From assembly GCA_049472295.1 (NCBI GenBank), contig JBLIRM010000002.1, positions 1 through 48,800 on the forward strand: a stretch of 48,800 nt of DNA, written 5' to 3'. The notes under the pieces are model-generated. The model saw nothing but the letters and a program-made list of their open reading frames with translations. It did not search any database and was not told the origin of the DNA. Numbering within the stretch: position 1 is the first letter of the stretch; each line of letters opens with the position of its first letter. Positions 1 through 48,800 of this stretch are shown piece by piece. Origin of the DNA: a bacterium. GTDB lineage: Bacteria > SZUA-182 > DTGQ01 > JAFGSM01. Both the position numbers and the translations under genes were made by a program.

Positions 1-230
1 CTGAGAATCTTTGATCAGTCAAACAATATATATATAACAAAATAAAATGAAAAAATGATTGACAAACCATCCAAATTGGTTTAAGCTATTCGAGTCTAAA
101 CGGGGCTCTGTATTCATATGATAATATGATCTGATTTATCTTTACATCCACCGTGGAGATTTTTGATACAAATAGTCATGATTAGAAAGTAGTTTGACCT
201 GGTTCATATCTCAATAGGGGGGAGGTCATA

Positions 231-506
231 ATGACTTTCGCACTTTATCCCAAGAAGATATATTGTCCGAATTGTCACTATACAGGGAAGGCCAAACTCA
301 AACGAAAAAAGATACCCCATGAACTGATTATTTTACTCATTGGCATTTTTATCATCTCATTTTTCTTTTCCCCGCTCGTTCCCGTCTCTCTCATCTATAT
401 CCTGTGGCTTATCATGGTTTCTTCCGAACATGTGTGCCCAAGCTGTCGGTGGAAATATCCCTTGTCTTTCGCCCGTTACCGGAGGCAACAACAAACAGCA
501 GAATGA
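231..506 (+). CDS. small LITAF/SIMPLE-like zinc-ribbon membrane protein (hypothetical)
   Basis: 91-aa ORF. An N-terminal CPNC and a C-terminal H-x-CPSC knuckle flank a ~35-aa hydrophobic stretch (LIILLIGIFIISFFFSPLVPVSLIYILWLIMV). A GGGGGGAGG RBS at 217-225 lies 5 nt before the ATG. Confidence 0.6.
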   Translation: MTFALYPKKIYCPNCHYTGKAKLKRKKIPHELIILLIGIFIISFFFSPLVPVSLIYILWLIMVSSEHVCPSCRWKYPLSFARYRRQQQTAE

Positions 507-524
507 ATTGAGCTGAGAAAAACA

Positions 525-1382
525 TTATACCCGATCAGAGCCAATGGCTTTTTGGAGTTTCTCCCATTCTTTCAGAAAATCCTGCAGATGTGTCCGATCC
601 GGTTGTGCACCCTCTTTTTGTAACAATACTTTTACCCTTTCCTGTTCCTCTTCGTATTCTTCAGCGGTAAAATGGCCGCCAAAATAACACAGACGCAACC
701 ATAACAAATAAGTGGTCAGGGCATCACATTCATTGTAAGCGATAATTTTATCCAGTTCTCCATTCAGCCATAAACCGGCAACCTGCTGTCCGTCTACTTC
801 CATTTTCCCGGGGATACCCGAGACTACAGCCATTTCATTCAAAGAGGGACTGGATTTTCCCCTGCTTCCCAGTATCCTGAGCAGATCCACATTCCAATCA
901 CTGTAATCCGAGAAATAATCCGCACCCTCCCATGGTTTTTCAGGGCGGGCACAGAATTCAGCCGCCTGGACACCGTTGGAAACCCCCCGCTGCATCAAGA
1001 TCTTCAGATCTGCAGACAGAGAATTGTATCCCACCAATTGTGGCTTTCGTTTTCCCAGTACATGAAGAAAGGTCCCGATAATTTCCGCCTCTGACACATG
1101 CTTTGTTTCTGAAGGGCTGCTGGGTATGGAATGGAGCTTAACCTCAATTCCATTTTCCTCCATGTAACGGGTCACGAAAGAGATGGAGACAATCCGGCAT
1201 AAAGCTGTTTTCAAATAGGGCATGGGATCTTCTTCCGTGGCCCCACCCTCCTGCCACATCCGTTCAAATATCTCCTGAACGGACATGGATTCCGGCAATT
1301 GATAAAGCAGTCGTCCTGCCAATGGATCCGGGATCCATTCCACATCGAATACCCAAACCTTTTTATAAACACGCTTGAACAT
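525..1382 (-). CDS. predicted 3'-5' exonuclease, PolB-exonuclease-like (RNase H fold, DEDDy type)
   Basis: 285-aa ORF. ExoI-like VFDVEW sits near the N-terminus, followed by GYNSLSADLKIL (ExoII-like) and AYNECDALTTYLLWLR (Y-x3-D ExoIII-like). Size and layout fit the stand-alone PolB-like exonuclease family (COG3298-like, from memory). Confidence 0.6.
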   Translation of the reverse strand: MFKRVYKKVWVFDVEWIPDPLAGRLLYQLPESMSVQEIFERMWQEGGATEEDPMPYLKTALCRIVSISFVTRYMEENGIEVKLHSIPSSPSETKHVSEAEIIGTFLHVLGKRKPQLVGYNSLSADLKILMQRGVSNGVQAAEFCARPEKPWEGADYFSDYSDWNVDLLRILGSRGKSSPSLNEMAVVSGIPGKMEVDGQQVAGLWLNGELDKIIAYNECDALTTYLLWLRLCYFGGHFTAEEYEEEQERVKVLLQKEGAQPDRTHLQDFLKEWEKLQKAIGSDRV

Positions 1383-1525
1383 TCCGAAAGCCTCCTATTT
1401 GTCACGAGAATAAATTTTCATTCATCGTGGTGCCCTGAAGGGGCATTAATGTTTTTAGGAAATAAGTTTTGTATTACCTATCAATCCATATTGAATTAAT
1501 CACCGAAACACCATAAGAACGATCC

Positions 1526-2989
1526 TCACTCAGGCAAGTTGCAGGCCCTGCCCTTGAAGCGAAAAATCAGGTGCAGCCATTTCCTGGTTCGTTCGTTAAA
1601 AAGCTTTTCTGAGAAGTAATCTCCTGCAGCCCGCTTCGAAATCTCGGATAATGTGGGATAGACATGGATGGCCCCTGCCAGTATGGAAAGCTTTAATCCG
1701 CCGTTTATGGCGGCAATCCATTCATGGATCAATTCCCCGGCATGGGCACCTATGATCTGGCAGCCCAGCAGCTTTCCCTTGGGATCGATCAGCACCTTTA
1801 TCTTGCCAAGGGGCTCTGCCTCTGCAAGGGCGCGGTCGTTTTCCTCAAAAAAATCCTCCAGTACCCGGTATTCGAGCCCTGCCCCTTTGGCCCTTTTTTC
1901 ATTGAATCCTATACTTGCCACCTCAGGATCAGTATAGGTGCACCAAGGCACTTTTGTATAATCCGCCTTCCGGGGGAGGTGCAGGCAGGCATTGGTCAAT
2001 GCAATCCCTCCCTCATATCCGGCCACATGGGTGAATGGAAACTGTCCGTTTACATCCCCACAGGCATAGATATGCGGGACCTTTGTGCGCATCCGCGCGT
2101 CTGTGATGATCCCTTTGGGGGTATACTTTACACCTGCCGTATCAAGACCCAAATTCTCCACATTGGGTCTTCTGCCGGTGGCCACGATCAGGGCATCTGC
2201 TTGAAGAACCTGCGTTTTCACCTCCCCTTTTGCCGGTGCCACACCCAGGGCGATTTGCGCCCCCTTCTTCTCTGCTTTCACGGCCTTGGTGCCTGTCAGG
2301 ATCTTTACGCCTTCGGCTTCAAGACAGTCCTTCAAGATTTGGGCCATATCGGGATCCTCGGGTCCGAGGATCTGATCCATGAATTCCACAATCGTCACTT
2401 GCGAGCCCAGACGCTGGAATGCCTGTGCCATCTCCAGTCCGATGGGACCTCCACCCAGGACAAACAATTTTTCAGGCAGTTTTTTCTGGGAAAATACAGT
2501 TTCATTGGTCCAGTAAGGCACATCCGTGATACCCTCCACCGGAGGGAGCGCAGGCCTCGATCCGGTGGCAACAATCCAGGCCTTTGCCGAAATCCGCCTC
2601 CCGTCCACTTTGACTATATGGTCGTCCATAAATCCGGGCTCACTGAAAAGCACCTCTGCACCAAGCTTACAAAACCGCTCGGGTGAATCGTGTTCCTGGA
2701 TCTCTTCGATCACGGAATGCACCCTTTTCATCACCTTTCCCAGATCCACAGCCGGCAAATCAATTGGAGGAAGGCCGAACTCCTTTGACCTGCGTGCAAG
2801 GGACCATACCTTTGCCGTGCGTATCAAAGACTTCGAAGGCACACACCCGAAGTGAAGGCAATCCCCTCCCAGCTTGTCCGACCTTTCGATAAGGATCGTC
2901 TTTGCCCCAAACTGAGCGGCCCCTGCCGCAGCAGTGAGCCCGGCCGCTCCCCCGCCGATCACTCCGAGATCATAGTCATAACTTCCCAT
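1526..2989 (-). CDS. class-I pyridine nucleotide-disulfide oxidoreductase (dihydrolipoyl dehydrogenase / mercuric-reductase-like flavoprotein)
   Basis: FAD fold GVIGGGAAG, redox-active disulfide GGDCLHFGCVPSK, second dinucleotide fold VLGGGPIGLEMAQ, and C-terminal dimerisation motif HVYPTLSE. GGGAGGAG RBS upstream. Confidence 0.85.
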   Translation of the reverse strand: MGSYDYDLGVIGGGAAGLTAAAGAAQFGAKTILIERSDKLGGDCLHFGCVPSKSLIRTAKVWSLARRSKEFGLPPIDLPAVDLGKVMKRVHSVIEEIQEHDSPERFCKLGAEVLFSEPGFMDDHIVKVDGRRISAKAWIVATGSRPALPPVEGITDVPYWTNETVFSQKKLPEKLFVLGGGPIGLEMAQAFQRLGSQVTIVEFMDQILGPEDPDMAQILKDCLEAEGVKILTGTKAVKAEKKGAQIALGVAPAKGEVKTQVLQADALIVATGRRPNVENLGLDTAGVKYTPKGIITDARMRTKVPHIYACGDVNGQFPFTHVAGYEGGIALTNACLHLPRKADYTKVPWCTYTDPEVASIGFNEKRAKGAGLEYRVLEDFFEENDRALAEAEPLGKIKVLIDPKGKLLGCQIIGAHAGELIHEWIAAINGGLKLSILAGAIHVYPTLSEISKRAAGDYFSEKLFNERTRKWLHLIFRFKGRACNLPE

Positions 2990-3102
2990 GCTTTCTCCTC
3001 CCTTATATCAAGCGGTCATCGCTCAGATTAATTCTAAAGCAAACCGTATCATAATCCTTAACCGGGCCAGTAATTGAATTGAGCTAAAAACCCGAATCTA
3101 TC

Positions 3103-3909
3103 TCAGCCACCCGTGGCAAACCCGGGATATAGCATCATTCCCCCATCCACAAAAATGGATACCCCATTCACATAATCCGACTCATCAGAGGCAAGCCAGA
3201 CGGCCACACGGCCGATATCCTCGGGTTCCCCTACGCGACCATAAGGAATCAAACTGAGCAATTCGGCCTCCGCCTCTTGTGAGGACCATGCATTGACATT
3301 GATGGGCGTCCTGATAGCCCCTGGACAGATGCTGTTTATGCGGATCTTTTGAGGGGCCAATTCCTGGGCCATGGATCTCATTAAAAGCATGACACCCCCC
3401 TTTGATGCCGCATAATTGGCATGCATGGCCCATGGGATGTTTTCATGCACGGAAGACATGCAAATGATTTTCCCTCTGGCGCAAGAAACCTCGGGCATGA
3501 TACCGCGACGAAGGAATTCGCACACCGCCTCTCTTGCACAGAGGAACTGTCCGGTGAGGTTTACGGACAACACAAATTCCCAGTCTTTCAGTGTCATTTC
3601 ATGAAAAGGGGCATCCCTTTGAACACCAGCGTTGTTGACCAGGATATGGATGGTACCGTATGTTTCGATCATCTCTTTAAACATGGCCTTGACCTGATCT
3701 TCATTGCTGATATCTGCCTTGACGGCTATGGCCTTGCCCCCTTTGGACTGAATCTCCGATACCACCTTTTGTGCCTTTTCAGGGGCCACTACATAATTGA
3801 TGACCACCGAGGCACCCTCCACAGCCAACGCCTTTGCAATGGCCTCACCAATGCCTGAATTGGCCCCGGTCACGAGCGCTGTCTGTCCTTTCAAACACTG
3901 GGGCTGCAT
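3103..3909 (-). CDS. short-chain dehydrogenase/reductase, glucose 1-dehydrogenase-like
   Basis: TGANSGIG cofactor motif, NNAG, and SSVHENIPW...YAASKGG (Y-x3-K). Overall similar to Bacillus-type glucose 1-dehydrogenases. Confidence 0.8.
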   Translation of the reverse strand: MQPQCLKGQTALVTGANSGIGEAIAKALAVEGASVVINYVVAPEKAQKVVSEIQSKGGKAIAVKADISNEDQVKAMFKEMIETYGTIHILVNNAGVQRDAPFHEMTLKDWEFVLSVNLTGQFLCAREAVCEFLRRGIMPEVSCARGKIICMSSVHENIPWAMHANYAASKGGVMLLMRSMAQELAPQKIRINSICPGAIRTPINVNAWSSQEAEAELLSLIPYGRVGEPEDIGRVAVWLASDESDYVNGVSIFVDGGMMLYPGFATGG

Positions 3910-3935
3910 GCCACACCTCCTAATCCATTTTCATT

Positions 3936-6599
3936 TCAATTGCGATTCAATCTCCAGTCATAATCCTGGAAATCGATTGTGACAGTATCTCCCTTTTCTT
4001 GTAGGAATCCTTTATCTTTATCATTATGTAAATACCGGGAAACAAACCTCAGTCTTTCAGACTGCGTCTTTCCAAAATCCTCCGCATACCATTTGAATAT
4101 GCGTGAAAGCGAGACACGATTTCTTTCCCGGTCTATGATGACGCCGCCGGAATTCAGAAAGGTCTCCGCAGCTATGGCCAATTCCGCATCCAGGTTCTCA
4201 GCAGTATAGACCTCTATAGGCGGGCAGGAAGAGGAAGCACACACCAGGGCAAAGTGTACTCGCGGCTCAATGGGTGAAATGACCTGTTTGAGCCTTCGAT
4301 CCCTTCCCTTAAATAGTTTGAAAATGGCATTGGGAGGGCGTCTATTCCCACGCAGGATGCCATGTTCGATATCATCAGGACTGAAGAGGCTTTTCCCGAT
4401 CTGATAGTGAATCACCCTGAAAAAGTTCCGGACCTCTTTCACGGAGTCCCTGATGCCCAGTTCGATCACCCCATGGATCACGATGGCATTATACAGATTG
4501 ATCCAGAAGGCCAGCCTTTCCTTTCTGTCTTTTAGGGAATCCAGATCCAGCGATTTCAGGTTGTTACTCAACTCCAGATACTCTTTATAAACCTTTGAAT
4601 GAGCCATCTGTTCGTAGGCCACCCTGCCGCGTTTTGTGTCAAAAAACGCCCCTCTCAGGATGTTGATCATCCGCTTCAGCTTTGGTGCAATCTCATTGGG
4701 CCGGATATGTTCTCTTGGATCACCCTCATTGAGGACAACCTTACTGGTCAGCAAAAACCTTTTACCGCGGGAATCCTCTATGGTCTCAGCTGTCCCTGCC
4801 ATATCACCTTTCGCCCTATTCAGGGCGATAACACTGTTAATATAACCGATGTGGGTAAATGCCTGGGGAAAATTCCCCAGGGCCTCTTTCCATTTCACGT
4901 CATATTCCTCTGAGAAAAGGCCAAGAGGATTGGCTGCCTTTTCCAGAAGACGAAGGAGGGATTCCGCTTCATCCAGACGATTCAAACCGAGCAGGCAATC
5001 CACCAGCCAAAATGTACAAAGCAAAAAGGTCCCCTCTTCTCCGGACAATCCATCATCCGCAATATAGCGATAGAGGAGGCCGTCATGGCTCAATTCCTTT
5101 TGTATGGCCTCAATGGTTGCAATCACACGGGGATCATCAAATGGAAGAAAGCCCATGATAGGTATCAATAGATTGCTCGAATCCAGGGCATCCGTCTCAT
5201 AGTGCTGAACATAGGCATTTTTCTCCTCACTCCATCCCCTTTCCATCACCTCTTTCCTGATGGCCTTTTTGGTCTCCTCCCATTTTTTTAGATCCCCGGG
5301 AAAACCGTATCTCCGGGCGATTGTAATCCCCCGGTCCAGGGCCACCCAGCACATCACCTTGGAATAAACAAAGAGGTAAGTCCCGCCGCGAACCTCCCAA
5401 ATCCCGGAATCCTTCTCCTGCCAATGCTCAACAACATAATCGCAGATGTCACGCAAAAAAGGCCAGAGGTGAACATCGATCTTCCCCACATAGTCCGAAA
5501 GCTTCAATGCGGCATCCATGATCTCTCCGTATATATCAAGCTGCTTTTGATTTGCGGCCTCGTTTCCAATCCGAACGGGACGAGATCCCTTATATCCGTC
5601 AAGATGGGATAGTGTCTCCTCAGGCATGTTCTTCTCTCCACGAAGGCCGTACATGATTTGTAAAGCGCCGGCCCCGTGCTCGGAGATCAGCCTTTCTATC
5701 CATCTAAGATAACCCTCTGTCTCGGAAAGGTGGCCCAGATTATAGAGGGCCTTCAATGTAAAGGATGTGTCGCGCACCCAGGTAAAACGGTAATCCCAGT
5801 TTCTCACTCCTCCGATCTCCTCAGGCAGGGATGTGGTTGCAGCAGCAGCGATGGTACCTATAGGGCCGTAATAGAGGAGTTTCAGAACCAGTGCGGAACG
5901 GTTGAGCATCTCCCGATAAGGCCCGAGATTGACGGACCGGCCCGTTTCACTCCTTTTGAGCCACTGCCTCCAGAATTTTTCAGTGTCCAGTAAGACCTTC
6001 TCCGCAACTCCCGGGTCGATCCCATGACATTGCTTAGCCCCGTAAATCAAATGAAACCATATGAGATCCCCTTCTGATAAATCCCAATCCGCTGATGCGA
6101 TCTCCTTTTCTATCTTCAAAGGACGGGTACAGGAGAGCGTGATGCTCTCACCATCCCCCTGTGCGATAAGCCCTCCTCTGGATTTTTTGACCGAGGTATG
6201 GGCCATGGCATAATTGAACCTGGGTTCAAAAACGACCTTTATCCGCATACCTCCTTTAGTCATCTTTACTAATCGATACAGTTCATGCTTTACTGCCTCC
6301 GGTTCCTCTTCATCACTATAGGGCACTGGCATGAAGTCGATCAGTTCCATTAATCCGGATCTTGTTCTGAACCTGGTCTTTAAGATATTTGTGTCCGGCA
6401 GATATTCAGCAACCGAATCATAATCTTCTGAAGGAAAGATAGAGAATCGGCCCCCCTTTTTATCGTCAAGAAGTGCCCCGAATATGCTCGGATCATCGAT
6501 ATGAGGGAAACACAGCCAGTCGATTGAACCATCAATGCCAATCAGGGCGATGGAATGTAAGTTGCCGATGATGCCGTAATCGCTGATTTTTTTATACAT
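3936..6599 (-). CDS. glycoside hydrolase family 15 (glucoamylase/trehalase-like) fused to a C-terminal DUF547 domain
   Basis: 887 aa. The N-terminus MYKKISDYGIIGNLHSIALIGIDGSIDWLCFPHIDDPSIFGALLD, plus WDYRFTWVRDTSF, is typical of bacterial/archaeal GH15 enzymes. The last ~250 aa (LAFWINLYNAIVIHG...HFALVCASSSCPP...FKWY) match the DUF547 signature. Confidence 0.85.
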   Translation of the reverse strand: MYKKISDYGIIGNLHSIALIGIDGSIDWLCFPHIDDPSIFGALLDDKKGGRFSIFPSEDYDSVAEYLPDTNILKTRFRTRSGLMELIDFMPVPYSDEEEPEAVKHELYRLVKMTKGGMRIKVVFEPRFNYAMAHTSVKKSRGGLIAQGDGESITLSCTRPLKIEKEIASADWDLSEGDLIWFHLIYGAKQCHGIDPGVAEKVLLDTEKFWRQWLKRSETGRSVNLGPYREMLNRSALVLKLLYYGPIGTIAAAATTSLPEEIGGVRNWDYRFTWVRDTSFTLKALYNLGHLSETEGYLRWIERLISEHGAGALQIMYGLRGEKNMPEETLSHLDGYKGSRPVRIGNEAANQKQLDIYGEIMDAALKLSDYVGKIDVHLWPFLRDICDYVVEHWQEKDSGIWEVRGGTYLFVYSKVMCWVALDRGITIARRYGFPGDLKKWEETKKAIRKEVMERGWSEEKNAYVQHYETDALDSSNLLIPIMGFLPFDDPRVIATIEAIQKELSHDGLLYRYIADDGLSGEEGTFLLCTFWLVDCLLGLNRLDEAESLLRLLEKAANPLGLFSEEYDVKWKEALGNFPQAFTHIGYINSVIALNRAKGDMAGTAETIEDSRGKRFLLTSKVVLNEGDPREHIRPNEIAPKLKRMINILRGAFFDTKRGRVAYEQMAHSKVYKEYLELSNNLKSLDLDSLKDRKERLAFWINLYNAIVIHGVIELGIRDSVKEVRNFFRVIHYQIGKSLFSPDDIEHGILRGNRRPPNAIFKLFKGRDRRLKQVISPIEPRVHFALVCASSSCPPIEVYTAENLDAELAIAAETFLNSGGVIIDRERNRVSLSRIFKWYAEDFGKTQSERLRFVSRYLHNDKDKGFLQEKGDTVTIDFQDYDWRLNRN

Positions 6600-6708
6600 C
6601 GATTATCCATTCAATAACAAAATGCATCAACAAAAAGGCCTTCAAAAAACCGGAAACCTTGCAAAGAATGTTCTCTGCATTTATGTAATATGCGATTGAA
6701 TTTGATTA

Positions 6709-6873
6709 CCTCGTAAAAAGTCATGCATTGAGTTATTGCGAGGAGCCGAAGGCGGCGAAGCAATCTAATAAATACAAATGGATATCCATACCTGAGATTG
6801 CTTCGCTTCCCCCCACACTTCGCTCGGGGCTTTGGCTTACTGCAAAGGCATTTTTGGGACTTTTTACGAATCC
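6709..6873. repeat. nested palindromic intergenic repeat, copy A (GCAATCT / GAGATTGCTTCG family)
   Basis: TTATTGCGAGGAGCCGAAGGCGGCGAAGCAATC (6733-6765) faces GAGATTGCTTCGC (6794-6806). An outer inverted pair, CGTAAAAAGTC (about 6712) and GACTTTTTACG (about 6860), encloses it. The right arm is the reverse complement of the left arm of copy B. Confidence 0.75.
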
Positions 6874-7131
6874 ATCAAATTTAAAGCTGCTCAGCACAGA
6901 TGAAAGGATCAGCCCGACGAAATCATAAACCGGACTTAAACAGATTGTTTGAATGATACGAAAAGAATATGATCTTTATATCTTTTCAATGATAACCTTT
7001 GAAGGGAGGGGATGTCAATCAAGGATGGATTCGTAAAATGACCGGAAATGGTTTGAAAAAAAATAATGATTCAAGTAACATGGATATATTGGAAACATGA
7101 TTTCAATCACCATAATAAGGAGGGAAGGATT

Positions 7132-7317
7132 ATGGCCGGTTGTCACGATATGAAAAAGGGTGAGATTTACATGTGTGAGGATTGCGGGATGGAACTGCAA
7201 GTCATAAAGGAATGCAAGGACGTTGGAAAACCTGCTGCGGATTGCTCCTGCCACAGTGAAGAAGAGTCTTGTACAATCGAATGCTGTGGAAATCCTTTGG
7301 TTAAAAAGGGATCATAG
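7132..7317 (+). CDS. desulforedoxin-like small Cys-rich metalloprotein with a Cys/His-rich insertion
   Basis: 61 aa from the ATG at 7132, with an AAGGAGGGAAGG RBS at 7118-7129. GEIYMCEDCGMELQV...TIECCGNPLVKK mirrors the desulforedoxin pattern G-x-Y-x-C-x-x-C-G...CCG. About 20 extra residues (ECKDVGKPAADCSCHSEEESC) are inserted between the two halves. Confidence 0.6.
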   Translation: MAGCHDMKKGEIYMCEDCGMELQVIKECKDVGKPAADCSCHSEEESCTIECCGNPLVKKGS

Positions 7318-7496
7318 GACTTTCTTTTTGAAATATCCCGGATAATGGATCGCAGGATGACAACCTTTTTTTAGATTGATGGATGTGTAAAACTGCCTGT
7401 TTCAATTCCTGTTTGTTGTTATACTGATAAGGAGAAAGACGTCTCTTTGAAATGGAATAAAACAAGGTTGTAATGACCATTCAAGAGGGAGAAGGC

Positions 7497-7748
7497 ATGG
7501 AAAAGCCCGTAAAGATCTATACTCTCAGCACATGTTCCCATTGTAAGGCCACCAAAAAGTTGCTGGACGACTGCCATGTGGAATACAAATTTACGGATGT
7601 GGATTTGCTTGAAGGGGCCGAAAGACAGGCCATCCTTGAAGAGGTGAAAAAGCTGAATCCCAGATGCTCCTTCCCTACAATCATTATTGGAGACAGGGTG
7701 ATTGTAGGATACAAGGAGGCCGAGATCAGGGAGGCCCTCGGACTATGA
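7497..7748 (+). CDS. glutaredoxin-like (thioredoxin-fold CxxC) protein
   Basis: 83 aa from the ATG at 7497. VKIYTLSTCSHCKATKKLL carries the CxxC active site, followed by FPTIIIGDRVIVGY. Its stop overlaps the next start (ATGA at 7745-7748). Confidence 0.8.
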   Translation: MEKPVKIYTLSTCSHCKATKKLLDDCHVEYKFTDVDLLEGAERQAILEEVKKLNPRCSFPTIIIGDRVIVGYKEAEIREALGL

Positions 7749-8077
7749 GCGAAGTAGAAAAGTTATACGAGATGTTAAAAAATATCCAGGAGTCGAAGGG
7801 TTACCCATTTAACAAGGACAAAGAGAGGGTTTTTGAACTCCTGGAGGCCCTTCTTCTGAACAAGAAACGTTATGGCTACATGTCCTGTCCGTGCAGGCTG
7901 GCATCCGGGGACCGGGAAAAGGACAAGGACATCCTCTGTCCCTGTGTTTACAGAACACCTGATGTAGCGGAATATGGCAGTTGCTACTGCAACCTTTATG
8001 TTTCGAATGAATGGAACGAAGATAAAATCCCCCACCCTTACGTGCCTGAAAGAAGGCCCATCGAAAAGATGCCCTAA
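7745..8077 (+). CDS. ferredoxin:thioredoxin reductase catalytic (beta) subunit-like protein
   Basis: 110 aa. It has the CPC-x15-CPC-x13-CYC cysteine pattern (CPCRLASGDREKDKDILCPCVYRTPDVAEYGSCYCNLY) of FTR catalytic subunits and is translationally coupled to the Grx-like gene. Confidence 0.85.
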   Translation: MSEVEKLYEMLKNIQESKGYPFNKDKERVFELLEALLLNKKRYGYMSCPCRLASGDREKDKDILCPCVYRTPDVAEYGSCYCNLYVSNEWNEDKIPHPYVPERRPIEKMP

Positions 8078-8176
8078 TTGGCATTCGCTGAAATATTCCA
8101 GATGATACAATTCCAAAGTCTTCTTAGCCGTCAGACATTTTGATTCTCCGTAACCGTTCACCGAATTTCCCTATTC

Positions 8177-8298
8177 TCATTACGAGGGTGAGCCAAAGCC
8201 CCGAGCAAAGCGTGGGGGCCAGCGATGTGGCAATCTCAAAAACGAGTTTGCTTCGCTTGCCCCTTTTTACACTCGGGGTTTCAACTCACAGTAATGAC
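8177..8298. repeat. nested palindromic intergenic repeat, copy B
   Basis: TCATTAC...AGCCAAAGCCCCGAGCAAAGCGTGGGGGCCAGCGATGTGGCAATCTC, then a 6-nt loop, then GAGTTTGCTTCGCTTGCCCC...GTAATGAC. The left arm is near-identical to the reverse complement of the copy A right arm. Confidence 0.75.
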
Positions 8299-8540
8299 TC
8301 TCAATTGCAAATATCGTAAACGGTTACAATTCCCCTGACCAATTCTGACAACCTTGTAAAAGGTCCCGGAAATGTCAGGGGGATGTCAAATCGGTCTCAC
8401 TTTGAGGGACCTTGAGGGGATGGATCAAAGAAGGCCGATAAATATAAAGAGGTATTATCCTGAAGGGATTTCTGCCTGCAAAGAGATAATGAAGGGAAAT
8501 CAACGCCGTTTTCCGTAAATGTGATGATAGAGAGTAAATA

Positions 8541-10115
8541 ATGGGGTCTTATTTCGTACTACCTTTCAGTGGATATTCCATGTATCCCCTCATCAAGCCG
8601 GGGGATCGACTGGTTGCCAAACCCGTTCACGCCCATTCCCTCAGGGTGGGTGATATTGTGGCCATCCCGGGTCCCGATAATGGACATGACATGGTCCATC
8701 GACTCATTAATGTATCACCCGATGGCAGAGGGATGACCAAGGGGGATGCCATGCTGAAGCCGGATCACAAGCAGGTCGAACTCACAATGGTTAGGGGCAG
8801 GGTTGAGGCGATCATCAGGGGACGCCGCTTGATCCCCATTTCGTCAGACCAGGGACCCGATATCAAAGGATTATATGGAAAGCTCGGTCAGAAAGGCATC
8901 TCTTACAGCTTTTTGAAATTAAAAAACAAGCTTCTATTTAATCAACTCCTTTCGAGGGATCAAAGCAAGAGACACAGCAAGGAAAGGGCCTTTATTCTCT
9001 CCACACTCCGGGGGAAGGTCCCGCCAGATCTTACGTCACCCGACTGGGATGCATTAACGGAAATGGCTTACAGGGAGGGTGCGACAGGGATTCTTTACAT
9101 GCGGCTCAAGGAGCAAGGAATCCCGGATGCCGTGCTTCTCCCATTCGAAAATTATCAACGCAATACCACCTTTATGAACCTGATCCATATAAGGGCAGTG
9201 GAAAGGCTGGAAGAGGCCTTAAAGGGAAAAGGGATCCAGGTAATGACCTTTAAGGGGGTCTGTCTCCTGGACATCGCCTACCCGCAGTTCGGGATGCGTT
9301 TCATGGACGACATCGACCTCATCGTGCGGCCGGAAGACCTGGAGCCATTTATGGGGATACTTCGCATTCTGGGTTATGAAAATCCAGGGCCATTATCCCA
9401 TCTATTCGTCAAAGACAATGTCACTATTGATCTTCACACCCATGCCCTGCACACAGATCGCATCGGAGGCAGGGGGGCCCTCTTCCCCTCCGGGATGGAG
9501 CCGCTTTGGGCATCCGCCATACCCTGGAAAAGCGGTTATCAGTATATCAAGCGGCCCGATGACGCAGACCATGTCCTTCTCCTCTGCCTGCACCTCTTAC
9601 AGCATTCCTTCTCCAGGCTCATCTGGTTGGAGGATATCCGCCGCCTGTTGGATCAAGGGGACCCGCACTTCTGGGAAAAGCTCAGAAACAGGTCCATCCT
9701 TTTCAAGCAGCGAAAGTCCCTTTCCTATACCCTCTATCTCCTGAGACTGCTTTTCAATTACGAACCTCCCCAGGAGTCAGTACTCAGCCTCTTATCTCAA
9801 AATATCTCCAAGGCTGAAAGGATGCTTCTGAACATCTATGCCACGGGCACACCGCTCAATCGCCTGGGCGTCCTCCTGGAATATTTCAGTATAACAAGAT
9901 TCAGAGATCGAATCCGATTTGGTTGGGAGACGCTGTTCCCAAAAAACAATGTCCTTAACCAGGAATTTGGCGTGTCTTCAATAGTTGAAAGGCTTTTCTT
10001 TTACCCTGGGCGTTTTTTTGAATTGATGAGCCTTTTGATCAAACTGATGCTCTCGATCCCGGGGGCAATGATCCGATCCACAAGATGTAAAAGGATAAAA
10101 AATACAGATGAATAA
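8541..10115 (+). CDS. fusion protein: N-terminal SipW/Sec11-type S26 peptidase domain plus 'uncharacterised nucleotidyltransferase' (NTP_transf_5-like) domain
   Basis: 524 aa. The first ~100 aa carry SGYSMYP (Ser nucleophile), GDIVAI, VHRLI (His) and TKGDAM, which is the motif order of SipW-type peptidases, and there is no N-terminal TM anchor. Residues ~170-330 (REGATGILYMRLKE...MTFKGVCLLDIAYPQFGMRFMDDIDLIVRPEDLEPFMGILRILGYE) look like the nucleotidyltransferase family found in lasso/RiPP clusters. Confidence 0.7.
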   Translation: MGSYFVLPFSGYSMYPLIKPGDRLVAKPVHAHSLRVGDIVAIPGPDNGHDMVHRLINVSPDGRGMTKGDAMLKPDHKQVELTMVRGRVEAIIRGRRLIPISSDQGPDIKGLYGKLGQKGISYSFLKLKNKLLFNQLLSRDQSKRHSKERAFILSTLRGKVPPDLTSPDWDALTEMAYREGATGILYMRLKEQGIPDAVLLPFENYQRNTTFMNLIHIRAVERLEEALKGKGIQVMTFKGVCLLDIAYPQFGMRFMDDIDLIVRPEDLEPFMGILRILGYENPGPLSHLFVKDNVTIDLHTHALHTDRIGGRGALFPSGMEPLWASAIPWKSGYQYIKRPDDADHVLLLCLHLLQHSFSRLIWLEDIRRLLDQGDPHFWEKLRNRSILFKQRKSLSYTLYLLRLLFNYEPPQESVLSLLSQNISKAERMLLNIYATGTPLNRLGVLLEYFSITRFRDRIRFGWETLFPKNNVLNQEFGVSSIVERLFFYPGRFFELMSLLIKLMLSIPGAMIRSTRCKRIKNTDE

Positions 10116-11802
10116 CCATCTTCAGATCATAAAAAGGATCATGGAAAAAGGCAGATCATACATCCCGGCATTCATAGCCCTTGCAGGTATGAATGCGGTC
10201 CTGGTACCTGTGGAATTCTATGGGCTCCTTCTTTCGCGAAAGATGATCGATCGAGGTTTCCTGCTCCGGAACTGGCCTACGATCAAAGGGATCATATTGA
10301 TCCTGTTTGGCCTTTTTGTTCTTCGAAGCCTCATCAATTACGCAAATGCAATTTTGTCCACGAATGTTCAGCTTCGAATGAATCAGAGATTCCAGAACGA
10401 ACTCTTCTCCCATCTTTTGCATCTGCCTATGCCTTTCTTTATGGAAGAATCCACCGGTCAACTGATGTCACGCCTTCTGGATGATGCCACACTTTTTTCA
10501 GCCATCCTAAAGGCAATCTTCCACAATGCACTTCTCGACCCGCTGAAACTCCTCCTCCTGACAACACTTCTTGCATATTTCAATCTTCGCCTCTGTTTGA
10601 TTATGGTGGTTTCAACCTTTTTTACCTTTCTGGTGATCCGCTGGATGGGGCATAGATTACGCGAAATCTCAAAAAGGACTCAGGAGAAGAACGCAGCCAT
10701 ATATAGTTTTGTGGCACAGATATTCTCTAACATCGAACTGATCAAATCAAAAATCACAGAAAAAAAGGAATCCGAAAGATTTCATCATCACATTGATGAG
10801 TTCATCGAACTGGCTCTCAAGACCTTAAAGATTTCACTCATTGCACAGCCCATCTTACAGATCCTGAAATATGCCACCCTCGGCATTGTGTTCATTTACG
10901 GAAGCTGGATGATATCAAAGGACATCCTGACCATCGGTACACTCACCATCTTCCTGGGAGCGACCTACCTCTTTTTCAATACACTGAATTCCCTCGGAAA
11001 TACCTATGGAGATCTGAGTGAGAATCTGGCCCGCATGGAAATCCTTTTCTCGATTCTGGATACCCCGCCAGAAGGGTCCGAAAAACAAACTTCCGTGATC
11101 GTCACGCCCCATATCAATACGATTGAATTCAAGCATGTATCCTTCGGATACCATCCCTCACAGCCGGTCCTGAACGATCTCTCCTTTTCCGTGAACAAGG
11201 GAGAGACCCTGGGTATCACCGGTCAAAGCGGCAGCGGCAAGACCACCATCATCCGCCTCCTGGTCGGATTTTATGAACCGAACACAGGTGAAATCAATCT
11301 GGACAAGGTATCCCTTCGCCACTGCGATCTGGCTACTCTCCGGCAAGCCATAGGGATCGTCTTTCAGGAAAACCTCATATTCAATGACTCCGTCAGGTAC
11401 AATATCGAATATGGCCTCGGAGATATCCCTGAATCAAAGATTATTCAGGCTGCCAAAACGTCCCAGGCCCATGAATTCATCCGGGCCATGCCCGGACAGT
11501 ATGAGACCATCATCGGTGAACAGGGGAAAAGGCTCTCAGGCGGTGAAAAGCAACGATTGGCCATTGCCAGGGCCATTGTGGCAGAACCCGAGATCCTAAT
11601 CCTGGATGAAGGCACCTCTTTTCTGGAGGTGGAACAGGAAAAGGCCATTCTAAAAAGGATCAGGCATATGAGAAAGGAAAAGATCACCATCATTATCTCA
11701 CACCGGCTTTCAGCCATGGAATCGGTGGATAGGATGCTGACGCTGGATAATGGCCGGATGATCGAGACAAATTTTCGGGCACTGGCAGGGATTTCTTATT
11801 GA
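10108..11802 (+). CDS. ABC exporter, fused permease/ATPase (type-I exporter, no C39 peptidase domain)
   Basis: 564 aa. An N-terminal six-TM-like region is followed by Walker A GQSGSGKTT, signature LSGGEKQRLAIARA, Walker B ILILDEGTS and H-loop IIISHR. It overlaps the upstream gene by 8 nt. Confidence 0.9.
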   Translation: MNNHLQIIKRIMEKGRSYIPAFIALAGMNAVLVPVEFYGLLLSRKMIDRGFLLRNWPTIKGIILILFGLFVLRSLINYANAILSTNVQLRMNQRFQNELFSHLLHLPMPFFMEESTGQLMSRLLDDATLFSAILKAIFHNALLDPLKLLLLTTLLAYFNLRLCLIMVVSTFFTFLVIRWMGHRLREISKRTQEKNAAIYSFVAQIFSNIELIKSKITEKKESERFHHHIDEFIELALKTLKISLIAQPILQILKYATLGIVFIYGSWMISKDILTIGTLTIFLGATYLFFNTLNSLGNTYGDLSENLARMEILFSILDTPPEGSEKQTSVIVTPHINTIEFKHVSFGYHPSQPVLNDLSFSVNKGETLGITGQSGSGKTTIIRLLVGFYEPNTGEINLDKVSLRHCDLATLRQAIGIVFQENLIFNDSVRYNIEYGLGDIPESKIIQAAKTSQAHEFIRAMPGQYETIIGEQGKRLSGGEKQRLAIARAIVAEPEILILDEGTSFLEVEQEKAILKRIRHMRKEKITIIISHRLSAMESVDRMLTLDNGRMIETNFRALAGISY

Positions 11803-11917
11803 AGATTCAAATTTTTGATTGATAACGCCCTCCAACGTTTCAAACCCGATTAACCGAAAAGTATATAGGTTTTTTCCCTCTGGATCGATAACACTTTGCA
11901 AGGAGGTCATACATAAA

Positions 11918-12196
11918 ATGGCAGAGCAAAAGAAACCGGTTGCCAATCCTTCAATAGTGCTCAGAGAGGAGTTCGATGACTGGGCCATCCTTTTTGATCC
12001 TGATTCCGGTCATGCCTTTGGGCTCAATCCTGTGGGCGTGTTTATATGGAAACACCTGGACGGAGACCATACCATCGAGGATATATACAAAGAGATCAGA
12101 GCAAAATACAAGGACATACCACATAAAACAAAGAAAGACATCAAAGATTTTGTCCGAAACCTTCTGGAAAAGGGTTTAACGGGATACGAGGCCTAA
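11918..12196 (+). CDS. PqqD-family peptide chaperone (RiPP recognition element)
   Basis: 92 aa from the ATG at 11918, with an AGGAGG RBS at 11901-11906. ILFDPDSGHAFGLNPVGVFIWKHLDGDHTIEDIYKEI...DIKDFVRNLLEKGL matches the PqqD pattern. It ends 7 nt upstream of a radical SAM gene. Confidence 0.8.
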   Translation: MAEQKKPVANPSIVLREEFDDWAILFDPDSGHAFGLNPVGVFIWKHLDGDHTIEDIYKEIRAKYKDIPHKTKKDIKDFVRNLLEKGLTGYEA

Positions 12197-12203
12197 GACC
12201 GAC

Positions 12204-13304
12204 ATGAAAATCATGAAAACACCCAGGTCAGTGGACATTGCCATAACGAACCAGTGCAATCTCCGGTGTACATATTGCAGCCATTTTACAAGCGCCGGTG
12301 ATGTGGACCAGGACCTTCCTCTGAAAGAATGGCTCCAATTCTTCAAAGAACTGGGCCAATGTGCGGTCATGGATCTGACCCTCGAGGGCGGGGAGCCATT
12401 CTGCCGCAAGGACCTGAGAGAGATCATTCAGGGGATCGTGGAAAATCATATGCGCTACCTGATACTGAGCAACGGGACTCTGATCACGGAGGATATGGCC
12501 GCCTTTCTCTCCTCCACCGGCCGGTGTAACGGGGTGCAGGTTTCTGTGGACGGCTCGACCCCGGCCACCCATGATGCAAGCCGGGGGCAAGGCACATTCT
12601 CAAAGGCCATCCAAGGGATCAAATCCCTTCAAAAACAGGATATCCCTGTTCATGTCCGCGTGACCATCAACAAATACAATATAGGGGACCTTGATGACAT
12701 TGCGGATCTGCTTTTGGACGAGATCGGCCTTGAGGATTTTTCCACCAATGCCGCCTCTTATATGGGCCTTTGCCGTCAGAATGCCGGGAATATCCAACTC
12801 AGCATAAAAGACCGCTCCGTGGCAATGGAGGCCCTTTTAAAACTTAACAAAAAATACCAGGGACGGATCAATGCCTCAGCAGGTCCCTTGGCTGATTTAA
12901 TACATTGGTCCGAGATGGAAAAGGCCCGCAAGGAGAATCTGGGATGCATGCCCGGGGGGGGATTTTTAACCGGATGCGGTGGGCCGATGAGCAAACTGGC
13001 CGTGCGGGCTGACGGTGTGATGGTCCCCTGTATCCAGTTGAGCCATATCGAACTGGGGCGGATCAACAGGGATAGTCTCCAGGAGATATGGCAGTCGCAT
13101 GAACGACTCGGGAGGCTCAGGCAGCGGTTTCAAATCCCTTTGAGCCGATTCGACTTCTGCAAGGGGTGCGATTACATGGATTATTGTACAGGGAACTGTC
13201 CTGCACTGGCCTATACCATGGTAGGGGAGGAGAATCATCCCAGTCCCGATGCCTGCTTCAGGCGATTCCTGGAGGAGGGGGGGAGCCTGCCGGATGAAAG
13301 ATAG
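12204..13304 (+). CDS. radical SAM / SPASM-domain peptide maturase 1
   Basis: 366 aa. CNLRCTYC (CX3CX2C) sits at the N-terminus. The C-terminal region has GCGGP...VPC followed by CKGCDYMDYCTGNC (CX2CX5CX3C, the canonical SPASM motif). Confidence 0.9.
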   Translation: MKIMKTPRSVDIAITNQCNLRCTYCSHFTSAGDVDQDLPLKEWLQFFKELGQCAVMDLTLEGGEPFCRKDLREIIQGIVENHMRYLILSNGTLITEDMAAFLSSTGRCNGVQVSVDGSTPATHDASRGQGTFSKAIQGIKSLQKQDIPVHVRVTINKYNIGDLDDIADLLLDEIGLEDFSTNAASYMGLCRQNAGNIQLSIKDRSVAMEALLKLNKKYQGRINASAGPLADLIHWSEMEKARKENLGCMPGGGFLTGCGGPMSKLAVRADGVMVPCIQLSHIELGRINRDSLQEIWQSHERLGRLRQRFQIPLSRFDFCKGCDYMDYCTGNCPALAYTMVGEENHPSPDACFRRFLEEGGSLPDER

Positions 13305-14532
13305 ATATCCGTTGAACCAGATATATTTCTATCTGACCGAGGGGTGCAACCTGCGATGCCGTCACTGCTGGATTGCACCCAAATACCAGACGGAATCCCA
13401 AACCTGCCGGACACTGGACCCGGACCTTTTCCAAAAGATCTTGAATCAGGCAAGGTCATTAGGGATCTCAGGGGTGAAATTAACCGGGGGTGAACCGCTT
13501 CTTCATCCCAGGATCCCCGAGATCCTGGAGATTGTGCGTCATGAGGCCCTTCAGCTCACTGTGGAGACCAACGGGGTCCTCTGTACGCCGGAGCTTGCCC
13601 GTGCCATGGCAGACTGCAAGCATCCTTTTATATCGGTAAGCCTGGACGGCGCCGATGCCGGAACCCATGAGTGGGTCAGAGGGGTGAGCGGCTGTTTTGA
13701 TGCCTGCCTGGAAGGCATCCGGAATCTTGTTAGGGCAGGCCTTCATCCGCAGATTATCATGACGGTCATGCGCCGGAATAAGGAGCAGATGGAGCCTGTG
13801 GTGCATCTTGCAGAGCACTTAGGGGCGTGTTCGGTCAAGTTCAATGTGGTCCAGCCCACAGCCAGAGGGGAAAAGATGCACCAGTCCAATGAGGCCCTGA
13901 GCATTGAGGAGCTTCTGGATCTGGGGAGATGGGTGGAGGATACCCTCTCTGTCTCGACCCGTCTGTCCGTTCGATATTCCCATCCGCCGGCCTTTCGTCC
14001 GCTGGGAAGCATGTTTGGAGAACAAGGAGACGGATGCAGTGTCTGCGGGATTCTGAATATTCTGGGGGTCCTGGCTGACGGTTCCTATGCCCTTTGCGGT
14101 ATCGGCGAGACCATGCCCGATCTGGTTTTCGGCCATGCGTCATTGGACCCCTTGGAGGAGATCTGGAAAAATACCCCTGTGCTCTTGGAGCTCCGAAAGG
14201 GTCTTCCCCAGCGTCTTGAAGGGATCTGCGCTGACTGTATCATGAAGGGGATCTGCCTGGGAAGCTGTATTGCCCAGAACTATTACCGCAGCAAGAATAT
14301 CTGGTCACCATTCTGGTATTGTGAGGAGGCATTGAACCAGGGCATCTTTCCCGAGAACCGGATGAGCACCAACCCATATCCCCATTGTAAAAAAGCAAAC
14401 AAACCTATGAAAGAAAAGCACCATAAAGGCCAAAACAAAAGGGCCTTTACTGGGCGTAACACAGAAAAGGCAGGGATACCGAACAGGTATCGGTCTGCCC
14501 GGAGGGGAGATAACCATGTCCTTACCATATGA
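13294..14532 (+). CDS. radical SAM / SPASM-domain peptide maturase 2
   Basis: Start taken at the ATG at 13294 (MKDRYPLNQIYFYLTEGCNLRCRHCW), overlapping maturase 1 by 11 nt. SPASM motif CADCIMKGICLGSC. A ~50-aa basic, low-complexity C-terminal tail overlaps the next ORF. Confidence 0.85.
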   Translation: MKDRYPLNQIYFYLTEGCNLRCRHCWIAPKYQTESQTCRTLDPDLFQKILNQARSLGISGVKLTGGEPLLHPRIPEILEIVRHEALQLTVETNGVLCTPELARAMADCKHPFISVSLDGADAGTHEWVRGVSGCFDACLEGIRNLVRAGLHPQIIMTVMRRNKEQMEPVVHLAEHLGACSVKFNVVQPTARGEKMHQSNEALSIEELLDLGRWVEDTLSVSTRLSVRYSHPPAFRPLGSMFGEQGDGCSVCGILNILGVLADGSYALCGIGETMPDLVFGHASLDPLEEIWKNTPVLLELRKGLPQRLEGICADCIMKGICLGSCIAQNYYRSKNIWSPFWYCEEALNQGIFPENRMSTNPYPHCKKANKPMKEKHHKGQNKRAFTGRNTEKAGIPNRYRSARRGDNHVLTI

Positions 14533-14740
14533 GAAACCCGTCCTGGTCCCATTCCGGTTTGATCAGACTCAAGTGGGGAGAGGGAAATGCGCAACCGGCT
14601 CCGGGGATTCCGGGAATTGCCAGCCCGGAACGGCACCTGCAGGGAAATGCCTTTCCGGTACGGATGATTTGGTGATACCAAAAAAATGCGAACCCGGGGC
14701 AGTCGCATCAAATAAATGTACTGCAGGTGGCGTAAACTGA
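14516..14740 (+). CDS. candidate RiPP precursor peptide, five [K/N]-C-x-x-G repeats
   Basis: 74 aa with a GGAGGGGAG RBS at 14502-14510. A Cys-free N-terminal part (MSLPYEKPVLVPFRFDQTQVGRG) is followed by GKCATGS, GNCQPGT, GKCLSGT, KKCEPGA and NKCTAGG, with Cys at residues 25/35/45/58/68. It lies immediately after the two maturases. Confidence 0.7.
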   Translation: MSLPYEKPVLVPFRFDQTQVGRGKCATGSGDSGNCQPGTAPAGKCLSGTDDLVIPKKCEPGAVASNKCTAGGVN

Positions 14741-15645
14741 ATAAAAAAACGCAATCAAAAAAGGGAAAGGGATACCTGATCCGCCTGGCCGATGGCCAGG
14801 TCTGGCATATGACTGCCTCCGAAGAGATCTCTCCCTGGGTCGGGAGGCTGGCATCCATGATGGAACTCGGAGAATATCAATCCAAGGGATACCCCAGGCT
14901 GATATTCGTCCGGGGAAGATCAATCGAAACACCGGCTAATTCAATGGCACAAAAAAATCTCCCCGAAAAGGGCTGGGGCAGCAGAGACTTCAGGAGTGTT
15001 CAATTATGGTTCCATCCGGAGGTGCCGGATGTTATCTGTGAAATCGGACCCGGCTCCGATCATGAACTGGACATTCTGAGGATGTGGCTGTCCCTTGATC
15101 CTATTTATCAGAGGGCACAGGAATCGGGTGGCCTCCCCTTTCATGCGGCATTAATCGAAAGGGATGGGATGGGTGTATTACTGGCTGCCCCCGGAGATAC
15201 GGGGAAATCTACCTGTTGCATGCGAATTCCACACCCATGGCGGGCCTTATGCGATGACGAGGCCCTTGTGGTGCAAAATGATCAGAAACAATATCTGGTG
15301 CACCCTTTTCCGACCTGGAGTGATTACCTCTGGCGAAGATCGCGGCGCACATGGAATGTGCAGCATTATGTCCCCTTAAAGGCACTGTTCTTTCTGAAAC
15401 AGGCTGAGGTGGATGAAGCGCTTCCCATGAAGGAGAGCCAGGCTGCATTATATGCCAACAATGCAGCGATACAGGTATCACGCCGTACCTGGCGACATAT
15501 GGATCGAACGGAGGTCACGGTCACCAGAAAAAGGCTATTCGAAAACGCCTGCCAGCTCGCCAAGGCAATCCCGGCATTCATCCTGAGCGTAAGCATATCC
15601 GGAAGATTCTGGGAGGAGATGGAAAAGGTCATTGAAGATAGATAA
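14716..15645 (+). CDS. HPr-kinase-like P-loop protein (HprK-related / ScmC-like)
   Basis: 309 aa. FHAALIERDGMGVLLAAPGDTGKST (P-loop at 15193-15213) parallels the HprK/P C-terminal domain G-V-L-I-x-G-x-S-G-x-GKS. The start is uncertain: the ATG at 14716 lies inside the precursor ORF, and the next ATG is at 14809. Confidence 0.65.
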   Translation: MYCRWRKLNKKTQSKKGKGYLIRLADGQVWHMTASEEISPWVGRLASMMELGEYQSKGYPRLIFVRGRSIETPANSMAQKNLPEKGWGSRDFRSVQLWFHPEVPDVICEIGPGSDHELDILRMWLSLDPIYQRAQESGGLPFHAALIERDGMGVLLAAPGDTGKSTCCMRIPHPWRALCDDEALVVQNDQKQYLVHPFPTWSDYLWRRSRRTWNVQHYVPLKALFFLKQAEVDEALPMKESQAALYANNAAIQVSRRTWRHMDRTEVTVTRKRLFENACQLAKAIPAFILSVSISGRFWEEMEKVIEDR

Positions 15646-16273
15646 ACGAAAAAAGCCGGCAAAAGTGACATCCATGAACTTCACAGGTCCGAGTATGCGT
15701 CCCATACTCAAGCATGGAGACCTGCTTCAGGTCATTCCCTATGACGGGCAAAAAATTCATCCAGGGGATGTTATTGTTTTTGTTCCTCCGGAAGGGGAGC
15801 AGAGGATTGTTCACCGCGTCATCTCAATCGGCTCCGAAGGCATCCGGACCCGGGGAGACTATTGCACGCATATCGATCCTTGGATACTCAATCCTCACCA
15901 TGTCATCGGACGGGTAATCTATGCCATCCGAGGGAAAAAACAGCAGAGGATATACGGAGGATTTTGGGGGTGTTTATCTGCCATGGCTGTCAGGGCTTTT
16001 CATCTGACAGACGGCATCATATCTTCCCTGTTCAGACCAGTCTATTACTGGATGGCCTGCAAAGGCAGCATCAGACGCTGGACTAAAGGTCTTTTCCAAA
16101 CCCGGGTGCTTTCTTTTAAAAGACCGGATGGCACGGAACTTCAGATTCTTATAGGGAGACGCGTTGTGGGAAGGTGGCTTCCGGGCAAGGATGGGTGGCA
16201 TATCCGGAGACCCTTCCGTCTCTTTGTGAATGAGGCATCCTTGCCGGAGAATCCCTCCAAATCATCAAAATAA
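15632..16273 (+). CDS. SipW/Sec11-type S26 peptidase-like protein without N-terminal anchor
   Basis: GPSMRPILKHGDLL, GDVIVF, IVHRVI and TRGDYC occur in the same order as in the N-terminal domain of the 8541 gene. The C-terminal ~100 aa are unassigned. The track start is a TTG at 15632; an alternative ATG is at 15674. Confidence 0.7.
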   Translation: MKIDKRKKPAKVTSMNFTGPSMRPILKHGDLLQVIPYDGQKIHPGDVIVFVPPEGEQRIVHRVISIGSEGIRTRGDYCTHIDPWILNPHHVIGRVIYAIRGKKQQRIYGGFWGCLSAMAVRAFHLTDGIISSLFRPVYYWMACKGSIRRWTKGLFQTRVLSFKRPDGTELQILIGRRVVGRWLPGKDGWHIRRPFRLFVNEASLPENPSKSSK

Positions 16274-16299
16274 CACTCGCTTTTTTAACTTCTCAGGGT

Positions 16300-16328
16300 T
16301 TGACATAGGCATGGAATCCATATTAAAT
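16300..16328 (+). promoter_or_regulatory. possible sigma70-type promoter (TTGACA-17-TTAAAT)
   Basis: TTGACA at 16300-16305, a 17-nt spacer, then TTAAAT at 16323-16328. It lies in the 60-80 nt gap before the phosphoglycerate mutase gene. Confidence 0.3.
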
Positions 16329-16355
16329 GGGTGAAAAATGGAGGTAAGGGAAAGG

Positions 16356-17654
16356 ATGAGATGTATCCTCATCATTCTGGATGGTATCGGTGACAGGGGC
16401 CAACCGGCCTTTAAAGGAAAGACACCCCTTCAGGCGGCATCCACGCCAAATCTGGACAGGCTTGCAGGCCTCGGTATGTGCGGCCTCTATCACAGCAGCC
16501 TTCAGGGCATCCCCATGCCCAGTGAAATCGCCCATTTTCTCATGTTCGGCTATGACAGCGATGAATTTCCCGGACGGGGGTTAATCGAGGCCCTGGGGTA
16601 CGGCATCCCGATGAAAGATGGGGATGTGGCGCTCCTTGCCCGGATCTTCTCCGTCTCCCCCTGGGAGAATCTTTTGGTACTCACCCATGAAGATCCTGAG
16701 ATCGATAAGGAGACCTGCCGGACCCTGCATGACGAGATCAGCTACTTCAAGGATGAAGCCATTGAGATGGAATTCCATCCCACCCGAGGGATCCAGGGGA
16801 TACTCCGGATGCGTGGGGAGGTATCCGCCCGGATCACGGATTCAAACCCCATCCGGGAGGGAAGGCCACTGATGGAGGTATGTCCGTATTTGGAAAGCAT
16901 CCAGGATCCGAGTGCAATCAAAACAGCCAGGGCATTGAACCGGTATCTTTTGTGGTGCCACAAAAGACTCGCCGCACATCCGGTCAATAAAGAGAGAACA
17001 AGAAAGGGCCTCCTCCCTATCAATGCTCTGGGGACCCAGAGACCCGGAATCAAAGGACCGATTGTCCCCTTTAATGAAAAATGGGGGCTCAGGGGGCTTT
17101 CCATTGCATCGGGTCCCGTGTTCTGGGGGCTTGCGAAATCCATCGGCATGGATATGATCAAGGAAAAGGACACCCGGGACCCGGGGACCGATTTCAGGCT
17201 GCGGCTTGCGCATGCCCAAAAGGCCCTGGATTACGATTTTATCCATGTTCACACGAAGATGCCTGATGTGGCATCCCACACCAAAAATCCCGATTATAAG
17301 AAACAGATCATAGAGCAGCTCGACAAGGCCCTTTCCTTTGCTGTGGATCATTTTGTTTCCGATCCGGAGATACTGATTGTGGTCACAGCGGATCATGCCA
17401 CTCCGAGCAGCGGTCCCATGATCCATTCGGGGGAAACCGTCCCTATCCTTATGGCCGGGAAGAATATCCGGAAGGATGCTGTAAAAGCATTCGATGAGGT
17501 CGCCTGTGCCTCTGGTGCTCTGGGGCTTGTCAAGGGAAAAGAATTGATGTACCTCGTTCTGAATCTCATGGACCGGGCCAAGCTGAAAGGGCTCATGGAC
17601 TCCCCGGTGGACCAGCCATACACGCCGGGTCCTTACAGACCTTTGAAGATCTGA
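16356..17654 (+). CDS. apgM: 2,3-bisphosphoglycerate-independent phosphoglycerate mutase, archaeal (ApgM) type
   Basis: ILIILDGIGDRGQPAFKGKTPLQAASTPNLDRLAGLGMCGL at the N-terminus, then HVHTKMPDVASH and VVTADHATPS. Start at ATG 16356 or ATG 16338. Confidence 0.75.
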   Translation: MRCILIILDGIGDRGQPAFKGKTPLQAASTPNLDRLAGLGMCGLYHSSLQGIPMPSEIAHFLMFGYDSDEFPGRGLIEALGYGIPMKDGDVALLARIFSVSPWENLLVLTHEDPEIDKETCRTLHDEISYFKDEAIEMEFHPTRGIQGILRMRGEVSARITDSNPIREGRPLMEVCPYLESIQDPSAIKTARALNRYLLWCHKRLAAHPVNKERTRKGLLPINALGTQRPGIKGPIVPFNEKWGLRGLSIASGPVFWGLAKSIGMDMIKEKDTRDPGTDFRLRLAHAQKALDYDFIHVHTKMPDVASHTKNPDYKKQIIEQLDKALSFAVDHFVSDPEILIVVTADHATPSSGPMIHSGETVPILMAGKNIRKDAVKAFDEVACASGALGLVKGKELMYLVLNLMDRAKLKGLMDSPVDQPYTPGPYRPLKI

Positions 17655-17830
17655 CATATCCGGATTGATCTTCATCCTATTTTTAATCTTTCCCAAAAAA
17701 ACTCAGAGACGCTTTCCTCAGGCAACATTTTACACTACTTTGATCTGAAAAGCCCTGGCCTCATCCGCCCACTCTGAAAACCGAAAATGCTATTTTCCCC
17801 GCTAAAAAGGACCCATAAAATCATTTTATG

Positions 17831-17858
17831 TTGACATTTTTTAACTACAGGATAGAAT
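17831..17858 (+). promoter_or_regulatory. possible sigma70-type promoter (TTGACA-16-TAGAAT)
   Basis: TTGACA at 17831-17836 and TAGAAT at 17853-17858, in an AT-rich 460-nt intergenic region about 255 nt upstream of the 18114 start. Confidence 0.35.
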
Positions 17859-18113
17859 AAAAATACACTATTTTTCTTCCCATTGATCAGATTCAGAGGC
17901 CCTTTAAATGGACTTTCTGAGGGTTGAATGAGCCAAATTCTGAAGATGGAAACCTCGTCTAATCATAATTAGCTTTAAAGATTTTGCATATATCTTAAAA
18001 TCAGATCATCTTGCGATTGTTGAAAGTGGAAACATGAGACTGTATTATGCTGTTCTTGGGGAGAACGGGGCCGAATGCCTCATTCTTCAAATAATTTAAA
18101 AGGGGGTAAACAA

Positions 18114-19148
18114 ATGAGTAAGAAAATAATGATTTTTTTATTTTTAATTTTGCTCCTTTTTTTTATTGGAGAGGGATATGCCAGTGGGGAAGCCAAAAGC
18201 ATTGCCGATATAGAAAATTCTACTTTTGGTCTATTATTGCAAGAGGATATTACCAAAGAAGAGATGGAGGCATTTGAAAACGAATTAATGGAATACATGA
18301 AGAGCACTGATTCTGAAGAAAGGCAGAAGTTGCTGGATTCTGTTGCCGACCTTGTTACAAGTGTTGAAACTGTAATATCAAGCCTCTGGGCAGAGGCGCT
18401 CACTGACGGGCTGAAGGATCCCAATGCACCATCAATTGATTCGAATAAAAAAAGGATAGAAAGGCTCAGGCAGGTAAAAAGCAGCCTTCAAATTGTAAGA
18501 ATCAGGCTGAGTGAAAAACTGCCCCTTGATAAAGGATGGGTTGAAGAATTTTCAACAAATTTTTATCTCGGCTACGAAGGGACCTCTGTCAGCGGGATAA
18601 AGGAGAAGGGAACAGCAAGAACAGAAATAATGATTTACAACCAGATTAGTGGTCCATTAGAGAAATCGGGAGATTGGGGTTTTCATGTATTCGGAAATAT
18701 TTTGCTGACAAGTTCGGCCGAGCAATCAACAGAAGATGAGAATCAAGAACCATCGATTGAGCAGGCAATTGAGGTAGACCTCAACTTGTATGTGCCTTGG
18801 GGATGCAAAATACAATCTTATGGATTATTGGCTGTTGGTCCAATCGGTGGCGCTGCAATAAGAAAGATTGATGATGTGGATAAATTTTCCAAAAAATATC
18901 TGGGAGGATTGCGTTTTGCTCACAGCCCTGAGTCATTTTTTGATGTCCTTTATGCGAAAACACAAAATGTGGAAGGCGACCGAGTAGAAATCCGTGGTCA
19001 GATACCAGTAGCGGAAATGTTAAATGGTAGAATTTTTATTGGGGGATCACTGAACTTTAGCACTGGTAGTGAAGGCCAAGAGAGTGATAATGTTCGTATG
19101 TATATCGCTTGGCAGGTAGACTTCAGCAACATATTCGCAATAGATTAA
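18114..19148 (+). CDS. secreted hypothetical protein (signal peptide; possible beta-rich C-terminal half)
   Basis: Start at ATG 18114, preceded by AAAGGGGG. The N-terminus MSKKIMIFLFLILLLFFIGEGYASGE is signal-peptide-like. The first half is helical and charged; the second half has alternating hydrophobic residues. The gene is visibly AT-richer than its neighbours. Confidence 0.6.
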   Translation: MSKKIMIFLFLILLLFFIGEGYASGEAKSIADIENSTFGLLLQEDITKEEMEAFENELMEYMKSTDSEERQKLLDSVADLVTSVETVISSLWAEALTDGLKDPNAPSIDSNKKRIERLRQVKSSLQIVRIRLSEKLPLDKGWVEEFSTNFYLGYEGTSVSGIKEKGTARTEIMIYNQISGPLEKSGDWGFHVFGNILLTSSAEQSTEDENQEPSIEQAIEVDLNLYVPWGCKIQSYGLLAVGPIGGAAIRKIDDVDKFSKKYLGGLRFAHSPESFFDVLYAKTQNVEGDRVEIRGQIPVAEMLNGRIFIGGSLNFSTGSEGQESDNVRMYIAWQVDFSNIFAID

Positions 19149-19293
19149 AATATAACTTCCATATAGTCATAAGACCCGTGATTCAATGAGATATGTCTTG
19201 AATGGAAAGCTTTACCGAATTAAAGCATCCTGAAAATAATCCCTAAAAGTATGAAGAGAGTCGGTTTCTAATATATACACATGGGACATCCCT

Positions 19294-20907
19294 ATGGTCA
19301 ATACTCCATCATCCTTGGAAACACTCAGCCGGGACATGTTCGAAACCCTCGCCCGGACGTTTCCCATTGCCTGCGCCACGGACGAGTTTTTTTATTTCCC
19401 GCAAATCCGGCTCCCTGAAGTCGAATGGGAGGCATGGGATGATTTTTCCGGGGATAGCGTCACTGAAACCATTCGAAGGCTGTCCGCCTGGGAGGATGCG
19501 CTCGATCTGCTGGCCTCGCATCCATCTGATCCGGATGAGCAGATCGATATCCGCCGTCTTCAAAAGATGGCCCGGACCCTCAGGGAACAGCTATCAGAAG
19601 TAAGATTCTGGGAAACCCAGCCCACGTTCTATCTGACACTCGTGTGTATCGGGCTGGCCGAGGCACTGGAGGCCGAGGACCCGGCTGCAAAACGCAAGCG
19701 GACAAGAAACCTTCCGGCCTTTCTGGATAAGGCAGGCTGCAATCTGAAGCGCATGCCTGTGCTTTTTCGGGACCTGGGTCTGGAAATGCTATCTGATACC
19801 AGGGATTATCTTTTGAGCCTTCAGGAAATACTCCCTGAAATCCGGCCCGCATTCAAAGCCCTGGAACGGTTTGATAAGGCGATCCGGCAGGGATCAACCC
19901 GTGATGATTTCATCCTGCCGGATGAACTCCTGGAACGCATCATCCGCTCTCATATCCATTGTGACATGGATATCAGGGAGATCAATCGGACCCTTGATCA
20001 GGAAATCAGGGAGATGCAGGAGATCATGGAGCAGGAAGCGGGAAATCTTCTCTCGAAAGGAGCCTCTGGTTATCATTTAAAAGGTTTGAAAGAGGCACTC
20101 GAAAAGATCCCCATGCCGCCATTAGGAAAAGAAGGGCTGCTCGGACTTTATAGGGGGGCAGTCGATAGCTTGACCGAACACTGTCTGGAGCAGGGAGTGG
20201 TTCCGCCTGATCTGCCATCCTCCTGTCCGGTCCGTGTGGCGCCCATGCCATCCTATCTCTCGGCAATCCGCACGGCCTCCAGTTACAGCATCCCCCCCAA
20301 ACATCCCCCTTCAGGCGGGACATTCTATATCGTCAATACCCATATGCCGGATGAGGCCAAACAGGGATATCAGCTCGAGTACCGGATGCTTTCGGCCCAT
20401 GAGACCTATCCCGGACATCACCTGCTGGATTCGTTCAGGTGGGGTCTTGAACGACCCTGCCGAAGGGCCGTCGAACAACCTATTTTCTATGAGGGATGGG
20501 CCTGTTTTTCGGAAGAGGTCATGAGGCTCACAGGGTATTTTTCCGGACCTGCCGACCGCCTGCTGCTGGCCAAACGCAGGCTTTGGCGTGCCATCAGGGG
20601 CAAGGTGGATATCGGCCTTCAGACCGGAAGCATGGATTTTGAGACTGCAGCAGGATATCTGGGCAAAACAGGGATCGGCATGAAAAGGGCCCTTTCTTCG
20701 GTAAGAAAATATCCGTTGAATCCGGGATACCGGCTCTGTTACACCCTGGGAATTCGCCGTTTTCTGAGCCTTTTTCAACGCTATGGCAAGAATCACTTGA
20801 AAAAGTTTGTACATACGGTATTATCTCAGGGAGAAATCAATTTTGCGGACCTTGAAAAAATACTCGAGAACATCAATCACAGGACGCCGCCTGCCGCCGG
20901 TTATTAG
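19294..20907 (+). CDS. DUF885-family protein (putative metallopeptidase-like)
   Basis: 537 aa. HETYPGHHL and the surrounding EGWACFSEEV resemble the conserved DUF885 core (E-x-YPGHH...EGWA). Confidence 0.65.
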   Translation: MVNTPSSLETLSRDMFETLARTFPIACATDEFFYFPQIRLPEVEWEAWDDFSGDSVTETIRRLSAWEDALDLLASHPSDPDEQIDIRRLQKMARTLREQLSEVRFWETQPTFYLTLVCIGLAEALEAEDPAAKRKRTRNLPAFLDKAGCNLKRMPVLFRDLGLEMLSDTRDYLLSLQEILPEIRPAFKALERFDKAIRQGSTRDDFILPDELLERIIRSHIHCDMDIREINRTLDQEIREMQEIMEQEAGNLLSKGASGYHLKGLKEALEKIPMPPLGKEGLLGLYRGAVDSLTEHCLEQGVVPPDLPSSCPVRVAPMPSYLSAIRTASSYSIPPKHPPSGGTFYIVNTHMPDEAKQGYQLEYRMLSAHETYPGHHLLDSFRWGLERPCRRAVEQPIFYEGWACFSEEVMRLTGYFSGPADRLLLAKRRLWRAIRGKVDIGLQTGSMDFETAAGYLGKTGIGMKRALSSVRKYPLNPGYRLCYTLGIRRFLSLFQRYGKNHLKKFVHTVLSQGEINFADLEKILENINHRTPPAAGY

Positions 20908-22325
20908 TGATCAGCAGATCAGAAAGGGGAAGGAGCTTGGATCAGTTTCTTGGATATCATTCGGAATGGAACCTGGGAAGCCCGGGAGGCTGGGACTACC
21001 AAAGGATCACACAGATTATCGGCAAGACTATCTGGGAATCCCACATCCGGAAGAACTCTCCGGATATCCATCTGGACTTTGATCATGCCTTACTACATCC
21101 TCTGAACGGTTTCGTGAGCATGCTGCAGGAGGCGCATCATTCGAGGGAAGGTTCGAATCCCGGTTTGATCGCTGTGGTTGCCGAGGAGGAGACCCTGGAA
21201 AATGTGGTGGAAAACAAAAACCTTGTTAAGCGCCTGAACAGCATCGATGGGCTGAGCGGTGCGCTCATGGCGCCCCATGAGTTGGAACTGCAAAACGGCA
21301 TTGTTTGCTGGCATAACCAACCGGTATCCTTGATCTTCATGGACTTTAATACGGATGTGCTTCTTAATCTGCACAGAAGACATGGCCTGGCCCCCTTGCT
21401 GCAGGCGGTCAGCGAACGCAGGGTCATCAATCCCAGGGGCACCGAACCCATCAATGCCAAGAGCATGTTCGAGGTGGTCACCGACCCCGGCAATCCGGAA
21501 CGCTTCCACACGGAGACCATCCAACGCACCCCCTGGACACGCCAGTTTTATCCCCGTCAGACCCTGGGTCCGGATGGTGAATCCATTCCCGAACTCGTGG
21601 AATGGACCCGGTCGAACTGGGAGCATCTCGTGCTCAAACCGGAACGGGGATATTCCGGGAAGGGGGTGAAGGTTGGCGGGATAAACCGGGATATAGACGA
21701 GATCATCGATCTTGCCATTGAAACGGGAGACTATATTGTCCAGAAAAAGGTGCCCCTGGATCTTTGGGGAGAGATGATACCTGAACTGGATTTTGAGGAT
21801 CAAGAGGTCAAGGCTGCCCGGTATCAGACGGATTTCCGGAGCTTCTTCGGTCCGAATGGGCTGTATGGTTTCCTGGGCAGATACGGGGGTGTGCCTACCA
21901 ATGTGGGCAGCGGTGGTGGTGTTCAGCCGCTTGCAGTGCTGCGCTCAGATCTGAGTGTGGGTGAAGCCACCAAACGGATCAACGATGCGATCCTGAGGAT
22001 GGATTTCGGCGATGTGATGGATGCTGTCGAAAACCAGAAAAAGATGGCCATGGATCACGGATTGATCTATCTTCTGGGTCCCATTAAGATGGCTTTGCGA
22101 CCCCGGTTGATAACTACCGGACAGATGAGGGCCATCGGAGCATACTGCGCCGGTATCTGGGCCGATTGCCGGATGATGGAAAGGATGTGGCTCGCCGGGG
22201 AACTGAATGTCAGAGTAAACCTGGACCCTGAAGAGCTTGCAATCATCAGGTCTCAGCCATGGGGAGGCTCGCCCGCCATCTTTGCCTCGGACGGTCTTTT
22301 TAGTTTTGGCGCCCATATCCAATGA
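20907..22325 (+). CDS. ATP-grasp-fold ligase-like protein (family unassigned)
   Basis: 472 aa. HLVLKPERGYSGKGVKVGG followed by DYIVQKKV is typical of the ATP-grasp central domain. The GTG start overlaps the upstream TAG by 1 nt, and the stop overlaps the next ATG (ATGA). The start codon is uncertain. Confidence 0.5.
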   Translation: MISRSERGRSLDQFLGYHSEWNLGSPGGWDYQRITQIIGKTIWESHIRKNSPDIHLDFDHALLHPLNGFVSMLQEAHHSREGSNPGLIAVVAEEETLENVVENKNLVKRLNSIDGLSGALMAPHELELQNGIVCWHNQPVSLIFMDFNTDVLLNLHRRHGLAPLLQAVSERRVINPRGTEPINAKSMFEVVTDPGNPERFHTETIQRTPWTRQFYPRQTLGPDGESIPELVEWTRSNWEHLVLKPERGYSGKGVKVGGINRDIDEIIDLAIETGDYIVQKKVPLDLWGEMIPELDFEDQEVKAARYQTDFRSFFGPNGLYGFLGRYGGVPTNVGSGGGVQPLAVLRSDLSVGEATKRINDAILRMDFGDVMDAVENQKKMAMDHGLIYLLGPIKMALRPRLITTGQMRAIGAYCAGIWADCRMMERMWLAGELNVRVNLDPEELAIIRSQPWGGSPAIFASDGLFSFGAHIQ

Positions 22326-23140
22326 ATATCCCGGTGGATCATAACTGGTGGAAGGATCTCTTCGACGAGATCTATCTCCTTACGGATGCCCGTTCCGTCT
22401 GTGATGAAGGTCTGACCAGGCAGGAGGTCGATTTCCTCGAAAATACCCTGGGGTTTGACAAATCCGCCCCCATTCTGGACCTGTGCGGGGGACAGGGCAG
22501 GCACTCTCTGGAGCTTTCCAGACGTGGTTTTTCGAATGTAACAGTGCTGGACTATTCCGGATACCTGGTAAACCTGGGTGAAAAAAGGGCCAGAGAGGAA
22601 GCCCTCAATACCCGTTTCATTCAGGGGGATGCCAGAGATACAGGTCTGCCCGGACAGAGCTTCCTTTTCATAATCATTATGGCCAGTTCCTTCGGATATT
22701 TTGCGGATGAAGAGGAAAACAGGAAGATACTCAACGAGGCATTCCGACTGCTCGCATACAACGGGACGCTGCTGCTGGATCTACCTGACAGGGATTATGT
22801 CCTGCAGAAATTCAGGCCCTTTTCCTCCCATAAGGTGAACGAAGAGATCTATGTCAACCGTGAGAGGGAATTGGGTGCGGATATTATCTATAGCAGGGAA
22901 ATGGTTATGTCCGGAGAGAATGGATGCATCCGGGACAGGACCTACTGCACCCGTCTTTACACCCATGAAAAGATCTCGGACCTGATGGGGTCTGCAGGTT
23001 TTTCCTCGATCACCTGTATCAGGGATTTCATGAACCGCGAATCCGCGGGAGACTATGGCTGCATGACCAACCGGATGATCATTACAGGGAAAAAGGATTC
23101 GGGGAGATCCGCAACGCTCGATTCCGGAGGCAATTATTAA
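22322..23140 (+). CDS. class I SAM-dependent methyltransferase
   Basis: Motif I ILDLCGGQGRHSLELSRRG, an acidic post-I residue (VLDYS), and motif II/III-like FIIIMASSFGYF. Confidence 0.8.
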   Translation: MNIPVDHNWWKDLFDEIYLLTDARSVCDEGLTRQEVDFLENTLGFDKSAPILDLCGGQGRHSLELSRRGFSNVTVLDYSGYLVNLGEKRAREEALNTRFIQGDARDTGLPGQSFLFIIIMASSFGYFADEEENRKILNEAFRLLAYNGTLLLDLPDRDYVLQKFRPFSSHKVNEEIYVNRERELGADIIYSREMVMSGENGCIRDRTYCTRLYTHEKISDLMGSAGFSSITCIRDFMNRESAGDYGCMTNRMIITGKKDSGRSATLDSGGNY

Positions 23141-23174
23141 GTATCCGATATGATATTAAAGGGCCTGCCAGCCT

Positions 23175-24920
23175 TTATTGATTTTTCAAAAATATGAAAC
23201 ATTCATTATCCATGTTCTCGCCACTGGTTACTTCTACATTTAATTCTGCGGAACATGACTGCGATCCCGAACTCGCATCTCTGACCAGAACAGTAAACAT
23301 CCTTTTTGCGGAGCATGGGTTATTTGTTTTGATCGTATAATCCTCCGTATCCCCAGAAATCTCGAAACAGGCTGTTGTATTCGGATCAAAGGCCGCTTCT
23401 GTGAGTTCGATATTGATCGCGGATCCCTTTGTTAGAGGATTCCCCAGGCTGTCCGCCACAACAATGTAAAACACTTTTGATCCGGCGATATCTACAGTAG
23501 GGGCACCGGAAGGATTCACTGTAGTCCTCAGCGGGGTCGGACTGACCGGGATATTTCCGCGCCCGAATTCCGAAATGGGAGGCATTTCATCATAGATCCA
23601 TATCTCTGAATGACCTGAAAAAAGGATCTCACCATCGCCCCAGACAAAGAGTCTTTCATCCCACTGCCCGTTTTCCGAATCCCACTGATTCTCGTTGGGA
23701 AACAAAGGGAACTGATCCCGGAAAGGCTCACCCACATCATAGGCGCCATTCCGGTTATCATCGCGGTAAGGCTCGGGTATATCGTGGCAGCATAAGAGGA
23801 AAATGTCCTCGTCATCGTAAATGCCATTGGAATTCTTATCTATATAGCTTTCCTGTCCCATCGTGTAAGCCATAACCGTAACGAAGCCATCGAACGGTTT
23901 GGGATCCTGACTGGTCAAGGTTGCCTCGGCATGTCCGGACGCATCCGTTGAAGCAGTGGCAGTAATTGATCCGGATTCTGCTGTAAAATATACTATGGTC
24001 CCTTCAGGCACAGGGTTGCCGAATTGATCCGCCAGCCTAACGGATATATCGGTCGTTAATCCATCCCATACAATACCGGCAATATTTAATTCAGTGGCAG
24101 ATATGCTGAAATGATCGGCATCCGGAAGACCCGAATGGATGGCCAGCTCTCGGGAGGTGGTTTCCAGCAGGATATCATCCAGTTCCACCCGGGCCACCAC
24201 TGCAACCGTTCCTGAGACCCTCCCGCTGTTGAGGAATGTGCTTACCATGCCGTTCTGCGTGTAATCATAATCATAGCTCAGATATTCATCCCCGCTGACC
24301 CCCAGCAAGGAGAACTCCACCTCAATGCCATCCTCAACCGGTTTGCCCAGAGTATCTTTTACAATGAATGAGACCTCCACTGTTTCAGTCCGGCCGGAAC
24401 CTTTAACCCCGAGCACCTTCTGACCGAGTGAAATATATTCAATGCTGCCTGCGGAGCTTAAGGGTTCTATCTGCAGAATCAACTCCTTTTCTATCGTGCC
24501 GCATCTCACCGTAATGGTTGTAAATCCTGTGGAATTACCGGCGGTAAATGTGACCAATGCCCTCCCCTGCTGGTTCGTAGTGGCAGAGAGCGGAATGGAG
24601 GTACCCGGCATATTTGAAGAGAAATAAACCTTTACCCCTGATGAGACCGGGTTTTGATCTGTATCATAAATGTTGGCGATGATGGTTGAGTTTCCATTCA
24701 GACTGACGGCCTCCGGTGTGGCTATAATCTCGATCTCCTGAATTGAGGAAGTACCTTCAAAAGCCCCGGCCTCAAAGGAAGGATCATTGATTGGTTCGTT
24801 GCCGCAGCCCGTAAAAAGGGAAAAAACAAGAAGCGTGATGACGATATAAGCCAAAGGTCCATATGAGAAACCATCCCCTGCCCTCTTTTTCCAATGGAAA
24901 GTCAAAGGAAATATACTCAT
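23175..24920 (-). CDS. lipoprotein with tandem bacterial Ig-like (Big_1/invasin-type) domains
   Basis: Start at the ATG at 24920 (GAGGAGG RBS). Lipobox LFTGC. Repeated segments of the type ...ANIYDTDQNPVSSGVKVYFSS...GRALVTFTAG...TITV and ...QFGNPVPEGTIVYFTAESG...GHAEATLTS. Confidence 0.7.
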   Translation of the reverse strand: MSIFPLTFHWKKRAGDGFSYGPLAYIVITLLVFSLFTGCGNEPINDPSFEAGAFEGTSSIQEIEIIATPEAVSLNGNSTIIANIYDTDQNPVSSGVKVYFSSNMPGTSIPLSATTNQQGRALVTFTAGNSTGFTTITVRCGTIEKELILQIEPLSSAGSIEYISLGQKVLGVKGSGRTETVEVSFIVKDTLGKPVEDGIEVEFSLLGVSGDEYLSYDYDYTQNGMVSTFLNSGRVSGTVAVVARVELDDILLETTSRELAIHSGLPDADHFSISATELNIAGIVWDGLTTDISVRLADQFGNPVPEGTIVYFTAESGSITATASTDASGHAEATLTSQDPKPFDGFVTVMAYTMGQESYIDKNSNGIYDDEDIFLLCCHDIPEPYRDDNRNGAYDVGEPFRDQFPLFPNENQWDSENGQWDERLFVWGDGEILFSGHSEIWIYDEMPPISEFGRGNIPVSPTPLRTTVNPSGAPTVDIAGSKVFYIVVADSLGNPLTKGSAINIELTEAAFDPNTTACFEISGDTEDYTIKTNNPCSAKRMFTVLVRDASSGSQSCSAELNVEVTSGENMDNECFIFLKNQ

Positions 24921-25424
24921 TTCTTTCCTCCTCGGTGTTTTGAAGAATTTATATTTATTTATAAAAAATCCGGGATCTGTCATTAAAACTTTTCAGATGA
25001 GAAAGGAATAAAAATCCAATAAACAAGAAGTATCTTGAAGAATAATCGATTTTTTTTAAAAAAAAGAAACTTTAATATAATTTTACGCAATCCTGACCGA
25101 TATTGTCAAGGGATGGGCATCAGGGCAATCAGATAAGGTATGATCTTATATTGATCACCCGGATTAAATCATATTCCCGGATCGAAGCAAAATCCTCTTT
25201 AATCTCTTCTTTAAAGCATTTACATGAAATTTTTCAACTAATTATTTGTTTTTAAGAACTTTCATCCCTCGGTGTGATCGAAAGATCATGGTTGTTAGAC
25301 ATGATTTGATTTTCTTTGATTACGGGTATATTTTAAAAACATCCTTCCCTGAATCGAACCCGTTCGAGAGGTATATAAAGGGATGTTCACATTTTGAAAT
25401 GTCAATATACGGAGAAAAGCAAAG

Positions 25425-26024
25425 ATGAAACGATCGCCTCTGACGCATGAAAGGATTTTCAGAGATCAGGCATTTGCTGAAAATTATGTCAGAAGACACC
25501 GGAAGATGGTGGAAAGATTCGGCTATGAATATGCCGGAAAGCTATCTTCCCGCGGTTTTAAAAATGGCAGGATCATCGATGTGGGTTGTGGATGCGGAGG
25601 AACGGACATGGTGATCGCACACGATTTTCCTGATTGTGAGATTGTGGGGATTGATCTTTCCGAACCACTCGTTTGCCTTGCAAACCAGGCGGCTCAAGCT
25701 GCCAATCTGGAAAAACGAATGATATTCCTGATGGGGGATGTCCATCGGATCCCATTTGATGATGCGTCCTTCCAGGTGGTACTGAACATCAACATGGTTC
25801 ACCTGGTGGAGCATCCCATACAGATGCTGAATGAGATGGAAAGGGTCCTTGCCCCGGATGGTCTTCTTTTCATAGCTGATTTGAGACGATCCTGGCTTGG
25901 CTTTATGGAGAATGAGATCAAATCGTCGCTGACCGTTCATGAGGCTGAAGATCTGATAGGCTGTTCGCAATTGAGGAATGGTGCTTTTTACTCAAGCTTA
26001 CTCTGGTGGCGGTTCGAGGCATAA
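25425..26024 (+). CDS. class I SAM-dependent methyltransferase
   Basis: IIDVGCGCGG (motif I), IVGIDLSE and VVLNINMVHLVEH. Confidence 0.75.
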   Translation: MKRSPLTHERIFRDQAFAENYVRRHRKMVERFGYEYAGKLSSRGFKNGRIIDVGCGCGGTDMVIAHDFPDCEIVGIDLSEPLVCLANQAAQAANLEKRMIFLMGDVHRIPFDDASFQVVLNINMVHLVEHPIQMLNEMERVLAPDGLLFIADLRRSWLGFMENEIKSSLTVHEAEDLIGCSQLRNGAFYSSLLWWRFEA

Positions 26025-26061
26025 AAGGTAAGGGAGAGTCTGCTCCTATTTTTGATCCGGA

Positions 26062-26268
26062 ATGACCGGGGGGATCAAGGTGCCTTATAAAAGGATTCCT
26101 GGGTTCAAGGGAAAACTCTATATTCCGGAAATGAACAAAGGCCCAAAAAAACATGACTGTAAGGATTGCTATTCCTGTCAGATGTGCAGCGACGCCAGAT
26201 GCAATTTGTGCCTTAAAAAGAGGGCATCCAAGCGTAAAAAGGGGGAAAATCTTCATGAAAACGGTTAG
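26062..26268 (+). CDS. small basic Cys-rich protein (hypothetical)
   Basis: 68 aa with CKDCYSCQMCSDARCNLC (CX2CX2CX2CX4CX2C) between Lys/Arg-rich flanks. It overlaps the start of the downstream gene by 14 nt. Whether it is coding is not certain. Confidence 0.45.
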   Translation: MTGGIKVPYKRIPGFKGKLYIPEMNKGPKKHDCKDCYSCQMCSDARCNLCLKKRASKRKKGENLHENG

Positions 26269-27685
26269 TGCTTGGGTCCTATTGTGTGTCGGCATTCTGA
26301 TCGTTCTCGTCAGTTTCGGAGTTTACTATCTGCAGAGAATGGCTCTGATCGGAACGGCTTATAAGGCAAAGCTGCTTTGTTCCGGCGTTTTCATATCCGG
26401 ACGGACACCGGATTCATTATCGAACCGGGACCTTCTGGTTGACGATCTGTCGGTTCTCAGGCTTATCCATGCGGATGTCGATTATAACGAACGGTCCGTC
26501 ACAGCCTCCTTATTCGGTCTGTGCAAACGAAAGGCCATCTTTCGTGAGGGTCTGGGTAGCACCCTGGTGATCGATTCATCCGAAGACCAGATCCGTCAGC
26601 AAAAAAATCCCTTTCAGGGAGTTGATCAAAAGGCTTTCAAAAAACAAACGCATCCTTCTGACTGGCTTCAATCTGCAGTAGAACTGCCTGCGGAGATCGA
26701 TAGTGTGAAGTTTGGCAAGGTGATTGAGGATGCCTTTTCAGAGCCCGATCCGAAAAGAGTTCGCAGGACAAGGGCCGTGGTTGTCGTTTATAAGGGTCAA
26801 ATCATTGCAGAACGTTATGCGGAGGGTTTTTCATCCGATACCCCTTTATTGGGCTGGTCCATGACAAAGAGCGTCATCAACGCCCTGGTCGGGATCCTTG
26901 TGATGCAGGGGAAACTCTCTCTTGAAGACCAGGATCTTCTGCCGGAATGGCGGAAAACAGAGGCCCCCGGAAGAGAGATCACAATGGATCAACTGCTGCG
27001 CATGAAAAGCGGACTCCGATTCTCCGAGGATTATTCCAATCCCTTCAGGGATGCGATCTTTATGCTTTTGGGCACCGGAGACTCGGCTGCGTATGCAGCA
27101 AGCAAGCCTCCGGAGGCAAAGCCGGGCAGCCGGTGGGTGTATTCCAGCGGGACCACCAATATCATTTCCCGCATCATCCGGGATACTTTTGACGGCAAGG
27201 AGTCTGAATATTTATCCTTCCCCCGCCGTGCATTGTTTGGTCCTATCGGGATGCACAGTGCTGTGATTGAACCCGATGCATCCGGGACCTTTGTGGGTTC
27301 ATCCTTTATGTACGCAACAGCGAGGGATTGGGCGCGTTTCGGTCTGCTTTACCTGCAGGATGGTATCTGGAAGGGAGAGCGAATCCTTCCGGAGGGCTGG
27401 GTGCAATACAGCACCTCACCCACACCGGAATCGCAAGATGGATGTTATGGCGCCCACTTTTGGCTGAAGGTCCCAGACTCCTTCAGGGGCGATTCAAGCC
27501 CCGCACCTTCACTTCCTCAGGACATGTTTATGGCAGCCGGACATGAAGGCCAGTTTATCACCATCATTCCATCCCGGGATCTGGTGGTGGTGCGCCTGGG
27601 ATTGAGCCGGCTCCCGGAAAGTTGGGATCATGAAGGGTTTATTTCTCAAATACTGGGGGCCATTGGAGATGAATCCGCAATTTGA
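26255..27685 (+). CDS. serine hydrolase, beta-lactamase/PBP4-like family, membrane-anchored
   Basis: Start at ATG 26255 (MKTVSAWVLLCVGILIVLVSFGVYYL, a TM anchor). S-x-x-K active site WSMTKSV, with a later YSSG and HEGQ. Confidence 0.8.
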   Translation: MKTVSAWVLLCVGILIVLVSFGVYYLQRMALIGTAYKAKLLCSGVFISGRTPDSLSNRDLLVDDLSVLRLIHADVDYNERSVTASLFGLCKRKAIFREGLGSTLVIDSSEDQIRQQKNPFQGVDQKAFKKQTHPSDWLQSAVELPAEIDSVKFGKVIEDAFSEPDPKRVRRTRAVVVVYKGQIIAERYAEGFSSDTPLLGWSMTKSVINALVGILVMQGKLSLEDQDLLPEWRKTEAPGREITMDQLLRMKSGLRFSEDYSNPFRDAIFMLLGTGDSAAYAASKPPEAKPGSRWVYSSGTTNIISRIIRDTFDGKESEYLSFPRRALFGPIGMHSAVIEPDASGTFVGSSFMYATARDWARFGLLYLQDGIWKGERILPEGWVQYSTSPTPESQDGCYGAHFWLKVPDSFRGDSSPAPSLPQDMFMAAGHEGQFITIIPSRDLVVVRLGLSRLPESWDHEGFISQILGAIGDESAI

Positions 27686-27738
27686 TCAGACCATTTCATC
27701 ATCGGGTAAGATTATAAAAAACAGCAAAGGAGGGAAAA

Positions 27739-28176
27739 ATGCCTGATTTAAAAACACTTATTCTGGAGATCCTGAAAAAGCCCCAATTGGCTGGACTGGC
27801 AAGTATTACAGAGGATGGCAAACCATGGGTTCGGTATGTTATGGCGGTGGGTAGCAGTGATATGAAGATCCGGTTTGCCACGTTTATCCATGCACGGAAA
27901 GTCAGCCAGATCAAAAAAAATCCCGAGGTCCATCTGACCTGCGGGATTTCGGATCCGCATAACCTTTCGCCTTATCTTCAAGTCCAAGGAAGGGCTGAGA
28001 TGACCACGGATAAAGAAGAGCGGCATCACTTCTGGAATGATGAGTTGACAGCGATTTTCCAGGGACCTGATGATCCCAACTATGGGATCATTATTGTAGC
28101 ACCGTATAGGATTGAATACTGTTCACCAGGAAAATTTGAACCCGAGATCTGGCCTGAGGAAAGCAATTCAAAATAA
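27739..28176 (+). CDS. pyridoxamine 5'-phosphate oxidase-family FMN-binding protein (general stress protein 26-like)
   Basis: 145 aa, AGGAGG RBS. LASITEDGKPWVRYV...FATFIHARKVSQIKKNPEV is typical of the PNPOx-like split-barrel family. Confidence 0.7.
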   Translation: MPDLKTLILEILKKPQLAGLASITEDGKPWVRYVMAVGSSDMKIRFATFIHARKVSQIKKNPEVHLTCGISDPHNLSPYLQVQGRAEMTTDKEERHHFWNDELTAIFQGPDDPNYGIIIVAPYRIEYCSPGKFEPEIWPEESNSK

Positions 28177-28442
28177 GAACTTCCGGGGCCGAAGACTGGA
28201 AGATTGCATTAGGACCCCTATTCTATGCTATAATATTTTATATAGATGTTGTCGACGATAATGGCAGATTCGAAAGCCATTTATATAAGCATGTGAGGCT
28301 TATAAAAACAATCCCTAATATCCGGCAGGATGAAATTCATAAAAAGATTTGATCTTCTGCTGTCATTCTGGTCAATCTGGAAGCCCTCCAAGGCGTATCA
28401 GGTAGGACTGCCTGTCTTTCGTCACCATCTAAAGATAACGAT

Positions 28443-28847
28443 ATGCTTGAAAAACATTTACTGCTAACAGATGCCATCATCAATCTTCTGCTTGGTGTGC
28501 TTCTGATATTTTATCCAGTGCCGGTTGTAAAGTTCATAGGGATACCATTGGTTGAAAAGTCATTTTATGTTAGCATTTTAGGCGCGGTCCTGTTCGGTAT
28601 CGGTATCGCACTTCTAATTGAAAAAAATAAAAAAGGTCTGGGATTTAATGGCCTTGGTCTCGGCGGCGCCATCATCATCAATATCTGTGGCGGCATTGTT
28701 TTGGCCTGGTGGATATTATTTGGTTCATTAACTATCCCTTTAAGGGGTTACCTTGTTCTCTGGTTCCTTGTGGTAATCTTGATGGGCATCAGTCTGATTG
28801 AACTGATCGCATGCCTTAAAAAGCGCAAGGCTGCAAACAGGAATTAG
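28443..28847 (+). CDS. hypothetical integral membrane protein (about 4 TM)
   Basis: 134 aa, four hydrophobic segments, basic C-terminus. Confidence 0.55.
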   Translation: MLEKHLLLTDAIINLLLGVLLIFYPVPVVKFIGIPLVEKSFYVSILGAVLFGIGIALLIEKNKKGLGFNGLGLGGAIIINICGGIVLAWWILFGSLTIPLRGYLVLWFLVVILMGISLIELIACLKKRKAANRN

Positions 28848-28940
28848 AGCACATGCGCTTCATAAAGGCATGGAATACAAAAAATTAAAGCAATCATACA
28901 GTAAAAAACCTCATTCATCACTCAAATAGGAGAAGATACT

Positions 28941-30071
28941 ATGGCGGATAAGAAAGCAGATCTGGCCGGACCCGGCATCGGCGATTATTATGAACTCGAA
29001 AAGATCCTTCCCCAGGATTATGCCTCTCTTTTGACACCCAAAGAAACACAAAAGGCCATATTCGAGGCCAAAAACTACATCGAGGAGAATCTGTGCAGGG
29101 AGCTCAATCTGATTATGGTAACGGTCCCATTGATCGTGGATGTGGAAAGCGGCGTAAACGATCTATTGGACAGGGATGGCTCACGCACACCCATCCAGTT
29201 TCATATTTCAAACGACCATGAAAAACACCCCATCGATGCCCAGGTGGTTCAGGCCGCTACCAAATGGAAGCGTATGGCCCTGAAACAGTTGGGGATGGAG
29301 ATCGGTGAAGGCCTCTGTACTGACATGAAGGCCGTGCGCAAGGATTATTTCCTGGATCATGATCACAGCGCTTACGTGGACCAGTGGGACTGGGAACTGG
29401 CCATAACGGAGAAAGAGCGAAACCTGGATTTCCTGACTCAGGTGGTCAAGAAACTCTGGAAGGTCCTCAAGGGTGCAGAGACCCACGTTAAAAAGATCTT
29501 TCCGCAATTGAAGACGAACAAGTATCCGGACATGCCGGAAGAGCTTACATTTCTGCATGCAGAGGAGATCCTCGACATGTATCCCGACCTACCCCGCAAG
29601 GAGCGGGAGACCATGGTCCTGCAAAAGTACCCTGCCATCTTCATTTACGGCATCGGCTGGACGCTCGAGGATGGCTATCCTCATGAGCTTCGGGCCGCGG
29701 ATTACGACGATTGGGTCACAGAGACCATCTCCAAGGACGGCAGGCTCATGCATGGCCTGAACGGGGATATCCTGGTATGGAACCATGTGACAAAACGCCG
29801 GCATGAGCTGACATCCATGGGCATCCGGGTCAATGCAGAGACACTGAAAAAGCAACTGGAGATGACCGGCCAGACGGATTTACTCCGGATGCCGTATCAT
29901 CGGGCTCTGATAAAAAACGAGATACCGCTGAGCATCGGCGGCGGTATCGGTCAGTCACGCACATTCATGCTTCTGCTGAAAAAGGCACATATCGGTGAAG
30001 TGAGTGTGACTGTTTGGCCGAAGATATTAAAAGATATGTGTAGAAAGAAAAACATCCATGTGCTGGATTAA
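28941..30071 (+). CDS. asnA: aspartate-ammonia ligase (asparagine synthetase A)
   Basis: SAYVDQWDWE, HGLNGDILVWN, LTSMGIRVNAETL and SIGGGIGQSRTFMLLL are collinear with E. coli AsnA motifs. Confidence 0.9.
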   Translation: MADKKADLAGPGIGDYYELEKILPQDYASLLTPKETQKAIFEAKNYIEENLCRELNLIMVTVPLIVDVESGVNDLLDRDGSRTPIQFHISNDHEKHPIDAQVVQAATKWKRMALKQLGMEIGEGLCTDMKAVRKDYFLDHDHSAYVDQWDWELAITEKERNLDFLTQVVKKLWKVLKGAETHVKKIFPQLKTNKYPDMPEELTFLHAEEILDMYPDLPRKERETMVLQKYPAIFIYGIGWTLEDGYPHELRAADYDDWVTETISKDGRLMHGLNGDILVWNHVTKRRHELTSMGIRVNAETLKKQLEMTGQTDLLRMPYHRALIKNEIPLSIGGGIGQSRTFMLLLKKAHIGEVSVTVWPKILKDMCRKKNIHVLD

Positions 30072-30083
30072 AACAAGAGGTAT

Positions 30084-31028
30084 ATGTGTATGATGAGATC
30101 ACGATTCAGATGGGAACGATGGAAAAAATTCGTTATTTCCGGTGTTTCCGTGACTATGATCAGCATTGCCTCCGCCTTTGCCATGCTCGTATCCATGTGT
30201 GGCGAGCGGGAGGCCGTGCTGCAGATATGGCAGCATTCCACCCCTTTCCTTATGGCTGCAAAGATATTGCGCCCTGAACGGTATTCATTGAAGTTCATGA
30301 CATTGAATATAGCGCACGGGCGAAGGGACACCCCTACCCAGATTCTACAAACCGAGGAAACGGTCAAAGAGAATCTGGATGAAATCAGCGGGGTGCTCAG
30401 AAGGGAAGGAGCGGACATGGTCGCCCTGCAGGAGGCGGACGGGCCGTCCTTCTGGAGCGGCCAGGTCAACCACGTGGGTTATCTTGCAGAAAATGCAGGT
30501 TATCCATTTTCCGTGCGGGGAGAACACGTGAAGGGGATAAATCTCTCATATGGCACGGCATTACTGTCCATGCTGCCCCTCAAAGAACCCCTTTCCATCA
30601 CATTCGATCCTTCTCCACCTACACTTTCCAAGGGATTTGTGCTTGCGACCATTCCCTGGCCGGGTGATTCCAATGTCGATCTGGACATCGTTTCAGTGCA
30701 TCTGGATTTCTCCCGTAAATCCGTTCGTCAGAAACAGGTCCAGGATATGATCAATAAATTGTCCCCGCGGAATAATCCCATGATCATCATGGGAGACTTC
30801 AACTGTGAATGGACAAACAAGGGATCGGCTCTCCGGACACTGGCAGAAGAGCTAAATCTTAAAGGATATCAACCGCACAATGAGGATATGAATACCTATC
30901 CTTTATTGAAAAAGCGGCTGGATTGGATCTTGATTTCCCCTGAATTGGAATTTGTGGCATATAAGGTCCTGGCCGATACACTATCCGATCATCTGGGAGT
31001 GATTTGTGAGGTCAGAAAAAAGGGGTGA
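30084..31028 (+). CDS. endonuclease/exonuclease/phosphatase (EEP) family protein, N-terminally anchored
   Basis: FMTLNIAHG, ADMVALQEAD, IIMGDFN and LSDHLGV are EEP catalytic motifs. There is an N-terminal hydrophobic segment. Confidence 0.8.
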   Translation: MCMMRSRFRWERWKKFVISGVSVTMISIASAFAMLVSMCGEREAVLQIWQHSTPFLMAAKILRPERYSLKFMTLNIAHGRRDTPTQILQTEETVKENLDEISGVLRREGADMVALQEADGPSFWSGQVNHVGYLAENAGYPFSVRGEHVKGINLSYGTALLSMLPLKEPLSITFDPSPPTLSKGFVLATIPWPGDSNVDLDIVSVHLDFSRKSVRQKQVQDMINKLSPRNNPMIIMGDFNCEWTNKGSALRTLAEELNLKGYQPHNEDMNTYPLLKKRLDWILISPELEFVAYKVLADTLSDHLGVICEVRKKG

Positions 31029-31187
31029 AATCCTCCCAGCGAACGGCCCGGAAATCGAATGAACCTGACAGACCATTTATTTTGAACCTATTGCACCCTT
31101 CCGGGCACCTGATTATATCCATCATGCCGGTCCGCTCGGGAATATTGTGCAAACTGCGGAGGATTCTATGAATCAAAGGAGATTCAT

Positions 31188-31529
31188 ATGATATTCAGAA
31201 CCATACTGCTGGCATTGGCCTGCCTGTTCCTTGGGGCACATTTTTTGAGAATCGGGAATCTTCTGTTCGTACTGTTGTCCCTATCAATGCCGTTTTTATT
31301 GTTGATCAGGAAGCGATGGAGTCTGATCGTCCTCCAGTGCTTCACATACACAGGTGCAGGGATCTGGGCATACACGGCCATTAATCTGATCAAAAAAAGA
31401 ATGGCAAGGGGGGTGCCATACGGCAGACTGCTGGTCATTCTGGGAGCGGTCATATTGCTTACTCTTTCTGCAGGATTATTATTATATACGGCCTCAGTCA
31501 GAGAAAAATACCCTCCCGGGAAACCCTGA
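31188..31529 (+). CDS. hypothetical small membrane protein
   Basis: 113 aa, four hydrophobic segments, AAAGGAG RBS. Preferred over the overlapping minus-strand ORF. Confidence 0.5.
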   Translation: MIFRTILLALACLFLGAHFLRIGNLLFVLLSLSMPFLLLIRKRWSLIVLQCFTYTGAGIWAYTAINLIKKRMARGVPYGRLLVILGAVILLTLSAGLLLYTASVREKYPPGKP

Positions 31530-31731
31530 CCGTTGACGAAAACAGGAAGGGAGAAAACTTGCCGGAAGCCCAATGCACAAATCTTCCGAATAATTAAATA
31601 GAGGGGAATAATTTCGGATACCATAGTCATGATATCCCTAGAATGGATAAGCCGGTTGAAAGGGATATCAGGAGACCCGACACCCCGGAATCGAGGGGAT
31701 GTGAGATAATTTCTTAGTGAGGAGATTAATT

Positions 31732-32112
31732 ATGGCAAGCATCATTCAAATCCATGACGGAGTGGCGATAAAAAGGTTTCCTATTAACAGGCCATCGATT
31801 AGAATCGGCCGCAAACCGGACAATGATATCTTCATTGACGATAAGGTGGTCAGCATGATACACGCCGAGATAGAGATGGTGGAGAATCCGGATAAGTCCG
31901 GGACGAAGGCATATTTCATTAAGGATCTCGGAAGTACGAACAATACCTATGTGAATGGAAAAAAAATCGCGCATCGGAGATTGAATAATAATGATTTGAT
32001 CCGGATCGGTTTGAACGATTTCAAATTCGTTGAGGAAGAAGAACAAGTATCTGAAAAAACTGTAAAAATTCGTAAAAGCTGGATCCCGGGCATATACTAT
32101 ACCAAGGAATAA
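31732..32112 (+). CDS. FHA-domain protein
   Basis: Start at ATG 31732 (GAGGAG RBS). IRIGRKPDNDIFIDDKVVSMIHAEI...IKDLGSTNNTYVNGKKI...DLIRIG is the FHA core pattern. Confidence 0.8.
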   Translation: MASIIQIHDGVAIKRFPINRPSIRIGRKPDNDIFIDDKVVSMIHAEIEMVENPDKSGTKAYFIKDLGSTNNTYVNGKKIAHRRLNNNDLIRIGLNDFKFVEEEEQVSEKTVKIRKSWIPGIYYTKE

Positions 32113-32245
32113 ACAACTCAAAAATCCTCATTCCCCCTTGCAATTTACCTCAAAAACATGTTATGCAATTAATGCGGATGATCCTTTTTCATCTGACATC
32201 ATGTCTCCAAATCCAATGCAATTCTTAAAACTGAGGGGGGCATTT

Positions 32246-32569
32246 ATGCCAAAATATACCATACCTTGTTTGATTGTAGTTTTGATTGCAGCACTCTTTT
32301 TATCCGGATGTGCAATGACAATGACCCCGGCGGTGGGCATGTTATACACCGATGTCAAAGGCCCCCATGTGGCCACAAGCAACCCCGGTTTTGCAAAAGT
32401 AGGGACAGCCAAGGCCGAATCCATATTGGGGTTGATTGCCACTGGGGATGCCAGTATTGAAGCAGCAATGAAAAATGGTGGGATAAAAAAGGTCCACCAT
32501 GTGGATTATCACACCAGAAACATCCTGGGAGTTTATGCCGAATTAACGGTGTTTGTTTACGGAGAATAA
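32246..32569 (+). CDS. TRL-like family lipoprotein
   Basis: Start at ATG 32246. Lipobox FLSGC. MLYTDVKGPHVATSN...ESILGLIATGDASIEAAMKNGGIKKVHHVDYHTRNILGVYAELTVFVYGE matches the TRL-like family consensus as I remember it. Confidence 0.75.
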   Translation: MPKYTIPCLIVVLIAALFLSGCAMTMTPAVGMLYTDVKGPHVATSNPGFAKVGTAKAESILGLIATGDASIEAAMKNGGIKKVHHVDYHTRNILGVYAELTVFVYGE

Positions 32570-32620
32570 AACAGAAGTGCATTTTGAGGAGACATGATAC
32601 TAACCTATCGCCAGAGTTGG

Positions 32621-32654
32621 CTGCGTAAAAAGGGCTTTTGCCCTTTTTACGCAG
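32621..32654 (+). terminator. intrinsic-terminator-like hairpin
   Basis: CTGCGTAAAAAGGGC-TTTT-GCCCTTTTTACGCAG is a perfect 15-bp stem. The inner GGGC/GCCC core is followed by TTTTT and preceded by AAAAA, so it could act bidirectionally. It lies 52 nt after the stop at 32569. Confidence 0.5.
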
Positions 32655-32906
32655 TCAGCTCAACCATGGCATAAAGCTTTCCAATCAATCCATTGATCAT
32701 ATGGTAGTTCACCGGATTGATCAGAGTGTTCACAATCCGTCCATCGGATAATCACCGGGTATGATATCGACTGAAATTATCTCCCATTGAAATGATGATG
32801 TGCCCGTAAAAAGTCATTTAATTAGTCATTGACTGGTCCATCAAAAGACGACTGTCGACTTTATCCAAACAGGACAAACGCCTTTTAGAAATGAAAGGAA
32901 AGGAAT

Positions 32907-33341
32907 ATGGCCATCTTGAAACAGGTCAGACCCACAGAGCTTTTCATGGGTAAGCTCAGACATGGGGCCGATCTCCTGGAAGAGATTACGGACATATGCA
33001 GGAAGAAGGGCATCAGGCTGGGAAGAATCGAGGCATTTGGCGCTGTGAAAAAAGCCAGGCTGGGTTTTTATAATCAGAGATCCCGAGAATATCAGTCGTT
33101 TGATCTGGATCGCCCCCTGGAGATCACCAAGCTGATCGGCAATATCTCTTTAAAAGACAATCATCCAATGGTCCATGCCCACCTGACACTGGCTGATGAA
33201 GATGGATCGGCTTATGGCGGCCATCTTATGCCGGGTACAGTGGTTTTTGCCTGTGAAATCGTACTGCAGGCCTTTGATGGACCTGGATTTGAGAGAAGAT
33301 TGGACAATGAAACCGGCCTGCCGTTATGGGAAATGGAATAA
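32907..33341 (+). CDS. PPC (DUF296) domain protein
   Basis: 144 aa. GADLLEEITDICRKKGIRLGRIEAFGAV...HAHLTLADEDGSAYGGHLMPGTVVFACEIVL fits the PPC/DUF296 fold pattern. Confidence 0.65.
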   Translation: MAILKQVRPTELFMGKLRHGADLLEEITDICRKKGIRLGRIEAFGAVKKARLGFYNQRSREYQSFDLDRPLEITKLIGNISLKDNHPMVHAHLTLADEDGSAYGGHLMPGTVVFACEIVLQAFDGPGFERRLDNETGLPLWEME

Positions 33342-33566
33342 TTATTCTGGGATCTCCAGTCAAATTCAGTCTCCGGATATGATTCAATTCCGATCCCATT
33401 CTGTGATATATTAATACATGTGACAAATACCCCGATAATTCTCTGCTGTCTCGCTGTGCGTCATTTATTAATCTGGAGGGGATTTGACTCACACTCGTAT
33501 TGATTATGTCCATCGGGGCTTAAATATAATAAAGATTTCACAAAATCAGATGCTTCAAGCATTTTC

Positions 33567-36500
33567 ATGATCGAAGAAATCAAAGCAAAAAACGGGTTAA
33601 AACTCCTGGTTGAAAAAAGGCGTATCAATGATCTGACCGAGATATCCCTTCGAATGGAAAACAAAACAGATTGCCTTTTGCACTGGGGGCTCTCCCGTCA
33701 TGTTCAATCCACTTGGGAAACCCCTCCAAAATCACTCTGGCCCGAAGGCACAAAAATGTTCGGGAGATCGGCCCTCCAGACCCCATTCTTGAAGCAAAAT
33801 GGGGAAAATCGCATCCTGATCAGGCTGGATCGATCAGTGGATCATCCGATTCTGGATTTTGTCCTGTTCTTTCCTGAAGATGGTCGATGGGACAATAACC
33901 AAGGAAGGAATTACCGCATTAAACTGCCTAAACCCGCAGGATTGCCCCCCTCTGATCCCCGAATCCATCCCGGATCCTTTGAATATTCGGAGATTGCTGA
34001 AGAAATCATTCAGGCAGAGACCGGAAGGGATTCATGGACGCTCATGCACCGGTTCAATCTGTGTTATCACTTGCTGGACAAGGTTGATAAACATCCGGAA
34101 GGATTGGCGACCCTTTTCGTATGGTTGCGTTTTTCCGCCATCAGGCAACTGACATGGCAGCGCAATTTCAATACCCAGCCAAGAGAATTGAGCTATGCCA
34201 TGGATCGCCTGACACAGAGGTTATCCGAAATCTATATCAGGAGTGAGCCGGAAAGCCGGGAGTTCATCCGTTTGATATTCACAACTATGGGACGGGGCGG
34301 AGAAGGTCAACTAATCAGGGATGAGTTTCTGAACATCATGCACAAACACAAGATTAAAGAGATTGCCGGCAGCTTTATGGAGGAATGGCATCAGAAGATC
34401 CATAACAACGCCACACCCGATGATATCATAATCTGTGACGCATACCTGGCATTCCTGAGAAGTGATGGCAATCTGAACCTCTTTTACAAAACGGTTGCAG
34501 ATGGAGGCGTCCCCAGAAAGAGACTGGGGAGTTTTGAGCGACCTATCCTGGCCGATCCGGAATTCTATCCGGATATCAAAGAGGCATTGATCCTTGATTT
34601 AGAGAATTATTTAAAGATCCTCAAATCCGTCCATTCAGGGACCGATCTCGAAACAGCCATCGATTCTGCGAGGGATCACCTGGATAAAAAAACATTCGGC
34701 CTGCTCAATTTCATCTGGCTGCACCGCAATGCTCGCCCGGAGAAACTGGAAAACCTTATGGCCAAGATCGCCCAGGTGCGCTCCCATTTGAATCAGCTCT
34801 TGCCTCAGGACCGTGACTCCGAAAGGATCAGGGATCTGATTCTTCTGGATCTGGCGCTCGATGCATTCCTGCGCTCTTTGATCGAGCGGCATATTCATAC
34901 TCGTCTGAGCGGGGATCAATTGGTGGATATGATCGCCGTGGTGGTTCAAAACCTCATCATCTCTCATAATGGGCATGAATTTCAGGCCTGTTTTCATCAC
35001 TGGATGCGATTAAAAGAGATGCCCAACTTTGGCAAAGACTGGTCACTCCATGCTAAGTCCGTCGTGGACAGGCTTCTTCGCACCATTGGCAATTTCAACG
35101 ACCGCTATTACCGCATCATCCAGCCCAAGGCCGAACATCTGGGCAACGCATTTCAAGCCGATGAATGGAGCATTACACTCTTTGCCGAGGAAGTGGTGCG
35201 GGGAAGGGCCGTATTCATACTCTCGATGCTTTTGCGTCACATCGAGCCGAAGCTCCGAAAGGCCGCTAACCTGGGCCAATGGCAGGTCATCAGCCCCGGG
35301 CAGGGGACGGGTCGTGTAAAGATGGTGGATCAATTAAGATACATCCAGGGCAAGACATTTTTGACCCCCACCGTCATTATTGCGGATAAGATCACAGGAG
35401 ACGAGGAGATCCCTGAAGGGGTCACAGCCCTTATAACACCGGATGTGACGGATATCGTCTCCCATATCTCGGTCCGTGCCAGGAATAAAGGCATCCTTTT
35501 CGCCACCTGCTATGATACCGGAATACTTGAACAACTCAGATCATCCAAGGGGCGTTTCATTCATCTCAGATCCGCTCCTTCGGGTGAGGTAGTTGTCATG
35601 GAAGTGCAGGAAAACCAAGAGATTATGCAGGCTTCTGGGTCCAAGGCAGAAAGTGCGAATCCCATCCGGCCGGACTTTACCCTCAATCCCATCCCTTCAA
35701 AGGACTTCAATGACAGACGGGTCGGGGGAAAATCCCTGAACCTGAAAAATCTGGAAGGAAAAATGCCTGAATGGATTCATATGCCCGCTTCTGTAGGAGT
35801 GCCCTTCGGGATCTTGGAAAGGTTGCTGGAAGAACCCGAGAATCAGGCTGCTTCGAAACGGAATCAATCCCTTATACCCAGGATTCACGAAAACCCCGGA
35901 GAGATCCTCGATGAGATTCGAAGGAATCTGCTGGGCCTGAATCCACAGCAGGGATTCATATCATCCCTCCGGCATGTCATGGAAGACAAAGGGATGAAAT
36001 GGCCTGAAGAGTGGCAGAATGCCTGGATGTGCATTAAACGCGTATGGGCATCCAAGTGGAATGAAAGGGCCTATCTGAGCCGAAAGGCCTGGGGCATTCC
36101 GGACAAAGACATCTTTCTGGCCGTGCTCATCCAGGAGGTGATCGAGGCGGAATATGCCTTCGTGATCCATACGGTCAATCCCTTCACAAAGGATCGAAAC
36201 GAAATTTATGCCGAGGTTGTGCTCGGCCTTGGAGAAACCCTGGTGGGAAACTATCCTGGGAGGGCCCTTGCCTTTTCCTGTAATAAAGAGAAACCCGGAC
36301 CCCGGATTCTGGCATATCCCAGTAAAAGCACTGCTCTTTACGGAGGCGGGCTGATTTTCAGGTCTGATTCAAACGGAGAAGACTTGAGCGGATATGCCGG
36401 CGCCGGTCTCTATGACAGTGTAATGCTCCCTCCCCCTCGGAAGGTCCCCCTGGATTACACAAAGGATCCTCTGTTATGGGATGAAAATTTCAGGACGGAC

Positions 36501-36662
36501 CTTCTCATGCACATCTGCGAAATCGGCCTGGCAGTCGAGAGGGCCTTTGGCAATACACCCCAGGACATCGAGGGCGCCTGCGCCAAAGGAGAATATTATG
36601 TGGTTCAAAGTCGGCCTCAGGTGGGTTTAAAGGGGGCGGGGTTTGGAAATGAGTCAGAATAA
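33567..36662 (+). CDS. alpha-glucan,water dikinase (GWD)-like protein
   Basis: 1031 aa. The N-terminal CBM45-like block is LLHWGLS...W..PP...WPEGT...ALQTPF...FVLFFPEDGRWDNNQGRNYRI. FMEEWHQKIHNNATPDDIIICDAYL is almost identical in pattern to plant GWD. The phosphohistidine motif is TPDVTDIVSHISVRARNKGILFATC (His codon at 35463-35465). The ATP-binding PPDK_N-like domain is C-terminal (GGKSLNLKNL...VPFG...WASKWNERAY...GLGETLVG...EGA). This domain order is GWD-type, not PEP-synthase-type. Confidence 0.85.
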   Translation: MIEEIKAKNGLKLLVEKRRINDLTEISLRMENKTDCLLHWGLSRHVQSTWETPPKSLWPEGTKMFGRSALQTPFLKQNGENRILIRLDRSVDHPILDFVLFFPEDGRWDNNQGRNYRIKLPKPAGLPPSDPRIHPGSFEYSEIAEEIIQAETGRDSWTLMHRFNLCYHLLDKVDKHPEGLATLFVWLRFSAIRQLTWQRNFNTQPRELSYAMDRLTQRLSEIYIRSEPESREFIRLIFTTMGRGGEGQLIRDEFLNIMHKHKIKEIAGSFMEEWHQKIHNNATPDDIIICDAYLAFLRSDGNLNLFYKTVADGGVPRKRLGSFERPILADPEFYPDIKEALILDLENYLKILKSVHSGTDLETAIDSARDHLDKKTFGLLNFIWLHRNARPEKLENLMAKIAQVRSHLNQLLPQDRDSERIRDLILLDLALDAFLRSLIERHIHTRLSGDQLVDMIAVVVQNLIISHNGHEFQACFHHWMRLKEMPNFGKDWSLHAKSVVDRLLRTIGNFNDRYYRIIQPKAEHLGNAFQADEWSITLFAEEVVRGRAVFILSMLLRHIEPKLRKAANLGQWQVISPGQGTGRVKMVDQLRYIQGKTFLTPTVIIADKITGDEEIPEGVTALITPDVTDIVSHISVRARNKGILFATCYDTGILEQLRSSKGRFIHLRSAPSGEVVVMEVQENQEIMQASGSKAESANPIRPDFTLNPIPSKDFNDRRVGGKSLNLKNLEGKMPEWIHMPASVGVPFGILERLLEEPENQAASKRNQSLIPRIHENPGEILDEIRRNLLGLNPQQGFISSLRHVMEDKGMKWPEEWQNAWMCIKRVWASKWNERAYLSRKAWGIPDKDIFLAVLIQEVIEAEYAFVIHTVNPFTKDRNEIYAEVVLGLGETLVGNYPGRALAFSCNKEKPGPRILAYPSKSTALYGGGLIFRSDSNGEDLSGYAGAGLYDSVMLPPPRKVPLDYTKDPLLWDENFRTDLLMHICEIGLAVERAFGNTPQDIEGACAKGEYYVVQSRPQVGLKGAGFGNESE

Positions 36663-37500
36663 AAATACCCGGATTCGAATCGGCAACCAGACCGCCTTTG
36701 TGGTCAATAACCCCATGATTCCTTTTGAATATGCCGTACATAACGGCTTCGATGCATTCGAGTGGTTTGCTGACGGAAAGGAACCCGGCAGGGATTTCAG
36801 CCCAATGGACATGGATGAAGGGTGTCGCCATTATATCAGGGATACGGCCCGCACCCATGATATCAGGCTCTCCGTCCATGCCCCCTGGTGGGCTGATCCC
36901 TGCAAATCCAAAGGCCGTGCATTGATCATGAAATCCCTTGCATTTGCAGGGGATATTGATGCTGCGCTCTTCAATATCCATCTTTTTCCGGATAAGGGAA
37001 TCGAGACCTATATCAGGTCCATGACGGATCTCATCAACAGCACTGCAAAGATGGGACTCCAGCTTTCCATAGAAAATACCCCTCAGACACTGCCCGAGGA
37101 TTTCAATCGGATGTTCAAACTCTTTAAAAACATAGGCATCCAACAAACGGCACATGTGGGGATGTGTCTGGACCTGGGACATGCCAATCTGTGCGATCCG
37201 ACACGCAATGATTATCTGAGCTTCATGGACAGGCTGGATGGAGAGGTGCCCATCATTCATATCCATCTCCACGAGAATTATGGCGATCGGGACAGTCACT
37301 TGACGGTTCTTACCGGGCCCTCCAAAAAGGATAAGAAAGGGTTGCACGAGTTTGTGAAGCGGCTCAAAAAACGCAATTTTTCAGGGGCCATAATTCTTGA
37401 GCAATGGCCGGACCCACCATATTTACTCAACCAGGCCCGGGACTGGCTTCGGAGATTGTTCGAAGACGAGAGTTGCCGGTTTGGGCACAAAAGGGAATAA
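36649..37500 (+). CDS. sugar phosphate isomerase/epimerase (xylose-isomerase-like TIM barrel)
   Basis: Start at ATG 36649, overlapping the GWD-like stop. SVHAPW, NIHLF, LSIENTP, LDLGHANL, IHIHLHENYGDRDSHL and IILEQW are typical of the AP_endonuc_2 TIM-barrel family. Confidence 0.75.
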   Translation: MSQNKNTRIRIGNQTAFVVNNPMIPFEYAVHNGFDAFEWFADGKEPGRDFSPMDMDEGCRHYIRDTARTHDIRLSVHAPWWADPCKSKGRALIMKSLAFAGDIDAALFNIHLFPDKGIETYIRSMTDLINSTAKMGLQLSIENTPQTLPEDFNRMFKLFKNIGIQQTAHVGMCLDLGHANLCDPTRNDYLSFMDRLDGEVPIIHIHLHENYGDRDSHLTVLTGPSKKDKKGLHEFVKRLKKRNFSGAIILEQWPDPPYLLNQARDWLRRLFEDESCRFGHKRE

Positions 37501-37520
37501 ACACATCAAAGAAAGGGGGA

Positions 37521-37940
37521 ATGGCGATGAATGTCAAGTCACCAAAATTGACAGCATTCGCATTATGTCTGGCAATGGTTGGATTGTTTCTATCGAAGGC
37601 CATGGCTTCTGATATGATTCCCAGGATAAGCAAAGAAGAACTCAAGGTGCTTATTGACTATACGGATGTGACCATTCTGGATGTGCGCACAGACAAAGAC
37701 TGGAAATCCAGCGAATTCAAAATCAAGGGGGCAGTCAAGGAGGACCCCGGGGCTTTCAAATCCTGGGCCAATGGATATCCAAAAAACCAGACCATCATCT
37801 TATATTGTGCCTGTCCCAATGAGGCAACAAGTATCAGTCTGGCAAAGCAGCTTATGGAAAAGGGATATACAAAGGTTTACGCGCTCAAGGAAGGCTGGAC
37901 AAAATGGCTTAAAGCCAAATATCCTGTTGCTAAAAAATAG
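37521..37940 (+). CDS. secreted single-domain rhodanese-like protein
   Basis: Start at ATG 37521 (AAAGGGGG RBS). Signal peptide LTAFALCLAMVGLFLSKAMA. ILDVRTDKDW...IKGA...IILYCACPNEATS gives the rhodanese active-site loop with Cys. Confidence 0.75.
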   Translation: MAMNVKSPKLTAFALCLAMVGLFLSKAMASDMIPRISKEELKVLIDYTDVTILDVRTDKDWKSSEFKIKGAVKEDPGAFKSWANGYPKNQTIILYCACPNEATSISLAKQLMEKGYTKVYALKEGWTKWLKAKYPVAKK

Positions 37941-37968
37941 TTGTATATCAAGTCATGAGGAGAAAAAA

Positions 37969-38316
37969 ATGCCATTGATCAAACTTCAGACCTCAGTCCA
38001 TATTTCAGATGATCAGGAAGGGGATTTTATCGTGTCCTTGTCCCGGATCATTTCTGAATGCATTGGCAAACCTGAAAGATATGTCATGGTCACCATCGAT
38101 GAAACACCCATCATGATGGCCGGCGAACCCGGGAATGCCGCCTTTGCAGATGTGCGAAGTATCGGTGGGCTGAATTCAGATGTAAAGGCCAGGCTTTCGC
38201 AAAAGATTTGTAAATTGCTCCAGGAATCCCTGATGATTCCGAATGATAGGGTTTATATCAATTTCGCAGACATATCGGCTGATAACTGGGGATGGAATGG
38301 GTCCACCTTTGGATAA
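37969..38316 (+). CDS. MIF / tautomerase-superfamily protein (Pro-1 tautomerase)
   Basis: 115 aa starting MPLIKLQT (Pro-1), then GKPERYVMV...AFADVRSIGGL...RVYINF...NWGWNGSTF. This is the macrophage-migration-inhibitory-factor family pattern. GAGGAG RBS. Confidence 0.75.
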   Translation: MPLIKLQTSVHISDDQEGDFIVSLSRIISECIGKPERYVMVTIDETPIMMAGEPGNAAFADVRSIGGLNSDVKARLSQKICKLLQESLMIPNDRVYINFADISADNWGWNGSTFG

Positions 38317-38468
38317 GGATCTTTTTTGATCTCAAACATGGAAATCTGTTATAATATTGAATAACTTATTGAAGTGGATTTATTCGCCATAGTGAACGCT
38401 TCGTATTTCTTTTTTAAACATATCTAAATCAACGCAATATCAAACTGTTTTCAGAACAAGTTGATTAA

Positions 38469-38533
38469 CTCTGTGTCCTCCGTGCTCTCTGTGGTTTAAA
38501 AATGTTACCACAGAGGACACAGAGAACACGGAG
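38469..38533. repeat. long imperfect hairpin built from CTCTGTG-like short units
   Basis: CTCTGTGTCCTCCGTGCTCTCTGTGGT, an 11-nt loop, then ACCACAGAGGACACAGAGAACACGGAG. About 22 of 27 positions can pair if two G-U pairs are allowed. It lies in the 330-nt gap after the MIF-like gene. Confidence 0.6.
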
Positions 38534-38648
38534 TATTTTGTAAACATTGGATTTTAGCCTGAACCGGTCTATAATCCATCTGAAATCAGTTCGATTATAC
38601 AAATCAACAAAAATTCGTCTTCAGGGGAAAGGATTCCAAGGAGAGGCA

Positions 38649-39413
38649 ATGACTGAAAGGCTTTATAAAATAGTTTTCGAAGGGGAGATCATGGAAGGTC
38701 ATGTCCAAGAGGAGGCTAAAAAGGCGCTTTCCAGGATCTTTCAATGGGATCTGGAAAGGATTGATGAACTCTGTTCACTTACCCCTTTGGTCATCGCCGA
38801 TGGAGTAGATTATCAGACTGCCATGAAATATAATGAGCCTTTCAAGAATGCGGGATTCATATGCAAAATCGATCCTTCTGAAAAGATGAACGCCTCTTCC
38901 GTGCCATCCCCACCCAAAGATCCGGTCACATTAAAAGCTCAGAAGGACGAACTTTATAAATACTTCTATCATGTTTATTCACAGGCAAAAAAAGACACAG
39001 GCAGAAGACACACACTTGTCATGACATATATTGTCATGATCCTCTTGTTAATCTCCTCTTTCATGATTGCTGCTTTTATGGAGGAATATGTCTTAGTCAT
39101 TGGCATTGGTGTCTTTGTTGCGTTTTTTATAGGGATCATAGGGCATCTGATCAATAAGAAAAAAAAGAAAAGTGCCTCTGTAAAGGCAGCCCGATTGTTC
39201 GAAAAATATATTTCTCTGGAAGATAAAGAGAATCTTCCACTCTTTCTCGCAGCTCTGGTAACATGGGCGGAAAATATCCCTTTTTTTGACCATGCGAAGG
39301 AGGAGATGCTCTCTGTCTGTGATGAGATCGCTATTGTCAATTCCAAGGATAACGAGGCGTTCAAAGGATATCTGGCAAAACTCAGCGAACTGGATGAGCA
39401 GAATTCCGGTTGA
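38649..39413 (+). CDS. hypothetical membrane protein (soluble N-domain, two TM, C-terminal domain)
   Basis: Start at ATG 38649 (AAGGAGAGG RBS). The N-terminal ~75 aa read YKIVFEGEI..GHVQEEAKKALSRIF...ADGVDYQTAMKYNEPFKNAGFICKI. Two hydrophobic segments follow, then a K-rich stop-transfer. Confidence 0.55.
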   Translation: MTERLYKIVFEGEIMEGHVQEEAKKALSRIFQWDLERIDELCSLTPLVIADGVDYQTAMKYNEPFKNAGFICKIDPSEKMNASSVPSPPKDPVTLKAQKDELYKYFYHVYSQAKKDTGRRHTLVMTYIVMILLLISSFMIAAFMEEYVLVIGIGVFVAFFIGIIGHLINKKKKKSASVKAARLFEKYISLEDKENLPLFLAALVTWAENIPFFDHAKEEMLSVCDEIAIVNSKDNEAFKGYLAKLSELDEQNSG

Positions 39414-39493
39414 TTGAATCCACAGGGACCGGACCCATTGGACAAGGGCCAGGTCCAATAACCCTGGATTGACCAAAAAGGATTTTGAGACGT

Positions 39494-40138
39494 CTATTGA
39501 CGATTGCGGTATAGTTTGGGATCCACTGCAGCAGTCATCCTCGCCTCATCAAGTTTTTCTTCCAAAAACCTGTAGATCTTTTTTGCCGCCACCTTTGGAT
39601 CAGACAATATATCCCGGTGATTAATATAGAGGACCTCAAACCATGGCTTATCAAGCACAACATGTTTTATCTTCCAGAGATGGCTCTCGAAATTCCTGAT
39701 CATCCCTTTACCGCCATCCGGGTCTAACGGCTTGCCCCGGTTTACGAGCATCTTGTTCTGAGAGGCGATCACCTCTTCAAGATTGCGTTCAATAAAGATC
39801 ACCTTATAATGATTACTTTCCGGCAGGTACTTCAAAAAGTAAGAGACGATCTTGACTGCCTTTCCCCGCAATGGCTTCAACCATGATTTATCTGAATCTT
39901 TGTCCAGTTCCTTGACCCTTTCCAGTTCATAATAACCCTTTGGATTGTCGTCATCCGCAGTCCGAACGCCATCGGAAATGATCTCCATGCCTCCGGCCTC
40001 CAGCATCTTCATCAACATGGATGTACCGGAGCGCGGCAGACCGGAGACAATGACTATGGGCTGACCGTATTTGATCTTATTTAAAAGGGATTTAAAGGCC
40101 ATCGGTAAATTATAGATAATTTTCAACGAAAAGTACAA
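39494..40138 (-). CDS. sulfotransferase-family protein
   Basis: IVIVSGLPRSGTSMLMKML is a 5'-PSB-like P-loop, and a later FIERNLEEVIASQ is 3'-PB-like. The true start may be the ATG at 40102. Confidence 0.65.
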   Translation of the reverse strand: MYFSLKIIYNLPMAFKSLLNKIKYGQPIVIVSGLPRSGTSMLMKMLEAGGMEIISDGVRTADDDNPKGYYELERVKELDKDSDKSWLKPLRGKAVKIVSYFLKYLPESNHYKVIFIERNLEEVIASQNKMLVNRGKPLDPDGGKGMIRNFESHLWKIKHVVLDKPWFEVLYINHRDILSDPKVAAKKIYRFLEEKLDEARMTAAVDPKLYRNRQ

Positions 40139-40405
40139 CTCATTTGCCTTTGAATTTTCCTTTTTATATCCTTATTATATTAAATACCAAAAGTGAGTTG
40201 TGAGCGCACAGGCAAGTCATTAACACCAAAACGAGTCGTCATTGTGATAGATTTAGATCGAAATAGTCTCAAAACTGGGTTACTTTGATCTGCTCTCAAG
40301 AACATACTATAATATCGAATTATTTAAATTGTTTACTATCATGTAATAAACGGATTGCAAAGATCATGAGAGGTCATATAAAGGATTTTCACATCTAAGA
40401 GGGGC

Positions 40406-41173
40406 ATGGTTATGCATGATTTTTTGGTAAAAAAGTATCGTTACTTTTTGAAAGACAGTGTTCGGAAGACGATCGATTTTTCCCAAACCGATCAAAGCAA
40501 GGGCGTACCAGCGCCTCCTGTTGAAAAACCATTCCCCCAGGATGCGAAACGAATTGATCTGATTCCGAATACAGCATGGAAAAACATCAAAAACGTTGGA
40601 ATGATATCCGCCATAGAGCATCGTAAAAGCCGAAGGGATTTCCTTAATGAATCCATGAGTCTTGAGGAACTCTCTTTTCTGCTCTGGGCCACTCAGGGAA
40701 TCCGGGAAAAATTCGATAAAAGCACCGCATTAAGGACAGTACCATCCGCAGGGGCCCGCCATGCATTTGAGACATACCTGTGCGTTTTCAATATCCAGGG
40801 CCTTGATGCGGCCTTTTACCGATATCTTCCGCTGGAACACCAGCTTCTATTTGAATTCAAAGAAGAAAATGCAGCAGAAAAGATCACGGGAGCGACATTC
40901 GGGCAATCCTTTATCGGAGAGAGTGCCGTCACTTTCATTTGGACAGCACTGCCCTATCGTATGGAGTGGCGCTATAGCCTGGCGGCCCATAAGGTCATAG
41001 CCCTTGACGCCGGGCATGTGTGCCAGAATCTTTATTTGGCATGTGAATCCATAGGTGCCGGAACTTGTGCGATCGCCGCTTATAACCAGGAGGCAATGGA
41101 TCAACTCCTAAAGATCAACGGAGAAGATGAATTTACAATCTACCTAGCACCTGTCGGTAAAATTAAAGATTGA
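40406..41173 (+). CDS. SagB-type dehydrogenase / nitroreductase-family protein
   Basis: IEHRKSRRDF, LSFLLWATQG, RTVPSAGARHAFETYL and LDAGHVCQNLYLACESIGAGTCAIAAY fit the SagB/ThcOx nitroreductase pattern. Confidence 0.75.
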   Translation: MVMHDFLVKKYRYFLKDSVRKTIDFSQTDQSKGVPAPPVEKPFPQDAKRIDLIPNTAWKNIKNVGMISAIEHRKSRRDFLNESMSLEELSFLLWATQGIREKFDKSTALRTVPSAGARHAFETYLCVFNIQGLDAAFYRYLPLEHQLLFEFKEENAAEKITGATFGQSFIGESAVTFIWTALPYRMEWRYSLAAHKVIALDAGHVCQNLYLACESIGAGTCAIAAYNQEAMDQLLKINGEDEFTIYLAPVGKIKD

Positions 41174-41769
41174 TGGATTCCTTTTCAGTGAATAACGGCA
41201 GAAAGATATTTTTACTCGCTTTCTCTATTTTCTTTCTCTTATGCGGCTACATGAGAATCGCAGAAGCCCAACAGAAATGGTCCATTACTGCCTATGGTGC
41301 CTTACTCTCAATCGCTCCAATCGAAAAGGCCCTGGTCAACTTTGACGATATCGAAGAATCCTATCAATTTGTTGCTCTGGCTTTGGGAAGAGGGATTGGC
41401 TCCTATAAGAAAATCCATTTCGAGATGGAGGGCCAGATTGTCAAACACCTCGGGGATCAACATCATATGGAATTTAATGCGGCCATTATTGCCCGCTTGT
41501 TAAATTTCCCATGGGAGAATACGAGTCTTGCCGTCGGGGAGGGCCTCTCCATGGCATCCAGAAAGCCCAAATTCGAAAAAGAGATCCATGAAGGCAAAGC
41601 CTCTGCACTCTTGAACTATCTGATGTTTGAATTTGCTTTTTCATTGCCCGACGCCCCAAGATGGAAAGTGATTGCACGACTTCATCACAGATCCGGAGTG
41701 AACGGGCTTTTCAATGACATCTCAGGAGGATCCAACGCCCTGGGGATGGGGATCAGATATAAATTTTAA
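41173..41769 (+). CDS. outer-membrane beta-barrel protein, possibly acyloxyacyl hydrolase (PagL-like)
   Basis: Signal peptide ending AEA/QQ, a C-terminal ...GMGIRYKF with terminal Phe, and RLHHRSGVNG, which resembles the PagL H-x-S motif. The family assignment is weak. Confidence 0.4.
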   Translation: MDSFSVNNGRKIFLLAFSIFFLLCGYMRIAEAQQKWSITAYGALLSIAPIEKALVNFDDIEESYQFVALALGRGIGSYKKIHFEMEGQIVKHLGDQHHMEFNAAIIARLLNFPWENTSLAVGEGLSMASRKPKFEKEIHEGKASALLNYLMFEFAFSLPDAPRWKVIARLHHRSGVNGLFNDISGGSNALGMGIRYKF

Positions 41770-41770
41770 A

Positions 41771-42697
41771 ATGAACCACTTTCATCCAGACCAAAACAAA
41801 CAAGACTCTTCAGAGATAGTGAAGATTACATGGATCGGACTTGCCGTAAATATCTTTCTTGCAATACTTAAATTTACAGTTGGTTTCCTGGGTTACAGTC
41901 ATGCGGTTATCGCCGATGCCTTCCACAGTCTATCGGACATGGGTACGGATTTTGCCGTGCTTTTTGGTGTCAGGCTCTGGTCGGCCCCGGCCGATTATAA
42001 CCATCCTTATGGTCATGGAAGGATCGAGGCGATCTTTACTTCGATCATTGGCATTGTTCTCGCAATCTTCGCAATCGGTATCGGCTATAACGCCCTTGCA
42101 AACATCCCGGTGATCCATTTAAAACAGCCGAAATGGATTGCCATTACAGGATCACTGATATCCATTATACTCAAGGAGACATTATTTCGATTTACAGTAT
42201 CCGTCGGAAAACGGACCAGATCCTCTGCAGTGGTGGCCAATGCCTGGCACCATCGCTCAGATGCACTGAGTTCTATTCCGGCATTGATTGCGGTATCCCT
42301 GGCTGTAATCAATCCAAAACTGGCATTTATCGACAAGGTAGGAGCACTGATTGTATCCATCTTTATCCTCAAAATTGCCTGGGACATTACCCTGCCCTGC
42401 CTCGTAGAGCTATCGGATTCCAGTGCACCCCAGAGATATTACGAAAAAATCGGCTCTATCACCATGAGCATCAACGGAGTTATGGCGGTTCATGCCATTC
42501 GCACCAGAAAATTCGGATCGGGGCTGCATGTGGACCTCCATGTCCTGGTGGATGGGAGAATAAGCGTAAAAAAGGGGCATGAGATCTCGGAAGAGGTGAA
42601 GCATATCCTTCTGGAAAAAATACCCGAAATCCTGGATGTGGTCATCCATCTGGAGCCGTATAACTGGGACGAATTGAGCAAACCCGACCATCAATAG
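41771..42697 (+). CDS. cation diffusion facilitator (CDF) family metal efflux transporter
   Basis: Start at ATG 41771. VIADAFHSLSDM in TM2, HHRSDALSS in TM5, and a C-terminal cytoplasmic domain VHAIRTRKFGSGLHVDLHVLVD. Confidence 0.85.
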   Translation: MNHFHPDQNKQDSSEIVKITWIGLAVNIFLAILKFTVGFLGYSHAVIADAFHSLSDMGTDFAVLFGVRLWSAPADYNHPYGHGRIEAIFTSIIGIVLAIFAIGIGYNALANIPVIHLKQPKWIAITGSLISIILKETLFRFTVSVGKRTRSSAVVANAWHHRSDALSSIPALIAVSLAVINPKLAFIDKVGALIVSIFILKIAWDITLPCLVELSDSSAPQRYYEKIGSITMSINGVMAVHAIRTRKFGSGLHVDLHVLVDGRISVKKGHEISEEVKHILLEKIPEILDVVIHLEPYNWDELSKPDHQ

Positions 42698-42709
42698 GGG
42701 AGGAAAACG

Positions 42710-43222
42710 ATGAATATGGAAATCTTTCAGGGTATGGATGCCCCGGCTCTCAAAAAATATCTGGAATTTCTTCTCTGGCATTACAGGGTAGTTGACGCCT
42801 TCTGGTTCATCTATGTGGGTGAACGTTTTGACCAGACAACTTCTGAAGAAATCAATGAAAGGGTATGGGCACGCGTGAGCAGCATGGCGGCTAAGGATCT
42901 GGTATCCAGATTCCAAATCCAGGAAAAGGGCCTGAAAGGATTTGTAAAGGCCCAAAAACTCTTCCCATGGTGCATCATTGTCGGTTACGATATCTGGGAA
43001 TCAGAGAATGAGGTGATCATATCCGTGCCCTCTTGCCCCACCCAGGAGGCCAGATTGAAACGAGGACTGGGTGAATATGTCTGTAAGGAGATGCATCGTG
43101 AAGAGTTTACAAACTTTGCCCGGGCTATTGATGATCGAATCAGAGTGGAATGCCTTTTTGCCCCCCCGGATCCCCACCCTGAAAATATGTTCTGCAAGTG
43201 GCGCTTTTATCTTGAAAAATAA
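42710..43222 (+). CDS. hypothetical cytoplasmic protein with conserved Cys residues
   Basis: 170 aa, GGGAGG RBS. SCPTQEA...YVCKEMH...ECLF...FCKW. It vaguely resembles ATC-hydrolase-like/DUF6125 small proteins, but I cannot confirm that. Confidence 0.5.
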
Positions 43223-43382
43223 CAATTAAGGCTGTTGTATTCTGCAAAATCACCTCAAGGCATACACCCTCCTATCTTACAGAATCCGAGTCCATTAAAT
43301 CACTATAATCTTTATCCATGATTTTGACGACATAATAGATATATGGGATATCCATAACCCTTAAGGTGTGCTTTATTTTGCT

Positions 43383-43518
43383 GTCATTGCGAGAAGGCCG
43401 AAGGCCGACGTGGCAATCTCTTTTCATGTCATTGAGAGGAATGATATATCAAGCCAATCTGAGATTGCTTCGGGCTATGCCATCTCAATGACAAATAAAA
43501 CAGCCTCTCAATGACAAT
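43383..43518. repeat. nested palindromic intergenic repeat, copy C
   Basis: GTCATTGCGAGAAGGCCGAAGGCCGACGTGGCAATCTC (43383-43420) faces GAGATTGCTTCGGGCTATGCCATCTCAATGAC (43461-43492). A second pair is GTCATTGAGAGG (43428-43439) and CCTCTCAATGAC (43504-43515). Confidence 0.75.
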
Positions 43519-43632
43519 ACTGGCAAAGCATTTTTTATTGGCCCTATGCAAAGCGCAGGGCTTTATAAATGAGTAAAAAATAATGAGGATTAAGACTTAT
43601 CTGAATTGAAAGGAGAAGGAAAGGAGAATCCT

Positions 43633-44853
43633 ATGGAACAGATCGATTTTGATGCCTATTCTCCCGCGCAAATGGCTGCGCGGGTTGAAAAGGCAGGGAT
43701 AACAAAGGGGAATCTGGATTTTTTCTCCACTTTTGTGCTTGCCATGATGGCCGGTGTTTTTATCGCACTGGGAGGGGTCTTGTATATCTATGTGATTCAT
43801 GATTCCACATTGAGCCTCGGCCTCACAAAGCTCCTGGGCGGGGTGGTCTTCTGCCTCGGCCTGATTCTGGTCATTGTGGCCGGAGCGGAATTGTTCACAG
43901 GTAACAATCTCATTGTCATGGCCTATGTCAGCCGAAAGATCACCCTGGAGCAGCTCCTTCGTAACTGGTCTATAGTTTTCGCCGGCAATCTGATCGGTTC
44001 CCTGGCGATCGTTTTTCTGATACTCTTTACAGGTCAATGGAGCGCAGGAGGAGCCATGGTGGGCATTAAGACCCTCATGATCGCCAATTCAAAGGTCAAT
44101 CTCACATTCTATCAGGCCGTGTCCAGAGGGATTCTGTGTAACATGTTAGTCTGCCTGGCTGTTTGGCTTTGCTTCAGTGGAAGATCCGTAACGGACAAAA
44201 TCCTTGCCATTATATTCCCTATCACAGCTTTTGTGGCCCTGGGATTTGAACACTCTGTGGCCAATATGTATTTTATCCCGGCCGGTCTCCTGGTGAGGCA
44301 AAGCCAACAGGTGCTGGCAGCCGCACAGATCGCAATAGGGAATGTGCCCGACCTGTCCAGGCTGACCATATCCGGCTTCTTCCTATATAATCTACTGCCG
44401 GTCACCATCGGTAACATCATTGGCGGAAGCATCTTTGTCGCTTCGATTTACTGGTTTGTCTATCTGAGACGTTCCGCAGCCGAACCCGTCCGGCGATGTA
44501 TGACGAGCGGACCTCCGACGGTATCACTGGGCAGCACTGTGGCTGAAGCCGTTCGAGTCATGAAAGAGCATACCTCCGGCAGTGTCCTGGTGGGAGACAG
44601 GGAAAGGGCTGTGGGGATCCTGAGTGAGGAGGATATTGTATATAAGGTGGTGGGTCAGAATAAAAATCCGGCCTCAGTAAAAGTGGAGGATGTGATGAGC
44701 AGCCCCTTGGTCTCCGTGGATATCAAGAGACCTGTATATGAGATTTACCGCACAATGGCGGAACACCACATTCGACATCTACTGATCACGGATTCGGAAA
44801 AACAGGTGGGTTTTGTGTCGGTGAGGGATCTGCTCAGGAACCCCATCATCTGA
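43633..44853 (+). CDS. formate/nitrite transporter (FNT) family channel fused to a C-terminal CBS-domain pair
   Basis: Start at ATG 43633 (AAGGAG RBS). FNT hallmarks are GAELFTGN and LGFEHSVANMYFIP (central His). The last ~130 aa (MTSGPPTVSLGSTVAEAVRVMKEH...VGILSEEDIV...VMSSPLVSVDIKRPVYEIYRTMAEHHIRHLLI...GFVSVRDLL) form two CBS motifs. Confidence 0.85.
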   Translation: MEQIDFDAYSPAQMAARVEKAGITKGNLDFFSTFVLAMMAGVFIALGGVLYIYVIHDSTLSLGLTKLLGGVVFCLGLILVIVAGAELFTGNNLIVMAYVSRKITLEQLLRNWSIVFAGNLIGSLAIVFLILFTGQWSAGGAMVGIKTLMIANSKVNLTFYQAVSRGILCNMLVCLAVWLCFSGRSVTDKILAIIFPITAFVALGFEHSVANMYFIPAGLLVRQSQQVLAAAQIAIGNVPDLSRLTISGFFLYNLLPVTIGNIIGGSIFVASIYWFVYLRRSAAEPVRRCMTSGPPTVSLGSTVAEAVRVMKEHTSGSVLVGDRERAVGILSEEDIVYKVVGQNKNPASVKVEDVMSSPLVSVDIKRPVYEIYRTMAEHHIRHLLITDSEKQVGFVSVRDLLRNPII

Positions 44854-44886
44854 AATATCTCTAGTGAGAGAAAGGGGGATATAAAC

Positions 44887-45591
44887 ATGTCGGAAAATAC
44901 CCATGGATGGATCAAGATCGTGATCATATGCTTCCTGATTTTTGCCCTCTTAGTTATTGCAGGGGGATATGTTGGGTATCGGAAAGTGAAGGAAAAAGGA
45001 CCACATATTATTGCAAGGTTGATTGAAATATCCGCGGAAGGTATCTTTGTTCAAATCAGACTGCCGGACGAAGAGCAGAGGGCAGCCATGAACGCCATCC
45101 ATGATTTTACCCAGGATATCCGCGAGGGAAAGGTCAAGCTTCAGCAAGGAAAGAGGATCGCAAAGGCATTGAGCGATAAGGCTCTAATGGGGGCCATACT
45201 GATCCGAAGTTTCGAGTCCCAATATGTCCACCTATCTTCATTGGGAGATGCTGAAAAAGGGGCGGCTCATCAGACCCTGACCCGTTTCGCGCATGGAGTG
45301 ATTGATGGTAAAATCCCAAGGGATAGGCTCGATACCATCCTGAATATGATCTCTGAAGACCAGGGAAATAGCAATGGCAATCGCAGACTCAAGAATGCCA
45401 TTTCTGAAGAGGAACTGAAGGATGTCCTTTTGAATATGAAGGATGCAGCGGATCAAGCACAAATTGAGAACCGTGCATACGAGATCGATATTGCGGAGAT
45501 TATTCGCAAAGCCATTAAAAAGGGCATGACAGAAAACAGGGAAGCAGAATATACACCCAGGGATCTTTCTTTTTGGGTATCCAGAGCTTAA
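44887..45591 (+). CDS. hypothetical single-pass membrane protein
   Basis: 234 aa. N-terminal TM (WIKIVIICFLIFALLVIAGGYVGY), helical charged remainder, AAAGGGGG RBS. Confidence 0.55.
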   Translation: MSENTHGWIKIVIICFLIFALLVIAGGYVGYRKVKEKGPHIIARLIEISAEGIFVQIRLPDEEQRAAMNAIHDFTQDIREGKVKLQQGKRIAKALSDKALMGAILIRSFESQYVHLSSLGDAEKGAAHQTLTRFAHGVIDGKIPRDRLDTILNMISEDQGNSNGNRRLKNAISEEELKDVLLNMKDAADQAQIENRAYEIDIAEIIRKAIKKGMTENREAEYTPRDLSFWVSRA

Positions 45592-45626
45592 AAGAGGATC
45601 ATGATACACCGATAGGAAATCCTTCC

Positions 45627-47045
45627 ATGTCCGAGTTACAGACCTTGGTGATTGATCAAGGCACTTTTGCCACCCGTGCCTTACTCCTCGATGCAGAAGG
45701 AAATGTCCGGGCATCCGCCTTCTGCGAGATCGGCCTCCGACGGCTCGGCCCGGATCTGGTCGAGCAGGATGCCGACGAGATCATAGCCTCCGTGGATAGA
45801 GTGATAAAGGCGGTTCTGAAGGATGCCACCATCCGGCATATGCATATATGCCAGGCAGGTTTGGCTACGCAACGCTCCAGTATCGTGGCATGGGATAAAA
45901 GAAACGGCAAACCGCTGGCTCCCATGCTGAGCTGGCAGGATCGCAGGGCCGCAGAATGGCTGACCCGATATCACACGCATGCAGAAAAGATAAAAAAGAT
46001 TACAGGGTTACCCCTCTCCCCCCACTATGGAGCCAGCAAATTGCGCTGGTATATGGATCATATACCCGAAGTAAAACGGGGATATCATAAAGGTTACCTG
46101 GCCCTGGGACCTCTTGCCAGTTTTCTGCTTTTTCACCTTCTGCGTGAGAAACCCTTACTCGTGGATCACGCCAATGCCTCACGGACACAATTATGGAATA
46201 TCAATACGCGTGACTGGGACACATGGTTAATGGATCTATTTGGTGTACCCCATGAAACGCTCCCCCATTGCCTCCCCATCTGCTATCATTACGGGGACTT
46301 AAAGATGGCGGATATCCCTTTAAGGGCAGTGAATGGGGATCAGACCTCTGCCATCTATGCCCTGGGGCGCCCTAAAAAGGATACAGCCATTGTGAATATC
46401 GGCACCGGTGCATTTATTCTTCTGCCGACCGGCAGAAAATTGGTGTACCACCCTACCCTGTTGTGCGGTCTTTCCATGAGCCATGATAAACAAGCAGAAT
46501 ACATCATTGAAGGGACTGTAAATGGCGCAGGCGCCTCGATCAATTGGGCTGCCGAGCACTGGCATATTGCCGATATGATTCAAAATCTATCCAACGGGTT
46601 TGATCGAACAGGAGAAATCCCTCTCTTTATAAACAGCATTGGCGGGCTCGGCTCCCCATGGTGGCGACCGGGGCCGCCCCCGAAACTTGTGGGAAACGGA
46701 GAATCATGGCAAAAAGGTGTTGCAGTCGCTGAAAGTATCCTGTTTTTATTAAAGGCCAATCTTGACACCATGCTCAAGGCCGGCCTTCTCATTAAAAACC
46801 TCCGGATAAGCGGAGGCCTGGCACGATTGGATGGTCTTTGTCAACGATTGGCGGACCTGACACAGATGCCTGTTTACCGCCCTGCGGAAACAGAGGCCAC
46901 AGCCCGGGGCATTGCCTGGCTTGCATCAGGATTCCCACACCGGTGGCCAAAGCCGGGGCGAGGCCGGTCATTCAAACCCCGAGAAGATCTCTCACTCAAT
47001 ATACGTTATAAAAGCTTCTGCCGGATATTAGAGGATGAGGTTTGA
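45627..47045 (+). CDS. FGGY-family carbohydrate kinase (glycerol-kinase-like)
   Basis: Start at ATG 45627. LVIDQGTFATRALLLD (phosphate-1), QRSSIVAWDK, NGDQTSAIYALG and ISGGLARLDGLCQRLADL match the FGGY N- and C-domain motifs. Confidence 0.8.
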   Translation: MSELQTLVIDQGTFATRALLLDAEGNVRASAFCEIGLRRLGPDLVEQDADEIIASVDRVIKAVLKDATIRHMHICQAGLATQRSSIVAWDKRNGKPLAPMLSWQDRRAAEWLTRYHTHAEKIKKITGLPLSPHYGASKLRWYMDHIPEVKRGYHKGYLALGPLASFLLFHLLREKPLLVDHANASRTQLWNINTRDWDTWLMDLFGVPHETLPHCLPICYHYGDLKMADIPLRAVNGDQTSAIYALGRPKKDTAIVNIGTGAFILLPTGRKLVYHPTLLCGLSMSHDKQAEYIIEGTVNGAGASINWAAEHWHIADMIQNLSNGFDRTGEIPLFINSIGGLGSPWWRPGPPPKLVGNGESWQKGVAVAESILFLLKANLDTMLKAGLLIKNLRISGGLARLDGLCQRLADLTQMPVYRPAETEATARGIAWLASGFPHRWPKPGRGRSFKPREDLSLNIRYKSFCRILEDEV

Positions 47046-47497
47046 TGATCCCGGAAGGATCAACTTGTAGATTCAATAAAGTAAAAACCGTCATTTTGTG
47101 CACTATTTCCCGATAATAATAGAAGAGGCTTCGGACGGAGGGACCTTTGTCGGAAGACATTTAATTGGGCCCTATGCCGGATCGAAAAAAGGATCGACCT
47201 CTGAATGAAAAGCCTGCTGAAGCGGTTCAAGATATTCGACCATTCAACTTGGATTTCAAATCATGTCCTCCAGGAACTACTCCAGAGCAGGATTCAAAAA
47301 GGATGAACCGTGAAATCTCTTATAAAGAAGGGTGTAAAATTTATAATAGATTTAACATTATTGCACATTTTATCATTTTTTTGATATATTAATCTCTAAG
47401 GAATGATAATAATGAGTCTCTTGATTTTTTGTACAAATGATTTCAGGGATGCTTTACGTACAGATTAAGACTCGAATGCCATAGGGTGAAATAAGGT

Positions 47498-48724
47498 ATG
47501 AAATCTAAGAAGATCTATATTGTCGAGGATGATTTACCTGTTCTGAAACTCGAAGAACACATACTCCGGACAATGGGTTGGGTGGTTAAATCAAGCACCT
47601 CTGCCGAAAATGCCTTCGATGAAATCGTTGCTTTCAAGCCATCATGTATTTTACTCGATATCATGCTGCCCGGAATGGATGGGTTGGAATTCTGTAGAAA
47701 GATCCGCTCCATTAAGGAGTTTGATAACGTCTATATCATCATGGTTTCTTTAAAGGCTTACAACTTCGATAAGGAGATGGCCCTTTCATTCGGTGCGGAT
47801 GGATACATCACCAAACCCTTTAACAGGGAAAAATTCGAAAAGGAGTTCAATGAGATCATCTCCATTAGTATGGTATTTTGGGGAATCAGGGGGACATTAC
47901 CTCTTCCCGGCGAAAAATCCATGAAATACGGGGGCAATACATCGTGCGTCTCACTGAAATTTTCTCAAAATCGCTGGTTTGTTTTCGACTCAGGCACAGG
48001 TATCAAGGAATTCTCCAATCACCTGATGAAAAAAGAAGCAAAACAACGAATCAAGGTGAAGGTATTTATCTCTCACCCACACTGGGACCACATTAACGCC
48101 TTTCCCTTTTTTGCCCCTTTATATATCCCTGGAAATGAAATTACCGTATACGGTCCTTATCAAAGTGACAACTATTCCATGCAGAGGATCATATCCGATC
48201 AGATGTACGGCGTTTACTTCCCTGTAGGGGTCAAAGACTTTGCAGCCCATATGGAATATAAGGATTTGAGGGAAGGAAACTATGATATGGACGGCATCAA
48301 GGTCATGACCAAACTCCTTACTCATCCCGGCAATTGTTTGGGCTACAGAGTGGATCATAAAGGGAAATCCTTATGCTATATAACGGATAATGAGCTCTAT
48401 CCGGAGGATTCAGAATTTTTCATGAAGAGTGTAAGGGAGCAATTGGTCGGGTTTGTCAGAGGAACCGATATCCTGATCCATGATGCCACCTTTTTTGACG
48501 ACGAATATAAGAAAAGGGTCAACTGGGGACATTCCTGTGTGAGTCAGGTGGTCAAACTGGCACACGAAGCGAATGTAAAAAGGCTGTATCTCTACCACCA
48601 TGATCCTGAACAGTCGGACGCTGATCTGGATAAAAAATTAAATATCGCCAATCACCTGATATCTAAGTTGGGATCTTCCACAGAGTGTTTCATGCCAGTG
48701 GAGCAGGAAGAGATTTTGATCTGA
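47498..48724 (+). CDS. response-regulator receiver domain fused to an MBL-fold metallo-hydrolase domain
   Basis: REC: IYIVEDD...ILLDIMLPGMDG...GADGYITKPF. MBL: FISHPHWDH (H-x-H-x-DH) and later LYLYHHDP. Confidence 0.8.
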   Translation: MKSKKIYIVEDDLPVLKLEEHILRTMGWVVKSSTSAENAFDEIVAFKPSCILLDIMLPGMDGLEFCRKIRSIKEFDNVYIIMVSLKAYNFDKEMALSFGADGYITKPFNREKFEKEFNEIISISMVFWGIRGTLPLPGEKSMKYGGNTSCVSLKFSQNRWFVFDSGTGIKEFSNHLMKKEAKQRIKVKVFISHPHWDHINAFPFFAPLYIPGNEITVYGPYQSDNYSMQRIISDQMYGVYFPVGVKDFAAHMEYKDLREGNYDMDGIKVMTKLLTHPGNCLGYRVDHKGKSLCYITDNELYPEDSEFFMKSVREQLVGFVRGTDILIHDATFFDDEYKKRVNWGHSCVSQVVKLAHEANVKRLYLYHHDPEQSDADLDKKLNIANHLISKLGSSTECFMPVEQEEILI

Positions 48725-48800
48725 CCTGATCTATGAGATGCTGATTCCCTTTTTCAACTATGCATTTATGCCCCTTCGGGACGTCACAAATAATGGAAAT

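Follow-up and report, generated by a model that had tools for sequence, protein, structure and literature searches.

Open reading frame analysis of the window, that is, the whole 48,800-nucleotide stretch of bacterial DNA analysed here, revealed eight open reading frames on the + strand between positions 8541 and 16273. Neighbouring genes overlap or are closely spaced and run in one direction, and the widest intergenic gap measures 115 nt, which shrinks to 16 nt should ScmD start at the TTG at 11819. The genes, overlaps and motifs quoted in an earlier note, which had been made from the DNA letters, were all found at the coordinates given there. The features are as follows:

8541..10115, + strand: S26-NTP_transf_5 fusion protein, 524 aa (PF14907 NTP_transf_5, 150.9 bits, cut-off 31.2)
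10108..11802, + strand: half-size ABC exporter, 564 aa (ABC_membrane at residues 41-292, ABC_tran at 355-503)
11918..12196, + strand: ScmD, PqqD-family peptide chaperone (RRE), 92 aa (TIGR04248, PF05402)
12204..13304, + strand: ScmE, radical SAM (rSAM)/SPASM enzyme, 366 aa (TIGR04250; Cys motifs read directly)
13294..14532, + strand: ScmF, second rSAM/SPASM enzyme, 412 aa (TIGR04251; Cys motifs read directly)
14516..14740, + strand: ScmA-type precursor peptide, 74 aa, five Cys (syntenic-peptide profile and position)
14716..15645, + strand: ScmC, two-domain P-loop protein of PEPCK/HprK-like fold, 309 aa (TIGR04249; P-loop GVLLAAPGDTGKST)
15632..16273, + strand: stand-alone anchorless S26 peptidase, SipW/Sec11-type, 213 aa (PF10502, TIGR02228)

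Comparison with the curated NCBIfam models revealed that the window holds a complete SynChlorMet (SCM) cassette, with all four enzyme and chaperone models matched: ScmD scored 136.2 bits against TIGR04248 (cut-off 100) and 63.6 bits against PF05402, ScmE 612.6 bits against TIGR04250 (cut-off 400), ScmF 613.1 bits against TIGR04251 (cut-off 400; the model spans residues 5-357), and ScmC 314.9 bits against TIGR04249 (cut-off 125). The resemblance to SCM proposed in the earlier note thus named the right family and understated the relationship, since the cassette is a full member by four curated models. The note had also taken SCM to have no assigned precursor, whereas NCBIfam has an ScmA model, TIGR04252; the family (TIGR04252, TIGR04249, TIGR04248, TIGR04250, and TIGR04251) has the same operon, with the Cys-repeat precursor between ScmF and ScmC. 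SCM is a kind of cassette of anaerobes already catalogued in the database and biochemically unstudied; no description of the product of any SCM cassette was found in the literature searched, and each chemical step is therefore argued here by analogy. The overlap with GeoRSP and HPr-rel-A held for shared components but not for membership. GeoRSP (TIGR04302/TIGR04303), a system of Thermodesulfobacteriota-type anaerobes, likewise combines an rSAM/SPASM maturase with a PqqD-family chaperone, and its models gave 24.1 bits for ScmD (cut-off 100) and 116 and 109 bits for ScmE and ScmF (cut-off 400), while ScmC reached 30.8 bits against HprK_rel_A (cut-off 200).

Eighty loci outside the window, spread over roughly a dozen lineages of bacteria and archaea, were collected by an ScmC profile, and the recurrence of the gene set in these other genomes rules out a chance arrangement. 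The commonest order is ScmD-ScmE-ScmF-precursor-ScmC-S26 peptidase-nucleotidyltransferase-ABC exporter, so that the S26, NTP_transf_5 (NT5), and ABC genes are standard cassette members, and the combination of rSAM with HprK-like, NTP_transf_5 and S26 genes is nothing unusual, being the standard arrangement of SCM cassettes across dozens of genomes. The full gene set is conserved over many anaerobic bacteria and archaea. Among the 38 loci flanked by 6 kb or more on each side, S26 was present in 32, ScmD in 30, ScmF in 28, ScmE in 27, an ABC exporter homologue in 19, and NT5 in at least 17, the last being a minimum, since the tblastn matches share no more than 22-28% identity. The S26 gene lies directly 3' of ScmC in most loci. 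As compared to the usual SCM layout, the order in the window is permuted, with NT5 and ABC placed before ScmD instead of after the S26 gene, NT5 carries a fused additional S26 domain, ScmA falls under its narrow curated cut-off, and ScmF bears a basic C-terminal tail of 55 aa past the end of the family model. The window genes flanking the cassette had no match in any of the 80 loci, which places the cassette boundaries at approximately 8541-16273. The window carries thiol-redox genes (glutaredoxin-like and FtrB-like) immediately before the cassette, and these are not conserved beside other cassettes.

The 74-aa peptide comprises the leader MSLPYEKPVLVPFRFDQTQVGRG and the core KCATGSGDSGNCQPGTAPAGKCLSGTDDLVIPKKCEPGAVASNKCTAGGVN, and a Shine-Dalgarno sequence, GGAGGGGAG (GGAGG), is located about 8 nt 5' of its open reading frame. 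Its score against TIGR04252 was 20.1 bits, under the cut-off of 35, which was also missed by 9 of the 10 syntenic precursors tested. A profile of 36 syntenic peptides from other genomes, built with the window peptide left out, matched this open reading frame alone among the 1122 of the window (E 1.2e-16; runner-up 0.36), and its position between ScmF and ScmC is the one at which a small open reading frame with a leader and Cys repeats occurs in 36 of 46 loci. The peptide belongs to a conserved precursor family; synteny and profile bear out the earlier note, which had proposed it as the precursor and had looked to the presence of such a small gene at other loci. In total, 92 precursor-like open reading frames were spread over 62 of 83 loci. 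Common to them are a [YW]-E-K-P-x-L leader, a small-x-Gly junction (A-x-G) 1-4 residues N-terminal to the first Cys, and cores of C-x-x-G-(S/T/N/G)-x-A repeats of approximately 10 residues, with a modal Cys-Cys spacing of 10. Repeat position +3 is Gly in 73% of repeats, while position +4 is S, T, or N in just 53%, and no acceptor position is obvious; at the junction, P1 is Gly in 54 of 60 precursors and P3 is A, G, V, T, or S in 51 of 54. The cores are highly variable, with 3-19 Cys each and up to 6-7 paralogues per locus, which is typical of secreted RiPPs and unlike cofactors.

Radical_SAM and SPASM domains were matched twice, and PqqD once, in agreement with the RiPP-type cassette of the earlier note. 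The translations of ScmE and ScmF contain, respectively, CNLRCTYC...CKGCDYMDYCTGNC and CNLRCRHC...CADCIMKGICLGSC, and that of ScmE includes CX3CX2C together with a complete SPASM Cys motif. The two enzymes are distant paralogues of each other (86-102 bits). The closest solved relative of ScmE is SkfB, a thioether synthase (84.8 bits), and those of ScmF are BlsE (N-terminal part only), PqqE and SkfB. Against the thioether-synthase models, the scores were 104 bits for SkfB (cut-off 300), 83 for PapB (340), 93 for StsB (625), and 68 for AlbA (850). Assignment as PqqE, MftC, NirJ or AhbD was rejected at 74-136 bits against cut-offs of 265-515, so that the tests of refutation set out in the earlier note, which turned on such cofactor or activating enzymes, do not refute it. 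The sacti- and ranthipeptide pathways (SkfB, AlbA, CteB/SCIFF, and PapB/freyrasin) likewise have an rSAM/SPASM maturase, PqqD-type leader recognition and a Cys-bearing core, and freyrasin carries tandem short Cys-containing repeats with one ring each. SCM differs from them in having the RRE as a separate protein, two distinct maturases, a C-x-x-G repeat with a period of about 10, scores far under every family cut-off, and HprK-like, NTP_transf_5 and S26 accessories; thioether chemistry is attributed to the window cassette by analogy.

The AF2 model of ScmC (pLDDT 84) gave top Foldseek matches that were all PEPCK (E 6e-8), with moderate TM-scores of 0.44-0.52, and its sequence matches in the PDB were to HprK only, weak (E 0.03-0.8) and in the P-loop region. 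Residues H143, G163-K-S-T166, and D180 do not vary among 20 homologues, and the H...GxGKS...DD signature aligns with that of HprK, the kinase signature being intact. ScmC is thus a putative peptide kinase or phosphotransferase, and the HprK-like P-loop protein of the earlier note stands, as does its nucleotidyltransferase domain, which occupies residues 166-406 of the fusion protein and has a DDIDL motif. Phosphorylated lasso-peptide clusters (paeninodin/pseudomycoidin) and Haft's HPr-rel-A likewise have an HprK-family P-loop protein, PF14907, a PqqD-family chaperone and an ABC exporter. SCM has rSAM enzymes in place of a lasso cyclase and B-type protease, and a conserved C-terminal Ser, as in the phosphorylated lasso peptides, was not found among its precursors; phosphorylation of the paeninodin type is an analogy.

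The S26 domain of the fusion protein (SipW/Sec11-type; approximately residues 1-100, GYSMYP...VHRL...TKGD) scored 34.8 bits against TIGR02228 (E 1.3e-8), and the stand-alone peptidase, which starts at TTG 15632 or alternatively at ATG 15674, scored 48.0 bits against this model and 25.5 bits against PF10502 (cut-off 22.9). Both of the SipW-type domains recognised earlier lie under the curated signal-peptidase cut-off of 51.85. No N-terminal hydrophobic anchor was found in either (maximum KD19 0.93-1.05). Residues S21, H61, D76, and D82 of the stand-alone enzyme, a putative leader peptidase, occur without exception in all 62 cassette homologues, and the fusion domain keeps the Ser, His and Asp positions invariant in these 62 domains. 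The exporter is MsbA/HlyB-like, yet below every equivalog cut-off, and the domain search found ABC_membrane and ABC_tran and no C39 or other N-terminal peptidase domain, as had been read from its translation, so that a separate leader peptidase is needed.

We propose, with a probability of about 0.72, that the SCM cassette makes a ribosomal, modified and exported peptide from the Cys-repeat precursor by the following steps. ScmD would bind the leader and hand the core to the enzymes, and ScmE and ScmF, each of which has a radical-SAM cluster together with the complete motif for SPASM auxiliary clusters, would modify every Cys-centred repeat. By analogy with SkfB, AlbA, CteB, and PapB, which make thioether cross-links, the likeliest chemistry would be intramolecular thioethers forming one small ring per repeat, to which we give roughly even odds, and ScmF may add a second link type or another radical modification. 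ScmC would phosphorylate the peptide with a nucleotide triphosphate, probably at the Ser/Thr-rich repeats, and NTP_transf_5 may go on to decorate or process the added group, as in the kinase/nucleotidyltransferase pairs of lasso clusters. The cytoplasmic Ser-His S26 peptidases would remove the leader by cutting behind the conserved A-x-G, a site in keeping with the -3/-1 rule for type I signal peptidases, and the ABC exporter would secrete the product, possibly for an antimicrobial, signalling or metal-binding role.

The same genes may make a chemically new RiPP class, in which the rSAM enzymes modify the repeats by C-C or C-O cross-links, epimerisation, conversion of Cys to a formylglycine-like residue, or backbone chemistry instead of thioethers, a possibility that we regard as real but doubtful. 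SPASM enzymes catalyse many reaction types (e.g., PqqE, MftC, StrB, anSME, and DarE), ScmE and ScmF are mutually distant and under threshold for each characterised thioether-synthase family, and two distinct co-conserved rSAM enzymes acting on a single-Cys repeat imply at least two chemistries. However, Cys is the sole invariant repeat residue apart from the Gly at +3, a thioether synthase is the solved protein closest to ScmE, and a Cys-repeat core with a PqqD partner is typical of thioether RiPPs. It is highly improbable that the product is a peptide-derived cofactor or an intracellular redox- or metal-handling molecule, similar to PQQ or mycofactocin, and not secreted. The PqqD and PqqE-like parts, with PqqE among the closest solved relatives, the upstream thiol-redox genes and hosts that are anaerobes rich in Fe-S and thiol redox metabolism would suit such a product, but the cofactor-enzyme models lie far under cut-off, cofactor precursors are highly conserved and single-site, the dedicated exporter and leader-type peptidases are conserved, and the thiol-redox neighbours are not kept beside other cassettes.

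Regarding the accessory enzymes, ScmC and NTP_transf_5 might serve processing or immunity rather than tailoring, leaving the mature peptide without phosphate, for example through transient phosphorylation or nucleotidylation that activates leader cleavage, through self-protection, or as an ATP-driven scaffold. This appears unlikely, given the intact and invariant HprK active-site signature and the lasso-cluster kinase/nucleotidyltransferase pairs, homologous to this one, that decorate the final product, although the precursors share no conserved phospho-acceptor position and NT5, both here and in no fewer than 50 full-length homologues, is joined to an S26 peptidase and so linked physically to leader processing. 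Moreover, certain loci have ScmD, ScmC, ABC, and NT5 with no ScmE or ScmF nearby, and thus the two enzyme sets may not share one obligatory pathway. Returning to the fusion protein itself, its homologues adjoin ScmC and rSAM genes in loci L081 and L083, and although just 2 of the 34 reference loci show this architecture, it recurs as a subtype in metagenomes.

Comparison of the translated cassette with the curated NCBIfam models revealed that four of its proteins score above the cut-offs of the SynChlorMet (SCM) system, namely ScmC (TIGR04249; 314.9 bits, cut-off 125), ScmD (TIGR04248; 136.2 bits, cut-off 100), ScmE (TIGR04250; 612.6 bits, cut-off 400) and ScmF (TIGR04251; 613.1 bits, cut-off 400), and thus the cassette is a bona fide member of SCM. 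The earlier note had spoken of a core that resembles SynChlorMet; the relation stands, and mere likeness gives way to membership, since all four models are passed. The family is already curated in TIGRFAMs/NCBIfam and annotated routinely (ScmC homologues are named as such by JGI and NCBI and covered by Pfam PF27840), and the window holds an ordinary member, whose ScmE and ScmF have their best cassette matches in Desulfobacteraceae and "delta proteobacterium" MAGs, at 65-75% identity. According to the ORF translations, the genes are all co-directional and joined by overlaps or short gaps, in the following order:

8541-10115, + strand: S26 peptidase domain fused to a nucleotidyltransferase (NTP_transf_5, PF14907; Pfam, 150.9 bits), 524 aa
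10108-11802, + strand: ABC exporter, 564 aa (Pfam ABC_membrane and ABC_tran)
11918-12196, + strand: ScmD, PqqD family (Pfam PqqD domain), 92 aa; an alternative start, TTG at 11819, is possible
12204-13304, + strand: ScmE, radical SAM/SPASM protein (Pfam Radical_SAM and SPASM), 366 aa
13294-14532, + strand: ScmF, radical SAM/SPASM protein (Pfam Radical_SAM and SPASM), 412 aa
14516-14740, + strand: ScmA-type precursor ORF, 74 aa, with a leader and Cys repeats
14716-15645, + strand: ScmC, HprK-like, 309 aa, with the P-loop motif GVLLAAPGDTGKST in its translation
15632-16273, + strand: stand-alone S26 peptidase (Pfam Peptidase_S26), 213 aa; alternative start, ATG at 15674

These eight ORFs and their overlaps agree with the earlier reading of the stretch, as do the motifs it had quoted, which are seen directly in the translations: the P-loop of ScmC and, for the N-terminal and SPASM regions of ScmE and ScmF, CNLRCTYC...CKGCDYMDYCTGNC and CNLRCRHC...CADCIMKGICLGSC. 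The exporter indeed lacks a C39 or other N-terminal peptidase domain in Pfam, and both S26 domains lack a hydrophobic anchor at the N-terminus. The precursor ORF is preceded, at about 8 nt, by the ribosome-binding site GGAGGGGAG. Some 55 residues of ScmF (14365-14532), rich in Lys, Arg and His, lie beyond the C-terminal limit of the TIGR04251 model, and their coding sequence reaches into the beginning of the precursor gene; in other loci, this position is a non-coding gap of 100-300 nt. A simple scan of 7900-16800 returned 18 terminator-like hairpins, most of them within coding sequence, against 9.2 +/- 3.4 in shuffled sequences, and promoter-like sites at chance level (9, with 9.3 expected).

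Assignment of the maturases to other radical SAM systems was rejected throughout. Had they been cofactor or enzyme-activating proteins, the RiPP reading of the earlier note would have failed; the NCBIfam cofactor models were far from being reached (PqqE, 109 bits against 381; MftC, 99 against 265; AhbD, 127-136 against 500; NirJ, 112 against 515), which by extension speaks against activases, and genes resembling pqqA or mftA are absent. Membership in PQQ, mycofactocin and AhbD/NirJ systems was thus discarded, as were SkfB (104 bits against 300), AlbA (68 against 850) and PapB (83 against 340), and the StsB model gave 93 bits against 625. The thematic overlap with GeoRSP and HPr-rel-A systems suggested previously does not amount to membership: the GeoRSP PqqD model (TIGR04302) gave 24.1 bits against 100 and its radical SAM model (TIGR04303) 116.4 and 108.8 against 400, and HprK-related kinase A (TIGR04352) gave 30.8 against 200.

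Contrary to the earlier note, SynChlorMet does have an assigned precursor family, since NCBIfam contains an ScmA model, TIGR04252. The 74-aa ORF matched this family and no other, at 20.1 bits (E 5e-4) against a cut-off of 35. Among ten syntenic precursors from L004-L076, only one passed TIGR04252 and four gave no match at all. The curated model is therefore narrow, the 74-aa ORF falls under its cut-off as most syntenic precursors do, and annotation pipelines will overlook the majority of SCM precursors. An independent profile from 36 syntenic peptides, none of them taken from the window, matched a single one of the 1122 stop-to-stop ORFs of the window, which was the 74-aa ORF (E 1.2e-16; next-best ORF, E 0.36). 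It also retrieved 92 ORFs, spread over 62 of 83 loci, a count that is partly circular. As the earlier note would lead one to expect, a small ORF with leader and Cys repeats lies between ScmF and ScmC in 36 of 46 loci, and elsewhere in other loci.

The leader of these peptides carries the consensus [YW]-E-K-P-x-L-(I/V)-x-L, followed after about 16 residues by a junction where Gly was found in 54 of 60 precursors. The residue at -3 of this Gly is A, G, V, T or S in 51 of the 54, -2 is variable, and the first Cys follows after 1-4 residues. In the core, the modal Cys spacing is 10 residues; position +3 is Gly in 73%, +4 is S/G/T/N and +6 is Ala in 33%. No residue is conspicuous as a fixed acceptor or phospho-acceptor. 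A double-glycine leader processed by a C39 exporter was ruled out by the variable P2 and the missing C39 domain. Several loci carry precursor arrays, among them L033, L012 (six paralogues, some about 8 kb away on the opposite strand), L072 (four paralogues) and L020, with three 138-aa peptides of 19 Cys each whose CC pairs deviate from the 10-residue repeat.

Database searches revealed a large and phylogenetically broad cassette, whose carriers are anaerobic bacteria and archaea related to methanogens. A 90% clustered database contains 848 homologues of ScmC at E<=1e-5, many already named ScmC, and a library of 50% identity representatives contains 907 clusters at E<=1e-30. Hosts include Thermodesulfobacteriota (Syntrophobacterales, Syntrophales, Desulfobacterales and others), Aminicenantes, Calditrichota, Omnitrophota, Saganbacteria/Margulisbacteria, Brocadiaceae, Chlorobiaceae, Fibrobacterota and Eubacteriales and, in the archaea, Methanocella and Methanotrichaceae. 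In the 80 loci retrieved with the ScmC profile from species-representative genomes, tblastn with the window proteins showed the prevailing order ScmD-ScmE-ScmF-(200-700 nt)-ScmC-S26-NTP_transf_5-ABC. Of the 38 loci in which each flank spans at least 6 kb, S26 was present in 32, ScmD in 30, ScmF in 28, ScmE in 27, the ABC exporter in 19 and NTP_transf_5 in 17, the last being an underestimate at a tblastn identity of just 22-28%. This recurrence indicates that S26 peptidase, nucleotidyltransferase and exporter are normal SCM components; the mixture of HprK-like, nucleotidyltransferase and radical SAM proteins, previously considered unusual, is standard across the family. None of the flanking genes of the window (glutaredoxin-like, FtrB-like, apgM, trehalase-like and others) had a match in any of the 80 loci, which bounds the cassette at 8541-16273 and rules out the upstream glutaredoxin/FtrB genes and the downstream apgM as members.

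Compared with the usual arrangement, the window has NTP_transf_5 and the exporter upstream of ScmD, and an additional S26 domain fused to the nucleotidyltransferase. This fusion is rare in the reference loci (2 of 34), but its full-length homologues number at least 50; a search of solved structures revealed no relative. Its homologues in loci L081 and L083 adjoin an ABC exporter, with ScmC-rSAM-rSAM-PqqD-PqqD on the opposite strand.

Among solved structures, the closest relative of ScmE is the sactipeptide thioether synthase SkfB (84.8 bits), followed by PqqE; ScmF is closest to BlsE, over the N-terminal half only, and to PqqE and SkfB. Direct reading showed the full CX9-15GX4C...CX2CX5CX3C...C SPASM pattern in both. 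The AlphaFold model of ScmC (pLDDT 84, pTM 0.84) has its PDB matches among PEP carboxykinases (E 6e-8, TMq 0.44-0.52), which belong to the same fold superfamily as HprK; a sequence-profile search of the PDB returned only HprK/P chains, over the P-loop, at E 0.03-0.8. The signature H143, G-x-G-V-L-L, G163-K-S-T166 and C-D180-D is invariant in 20 homologues and corresponds to the catalytic His, Walker A Lys and Asp pair of HprK/P. Thus, fold and P-loop signature are HprK/PEPCK-like despite the TIGR04352 miss, and the kinase signature is intact on a protein whose sequence similarity to HprK is weak. In the S26 domains, S21, H61-R62, G75-D76 and D82 are kept in 62 of 62 cassette domains, including both of the window, and form the Ser-His-Asp arrangement of SipW/Sec11-type signal peptidases. 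The window domains score slightly under the curated signal-peptidase equivalog cut-offs, which, together with the missing membrane anchor, marks them as divergent soluble relatives.

The gene identities, the synteny, the precursor family and the conservation of the catalytic residues are shown by these data; the chemistry of the putative pathway is inferred throughout. The leader would be bound by ScmD, and each Cys-centred repeat would be modified by ScmE and ScmF, most likely with thioether rings, the second radical SAM enzyme contributing a second radical chemistry. ScmC would phosphorylate the peptide, and NTP_transf_5 would perhaps elaborate or process the group. The soluble S26 peptidases would cut after the small-x-Gly junction (A-x-G), which fits the -3/-1 rule, and the C39-less exporter would secrete the product. 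SCM would thus work like sactipeptide and ranthipeptide pathways, yet it lies outside every characterised maturase family, and the failure of all characterised thioether-synthase models counts against thioether formation. The lack of a fixed acceptor or phospho-acceptor and the weak ScmC-HprK similarity likewise weigh against this scheme. A class III/IV lanthipeptide-like route, in which a kinase acts and elimination follows, was rejected: a lyase or cyclase is missing and Ser/Thr at +4 is not conserved. Phosphorylated lasso-peptide clusters of the paeninodin type share the pair of HprK-like and PF14907 proteins with SCM, but their lasso enzymes are missing from it, and neither the Asn-synthase-like lasso cyclase nor the leader protease B2 had a match in the eight window proteins (Pfam, NCBIfam).

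A single pathway is also challenged by loci with ScmD, ScmC, exporter and NTP_transf_5 in which radical SAM genes are not nearby. In L048 (9527-14591) and L073 (9538-14773), these form modules of the order ScmD-ScmC-160-aa ORF-ABC-NTP_transf_5; ScmE/F are absent from the locus, and a precursor could not be detected in it. The MAG that contains L048 also contains L016, a locus with a full cassette, and partial modules may thus depend on enzymes or precursors encoded elsewhere. Further uncertainty for the pathway comes from L008, where ScmD (PqqD residues 25-88) continues in frame into a leader of ScmA type, FTYERPMLVDL, and a repeat core with 9 Cys, all within one 207-aa protein (7887-8510); ScmE and ScmF are absent within 10 kb of the fusion, and an HDOD-domain gene lies between it and ScmC. 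A similar fusion in L001 is apparently frame-disrupted.

At a probability of roughly 0.3, SCM products could form a chemically new RiPP class, built as a string of C-x-x-G units of about 10 residues with two different radical SAM reactions each. A kinase of HprK fold and a transferase of the PF14907 family would add phosphate or nucleotide groups, and soluble leader peptidases resembling signal peptidases would release the product. To our knowledge, no described RiPP class combines such features. In the literature searched, we found no report of an SCM product or enzyme activity and no publication on the system, though one may still exist; it is not mentioned in the radical SAM/RRE papers PMC10288494, PMC7470986 and PMC10114670. 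As far as seen, what goes beyond the curated models is the extended gene set (S26 peptidase, NTP_transf_5, ABC exporter), a precursor definition much wider than the curated ScmA, the predicted A-x-G cleavage site and the intact ScmC kinase signature, an anatomy that makes the system directly testable. Should the chemistry prove new, a RiPP class would be gained, and a function would be found for two orphan enzyme families, which lasso-peptide clusters contain as well.

Just 5' of the cassette and on the same strand lie a Cys-rich ORF of 83 aa that contains CxxC pairs (7066-7317), a glutaredoxin-like gene (7473-7748) and an FtrB-like gene (7742-8077; "double-selenoprotein" model, 52 bits, cut-off 160); none of these three thiol-redox-type genes is conserved beside other SCM cassettes. 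Further upstream, on the - strand, an 887-aa ORF (3936-6599) combines a C-terminal extension of about 290 residues, to which no family was assigned, with an N-terminal portion of 590 residues that matches the archaeal-type trehalase TreH1 (408 bits, cut-off 820).

Follow-up and report, generated by a model that had tools for sequence, protein, structure and literature searches.

The question raised by this locus is whether a short ORF, overlapped at both ends by genes for putative modifying enzymes, encodes the substrate of those enzymes and, if so, which chemistry the peptide receives. We have examined the ORF at 14516-14740 (+) of the window, the term used here for the entire 48,800-nucleotide stretch of DNA analysed. 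The 74-codon frame translates exactly as in a preliminary description that had proposed it as a candidate precursor peptide, and the architecture given there is confirmed in every detail. Residues 1-23 (14516..14584, +; MSLPYEKPVLVPFRFDQTQVGRG) form a leader devoid of Cys, followed by a 51-residue core comprising residues 24-74 (14585..14740 including the stop codon, +). The core contains Cys at residues 25, 35, 45, 58 and 68, with codons at 14588, 14618, 14648, 14687 (TGC) and 14717 (TGT), giving spacings of 10/10/13/10. Each of the five Cys has Lys or Asn at -1 and is followed by x-x-Gly-[S/T/A/G], generating five C-x-x-G modules and a 6-residue tail; residues D31, N34, D50, D51, E59 and N66 are also present as described. 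The strong ribosome-binding site reported previously is likewise observed, GGAGGGGAG being located at 14501..14509 (+), 6 nt 5' of the precursor ATG, and occurring only once in the window. The C-x-x-G periodicity of the core exceeds chance, well beyond shuffle expectation: among 200,000 shuffles of the 51 residues, 13 recovered 5/5 C-x-x-G and 265 kept all Cys at least 10 residues apart.

Repetition at the DNA level had been taken to suggest internal duplication of a modification module. The short words do occur at the positions given, GGGAAATGC at 14582 and 14642 and GGGAATTGC at 14612, but the duplication does not stand, as Tandem Repeats Finder detected no 30-nt array and the repeats are limited to 9-14-mers, which recurring Lys-Cys and Gly-x-Cys codons would yield. 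Thus, Cys periodicity is a protein-level feature and does not reflect recent duplication. A structured RNA or tRNA was rejected as an explanation of the region, and a promoter and terminator scan returned signals at chance level and was uninformative.

The genes surrounding the ORF identify the system to which it belongs. ScmD, ScmE, ScmF and ScmC are all encoded on the + strand between 11819 and 15645, in the order D-E-F-precursor-C, and all score above their curated NCBIfam cutoffs. ScmD (11918..12196, +), a PqqD-like peptide-recognition protein (RRE), matches TIGR04248 with 135 bits (cutoff 100) and also PF05402; its ORF opens with TTG at 11819, with the ATG at 11918, preceded by an AAGGAGG ribosome-binding site, being the likely start. 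The two radical SAM/SPASM maturases, ScmE (12204..13304, +; TIGR04250, 612.6 bits) and ScmF (13249..14532, +; TIGR04251, 612.9 bits), both exceed a cutoff of 400, substantiating the earlier proposal of a leader and repeat core beside two such enzymes. The ScmF model ends at residue 372, leaving a non-conserved tail of ∼55 residues which extends 17 nt into the precursor ORF. ScmC (14716..15645, +), a P-loop protein of the HprK/PEPCK kinase fold (TIGR04249, 314.9 bits, cutoff 125), overlaps the last 25 nt of the precursor ORF, an arrangement which suggests translational coupling. The ORF is thus a real precursor peptide of the SynChlorMet (SCM) radical-SAM cassette, a divergent member of a known system that is database-defined (ScmA/C/D/E/F; NCBIfam/TIGRFAMs TIGR04248-TIGR04252, Pfam PF27840) and chemically uncharacterised. 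The motif had been described as unrecognised, a view superseded by its position in the ScmA slot of this previously defined cassette. No experimental report of an SCM product or its chemistry was found in literature searches covering the cassette name, the TIGR accessions, the Scm genes and related chemistry, and SCM is not mentioned in the reviews and mining papers examined.

Assignment to the ScmA slot is derived from position and family-wide homology, as the peptide itself lies under the curated cutoff, scoring 20.1 bits against the ScmA model TIGR04252 (cutoff 35, E 5.4e-4, residues 18-48). TIGR04252 is nevertheless the sole NCBIfam match of the peptide at E ≤0.01, with no match to a SCIFF precursor, in agreement with the earlier view that the motif is not SCIFF. 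The window precursor, at 74 aa and five Cys modules, is longer than the 49-position model, and with its low score annotation pipelines would not name it; public pipelines do label homologues 'SynChlorMet cassette protein ScmC'. All 18 relatives tested also fall below the ScmA cutoff, with a maximum of 25.3 bits. ScmA precursors are therefore far more numerous and diverse than the curated model captures, since all 19 peptides tested fall short of the cutoff, yet a family profile is matched by 1,311 clusters. For the window, this provides a functional annotation for an otherwise unannotated 74-aa gene.

Homologues were recovered by profile and context-based searches, as a single-sequence search with the window peptide was insufficient, returning itself and one relative only. 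An 86%-identical ORF occupies the same position in the related locus L001, and between the two dN is 0.039 in the leader and 0.12 in the core, with every C-x-x-G retained. Of the 71 loci whose flanks were long enough to examine, 61 have a strict leader-plus-repeat ORF adjoining ScmC, located upstream of this gene in 60, whereas reversed-sequence controls gave 0 matches. Relatives of this ORF at 23-43% identity occur in dozens of cassettes, and an exhaustive search with the family profile matched 1,311 cluster representatives. P0144, P0145 and P0178 were rejected as relatives, being long, perfect 10-residue tandem repeats that mimic the periodicity of the profile. Homologous small ORFs beside orthologous cassette genes, with a conserved leader and a variable repeat number, had been proposed as a test in the preliminary description and are indeed found. 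Combined, the L001 ORF, the 61/71 loci set against the empty controls, the 1,311 clusters and the leader being more conserved than the core show that the precursor gene is real and conserved. Its location is always alongside ScmD/E/F/C. The same data bear on whether the frame is a chance, untranslated ORF in the ScmF-ScmC junction, or whether an overlapping 191-aa minus-strand ORF (14283-14858) is the real gene. The frame is short, overlaps both neighbours and has just two exact-word homologues in the single-sequence search, and the minus-strand ORF stays open in L001; however, that ORF runs opposite to three conserved genes and its comparison was limited to a 90%-identical sequence, whereas the plus-strand frame has a strong ribosome-binding site, a Cys-free leader, a core periodicity beyond shuffle expectation and homologues across the family. 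We regard a spurious ORF as exceedingly improbable, effectively refuted by the family alignments, the cluster count and the locus survey.

Family members obey a strict architecture with respect to leader distance, a 10-residue pitch, Cys and Gly, and tail length. The leader motif Y-E-K-P-x-L, in extended form Y-E-K-P-x-L-[VI]-x-[LF], is conserved in alignments A3 and A4 with Pro8 invariant, and is carried by the window leader, with Y5, P8 and L10 as its Y-x-x-P-x-L positions. The first Cys follows the Tyr by 17-21 residues in 178/189 peptides and by 20 in the window peptide. Cys number varies from 2 to 15, successive Cys are separated by 9-11 residues in 89% of gaps, and Gly is present at +3 in 84-90% of repeats and at +3 or +4 for 271/275 Cys. 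Alignment A3 shows no variation at Cys25, Gly28, Cys35 or Gly38 and conservation of at least 90% at Cys45 and Gly48. The tail past the last Cys is 6-8 residues in 143/189 peptides, which fits each Cys requiring its own downstream segment. Cys and Gly are the only positions conserved across the family repeats. This alters the status of several features that are apparent in the window peptide: Lys/Asn at -1, while true of all five Cys here, is no family rule, occurring at only 28% of Cys, and Ser/Thr at +4, proposed as a repeated feature, accounts for 42% in a mix of G, S, T and N in which Gly is equally common. Similarly, the acidic and amide residues suggested as thioether acceptors are not conserved at any fixed position across repeats, the sole partial exception being the Asp that some first repeats have at +6.

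The leader and the accessory genes resemble those of lasso peptides. A Y-x-x-P-x-L leader is of the kind bound by PqqD-type elements, ScmD is present in the cassette and natural ScmD-precursor fusions exist, ScmD being 49% identical to the N-terminal domain of one of them (P0248); these features agree with the earlier suggestion that the leader is suited to an RRE. Paeninodin and pseudomycoidin share with the locus the Y-x-x-P-x-L leader, a PqqD-like protein, an HPr-kinase-like protein, a nucleotidyltransferase fusable to the leader protease and an ABC exporter (PMC8498205). Lasso models matched two of eight related peptides below threshold, L005 to NF033521 (leader) and L006 to NF033524 (paeninodin family), and the lasso PqqD model gives ScmD 36.9 bits (cutoff 70). 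In contrast to lasso loci, no Asn-synthetase-like lasso cyclase or B2 transglutaminase-type protease is encoded among the genes at 8541-16273, two radical SAM enzymes and an S26-like peptidase replacing them. The SCM cassette thus joins lasso-type recognition and tailoring parts to two radical SAM enzymes.

Three further genes distinguish the cassette here from the database definition. The first (8541..10115, +) is an accessory gene encoding a fusion of an N-terminal S26/SipW-type peptidase-like domain (SM.P...HR motifs; sub-threshold signal peptidase I matches over residues 8-89) to an NTP_transf_5 nucleotidyltransferase (PF14907, 150.9 bits, residues 166-406), with relatives in 20/89 related loci. 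It is followed by an ABC exporter (10108..11802, +), a fused permease and ATPase (Pfam ABC_membrane and ABC_tran) lacking a C39 peptidase domain, which probably exports the mature product; it resembles NHLP-type bacteriocin exporters at scores far below their cutoffs. On the other side of the precursor, an S26/SipW-type (Ser-His) peptidase-like protein (15632..16273, +; GPSMRP...HRV motifs) matches PF10502 with 25.5 bits (cutoff 22.9) and TIGR02228 with 48 bits, just under the cutoff of 51.85. A relative is present in 70/89 related loci, directly 3' of ScmC in most of the long loci mapped, making it a candidate leader peptidase. The family preference for Gly/Ala at -2/-4 predicts cleavage after Gly23, which would place small residues at P1 and P3. 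ScmC itself contains invariant G-K-S-T, His143 and Asp180 (motif H-x(19)-G-K-S-T) and matches HprK-related kinase A (E 1.5e-7). Its AF2 model (pLDDT 89.3) retrieves PEPCK (E 1e-7) and HprK/P (E 1e-4) in Foldseek with modest TM-scores of 0.3-0.5, and we consider ScmC a putative ATP-dependent tailoring enzyme.

We judge it likely that the ORF, in the ScmA slot, is the ribosomal precursor of a SynChlorMet-type RiPP cassette in which rings are formed by the following pathway. The stand-alone PqqD-like ScmD would bind the Y-E-K-P-x-L leader and present the core to ScmE and ScmF, two enzymes that possess no built-in recognition domain and may act as a pair. Each ∼10-residue module would then be modified once, at Cys, most likely by a radical-SAM thioether cross-link, in the simplest case a sactionine, in which the conserved +3 or +4 Gly would act as acceptor through its C-alpha. 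The product would then contain five small local rings, strung along the chain like beads, and a mass shift of -10 Da is expected. If phosphorylated and glycosylated lasso peptides are a guide, ScmC and the nucleotidyltransferase fusion might attach a phosphate-based group, after which the S26-like peptidase would cut off the leader after Gly23 and the ABC transporter would export the finished product. HPr-kinase homologues phosphorylate lasso precursors, and a nucleotidyltransferase, sometimes protease-fused, glycosylates the phosphate (PMC8498205). The window peptide ends in Asn while lasso kinases target a C-terminal Ser, an observation that speaks against phosphate decoration by the lasso analogy; a C-terminal Ser was considered as the kinase target and set aside, as only 24% of family members end in this residue.

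The maturases bear on the bond itself. Both contain CxxxCxxC (at residue 18 in ScmE and 33 in ScmF) and the full SPASM Cys motif, with no N-terminal RRE. The closest solved structure to ScmE is SkfB (E 5.4e-23), a sactisynthase, and the PDB relatives of ScmF are BlsE, PqqE and SkfB. Scores on sactisynthase models are far under cutoff, ScmE reaching 104.3 bits on SkfB (cutoff 300) and 93.3 on StsB (cutoff 625), and ScmF 90.7 on StsB (cutoff 625) and 68.3 on AlbA (cutoff 850). A single Cys thioether per module is the most likely modification and Gly possibly the acceptor. The locus resembles sactipeptide systems such as streptosactin (StsA/StsB) and SkfA/SkfB in its Cys-containing core, its radical SAM/SPASM-type maturases and a leader probably recognised through an RRE. 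StsB installs Cys-to-Gly C-alpha sactionines, and Cys and Gly are the conserved pair in the window family; distant radical SAM similarity cannot, in turn, predict reaction chemistry (PMC10288494). The systems differ in that known sactipeptides have nested hairpin rings linking N-terminal Cys to C-terminal acceptors, whereas equal modules follow one another in the window core, an arrangement suggestive of local rings, and in that ScmE and ScmF have no fused RRE and represent two maturases for one precursor. A precedent for the ScmE and ScmF pair is thuricin CD, in which TrnC and TrnD, two side-by-side radical SAM enzymes, install thioethers as a complex (PMC12093266), although there two precursors are involved and the maturases have their own leader-binding regions. 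The conserved Gly could also serve a turn or a steric need instead of acting as acceptor.

A different acceptor is expected if the same precursor and cassette produce ranthipeptide-type links, from the Cys sulfur to a side-chain C-beta or C-gamma at approximately +4 to +6 (Ser, Thr, Asn, Asp, Ala). Freyrasin (PapA/PapB), which forms one local ring from Cys to Asp in each of its CxxxD repeats, resembles the window peptide in having a repeat core with a single Cys in every short module and in the use of a SPASM maturase, and its one-ring-per-repeat logic is the closest architectural analogue of the window core. Positions +4 and +5 of the family repeats are indeed rich in Ser, Thr and Asn, Ala at +6 occupies 26-66% of repeats and reaches 51-66% past the first, and 32/189 first repeats, including that of the window, read C-x-x-G-[ST]-G-D. 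The correspondence does not extend further. Freyrasin modules are ∼5-6 residues with a conserved Asp acceptor, whereas SCM modules are ∼10 residues and no side-chain-bearing position is nearly as conserved as Gly +3. In repeats 4 and 5 of the window peptide itself, +4 is Ala or Gly and +5 is Val or Gly, and the match of ScmE to the PapB ranthipeptide maturase model (NF047865), at 82.9 bits, is far below the cutoff of 340. Side-chain links are therefore considered unlikely, with a local Cys-to-Gly thioether the preferred reading.

Still less probable is a genuine precursor whose Cys are not thioether donors and instead ligate the SPASM auxiliary clusters or, in the finished product, a metal, with ScmE and ScmF performing reactions such as epimerisation, C-C bonding or backbone modification and the product perhaps acting inside the cell or at the envelope as an effector and not as a secreted antimicrobial. 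The best non-SCM HMM matches of ScmE and ScmF are heme and PQQ enzymes, and these matches (AhbD, NirJ, PqqE, together with BlsE) are not RiPP thioether synthases. HxS, another radical-SAM repeat-peptide system predicted by Haft, is reported to be an anti-phage effector (PMC13128918). The exporter was detected in only 10/89 related loci, a count which is a lower bound as most of these loci are short contigs. Against this reading, PADLOC returned no specific defence system, only generic viperin (radical SAM) and ABC matches, and Cys and Gly are the sole conserved positions, with no conserved aromatic, Lys, His or Val residue in the family repeats as in known C-C, ether and cyclopropyl radical SAM RiPP chemistry.

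Returning to thioether formation at Gly, it is possible, if doubtful as a complete description, that the SCM product has an undescribed RiPP topology of 2-15 tiny Cys-to-Gly sactionine rings (i to i+3/i+4) at a 10-residue pitch, installed by a radical SAM pair under the guidance of a leader and RRE of the lasso type, with a phosphate- or nucleotide-derived group further added by the HprK/PEPCK-fold enzyme and the peptidase-nucleotidyltransferase fusion. If true, SCM would amount to a RiPP class of its own, with >1,300 sequence clusters and a wide distribution among anaerobic sediment bacteria. The analysis leads to the testable hypothesis that every module carries one Cys-Gly ring, and it offers a rule by which precursors can be located as well as grounds to rebuild the ScmA model.

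Two other systems, both database-defined only, gave sub-threshold matches and are sister systems of SCM belonging to a different family. GeoRSP (TIGR04302/04303/04352) has in common a radical SAM/SPASM enzyme, a PqqD-family chaperone and an HprK-related kinase, with scores of 108-116 bits for the radical SAM model (cutoff 400) and 30.8 for HprK_rel_A (cutoff 200). The ACGX-repeat system (TIGR04340), which judged from the family name has a Cys-Gly repeat precursor, is matched at 60-86 bits against a cutoff of 400.

The small ORF at 14516-14740 (+) is a conserved precursor gene of fixed architecture within an SCM cassette. Its translation, MSLPYEKPVLVPFRFDQTQVGRGKCATGSGDSGNCQPGTAPAGKCLSGTDDLVIPKKCEPGAVASNKCTAGGVN, is identical to that given in the preliminary description, and the coordinates reported there for the five Cys codons, the short DNA words and the RBS-like GGAGGGGAG, 6 nt 5' of the ATG, were all confirmed. 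On profile scores, its surroundings are the 'SynChlorMet cassette' (SCM) of NCBIfam/TIGRFAMs, with all cassette neighbours on the + strand. In order, these encode an S26-like peptidase domain fused to an NTP_transf_5 nucleotidyltransferase (8541-10115), an ABC exporter (10108-11802), the PqqD-family protein ScmD (11918-12196; TIGR04248, 135 bits, cutoff 100), ScmE (12204-13304; TIGR04250, 613 bits, cutoff 400), ScmF (13249-14532; TIGR04251, 613 bits, cutoff 400) and, 3' of the small ORF, ScmC (14716-15645; TIGR04249, 315 bits, cutoff 125) and an S26/SipW-type peptidase-like protein (15632-16273). Membership of the SCM family is thus assigned by sequence on four of the five curated models. The fifth, the precursor model ScmA, matches only the small ORF in the window, with a score of 20.1 bits (E 5e-4) where the cutoff is 35; the precursor falls short on score only, as do all 18 relatives tested, and the curated model is therefore too narrow. 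The precursor is a divergent member of SCM, a system which is database-defined and chemically uncharacterised. ScmC homologues are already labelled SynChlorMet by JGI and NCBI, and a Pfam entry, PF27840, exists; no published work on SCM was found in the searchable literature, and many Haft-predicted pathways remain uncharacterised (PMC9062424).

A single-sequence search returned one relative only, 86% identical and likewise set between ScmF and ScmC on a JGI contig (locus L001). Searching with ScmC recovered 8 genomic loci (Desulfobacterales, Desulfomonilaceae, Aerophobetes, Chlorobium and other MAGs) plus 440 or more metagenomic loci, 80 of them retained. A strict pattern required the leader motif together with a pair of C-x(2,3)-G units in a single open frame. 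Where 300 nt or more precede ScmC (71 loci), this pattern adjoins ScmC in 61 loci and lies upstream in 60, so that a homologous small ORF does accompany the cassette genes; L009 has its precursor on the downstream side of ScmC. The pattern was absent from reversed-sequence controls and occurs once in the window, as the small ORF itself. Forty of these peptides aligned cleanly, with Pro8, Cys25, Gly28, Cys35 and Gly38 invariant and Cys45 and Gly48 conserved in at least 90%. When 1.84 billion cluster representatives were searched exhaustively with a profile, 1,311 matched at E <=1e-3, the majority of the 150 matches listed being 50-120 aa long and aligned from the leader onward. Relative to L001, dN is 0.039 in the leader and 0.12 in the core with similar dS, indicating a better conserved leader, and every C-x-x-G is kept; taken alone, a single pair with 90% nucleotide identity is weak evidence. 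The precursor called from a conserved leader and repeat ORF beside ScmC was therefore real and correctly spotted, and the reading as a chance ORF is effectively refuted. In 200,000 shuffles of the 51-residue core, five of five C-x-x-G arose 13 times, and Cys residues stood no closer than 10 apart in 265. Comparison of the region with Rfam families and tRNA yielded no alternative explanation, and an antisense 191-aa ORF was rejected as the shadow of three conserved genes.

Family statistics were compiled from 189 distinct peptides. The leader motif [YW]-[EQD]-x-P-x-L-[IV]-x-[LF] appears in the window peptide as YEKPVLVPF, its Tyr 20 residues from the first Cys (17-21 in 178/189). Repeat number varies with the leader motif kept, as had been predicted, from 2 to 15 Cys with a mode of 4-5 (window, 5). 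Cys spacing is 9-11 residues in 654 of 732 gaps (89%) and 10/10/13/10 in the window, whose longer third module (…GTDDLVIPKKC) has counterparts in the Pro-containing hydrophobic penultimate modules …GTSQALPILC and …GTNVAPVIC. Gly occupies +3 in 84-90% of repeats at every repeat index and in all five window repeats; of the 275 Cys in a smaller, 63-peptide set, 271 are followed by Gly at +3 or +4. Ala is found at +6 in 51-66% of repeats after the first, and 6-8 residues follow the last Cys in 143/189 (window, 6). Other proposed repeat features did not generalise: Lys/Asn at -1 occurs at 28% of Cys and Ser/Thr at +4 at 42%, Gly being equally common there. Nor did the suggested DNA-level duplication hold up, as matches extend only 9-14 nt and Tandem Repeats Finder detected no 30-nt array. 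Gly or Ala is favoured at -2 and -4 relative to the first Cys, a preference which fits leader cleavage after Gly23 (small P1/small P3) as the predicted site.

L004 (7412-7827), L012, L015, L019 and L082 carry more than one precursor gene, two or three in tandem or flanking positions that differ in repeat number. In L003, L009 and L078, ScmD is encoded close to ScmC or adjoins it, and the available stretch of locus showed neither ScmE nor ScmF. Among database proteins, P0144, P0145 and P0178 (770-1062 aa) carry perfect 10-residue tandem repeats (FSCHAGTEFA, DCPDGSSDVK and QCTDGREAES) and were rejected, matching the precursor profile by periodicity only. P0181 (264 aa) differs in having ~22 imperfect Cys modules, mostly C-x-x-G, without a leader that could be recognised; it may belong to the family in truncated or giant form.

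ScmE and ScmF each contain a CxxxCxxC radical SAM motif and a complete seven-Cys SPASM motif. Motif inspection found no N-terminal recognition domain in either, so leader recognition would fall to ScmD, predicted to bind the Y-E-K-P-x-L leader. Independent, Rosetta-stone evidence that ScmD and leader work together comes from two single ORFs, P0248 (230 aa) and P0284 (216 aa), in which an ScmD domain, 49% identical to that of the window, is fused to an ScmA-like leader and Cys-repeat core; these fusions may reflect a lost stop codon or assembly error. The closest solved relative of ScmE is SkfB (E 5e-23), a sactisynthase, and those of ScmF are BlsE, PqqE and SkfB. The StsB sactisynthase model gives ~90 bits for each, and the best non-SCM matches are AhbD, NirJ and PqqE, all far below family cutoffs.

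In the most likely mechanism, ScmE and ScmF would modify every module at its Cys and may do so as a complex, for which TrnC/TrnD offer a precedent (PMC12093266). The simplest model is one small Cys-to-Gly sactionine ring per module, since Cys and Gly are the only conserved module residues and StsB joins Cys to Gly C-alpha (PMC10288494); the fixed tail would fit a need for an acceptor or recognition element shortly after every Cys. The conserved Gly may instead be structural, and ranthipeptide-type thioethers to side chains are possible, if improbable: the acidic and amide residues originally suggested as acceptors have no fixed position across family repeats as a whole. In its favour, the first repeat reads C-x-x-G-[ST]-G-D in 32/189 peptides, the window's included. 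PMC10288494 warns that remote similarity does not reveal radical SAM chemistry. Non-thioether chemistry, or a metal-binding or effector role, seems to us more doubtful still beside the Cys-to-Gly model.

In ScmC, the His…G-K-S-T P-loop and an Asp are invariant, and the P-loop region can be aligned to HPr kinase (E ~0.03). For a confident AF2 model of ScmC (pLDDT 89.3), the structural matches are PEP carboxykinase and HprK/P, at E 1e-7 to 1e-4 and TM-scores of 0.3-0.5, which is fold-level support for a putative nucleotide-dependent phosphotransferase and nothing more specific. In lasso-peptide clusters, phosphorylation of the precursor is the work of an HPr-kinase homologue, and the phosphate is glycosylated by a nucleotidyltransferase that in some cases is fused to the protease (PMC8498205). 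The 8541-10115 fusion, one ORF with S26/SipW-like peptidase at residues ~8-90 and NTP_transf_5 at 166-406, parallels those reported fusions and has relatives in 20/89 related loci. By this analogy, ScmC and the fusion may add a phosphate-based decoration; lasso kinases, however, use a C-terminal Ser, which the window peptide lacks. Both S26-like domains have SM.P…HR motifs of SipW/archaeal type, and the stand-alone protein, with a relative in 70/89 loci, lies directly 3' of ScmC in most long loci mapped. An S26-like peptidase would remove the leader and the ABC transporter would export the product. SCM resembles a sacti- or ranthipeptide pathway whose parts for recognition and tailoring are lasso-style, but by membership criteria it could be placed in none of the sactipeptide, ranthipeptide and lasso classes.

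ScmF ends in a basic, low-complexity tail of ~55 residues (373-427), missing in the family model and most relatives but also present in L001, which runs into the precursor ORF (overlap 14516-14532). Directly 3' of the cassette, an apgM-type cofactor-independent phosphoglycerate mutase homologue (16338-17654, +) is probably unrelated, as such a gene adjoins SCM cassettes in 0/89 loci elsewhere. The remainder of the window is ordinary chromosomal metabolism which does not co-travel with the cassette. Also noted in the window were a GH15 glucoamylase-DUF547 fusion (3936-6599, -), a response-regulator receiver domain fused to a metallo-beta-lactamase-fold (Lactamase_B_2) domain (47498-48724, +), and a 1,031-aa protein (33567-36662, +) combining the Ig-like N-terminal and phosphohistidine domains of alpha-glucan water dikinase with a PPDK ATP-binding domain, the architecture of a plant-type starch-phosphorylating enzyme.

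Follow-up and report, generated by a model that had tools for sequence, protein, structure and literature searches.

The 48,800-nucleotide stretch of DNA analysed here (the window) encodes a 309-residue P-loop protein directly behind a small Cys-rich peptide and close to two radical-SAM enzymes, and the locus raises the question of what such a protein does to the peptide and whether a nucleotidyltransferase encoded nearby acts together with it. A previous sequence-only reading of this DNA had suggested, by analogy with lasso-peptide clusters, that the P-loop protein is a kinase acting on Ser/Thr residues of the peptide and that the transferase then decorates the phosphorylated product. We evaluated this proposal by family models, structure prediction and comparison of the orthologous loci.

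Gene Content of the Cassette

The genes at 8541-16273 make up a complete SynChlorMet (SCM) cassette for a ribosomal peptide, in which the 309-residue protein is ScmC. Eight genes, closely packed or overlapping, are carried on the plus strand of this region (Table 1). The ScmC gene overlaps the 3' end of the precursor gene by 25 nt and the following gene by 14 nt, while ScmD, ScmE and ScmF are adjacent to each other on the same strand as ScmC, all scoring above the curated NCBIfam cut-offs. The match of the 309-residue protein to TIGR04249 spans model positions 1-291 of 292, and the precomputed PF27840 'ScmC' label was found on 120 of 120 homologues among the matches listed. The SCM genes are securely identified and belong to a catalogued system, each component being named by a standard family model.

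Table 1. Genes encoded at 8541-17654 of the window, with the best supporting family scores
Feature	Position	Strand	Family evidence
S26/SEC11-like peptidase–PF14907 nucleotidyltransferase fusion, 524 aa	8541..10115	+	PF14907 150.9 bits
ABC exporter, permease and ATPase fused, MsbA-like	10108..11802	+	PF00664, PF00005
ScmD, PqqD-family peptide-binding (RRE-type) protein	11819..12196	+	TIGR04248 135 bits (cut-off 100); PF05402 62.6 bits
ScmE, radical-SAM/SPASM maturase	12204..13304	+	TIGR04250 612.6 bits (cut-off 400)
ScmF, second radical-SAM/SPASM maturase	13249..14532	+	TIGR04251 612.9 bits (cut-off 400)
ScmA-like precursor, 74 aa	14516..14740	+	TIGR04252 20.1 bits (cut-off 35)
ScmC, HprK/PEPCK-fold P-loop protein, 309 aa	14716..15645	+	TIGR04249 314.9 bits (cut-off 125)
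Stand-alone S26/SEC11-like peptidase, 213 aa	15632..16273	+	PF10502 25.5 bits (cut-off 22.9); sigpep_I_arch 48 bits
apgM-like gene	16338-17654		

The SCM cassette was reportedly defined on a bioinformatic basis by Haft and Basu in 2011. The present locus shares with the catalogued system (TIGR04248-04252, PF27840) four proteins above cut-off, the gene order D-E-F-precursor-C and a precursor of the leader and CxxG-repeat type. It differs in the lower score of its precursor, which falls below the ScmA cut-off, in the S26-PF14907 fusion that opens the cassette, and in the position of the ABC exporter, which lies upstream rather than downstream. The radical-SAM context, which the sequence-only reading had set against that of lasso clusters, is thus no oddly relocated lasso module; it is what defines a catalogued cassette, with ScmC among its core members.

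As the TIGR04251 model begins at residue 20 of ScmF, the Met encoded at 13294 may be the true start of this protein. The stand-alone S26 peptidase, whose best PDB sequence match was SEC11C, is the probable leader peptidase of the system, and no C39 peptidase domain was detected in the ABC exporter. Searches with NCBIfam and Pfam returned no match to the lasso cyclase or to the B1/B2 families among the nine proteins encoded at 8541-17654, and the same libraries revealed no lyase or cyclase homologue in the cassette. The apgM-like gene that follows was considered as a cassette-linked phosphotransferase and dropped, none of 80 other ScmC loci carrying one.

ScmC and the HPr Kinase Superfamily

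The P-loop described in the sequence-only reading was confirmed in both motif and coordinates: G160-D-T-G-K-S-T166 is encoded at nt 15193-15213, and GMGVLLAAPGDTGKST is present in ScmC, where the first Gly of Walker A is replaced by Ala. The proposed parallel with the Walker-A region of HprK/P was also recovered, the similarity being weak but consistent. The best PDB sequence match of ScmC was the Lactobacillus enzyme (L. casei HprK/P, 1jb1, E 0.067), in whose alignment H143 (nt 15142-15144) corresponds to His140, K164/S165 to Lys161/Ser162 and D180/D181 (nt 15253-15258) to Asp178/Asp179. A profile search of the PDB with the ScmC alignment returned E 0.43, with no gain over the single sequence.

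Among the family models, TIGR04352 (HprK-related kinase A) matched ScmC with 30.8 bits (E 1.5e-7, cut-off 200) over residues 140-190. The same model was matched by 20 of 20 diverse ScmC homologues, with a best E of 2.4e-8, and was the best non-ScmC family match for every one of them. PF07475 gave 12.6 bits for this ScmC, below its cut-off of 33.3, and matched 13 of the 20 homologues, always below threshold; TIGR00679 did not match this ScmC and produced weak sub-threshold matches in 7 of the 20. Judged by these scores, the relationship between ScmC and the HPr kinases is remote but consistent.

The residues of the HprK-type catalytic site, expected by the sequence-only reading, were found to be retained throughout the family. 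Across 89 ScmC proteins conservation is 100% at H143, G163, K164, T166, R170, W175, H196 and T200 and 99% at D180, with only Asp or Glu at position 181 and only Ser or Thr at position 165. In HprK/P the Asp pair is followed by the signature motif E-x-R-G-x-G. This motif is absent from ScmC, where an invariant, family-specific H196-P-x-P-T-W-S202 motif stands in the corresponding place; the 1jb1 alignment ends with HPFPTWSD against PPILSH, after which ScmC continues YLWRRSRRTW. The possibility that Cys residues (GKSTCC, C108, C279) ligate a metal or Fe-S site throughout the ScmC family was also considered and dropped, these Cys being only 70-85% conserved.

An AlphaFold (AF2) model of ScmC, built from 20 homologues, showed a pLDDT of 85.8 and a pTM of 0.85. 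When the model was compared with the PDB by Foldseek, the best 50 matches were GTP-dependent PEP carboxykinases (E ~1e-8, TM ~0.5 over the query), and these enzymes were the best structural matches across both domains. The catalytic domain of HprK/P belongs to the PEPCK fold class, whose P-loop proteins also carry out chemistry besides protein phosphorylation. ScmC shares with HprK/P (PF07475, TIGR00679) and PEPCK the P-loop fold and the aligned His, Lys-Ser and Asp-Asp residues. Because of its family matches, its predicted fold and its conserved catalytic-type residues, ScmC looks like an active phosphotransferase of the HprK/PEPCK superfamily. It falls outside the HprK/P family proper, however: its scores are far below the thresholds, it does not conserve the HprK signature motif, its N-terminal domain differs and nothing in its genomic context connects it to the PTS. 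The match to the HprK-related kinase A/B models (TIGR04352, TIGR04355) is likewise limited to about 50 residues around the P-loop.

Occurrence of ScmC and Linkage to the Cassette

Scanning one genome for each species gave 80 ScmC loci, distributed in Thermodesulfobacteriota and other 'delta' lineages, Aminicenantes, Omnitrophota, Saganbacteria, Margulisiibacteriota, Chlorobia and Brocadiaceae, and, among the methanogens, in Methanotrichaceae, Methanocella and Methanogenium. The family comprises about 910 clusters at 50% identity (E up to 1e-30). The SCM cassette is sporadic, ScmC being present in 1 of 20 genomes of the source phylum, that is, in the source genome alone. A search of 96 genomes for HprK-related kinase A systems (TIGR04352) yielded no member.

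Gene neighbourhoods were evaluated in the 40 loci flanked by 6 kb or more on either side (full-flank loci), with HMMs derived iteratively from the proteins of the window. ScmE/F were found in 32/40 loci, ScmD in 32/40, an S26 peptidase in 31/40, an ABC protein in 28/40 and a PF14907-type transferase in 26/40; ScmD, ScmE and ScmF accompany ScmC in 30-32 of the 40. The usual gene order is D-E-F-precursor-C-S26-(transferase)-(ABC), and independent metagenome contigs, read from their precomputed Pfam labels, show it too. At the genome level, within one class, ScmC above cut-off was detected in 10/11 ScmE-positive genomes and in 0/5 ScmE-negative ones. The linkage to SPASM maturases in orthologous loci, on which the sequence-only reading depended, was therefore borne out by both counts. 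Where the ScmC locus has no radical-SAM neighbours, ScmE is encoded elsewhere in the genome in 5 of 7 cases. ScmC is a core member of the cassette and the PF14907 transferase a frequent accessory.

The relationship between ScmC and the precursor proved to be close. A Cys-repeat peptide ORF lies directly upstream of 53 of 84 ScmC genes, and in multi-copy loci the repeated unit consists of a precursor and an ScmC gene. Three such pairs are present in one locus (L079) and repeated pairs occur in five others (L032, L044, L063, L075, L081), the ScmC paralogues being 31-44% identical; two pairs in a further locus (L069) show 62% identity. The additional pairs do not bring further copies of ScmD, ScmE, ScmF, the peptidase or the exporter, apart from one extra ScmF-type gene in a few of these loci. 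The tandem arrangement of precursor-ScmC pairs, whose ScmC copies have strongly diverged, suggests for ScmC the role of a substrate-specific core (primary) enzyme and not that of an optional tailoring one.

The same arrangement might suit a role without phosphoryl transfer, in which ScmC is a nucleotide-driven, precursor-specific adaptor or chaperone for the S26 peptidase or the maturases and the P-loop serves for binding or hydrolysis only. Of 92 ScmC genes, 49 are followed immediately by the S26 gene (median gap 2 nt), ScmD-ScmC-S26 or ScmC-S26 sets are retained apart from ScmE/F, and the precursor-ScmC pairs duplicate while peptidase and maturases are shared; the lack of a conserved phospho-acceptor position in the precursors, described below, also fits such a role. 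We consider it unlikely, since the general-base-type Asp pair and His are 99-100% conserved, beyond what nucleotide binding alone would need, and the closest characterised relatives, HprK/P and the lasso kinases PadeK and PsmK, are true kinases.

The Precursor Peptide

The precursor ORF is preceded by the Shine-Dalgarno sequence GGAGGGGAG and encodes a leader containing YEKPVLVPF and a core with five Cys, each in a CxxG unit (CATGS, CQPGT, CLSGT, CEPGA and CTAGG). Despite its low ScmA score, its YEKPxL leader and CxxG repeats are common to ScmC-adjacent peptides. A comparison set of 53 non-redundant peptides encoded beside ScmC genes, containing 378 Cys sites, was then analysed. These peptides share the leader K-[LIM]-K-Y/W-E-K-P-x-L-[IV]-x-L, and their cores are rich in Gly, Ser, Thr, Ala and Asn and contain from 3 to over 10 Cys, mostly at intervals of 9-11 residues. 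The leader Tyr of YEKP was considered as a phospho-acceptor and dropped, the position being occupied by Trp in 8/50 leaders.

Gly is dominant at Cys+3, where it occurs at 68-70% of the sites against 19% in shuffled cores (z 26). The sequence-only reading had pointed to Ser/Thr at a fixed offset from three of the five Cys, and an enrichment was indeed found, Ser/Thr occupying Cys+4 in 36% of the sites against 21% in shuffled cores (z 7.4) and Cys+4 or +5 in 59% against 38% (z 8.9). The offset is a soft tendency, however, and not a conserved one. No Ser/Thr position is conserved across the 53 precursors, Gly (24%) and Asn (10%) are the alternatives at Cys+4, where Gly is as common as Ser, and C-x-x-x-[S/T] is missing altogether in 3 of the 53 peptides. 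From this comparison, the conserved core feature of the precursors is read as CxxG and not the Ser/Thr offset, which is equally compatible with acceptors of radical-SAM thioether crosslinks and with phospho-acceptors. The site rule of the lasso kinases, modification of a C-terminal Ser, cannot be transferred to this system as the analogy with lasso peptides would imply: the precursor in the window ends in Asn and Ser is the last residue in 7/53 family peptides.

The position of the Ser/Thr residues is also relevant to a different use of phosphorylation, namely as a transient activation. ScmC would then generate a Ser/Thr-O-phosphate, or a backbone O-phosphate of the YcaO type, as a leaving group that is eliminated or displaced during crosslinking to a nearby Cys, and the mature peptide would be free of phosphate. 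The enrichment of Ser/Thr 4-5 residues after Cys would agree with this, as would the core, non-accessory status of ScmC and its one-to-one association with precursors, which resemble those of primary maturases; PEPCK-fold enzymes, which the ScmC fold matches, phosphorylate an enolate oxygen. Most individual repeats, however, have no Ser/Thr, the cassette carries neither a lyase nor a cyclase homologue, the two radical-SAM/SPASM enzymes already explain Cys crosslinking and the linked nucleotidyltransferase would be left without a phosphate substrate, so that we regard transient activation as distinctly improbable.

The Linked Nucleotidyltransferase

The assignment of a nucleotidyltransferase domain to the protein encoded at 8541-10115 in the sequence-only reading was substantiated by PF14907 (NTP_transf_5), which covers residues 166-406 (cut-off 31.2), and the expected K238-G239, D256-D257-I-D259 and G278-Y279 are all present. 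The catalytic-type residues G239 (nt 9255-9257), D257 and D259 (nt 9309-9317) and D365 (nt 9633-9635) are invariant in 24 cassette-linked homologues that share about 20% identity; G...DxD...D residues of this kind form the classical triad of the nucleotidyltransferase fold. In an AF2 model of the 524-residue protein (pLDDT 77), the best PDB fold was that of ANT(2'')-Ia (5cfu, 5cfs, 4xje; TMt 0.62-0.65), while the N-terminal domain matched SEC11A/C. This S26/SEC11-like domain extends over about residues 5-100, with weak sigpep_I matches at 8-89.

S26–PF14907 fusions were found in the window and in further loci (L008, L030 and L086/L087), and an independent metagenome contig carries a 659-residue Peptidase_S26+NTP_transf_5 fusion according to precomputed Pfam labels. 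In lasso clusters the PF14907-type transferase is sometimes fused to the B2 leader protease, which is unrelated to S26. Since PF14907 is thus joined to unrelated leader peptidases in the SCM and lasso systems, the fusions point to a functional coupling of the transferase with leader removal. One third of the full-flank loci have no transferase, and a second decoration step therefore cannot be general.

The likeness to the lasso systems extends to several components. The lasso kinases PadeK and PsmK, from the paeninodin and pseudomycoidin clusters, phosphorylate a C-terminal Ser. Like ScmC, they belong to the HprK superfamily and contain an Asp-Asp pair, which is essential in PsmK, where phosphorylation was lost in the D158A/D159A double mutant (Zyubko et al.). 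Both systems have a partner 'uncharacterised nucleotidyltransferase' with a DxD motif and an ANT(2'')-like fold; in PsmN, for which the same ANT(2'') structures served as templates, the DxD motif is essential and its mutation abolished the hexose modification (Zyubko et al.). A PqqD-family protein, an ABC exporter and a transferase sometimes fused to a leader peptidase are also common to the two types of cluster. In contrast, the SCM cassette contains neither a lasso cyclase nor a B2 protease, its maturases are radical-SAM/SPASM enzymes and its fused peptidase is of the S26 type instead of the transglutaminase type. ScmC, for its part, differs from the lasso kinases in having its own family model and HPxPTWS motif, and its precursors have no C-terminal Ser as the acceptor.

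For PsmN, Zyubko et al. left open that the enzyme does no more than supply a glycosyltransferase of the host with its substrate. By extension, ScmC and the PF14907 protein might act on a target other than the peptide, such as a small-molecule cofactor or sugar nucleotide, or a protein with a regulatory or immunity role, with an indirect link to the cassette, and two orphan ScmC genes without adjoining cassette genes (L062 and L076) could be read in this sense. The tight synteny with precursor genes and the one-to-one duplication of precursor and ScmC argue against such a target, as does the occurrence of ScmE elsewhere in most genomes with an orphan locus, and we judge it very improbable.

Proposed Function of ScmC

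The best available reading of these data is that ScmC phosphorylates the precursor in an ATP-dependent manner and that the PF14907 enzyme then decorates the product. We assign this reading a probability of about 0.45, as it rests on the conserved catalytic residues, the synteny and the lasso precedent. ScmC would bind its own precursor and, at the expense of ATP (or possibly a different NTP or PPi), phosphorylate side-chain hydroxyls of the CxxG-[S/T] repeats, while ScmE and ScmF would install the Cys-derived crosslinks. The PF14907 enzyme might then place a nucleotidyl or sugar group on the phosphate or hydroxyl, in the manner of PsmN in pseudomycoidin, the S26 peptidases would cut off the YEKPxL leader and the ABC protein would export the product.

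A broader picture can be drawn only tentatively and is, in our view, rather doubtful. SCM peptides would combine radical-SAM Cys crosslinks with phosphate esters that bear a sugar or nucleotide cap, introduced by a portable module of PqqD protein, HprK-like kinase and PF14907 transferase shared with the lasso peptides of Firmicutes. In contrast to the lasso systems, each precursor would be served by a kinase of its own, and the transferase would be mechanistically coupled to leader cleavage.

Significance

As a matter of gene annotation, the identification of ScmC is routine. The SCM family is sizeable and extends across many anaerobic bacterial and archaeal lineages, and in the literature searched we found neither an experimental characterisation of SCM proteins or their chemistry nor any relevant report combining an HPr kinase with radical SAM. 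The comparison provides experimental handles in H143, K164 and D180/D181 of ScmC, in the cognate precursor-ScmC pairs and in the S26-transferase fusions. Phosphorylation is, to our knowledge, rare among ribosomal natural products and, if the proposed reading is true, the presence of radical-SAM crosslinks and phospho-ester decoration on one peptide would represent a new chemotype.

Additional SCM-like loci and cassette arrangements

A second, divergent SynChlorMet (SCM)-like cluster was found in the window's own genome, on contig C90 (bases 17453-23159, corresponding to positions 5454-11160 of locus L083). Its components are listed in the table, and neither an S26 peptidase nor a PF14907 gene lies close by.

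Coordinates of SCM-related features and one flanking gene (L, locus; G:C, genome:contig)
Feature	Location	Remarks
B12-binding radical-SAM protein	within L083 5454-11160	
Two PqqD proteins	within L083 5454-11160	
ScmE-like maturase	within L083 5454-11160	219 bits, under cut-off
HprK/PEPCK-like P-loop protein, 346 aa	within L083 5454-11160	ScmC model, 22 bits
Precursor-like ORF	L083 9700-10062	leader KQYEPPQV, CxxG repeats
ScmF-like maturase	within L083 5454-11160	283 bits
S26-PF14907 fusion	window 8541-10115	
S26-PF14907 fusion	L008 11351-13387	
S26-PF14907 fusion	L030 10837-12828	
S26-PF14907 fusion	L086 10349-12328	
apgM, archaeal-type cofactor-independent phosphoglycerate mutase	window 16338-17654	same strand as cassette, 341 bits
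P-loop-domain-only ScmC match	G094:C38:11028-11558	
P-loop-domain-only ScmC match	G095:C31:3885-4406	
P-loop-domain-only ScmC match	G083:C1:5098112-5098639	

Gene pairs encoding a precursor and ScmC were repeated in tandem at L079 (6847-10996), L032, L044, L063, L069, L075 and L081. The ScmC paralogues share only 31-44% identity, with a value of 62% at L069. The pairs do not each bring a further copy of ScmD, ScmE, ScmF or the peptidase, although a few of these loci contain one extra ScmF-type gene.

In one deltaproteobacterial clade (L003 7610-11584 and L010 7887-11721), the ScmD-like, ScmC and S26 genes are located apart from ScmE/F and adjoin carB; there, ScmD and ScmC are separated by an HDOD-domain gene encoded on the other strand. 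At L041 the reading frame of ScmD extends into a precursor-like leader, reflecting either a fusion or a frameshift. At L042 (9045-14591) a small ORF bearing the leader KFEKPKLIRI, whose tail is Pro/Gly-rich and poor in Cys, is followed by PqqD, ScmC, ABC and PF14907 genes; a radical-SAM gene is absent from the 10 kb upstream, and ScmE sits on a different contig of that genome.

The C-terminal P-loop domain of ScmC (model positions about 115-292) also occurred without the rest of the protein, embedded in ORFs of 504-541 aa that differ in N-terminal architecture and adjoin ScmE-like genes scoring narrowly under the cut-off.

Genes flanking or fused within the cassette

The apgM gene begins 65 nt downstream of the window cassette. 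Since it is unlinked to ScmC in all 80 other loci, it is probably an unrelated neighbour rather than a cassette member.

Fusion of the S26 peptidase domain with the PF14907 nucleotidyltransferase is recurrent, paralleling the B2-protease/nucleotidyltransferase fusions reported in lasso clusters.

Follow-up and report, generated by a model that had tools for sequence, protein, structure and literature searches.

A bacterial GWD-family dikinase coupled to an endonuclease-IV-like TIM barrel: a candidate cycle of glucan phosphorylation

INTRODUCTION

In the starch literature the alpha-glucan, water dikinase (GWD) is treated as a hallmark of eukaryotes that accumulate starch. Its members include the plant and algal GWD1 and GWD2 enzymes (EC 2.7.9.4), such as StGWD1 (R1) of potato and SEX1 of Arabidopsis. 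A GWD passes the beta-phosphate of ATP by way of a histidine to C6 of an alpha-1,4-glucan, and AMP and Pi are released. The catalytic histidine of the potato enzyme is His992, and the second of its CBM45 modules is placed beside the central domain; this paper, a structural study of StGWD1 from 2026, nowhere mentions bacteria (PMC13553574). CBM45 itself is a module lacking any solved structure (PMC12458248). The phosphate esters that the dikinases add are stripped from the glucan by SEX4 and LSF2 in plants and by laforin in animals, so that degradation can be finished (PMC13666283).

A second group of proteins is relevant here. Endonuclease IV, such as Nfo of E. coli, is a zinc-binding TIM barrel of the AP_endonuc_2 or xylose-isomerase-like superfamily. 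The superfamily also includes a phosphoesterase that does not act on DNA, CbiR, which is a cobamide-remodelling phosphodiesterase of Akkermansia that is inhibited by EDTA (PMC7733943).

We have analyzed a bacterial locus in which homologues of these two kinds of protein are encoded by overlapping genes. It lies in a stretch of 48,800 nucleotides, the whole of which is termed the window. The dikinase is designated P0001, and its TIM-barrel partner P0122.

RESULTS

The dikinase has the domains of a plant GWD in the same order

The features of the locus are collected in Table 1. The reading frame of P0001 is open, and all the motifs quoted from it in the initial annotation are present. Three Pfam families match the protein far above the cut-off of 27 bits that applies to each. 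These are the Ig-like N-terminal domain of GWD1 (PF23166), the phosphohistidine domain of GWD1 (PF22973), and PPDK_N (PF01326), the last matching from residue 821 onward. Between the first two lies the GWD-specific central domain, corresponding to residues 483-926 of StGWD1 and closely similar to the crystal structures of the potato GWD1 central domain. The C-terminal ATP-binding domain aligns over its length with those of plant GWDs, and with that of a second dikinase, P0121. Over nearly the full length, P0001 is 41% identical to both Gossypium GWD1 and Nymphaea GWD2, and 44% identical to the GWD of Picocystis.

Table 1. Coordinates of the features discussed, numbered from the first nucleotide of the window
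Feature	Coordinates	Strand	Basis
GWD-family dikinase gene P0001, 1031 aa	33567..36662	+	open ORF and translation; Pfam PF23166, PF22973, PF01326; 41-44% identity to plant/algal GWDs
Single CBM45-type module, residues 4-120	33576..33926	+	PF23166, 77 bits
GWD central domain, residues 143-568	33993..35270	+	phmmer E 1.2e-86 to 9ha9 and 9qvi
Phosphohistidine domain, residues 571-684	35277..35618	+	PF22973, 127 bits
PPDK_N-type C-terminal ATP-binding domain, ~residues 715-1020	35709..36626	+	PF01326, 71 bits
Endonuclease-IV-like TIM-barrel metalloenzyme gene P0122, 283 aa	36649..37500	+	PF01261, 87 bits; AF2 TIM barrel; synteny, fusion, co-occurrence
GH15 gene	3936-6599	minus	
SDR gene	3103-3909	minus	
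FGGY gene	45573-47045		

The domains of P0001 thus run CBM45-type, central, phosphohistidine and ATP-binding, which is the order of the GWDs. The catalytic histidine is predicted to be His633 (codon 35463-35465), within the motif D-I-V-S-H-I-S-V-R-A-R-N, and S632, H633, R637, A638, R639 and N640 are all invariant with the plant and algal enzymes (alignment A3). There are also differences from the plant proteins. P0001 has one CBM45 rather than two, and lacks both the transit peptide and a linker of ~200 residues. The redox motif C-F-A-T-C of land-plant GWDs is L-F-A-T-C in P0001. The N-terminus does not resemble a signal peptide, so that a cytoplasmic location is presumed.

P0001 has its swivelling phosphohistidine chemistry and ATP domain in common with PEP synthase, PPDK and rifampicin phosphotransferase (PMC13553574), but in those enzymes the order of the domains is reversed and the acceptor domain is different. 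Assignment of P0001 to any of the three can be rejected. Their models reach 24-60 bits, where the cut-offs are 598 to 1700, and the match is confined to ~70 residues within the ATP domain. Judged from its sequence, P0001 is a true member of the GWD family of dikinases in a bacterium, complete with a CBM45-type module, and it probably acts on an alpha-glucan. The initial annotation was correct on the family, the CBM45-like block and the GWD order of domains. It had also called the prokaryotic members little studied, and this understates how common they are, since no fewer than 294 species genomes and more than 1000 protein clusters contain relatives.

The CBM45-type module

By alignment, the counterpart of this module in plant GWD1 is the N-terminal CBM45 of the two, which adjoins the transit peptide in Gossypium GWD1. 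Its invariant residues include L38, H39, W40, G41, W50, P53, P59 and T72 (alignments A3 and A4). Of the aromatic residues, W40 and W50 are conserved without exception in the alignment, and W108 among the bacterial homologues. The AF2 model is an all-beta sandwich (pLDDT 87), for which the best match in the PDB is the N-terminal domain of the Arabidopsis isoamylase ISA2 (TM 0.65, E 2e-4); matches to CBM21 are weak. Land-plant GWD1 has two modules in tandem, and both are present in longer bacterial relatives of ~1150-1175 aa, while P0001 has the first only and thus lacks the module placed beside the central domain in potato. Single-CBM45 GWDs are also found in algae, and for this reason a protein with one module stays eligible for the GWD family.

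The TIM barrel resembles endonuclease IV in its metal-site residues

The ATG of P0122 is at 36649, so that its gene shares its first 14 nt with the 3' end of the dikinase gene. The protein matches the Pfam family named ‘xylose isomerase-like TIM barrel’, and the AF2 model is a TIM barrel of eight beta-alpha units (pLDDT 86), of which the loop carrying D213, D215 and H217 is modelled at low confidence. The top Foldseek matches of the model are the tagatose-epimerase-like protein MJ1311, ketose 3-epimerases and UlaE; the matches span the superfamily, and epimerases and endonuclease IV are not separable in this way. By hhalign the probability is 87% for E. coli UlaE and 83% for Nfo, to which P0122 is ~20% identical.

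The invariant residues are more informative. Throughout the P0122 family these are H77, H111, E142, D175, H178, H204, H206, H208, D213, D215, H217 and E251. In the hhalign alignment eight zinc ligands of Nfo (H69, H109, E145, D179, H182, D229, H231 and E261) coincide exactly with family invariants, their respective counterparts being H77, H111, E142, D175, H178, D215, H217 and E251. The remaining ligand, H216, is displaced by one column and lies between H206 and H208, both of them invariant. The four metal ligands of the epimerases are present as well (E142, D175, a histidine near 204-208, and E251). However, an epimerase-type single-metal site without extra histidines is not the pattern of P0122, in which H111, H178 and H217 are also invariant; in UlaE non-ligand residues stand at these three positions. 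The initial annotation had the barrel as a sugar-phosphate enzyme, and this does not agree with invariant residues that reproduce the three-metal ligand set of endonuclease IV.

P0122 shares with endonuclease IV its TIM fold and residues that align with the zinc ligands. Yet it is only remotely similar to Nfo, nothing indicates a DNA substrate, and its genomic partner is a predicted glucan dikinase. In NCBIfam the deoxyribonuclease IV model reaches 19 bits, compared with a cut-off of 244. CbiR is the top-scoring family there (E 9e-10), but identity with CbiR is rejected because 38 bits fall well short of its cut-off of 105, and there are no cobamide genes near P0122 in the window. Since the site that the invariant residues resemble is the three-metal, nine-ligand one of endonuclease IV and not the single-metal one of the epimerases, we infer that P0122 is a phosphoesterase, possibly a glucan phosphatase. 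It is the pattern of ligands that points this way; the fold and the whole-profile scores favour epimerases equally.

The two genes are linked across genomes

How widespread is the association of the two proteins? Of the related loci, 73 extend for 900 nt or more downstream of the dikinase gene, and in 59 of these a TIM-barrel gene follows directly on the same strand. The barrel is free in 26 of the 59 and part of a fusion with a second dikinase in 29; the other 4 are cut by the end of the contig. In the fusions the barrel takes the N-terminal place of the CBM on a complete dikinase, so that the order becomes TIM, central, phosphohistidine and ATP-binding. The TIM-barrel gene was single-copy in all four genomes checked, and in each it lay <3 kb from the GWD gene.

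The two genes also occur together when whole genomes are compared. Of 151 Nitrospirota genomes, 24 carry both, 3 a GWD only, 1 a barrel only and 123 neither. The 24 include 6 in which dikinase and barrel are unlinked. In the phylum of the window all six genomes with the barrel also have a GWD, and the barrel is found in none of seven genomes that lack one. The barrel is not an obligatory partner, because no homologue of it was found at E 1e-30 in seven genomes of this phylum, several of them 95-97% complete, that carry GWD-type genes. The functional coupling of P0001 and its neighbour, which the initial annotation had proposed from the overlap, is supported by synteny, by the fusions and by the joint occurrence of the genes among genomes. 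Plants do not have this barrel, which in the bacterium shares an operon with the dikinase. A complex prediction for the barrel with residues 143-700 of P0001 gave a score of 0.00, and weighs neither way.

Glucan genes in the wider context

Genes for GT5 or GT4 glycogen synthases, a GH57 branching enzyme, GH57-DUF3536 or DUF4912 lie within 8 kb at 39 of 80 related loci. The window lacks glucan genes to a distance of 25 kb from the P0001/P0122 cassette, but elsewhere in the same genome we find glgA (a GT5 synthase), a GH57 branching enzyme that has a BE_C domain and a phosphorylase for alpha-glucan, and a GH57-DUF3536 gene adjoins a GH13 gene. A search for the glg genes had been suggested at the outset; glgC scored above its curated cut-off in a genome of the same genus. 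These data make a role of the P0001 system in the metabolism of a storage glucan plausible, as initially supposed. The hint that had been drawn from the GH15, SDR and FGGY genes fares less well. The genes exist, but the GH15 and SDR genes are 27-30 kb upstream of the cassette and the FGGY gene 9 kb downstream, and they are not conserved neighbours; as parts of the system they are rejected.

A DSP-type phosphatase (PF00782) was not found in the genome of the window, which is only 63.5% complete. A scan of 32500-38700 for promoters and terminators gave counts no higher than in shuffled sequence. No RNA sequencing run is listed as containing the sequence, and the DNA runs that contain it do so in part, with ≤0.31 of the sampled words.

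The second dikinase and the phylogeny of the family

P0121 could have been the split-off dikinase half of a TIM-dikinase fusion. This is rejected, as its identity to the fusions is ~25%, whereas P0001 is closer at 32%. P0121 is part of a small family of its own, in which neither a TIM barrel nor a CBM ever occurs, and two relatives show no conserved neighbours. Neither a quick LG+G4 tree nor a FastTree tree of the GWDs resolves the backbone that separates bacterial from eukaryotic clades, and long-branch joins are flagged at the root. On such trees we base no claim about the direction of GWD transfer.

DISCUSSION

The homology of P0001 to the plant enzymes, the order of its domains, the conservation of catalytic residues, and the linkage, fusion and phyletic co-occurrence of its gene with that of the TIM barrel are all directly observed. 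By homology with potato GWD1 they suggest the following mechanism. P0001 would be a cytoplasmic alpha-glucan, water dikinase that holds the storage glucan by its single CBM45-type module. ATP would be split by the C-terminal domain, and the beta-phosphate passed to His633 on the swivelling phosphohistidine domain. At the central domain the phosphate would then be transferred to a glucosyl hydroxyl of the cell's own storage alpha-glucan, probably that of C6. The ester would in turn be hydrolysed by the translationally coupled P0122, a putative three-metal endonuclease-IV-like barrel, after which exo-acting enzymes could complete the breakdown of the glucan. Together the two proteins would constitute a reversible cycle of glucan phosphorylation.

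Here P0122 would perform the task of SEX4, LSF2 and laforin, with unrelated fold and chemistry. The plant and animal proteins are cysteine-dependent dual-specificity phosphatases with a CBM48 or CBM20, whereas P0122 is a predicted metal-dependent TIM barrel without a CBM. The glucan substrate, the phosphorylated position and the phosphatase activity of P0122 are inferred, the first two by extrapolation from plant GWDs; the presumed substrate is a glycogen-type glucan of the bacterium, in contrast to the starch granules on which plant GWD acts. A kinase fused to the phosphatase for the same ester would moreover need regulation against a futile cycle. A dikinase and a glucan-phosphate phosphatase acting as one cycle is in our view the best explanation of the locus, with chances slightly better than even. 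That P0122 itself is a glucan-phosphate phosphoesterase is a possibility that we place a little below even.

Other roles for the barrel deserve consideration. It might be a sugar or sugar-phosphate isomerase or epimerase, converting a phospho-sugar released by breakdown of the phosphoglucan into a glycolytic intermediate, in keeping with the name of its Pfam family, the epimerases heading the structural matches, the slightly higher hhalign probability of UlaE over Nfo, and retention of all four epimerase ligands. But the five additional invariants H77, H111, H178, D215 and H217 correspond to zinc sites 1 and 3 in endonuclease IV, three of them have no counterpart in UlaE, and there is no obvious reason why a small-molecule isomerase should be fused repeatedly to the N-terminus of a polymer-type dikinase. 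We consider this reading unlikely. The fusions, in which the barrel replaces the CBM in 29 loci, and the overlap of the genes could alternatively be explained if the barrel were an acceptor-binding or phosphotransfer module that presents a glucan end, an oligosaccharide or another sugar to the phosphohistidine domain, by analogy with the pyruvate-binding barrel of PPDK. This seems quite improbable, for the PEP-binding barrel of PPDK is from a different superfamily, the ligand set of P0122 is that of a hydrolytic three-metal site, and the barrel stands on its own in roughly half of the loci and is unlinked from GWD in a quarter (6/24) of the Nitrospirota genomes that have both.

The doubt may also be directed at the dikinase. 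P0001 could be GWD-like in fold but directed to some other polysaccharide or a small molecule, in the manner of rifampicin phosphotransferase. Its ATP domain is common to PEP synthase, rifampicin phosphotransferase and PigC-type ligases, the cassette in the window has no adjoining glucan genes, and the substrate of bacterial GWDs is presumed by extension from plants. Nevertheless the parts that confer specificity, the CBM45-type module and the central domain, are GWD-specific and strongly conserved, glycogen synthase or GH57 genes are found at half of the related loci, and the resemblance to PEP synthase and rifampicin phosphotransferase extends no further than the short segment of the ATP domain. 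We regard a different target as very unlikely.

Thus there is a large bacterial GWD family that occurs beside glycogen synthase and GH57 genes and has its own conserved candidate phosphatase. From the sequence evidence, some bacteria probably phosphorylate their storage glucan. This raises questions of whether the bacterial glucan is indeed phosphorylated, whether that of anaerobes is semi-crystalline, and where the eukaryotic enzymes originated. The route of glycogen phosphorylation in animals is still unknown (PMC13666283), so a simple bacterial system could be a useful model. Compact enzymes with a single CBM might serve as tools for the phosphorylation of starch in vitro. A wider proposal is that barrels of the P0122 type would be a new class of metal-dependent glucan phosphatase, forming with one or two GWD-type dikinases a complete reversible cycle that is widespread in anaerobic bacteria; on present sequence comparisons we find this doubtful. 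If it were true, the carriers would store a poorly soluble, starch-like glucan, and the starch dikinases of eukaryotes may be descended from the bacterial family and not the reverse. The groups named for such a cycle are the Nitrospirota, Desulfobacterota, anammox Planctomycetota, Verrucomicrobiota, Acidobacteriota and the candidate phylum of the window.

A bacterial member of the GWD family

Judged from its sequence, P0001 is a genuine, intact and conserved bacterial member of the alpha-glucan, water dikinase (GWD) family, and its gene, read as a single frame on translation, forms a two-gene cassette with that of a candidate metal phosphoesterase, the TIM-barrel protein P0122. The initial annotation of P0001 as a bacterial GWD homologue is borne out by three Pfam domains and by the match to the central domain of potato GWD1 (Table), and the predicted assignment as a dikinase is a strong one. 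Models of the PEP synthase, rifampicin phosphotransferase and PigC type align with only about 70 residues of the ATP-binding domain, scoring 24-60 bits where the cut-offs are 598 to 1700, and are rejected; a best match to PEP synthase or rifampicin phosphotransferase, named in the initial annotation among the results that would overturn it, is thus absent.

P0001 aligns over nearly its full length with eukaryotic GWDs (Gossypium GWD1, Nymphaea GWD2 and sequences of Picocystis, Cyanidium and Mesostigma) at 37-44% identity, and the catalytic histidine motif is invariant in this alignment. Where land-plant GWD has C-F-A-T-C, a motif that forms a redox disulfide, P0001 has L-F-A-T-C. Its predicted catalytic His633 is the counterpart of His992 in potato GWD1 (PMC13553574). 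In the alignment the one N-terminal module corresponds to the first CBM45 of plant GWD1, the module that adjoins the transit peptide (PMC6243121); within it W40 and W50 are invariant, as is W108 among the bacterial homologues. A second CBM45 module is lacking in P0001, whereas longer bacterial relatives (about 1150-1175 aa) have one. Residues 1-135 are modelled by AF2 as a confident beta-sandwich (pLDDT 87), which among solved structures is matched best by the N-terminal domain of the Arabidopsis isoamylase ISA2; there is no solved CBM45 structure for comparison (PMC12458248). Neither P0001 nor P0122 begins with a signal peptide-like sequence on reading the N-termini, and therefore a cytoplasmic substrate is expected.

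Table. Positions of the genes and domains discussed
Feature	Location	Strand	Remarks
P0001 gene	window 33567-36662	+	one open frame, 1031 codons
GWD1 Ig-like N-terminal domain PF23166	P0001 residues 4-120		Pfam, 77 bits, well over cut-off
GWD central domain	P0001 residues 143-568		E 1e-86 to solved potato GWD1 central domain (9ha9, 9qvi)
GWD1 phosphohistidine domain PF22973	P0001 residues 571-684		Pfam, 127 bits, well over cut-off
PPDK_N ATP-binding domain	P0001 from residue 821 onward		Pfam, well over cut-off
P0122 gene	window 36649-37500	+	283 aa
P0121 gene	G000 contig C100:3835-6504 (= L003:3835-6504)	+	889 aa, outside window
TIM-dikinase fusions directly 3' of CBM45-GWD gene	L046:11482-15006; L079:11557-15099; L043:11032-14844; L036:3277-7785
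GWD-type His-domain genes without barrel homologue at E 1e-30	genomes G001-G005, G009, G013
GH57-GT5 fusion	L057:3045-6149		1034 aa, Acidobacteria MAG
GH15 protein	window 3936-6599	-	887 aa
SDR	window 3103-3909
Pyridine nucleotide-disulphide oxidoreductase	window 1526-2989
Ferredoxin:thioredoxin reductase catalytic beta chain homologue	window 7664-8077	+
Peptide-maturation-like run	window 8541-14532	+
Rhodanese and MIF ORFs	window 37404-38316	+
CBS-transporter fusion	window 43606-44853	+
Metallo-beta-lactamase-receiver fusion	window 47498-48724	+

Distribution and phylogeny

Recent texts hold GWD to be confined to starch accumulators, and our literature search found no paper characterising a bacterial GWD. 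A word-indexed search with P0001 gave 1168 clusters at E up to 0.001 among 8000 candidates scored, of which the best 120 are metagenome or MAG proteins; the organisms named are Nitrospirota, Thermodesulfobacteriota/Deltaproteobacteria and Candidatus Scalindua, and many relatives are already annotated 'alpha-glucan,water dikinase' by JGI. Exhaustive profile searching gave 564 clusters (50% identity) at E up to 1e-30. Within the species-representative genome set relatives are encoded on 294 stretches, the carriers including Nitrospirota, Desulfobacterota, Scalindua, Anammoxibacter, Verrucomicrobiota, Acidobacteriota and unclassified bacteria; the 80 records fetched from these are nearly all MAGs or uncultured assemblies. 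A GWD-type His domain is present in 13 of the 20 representative genomes of the window's phylum, which are all that it has. The named bacterial GWDs group together in a single well-supported clade (SH-like 98-99). Between this and several eukaryotic clades the backbone of the tree has no supported branching order, and when the TIM-fused dikinases serve as root the join is flagged as a long-branch one.

The window's genome, a 2.97-Mb MAG that is 63.5% complete, encodes a second dikinase, P0121. This has central, His and ATP domains with neither CBM nor barrel, and is 32% identical to P0001. Its family comprises about 20 clusters, all from unclassified bacteria, with full-length members of 876-949 aa; one cluster comes from the same assembly as a locus having the GWD and free-TIM cassette (L051). 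P0121-type genes had no conserved neighbours in the two relatives examined. Outside the family it is closest to GWD2-like proteins of algae and plants that have a single CBM (33-38% identity), and in trees P0121 lies on a long branch within an algal clade, beside Rhodomonas. This placement may be real, or may be a long-branch artefact.

The nature of the barrel protein

Among 30 homologues of P0122 the invariant residues are H77, H111, E142, D175, H178, H204, H206, H208, D213, D215, H217 and E251. When profiles are compared, E. coli endonuclease IV matches with a probability of 83%, and E. coli UlaE scores as well, at 87%. AF2 confidently models P0122 as a TIM barrel (pLDDT 86), for which epimerases, UlaE, ASFV AP endonuclease and endonuclease IV rank alike in Foldseek; thus the fold does not discriminate between them. 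At the level of the metal site, eight of the nine zinc ligands of endonuclease IV align exactly onto invariant residues of the P0122 family, and the ninth, H216, is displaced by a single column, lying between H206 and H208. UlaE, in contrast, has non-ligand residues at the positions of H111, H178 and H217. Of the NCBIfam models the top-scoring one is CbiR, which belongs to the same superfamily and is proven to be a non-DNA phosphodiesterase, yet the match falls under its cut-off. From these alignments we conclude that the site is probably of the three-metal, phosphoester-hydrolysing type, and we infer the substrate from genomic context alone. That P0122 might act as a phosphatase is a reasoned but tentative proposal, to which we give somewhat less than an even chance.

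Linkage of the barrel to GWD

The ATG of the P0122 gene, at 36649, lies 14 nt ahead of the P0001 stop codon. Sequence 3' of the dikinase gene extends for at least 900 nt in 73 of 80 related loci, and in 59 of these 73 a barrel follows directly on the same strand; it is elsewhere in two and absent in 12. The 59 barrels are free-standing (26), joined to a second complete dikinase at its N-terminus (29) or cut by the contig end (4). The fusions, 1140-1270 aa in length, run in the order TIM, central, GWD-type His domain and PPDK_N, and occur at about 25 loci beyond the four tabulated. A check of four genomes found one copy of the barrel in each, at most 3 kb from the GWD gene.

An even sample of 151 genomes from one Nitrospirota class contains 24 with both GWD and TIM, three with GWD only, one with TIM only and 123 with neither (Fisher's exact p = 1.5e-23, a value overstated through the non-independence of related genomes). 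In six of the 24 the two genes are on separate contigs or far apart, and the association is therefore more than operon hitch-hiking. In the window's phylum each of the six genomes that carry the barrel carries GWD too, and seven GWD-bearing genomes, several of them 95-97% complete, have no barrel homologue at E 1e-30 (Table); GWD may have a different partner there, or none. Though strong, the partnership is not obligatory.

Links to storage glucan

No glucan genes lie beside the cassette in the window, where the flanks (PCC domain protein, TRL, FHA, rhodanese, MIF, sulfotransferase and others) are uninformative. The GH15, SDR and FGGY genes, drawn into the system by the initial annotation, are 9-30 kb from the cassette and drop out of it. 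Among the related loci, one BLAST cluster is represented in the 8-kb flanks of 39 of 80; the eight of its members that were scanned are GT5 and GT4 glycogen synthases, GH57 branching enzyme (with BE_C), GH57-DUF3536 and DUF4912. The search for glycogen genes elsewhere in this genome, which the initial annotation had proposed, recovered genes for a GT5 synthase, an alpha-glucan phosphorylase and a GH57 branching enzyme, and a GH57-DUF3536 gene that adjoins a GH13 gene. glgC was not found in this 63.5%-complete genome, and exceeds the curated cut-off in another genome of the same genus. For glucan as the dikinase substrate, gene context in the relatives gives good support.

At one locus (L057) a single protein combines a GH57 branching enzyme (with BE_C) and a GT5 glycogen synthase; its gene lies 2 kb upstream of that for GWD.

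Other genes in the window

The rhodanese-domain and MIF/tautomerase-domain ORFs 3' of the barrel gene are in overlapping frames, and the true starts probably lie downstream of the ORF starts; they are kept in at most two of the 80 related loci. The GH15 protein comprises a trehalase-like N-terminal domain, the catalytic domain and a C-terminal DUF547, and its gene adjoins those of the SDR and the oxidoreductase. A run of genes resembling a peptide-maturation cluster encodes an uncharacterised NTP_transf_5 nucleotidyltransferase, an ABC exporter and two radical SAM proteins, one of them of the SPASM type, and includes a 125-aa ORF. Two further fusions join tandem CBS domains to a formate/nitrite transporter, and a metallo-beta-lactamase-fold domain to a response-regulator receiver domain. 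The homologue of the ferredoxin:thioredoxin reductase catalytic beta chain is encoded here by a non-photosynthetic bacterium.
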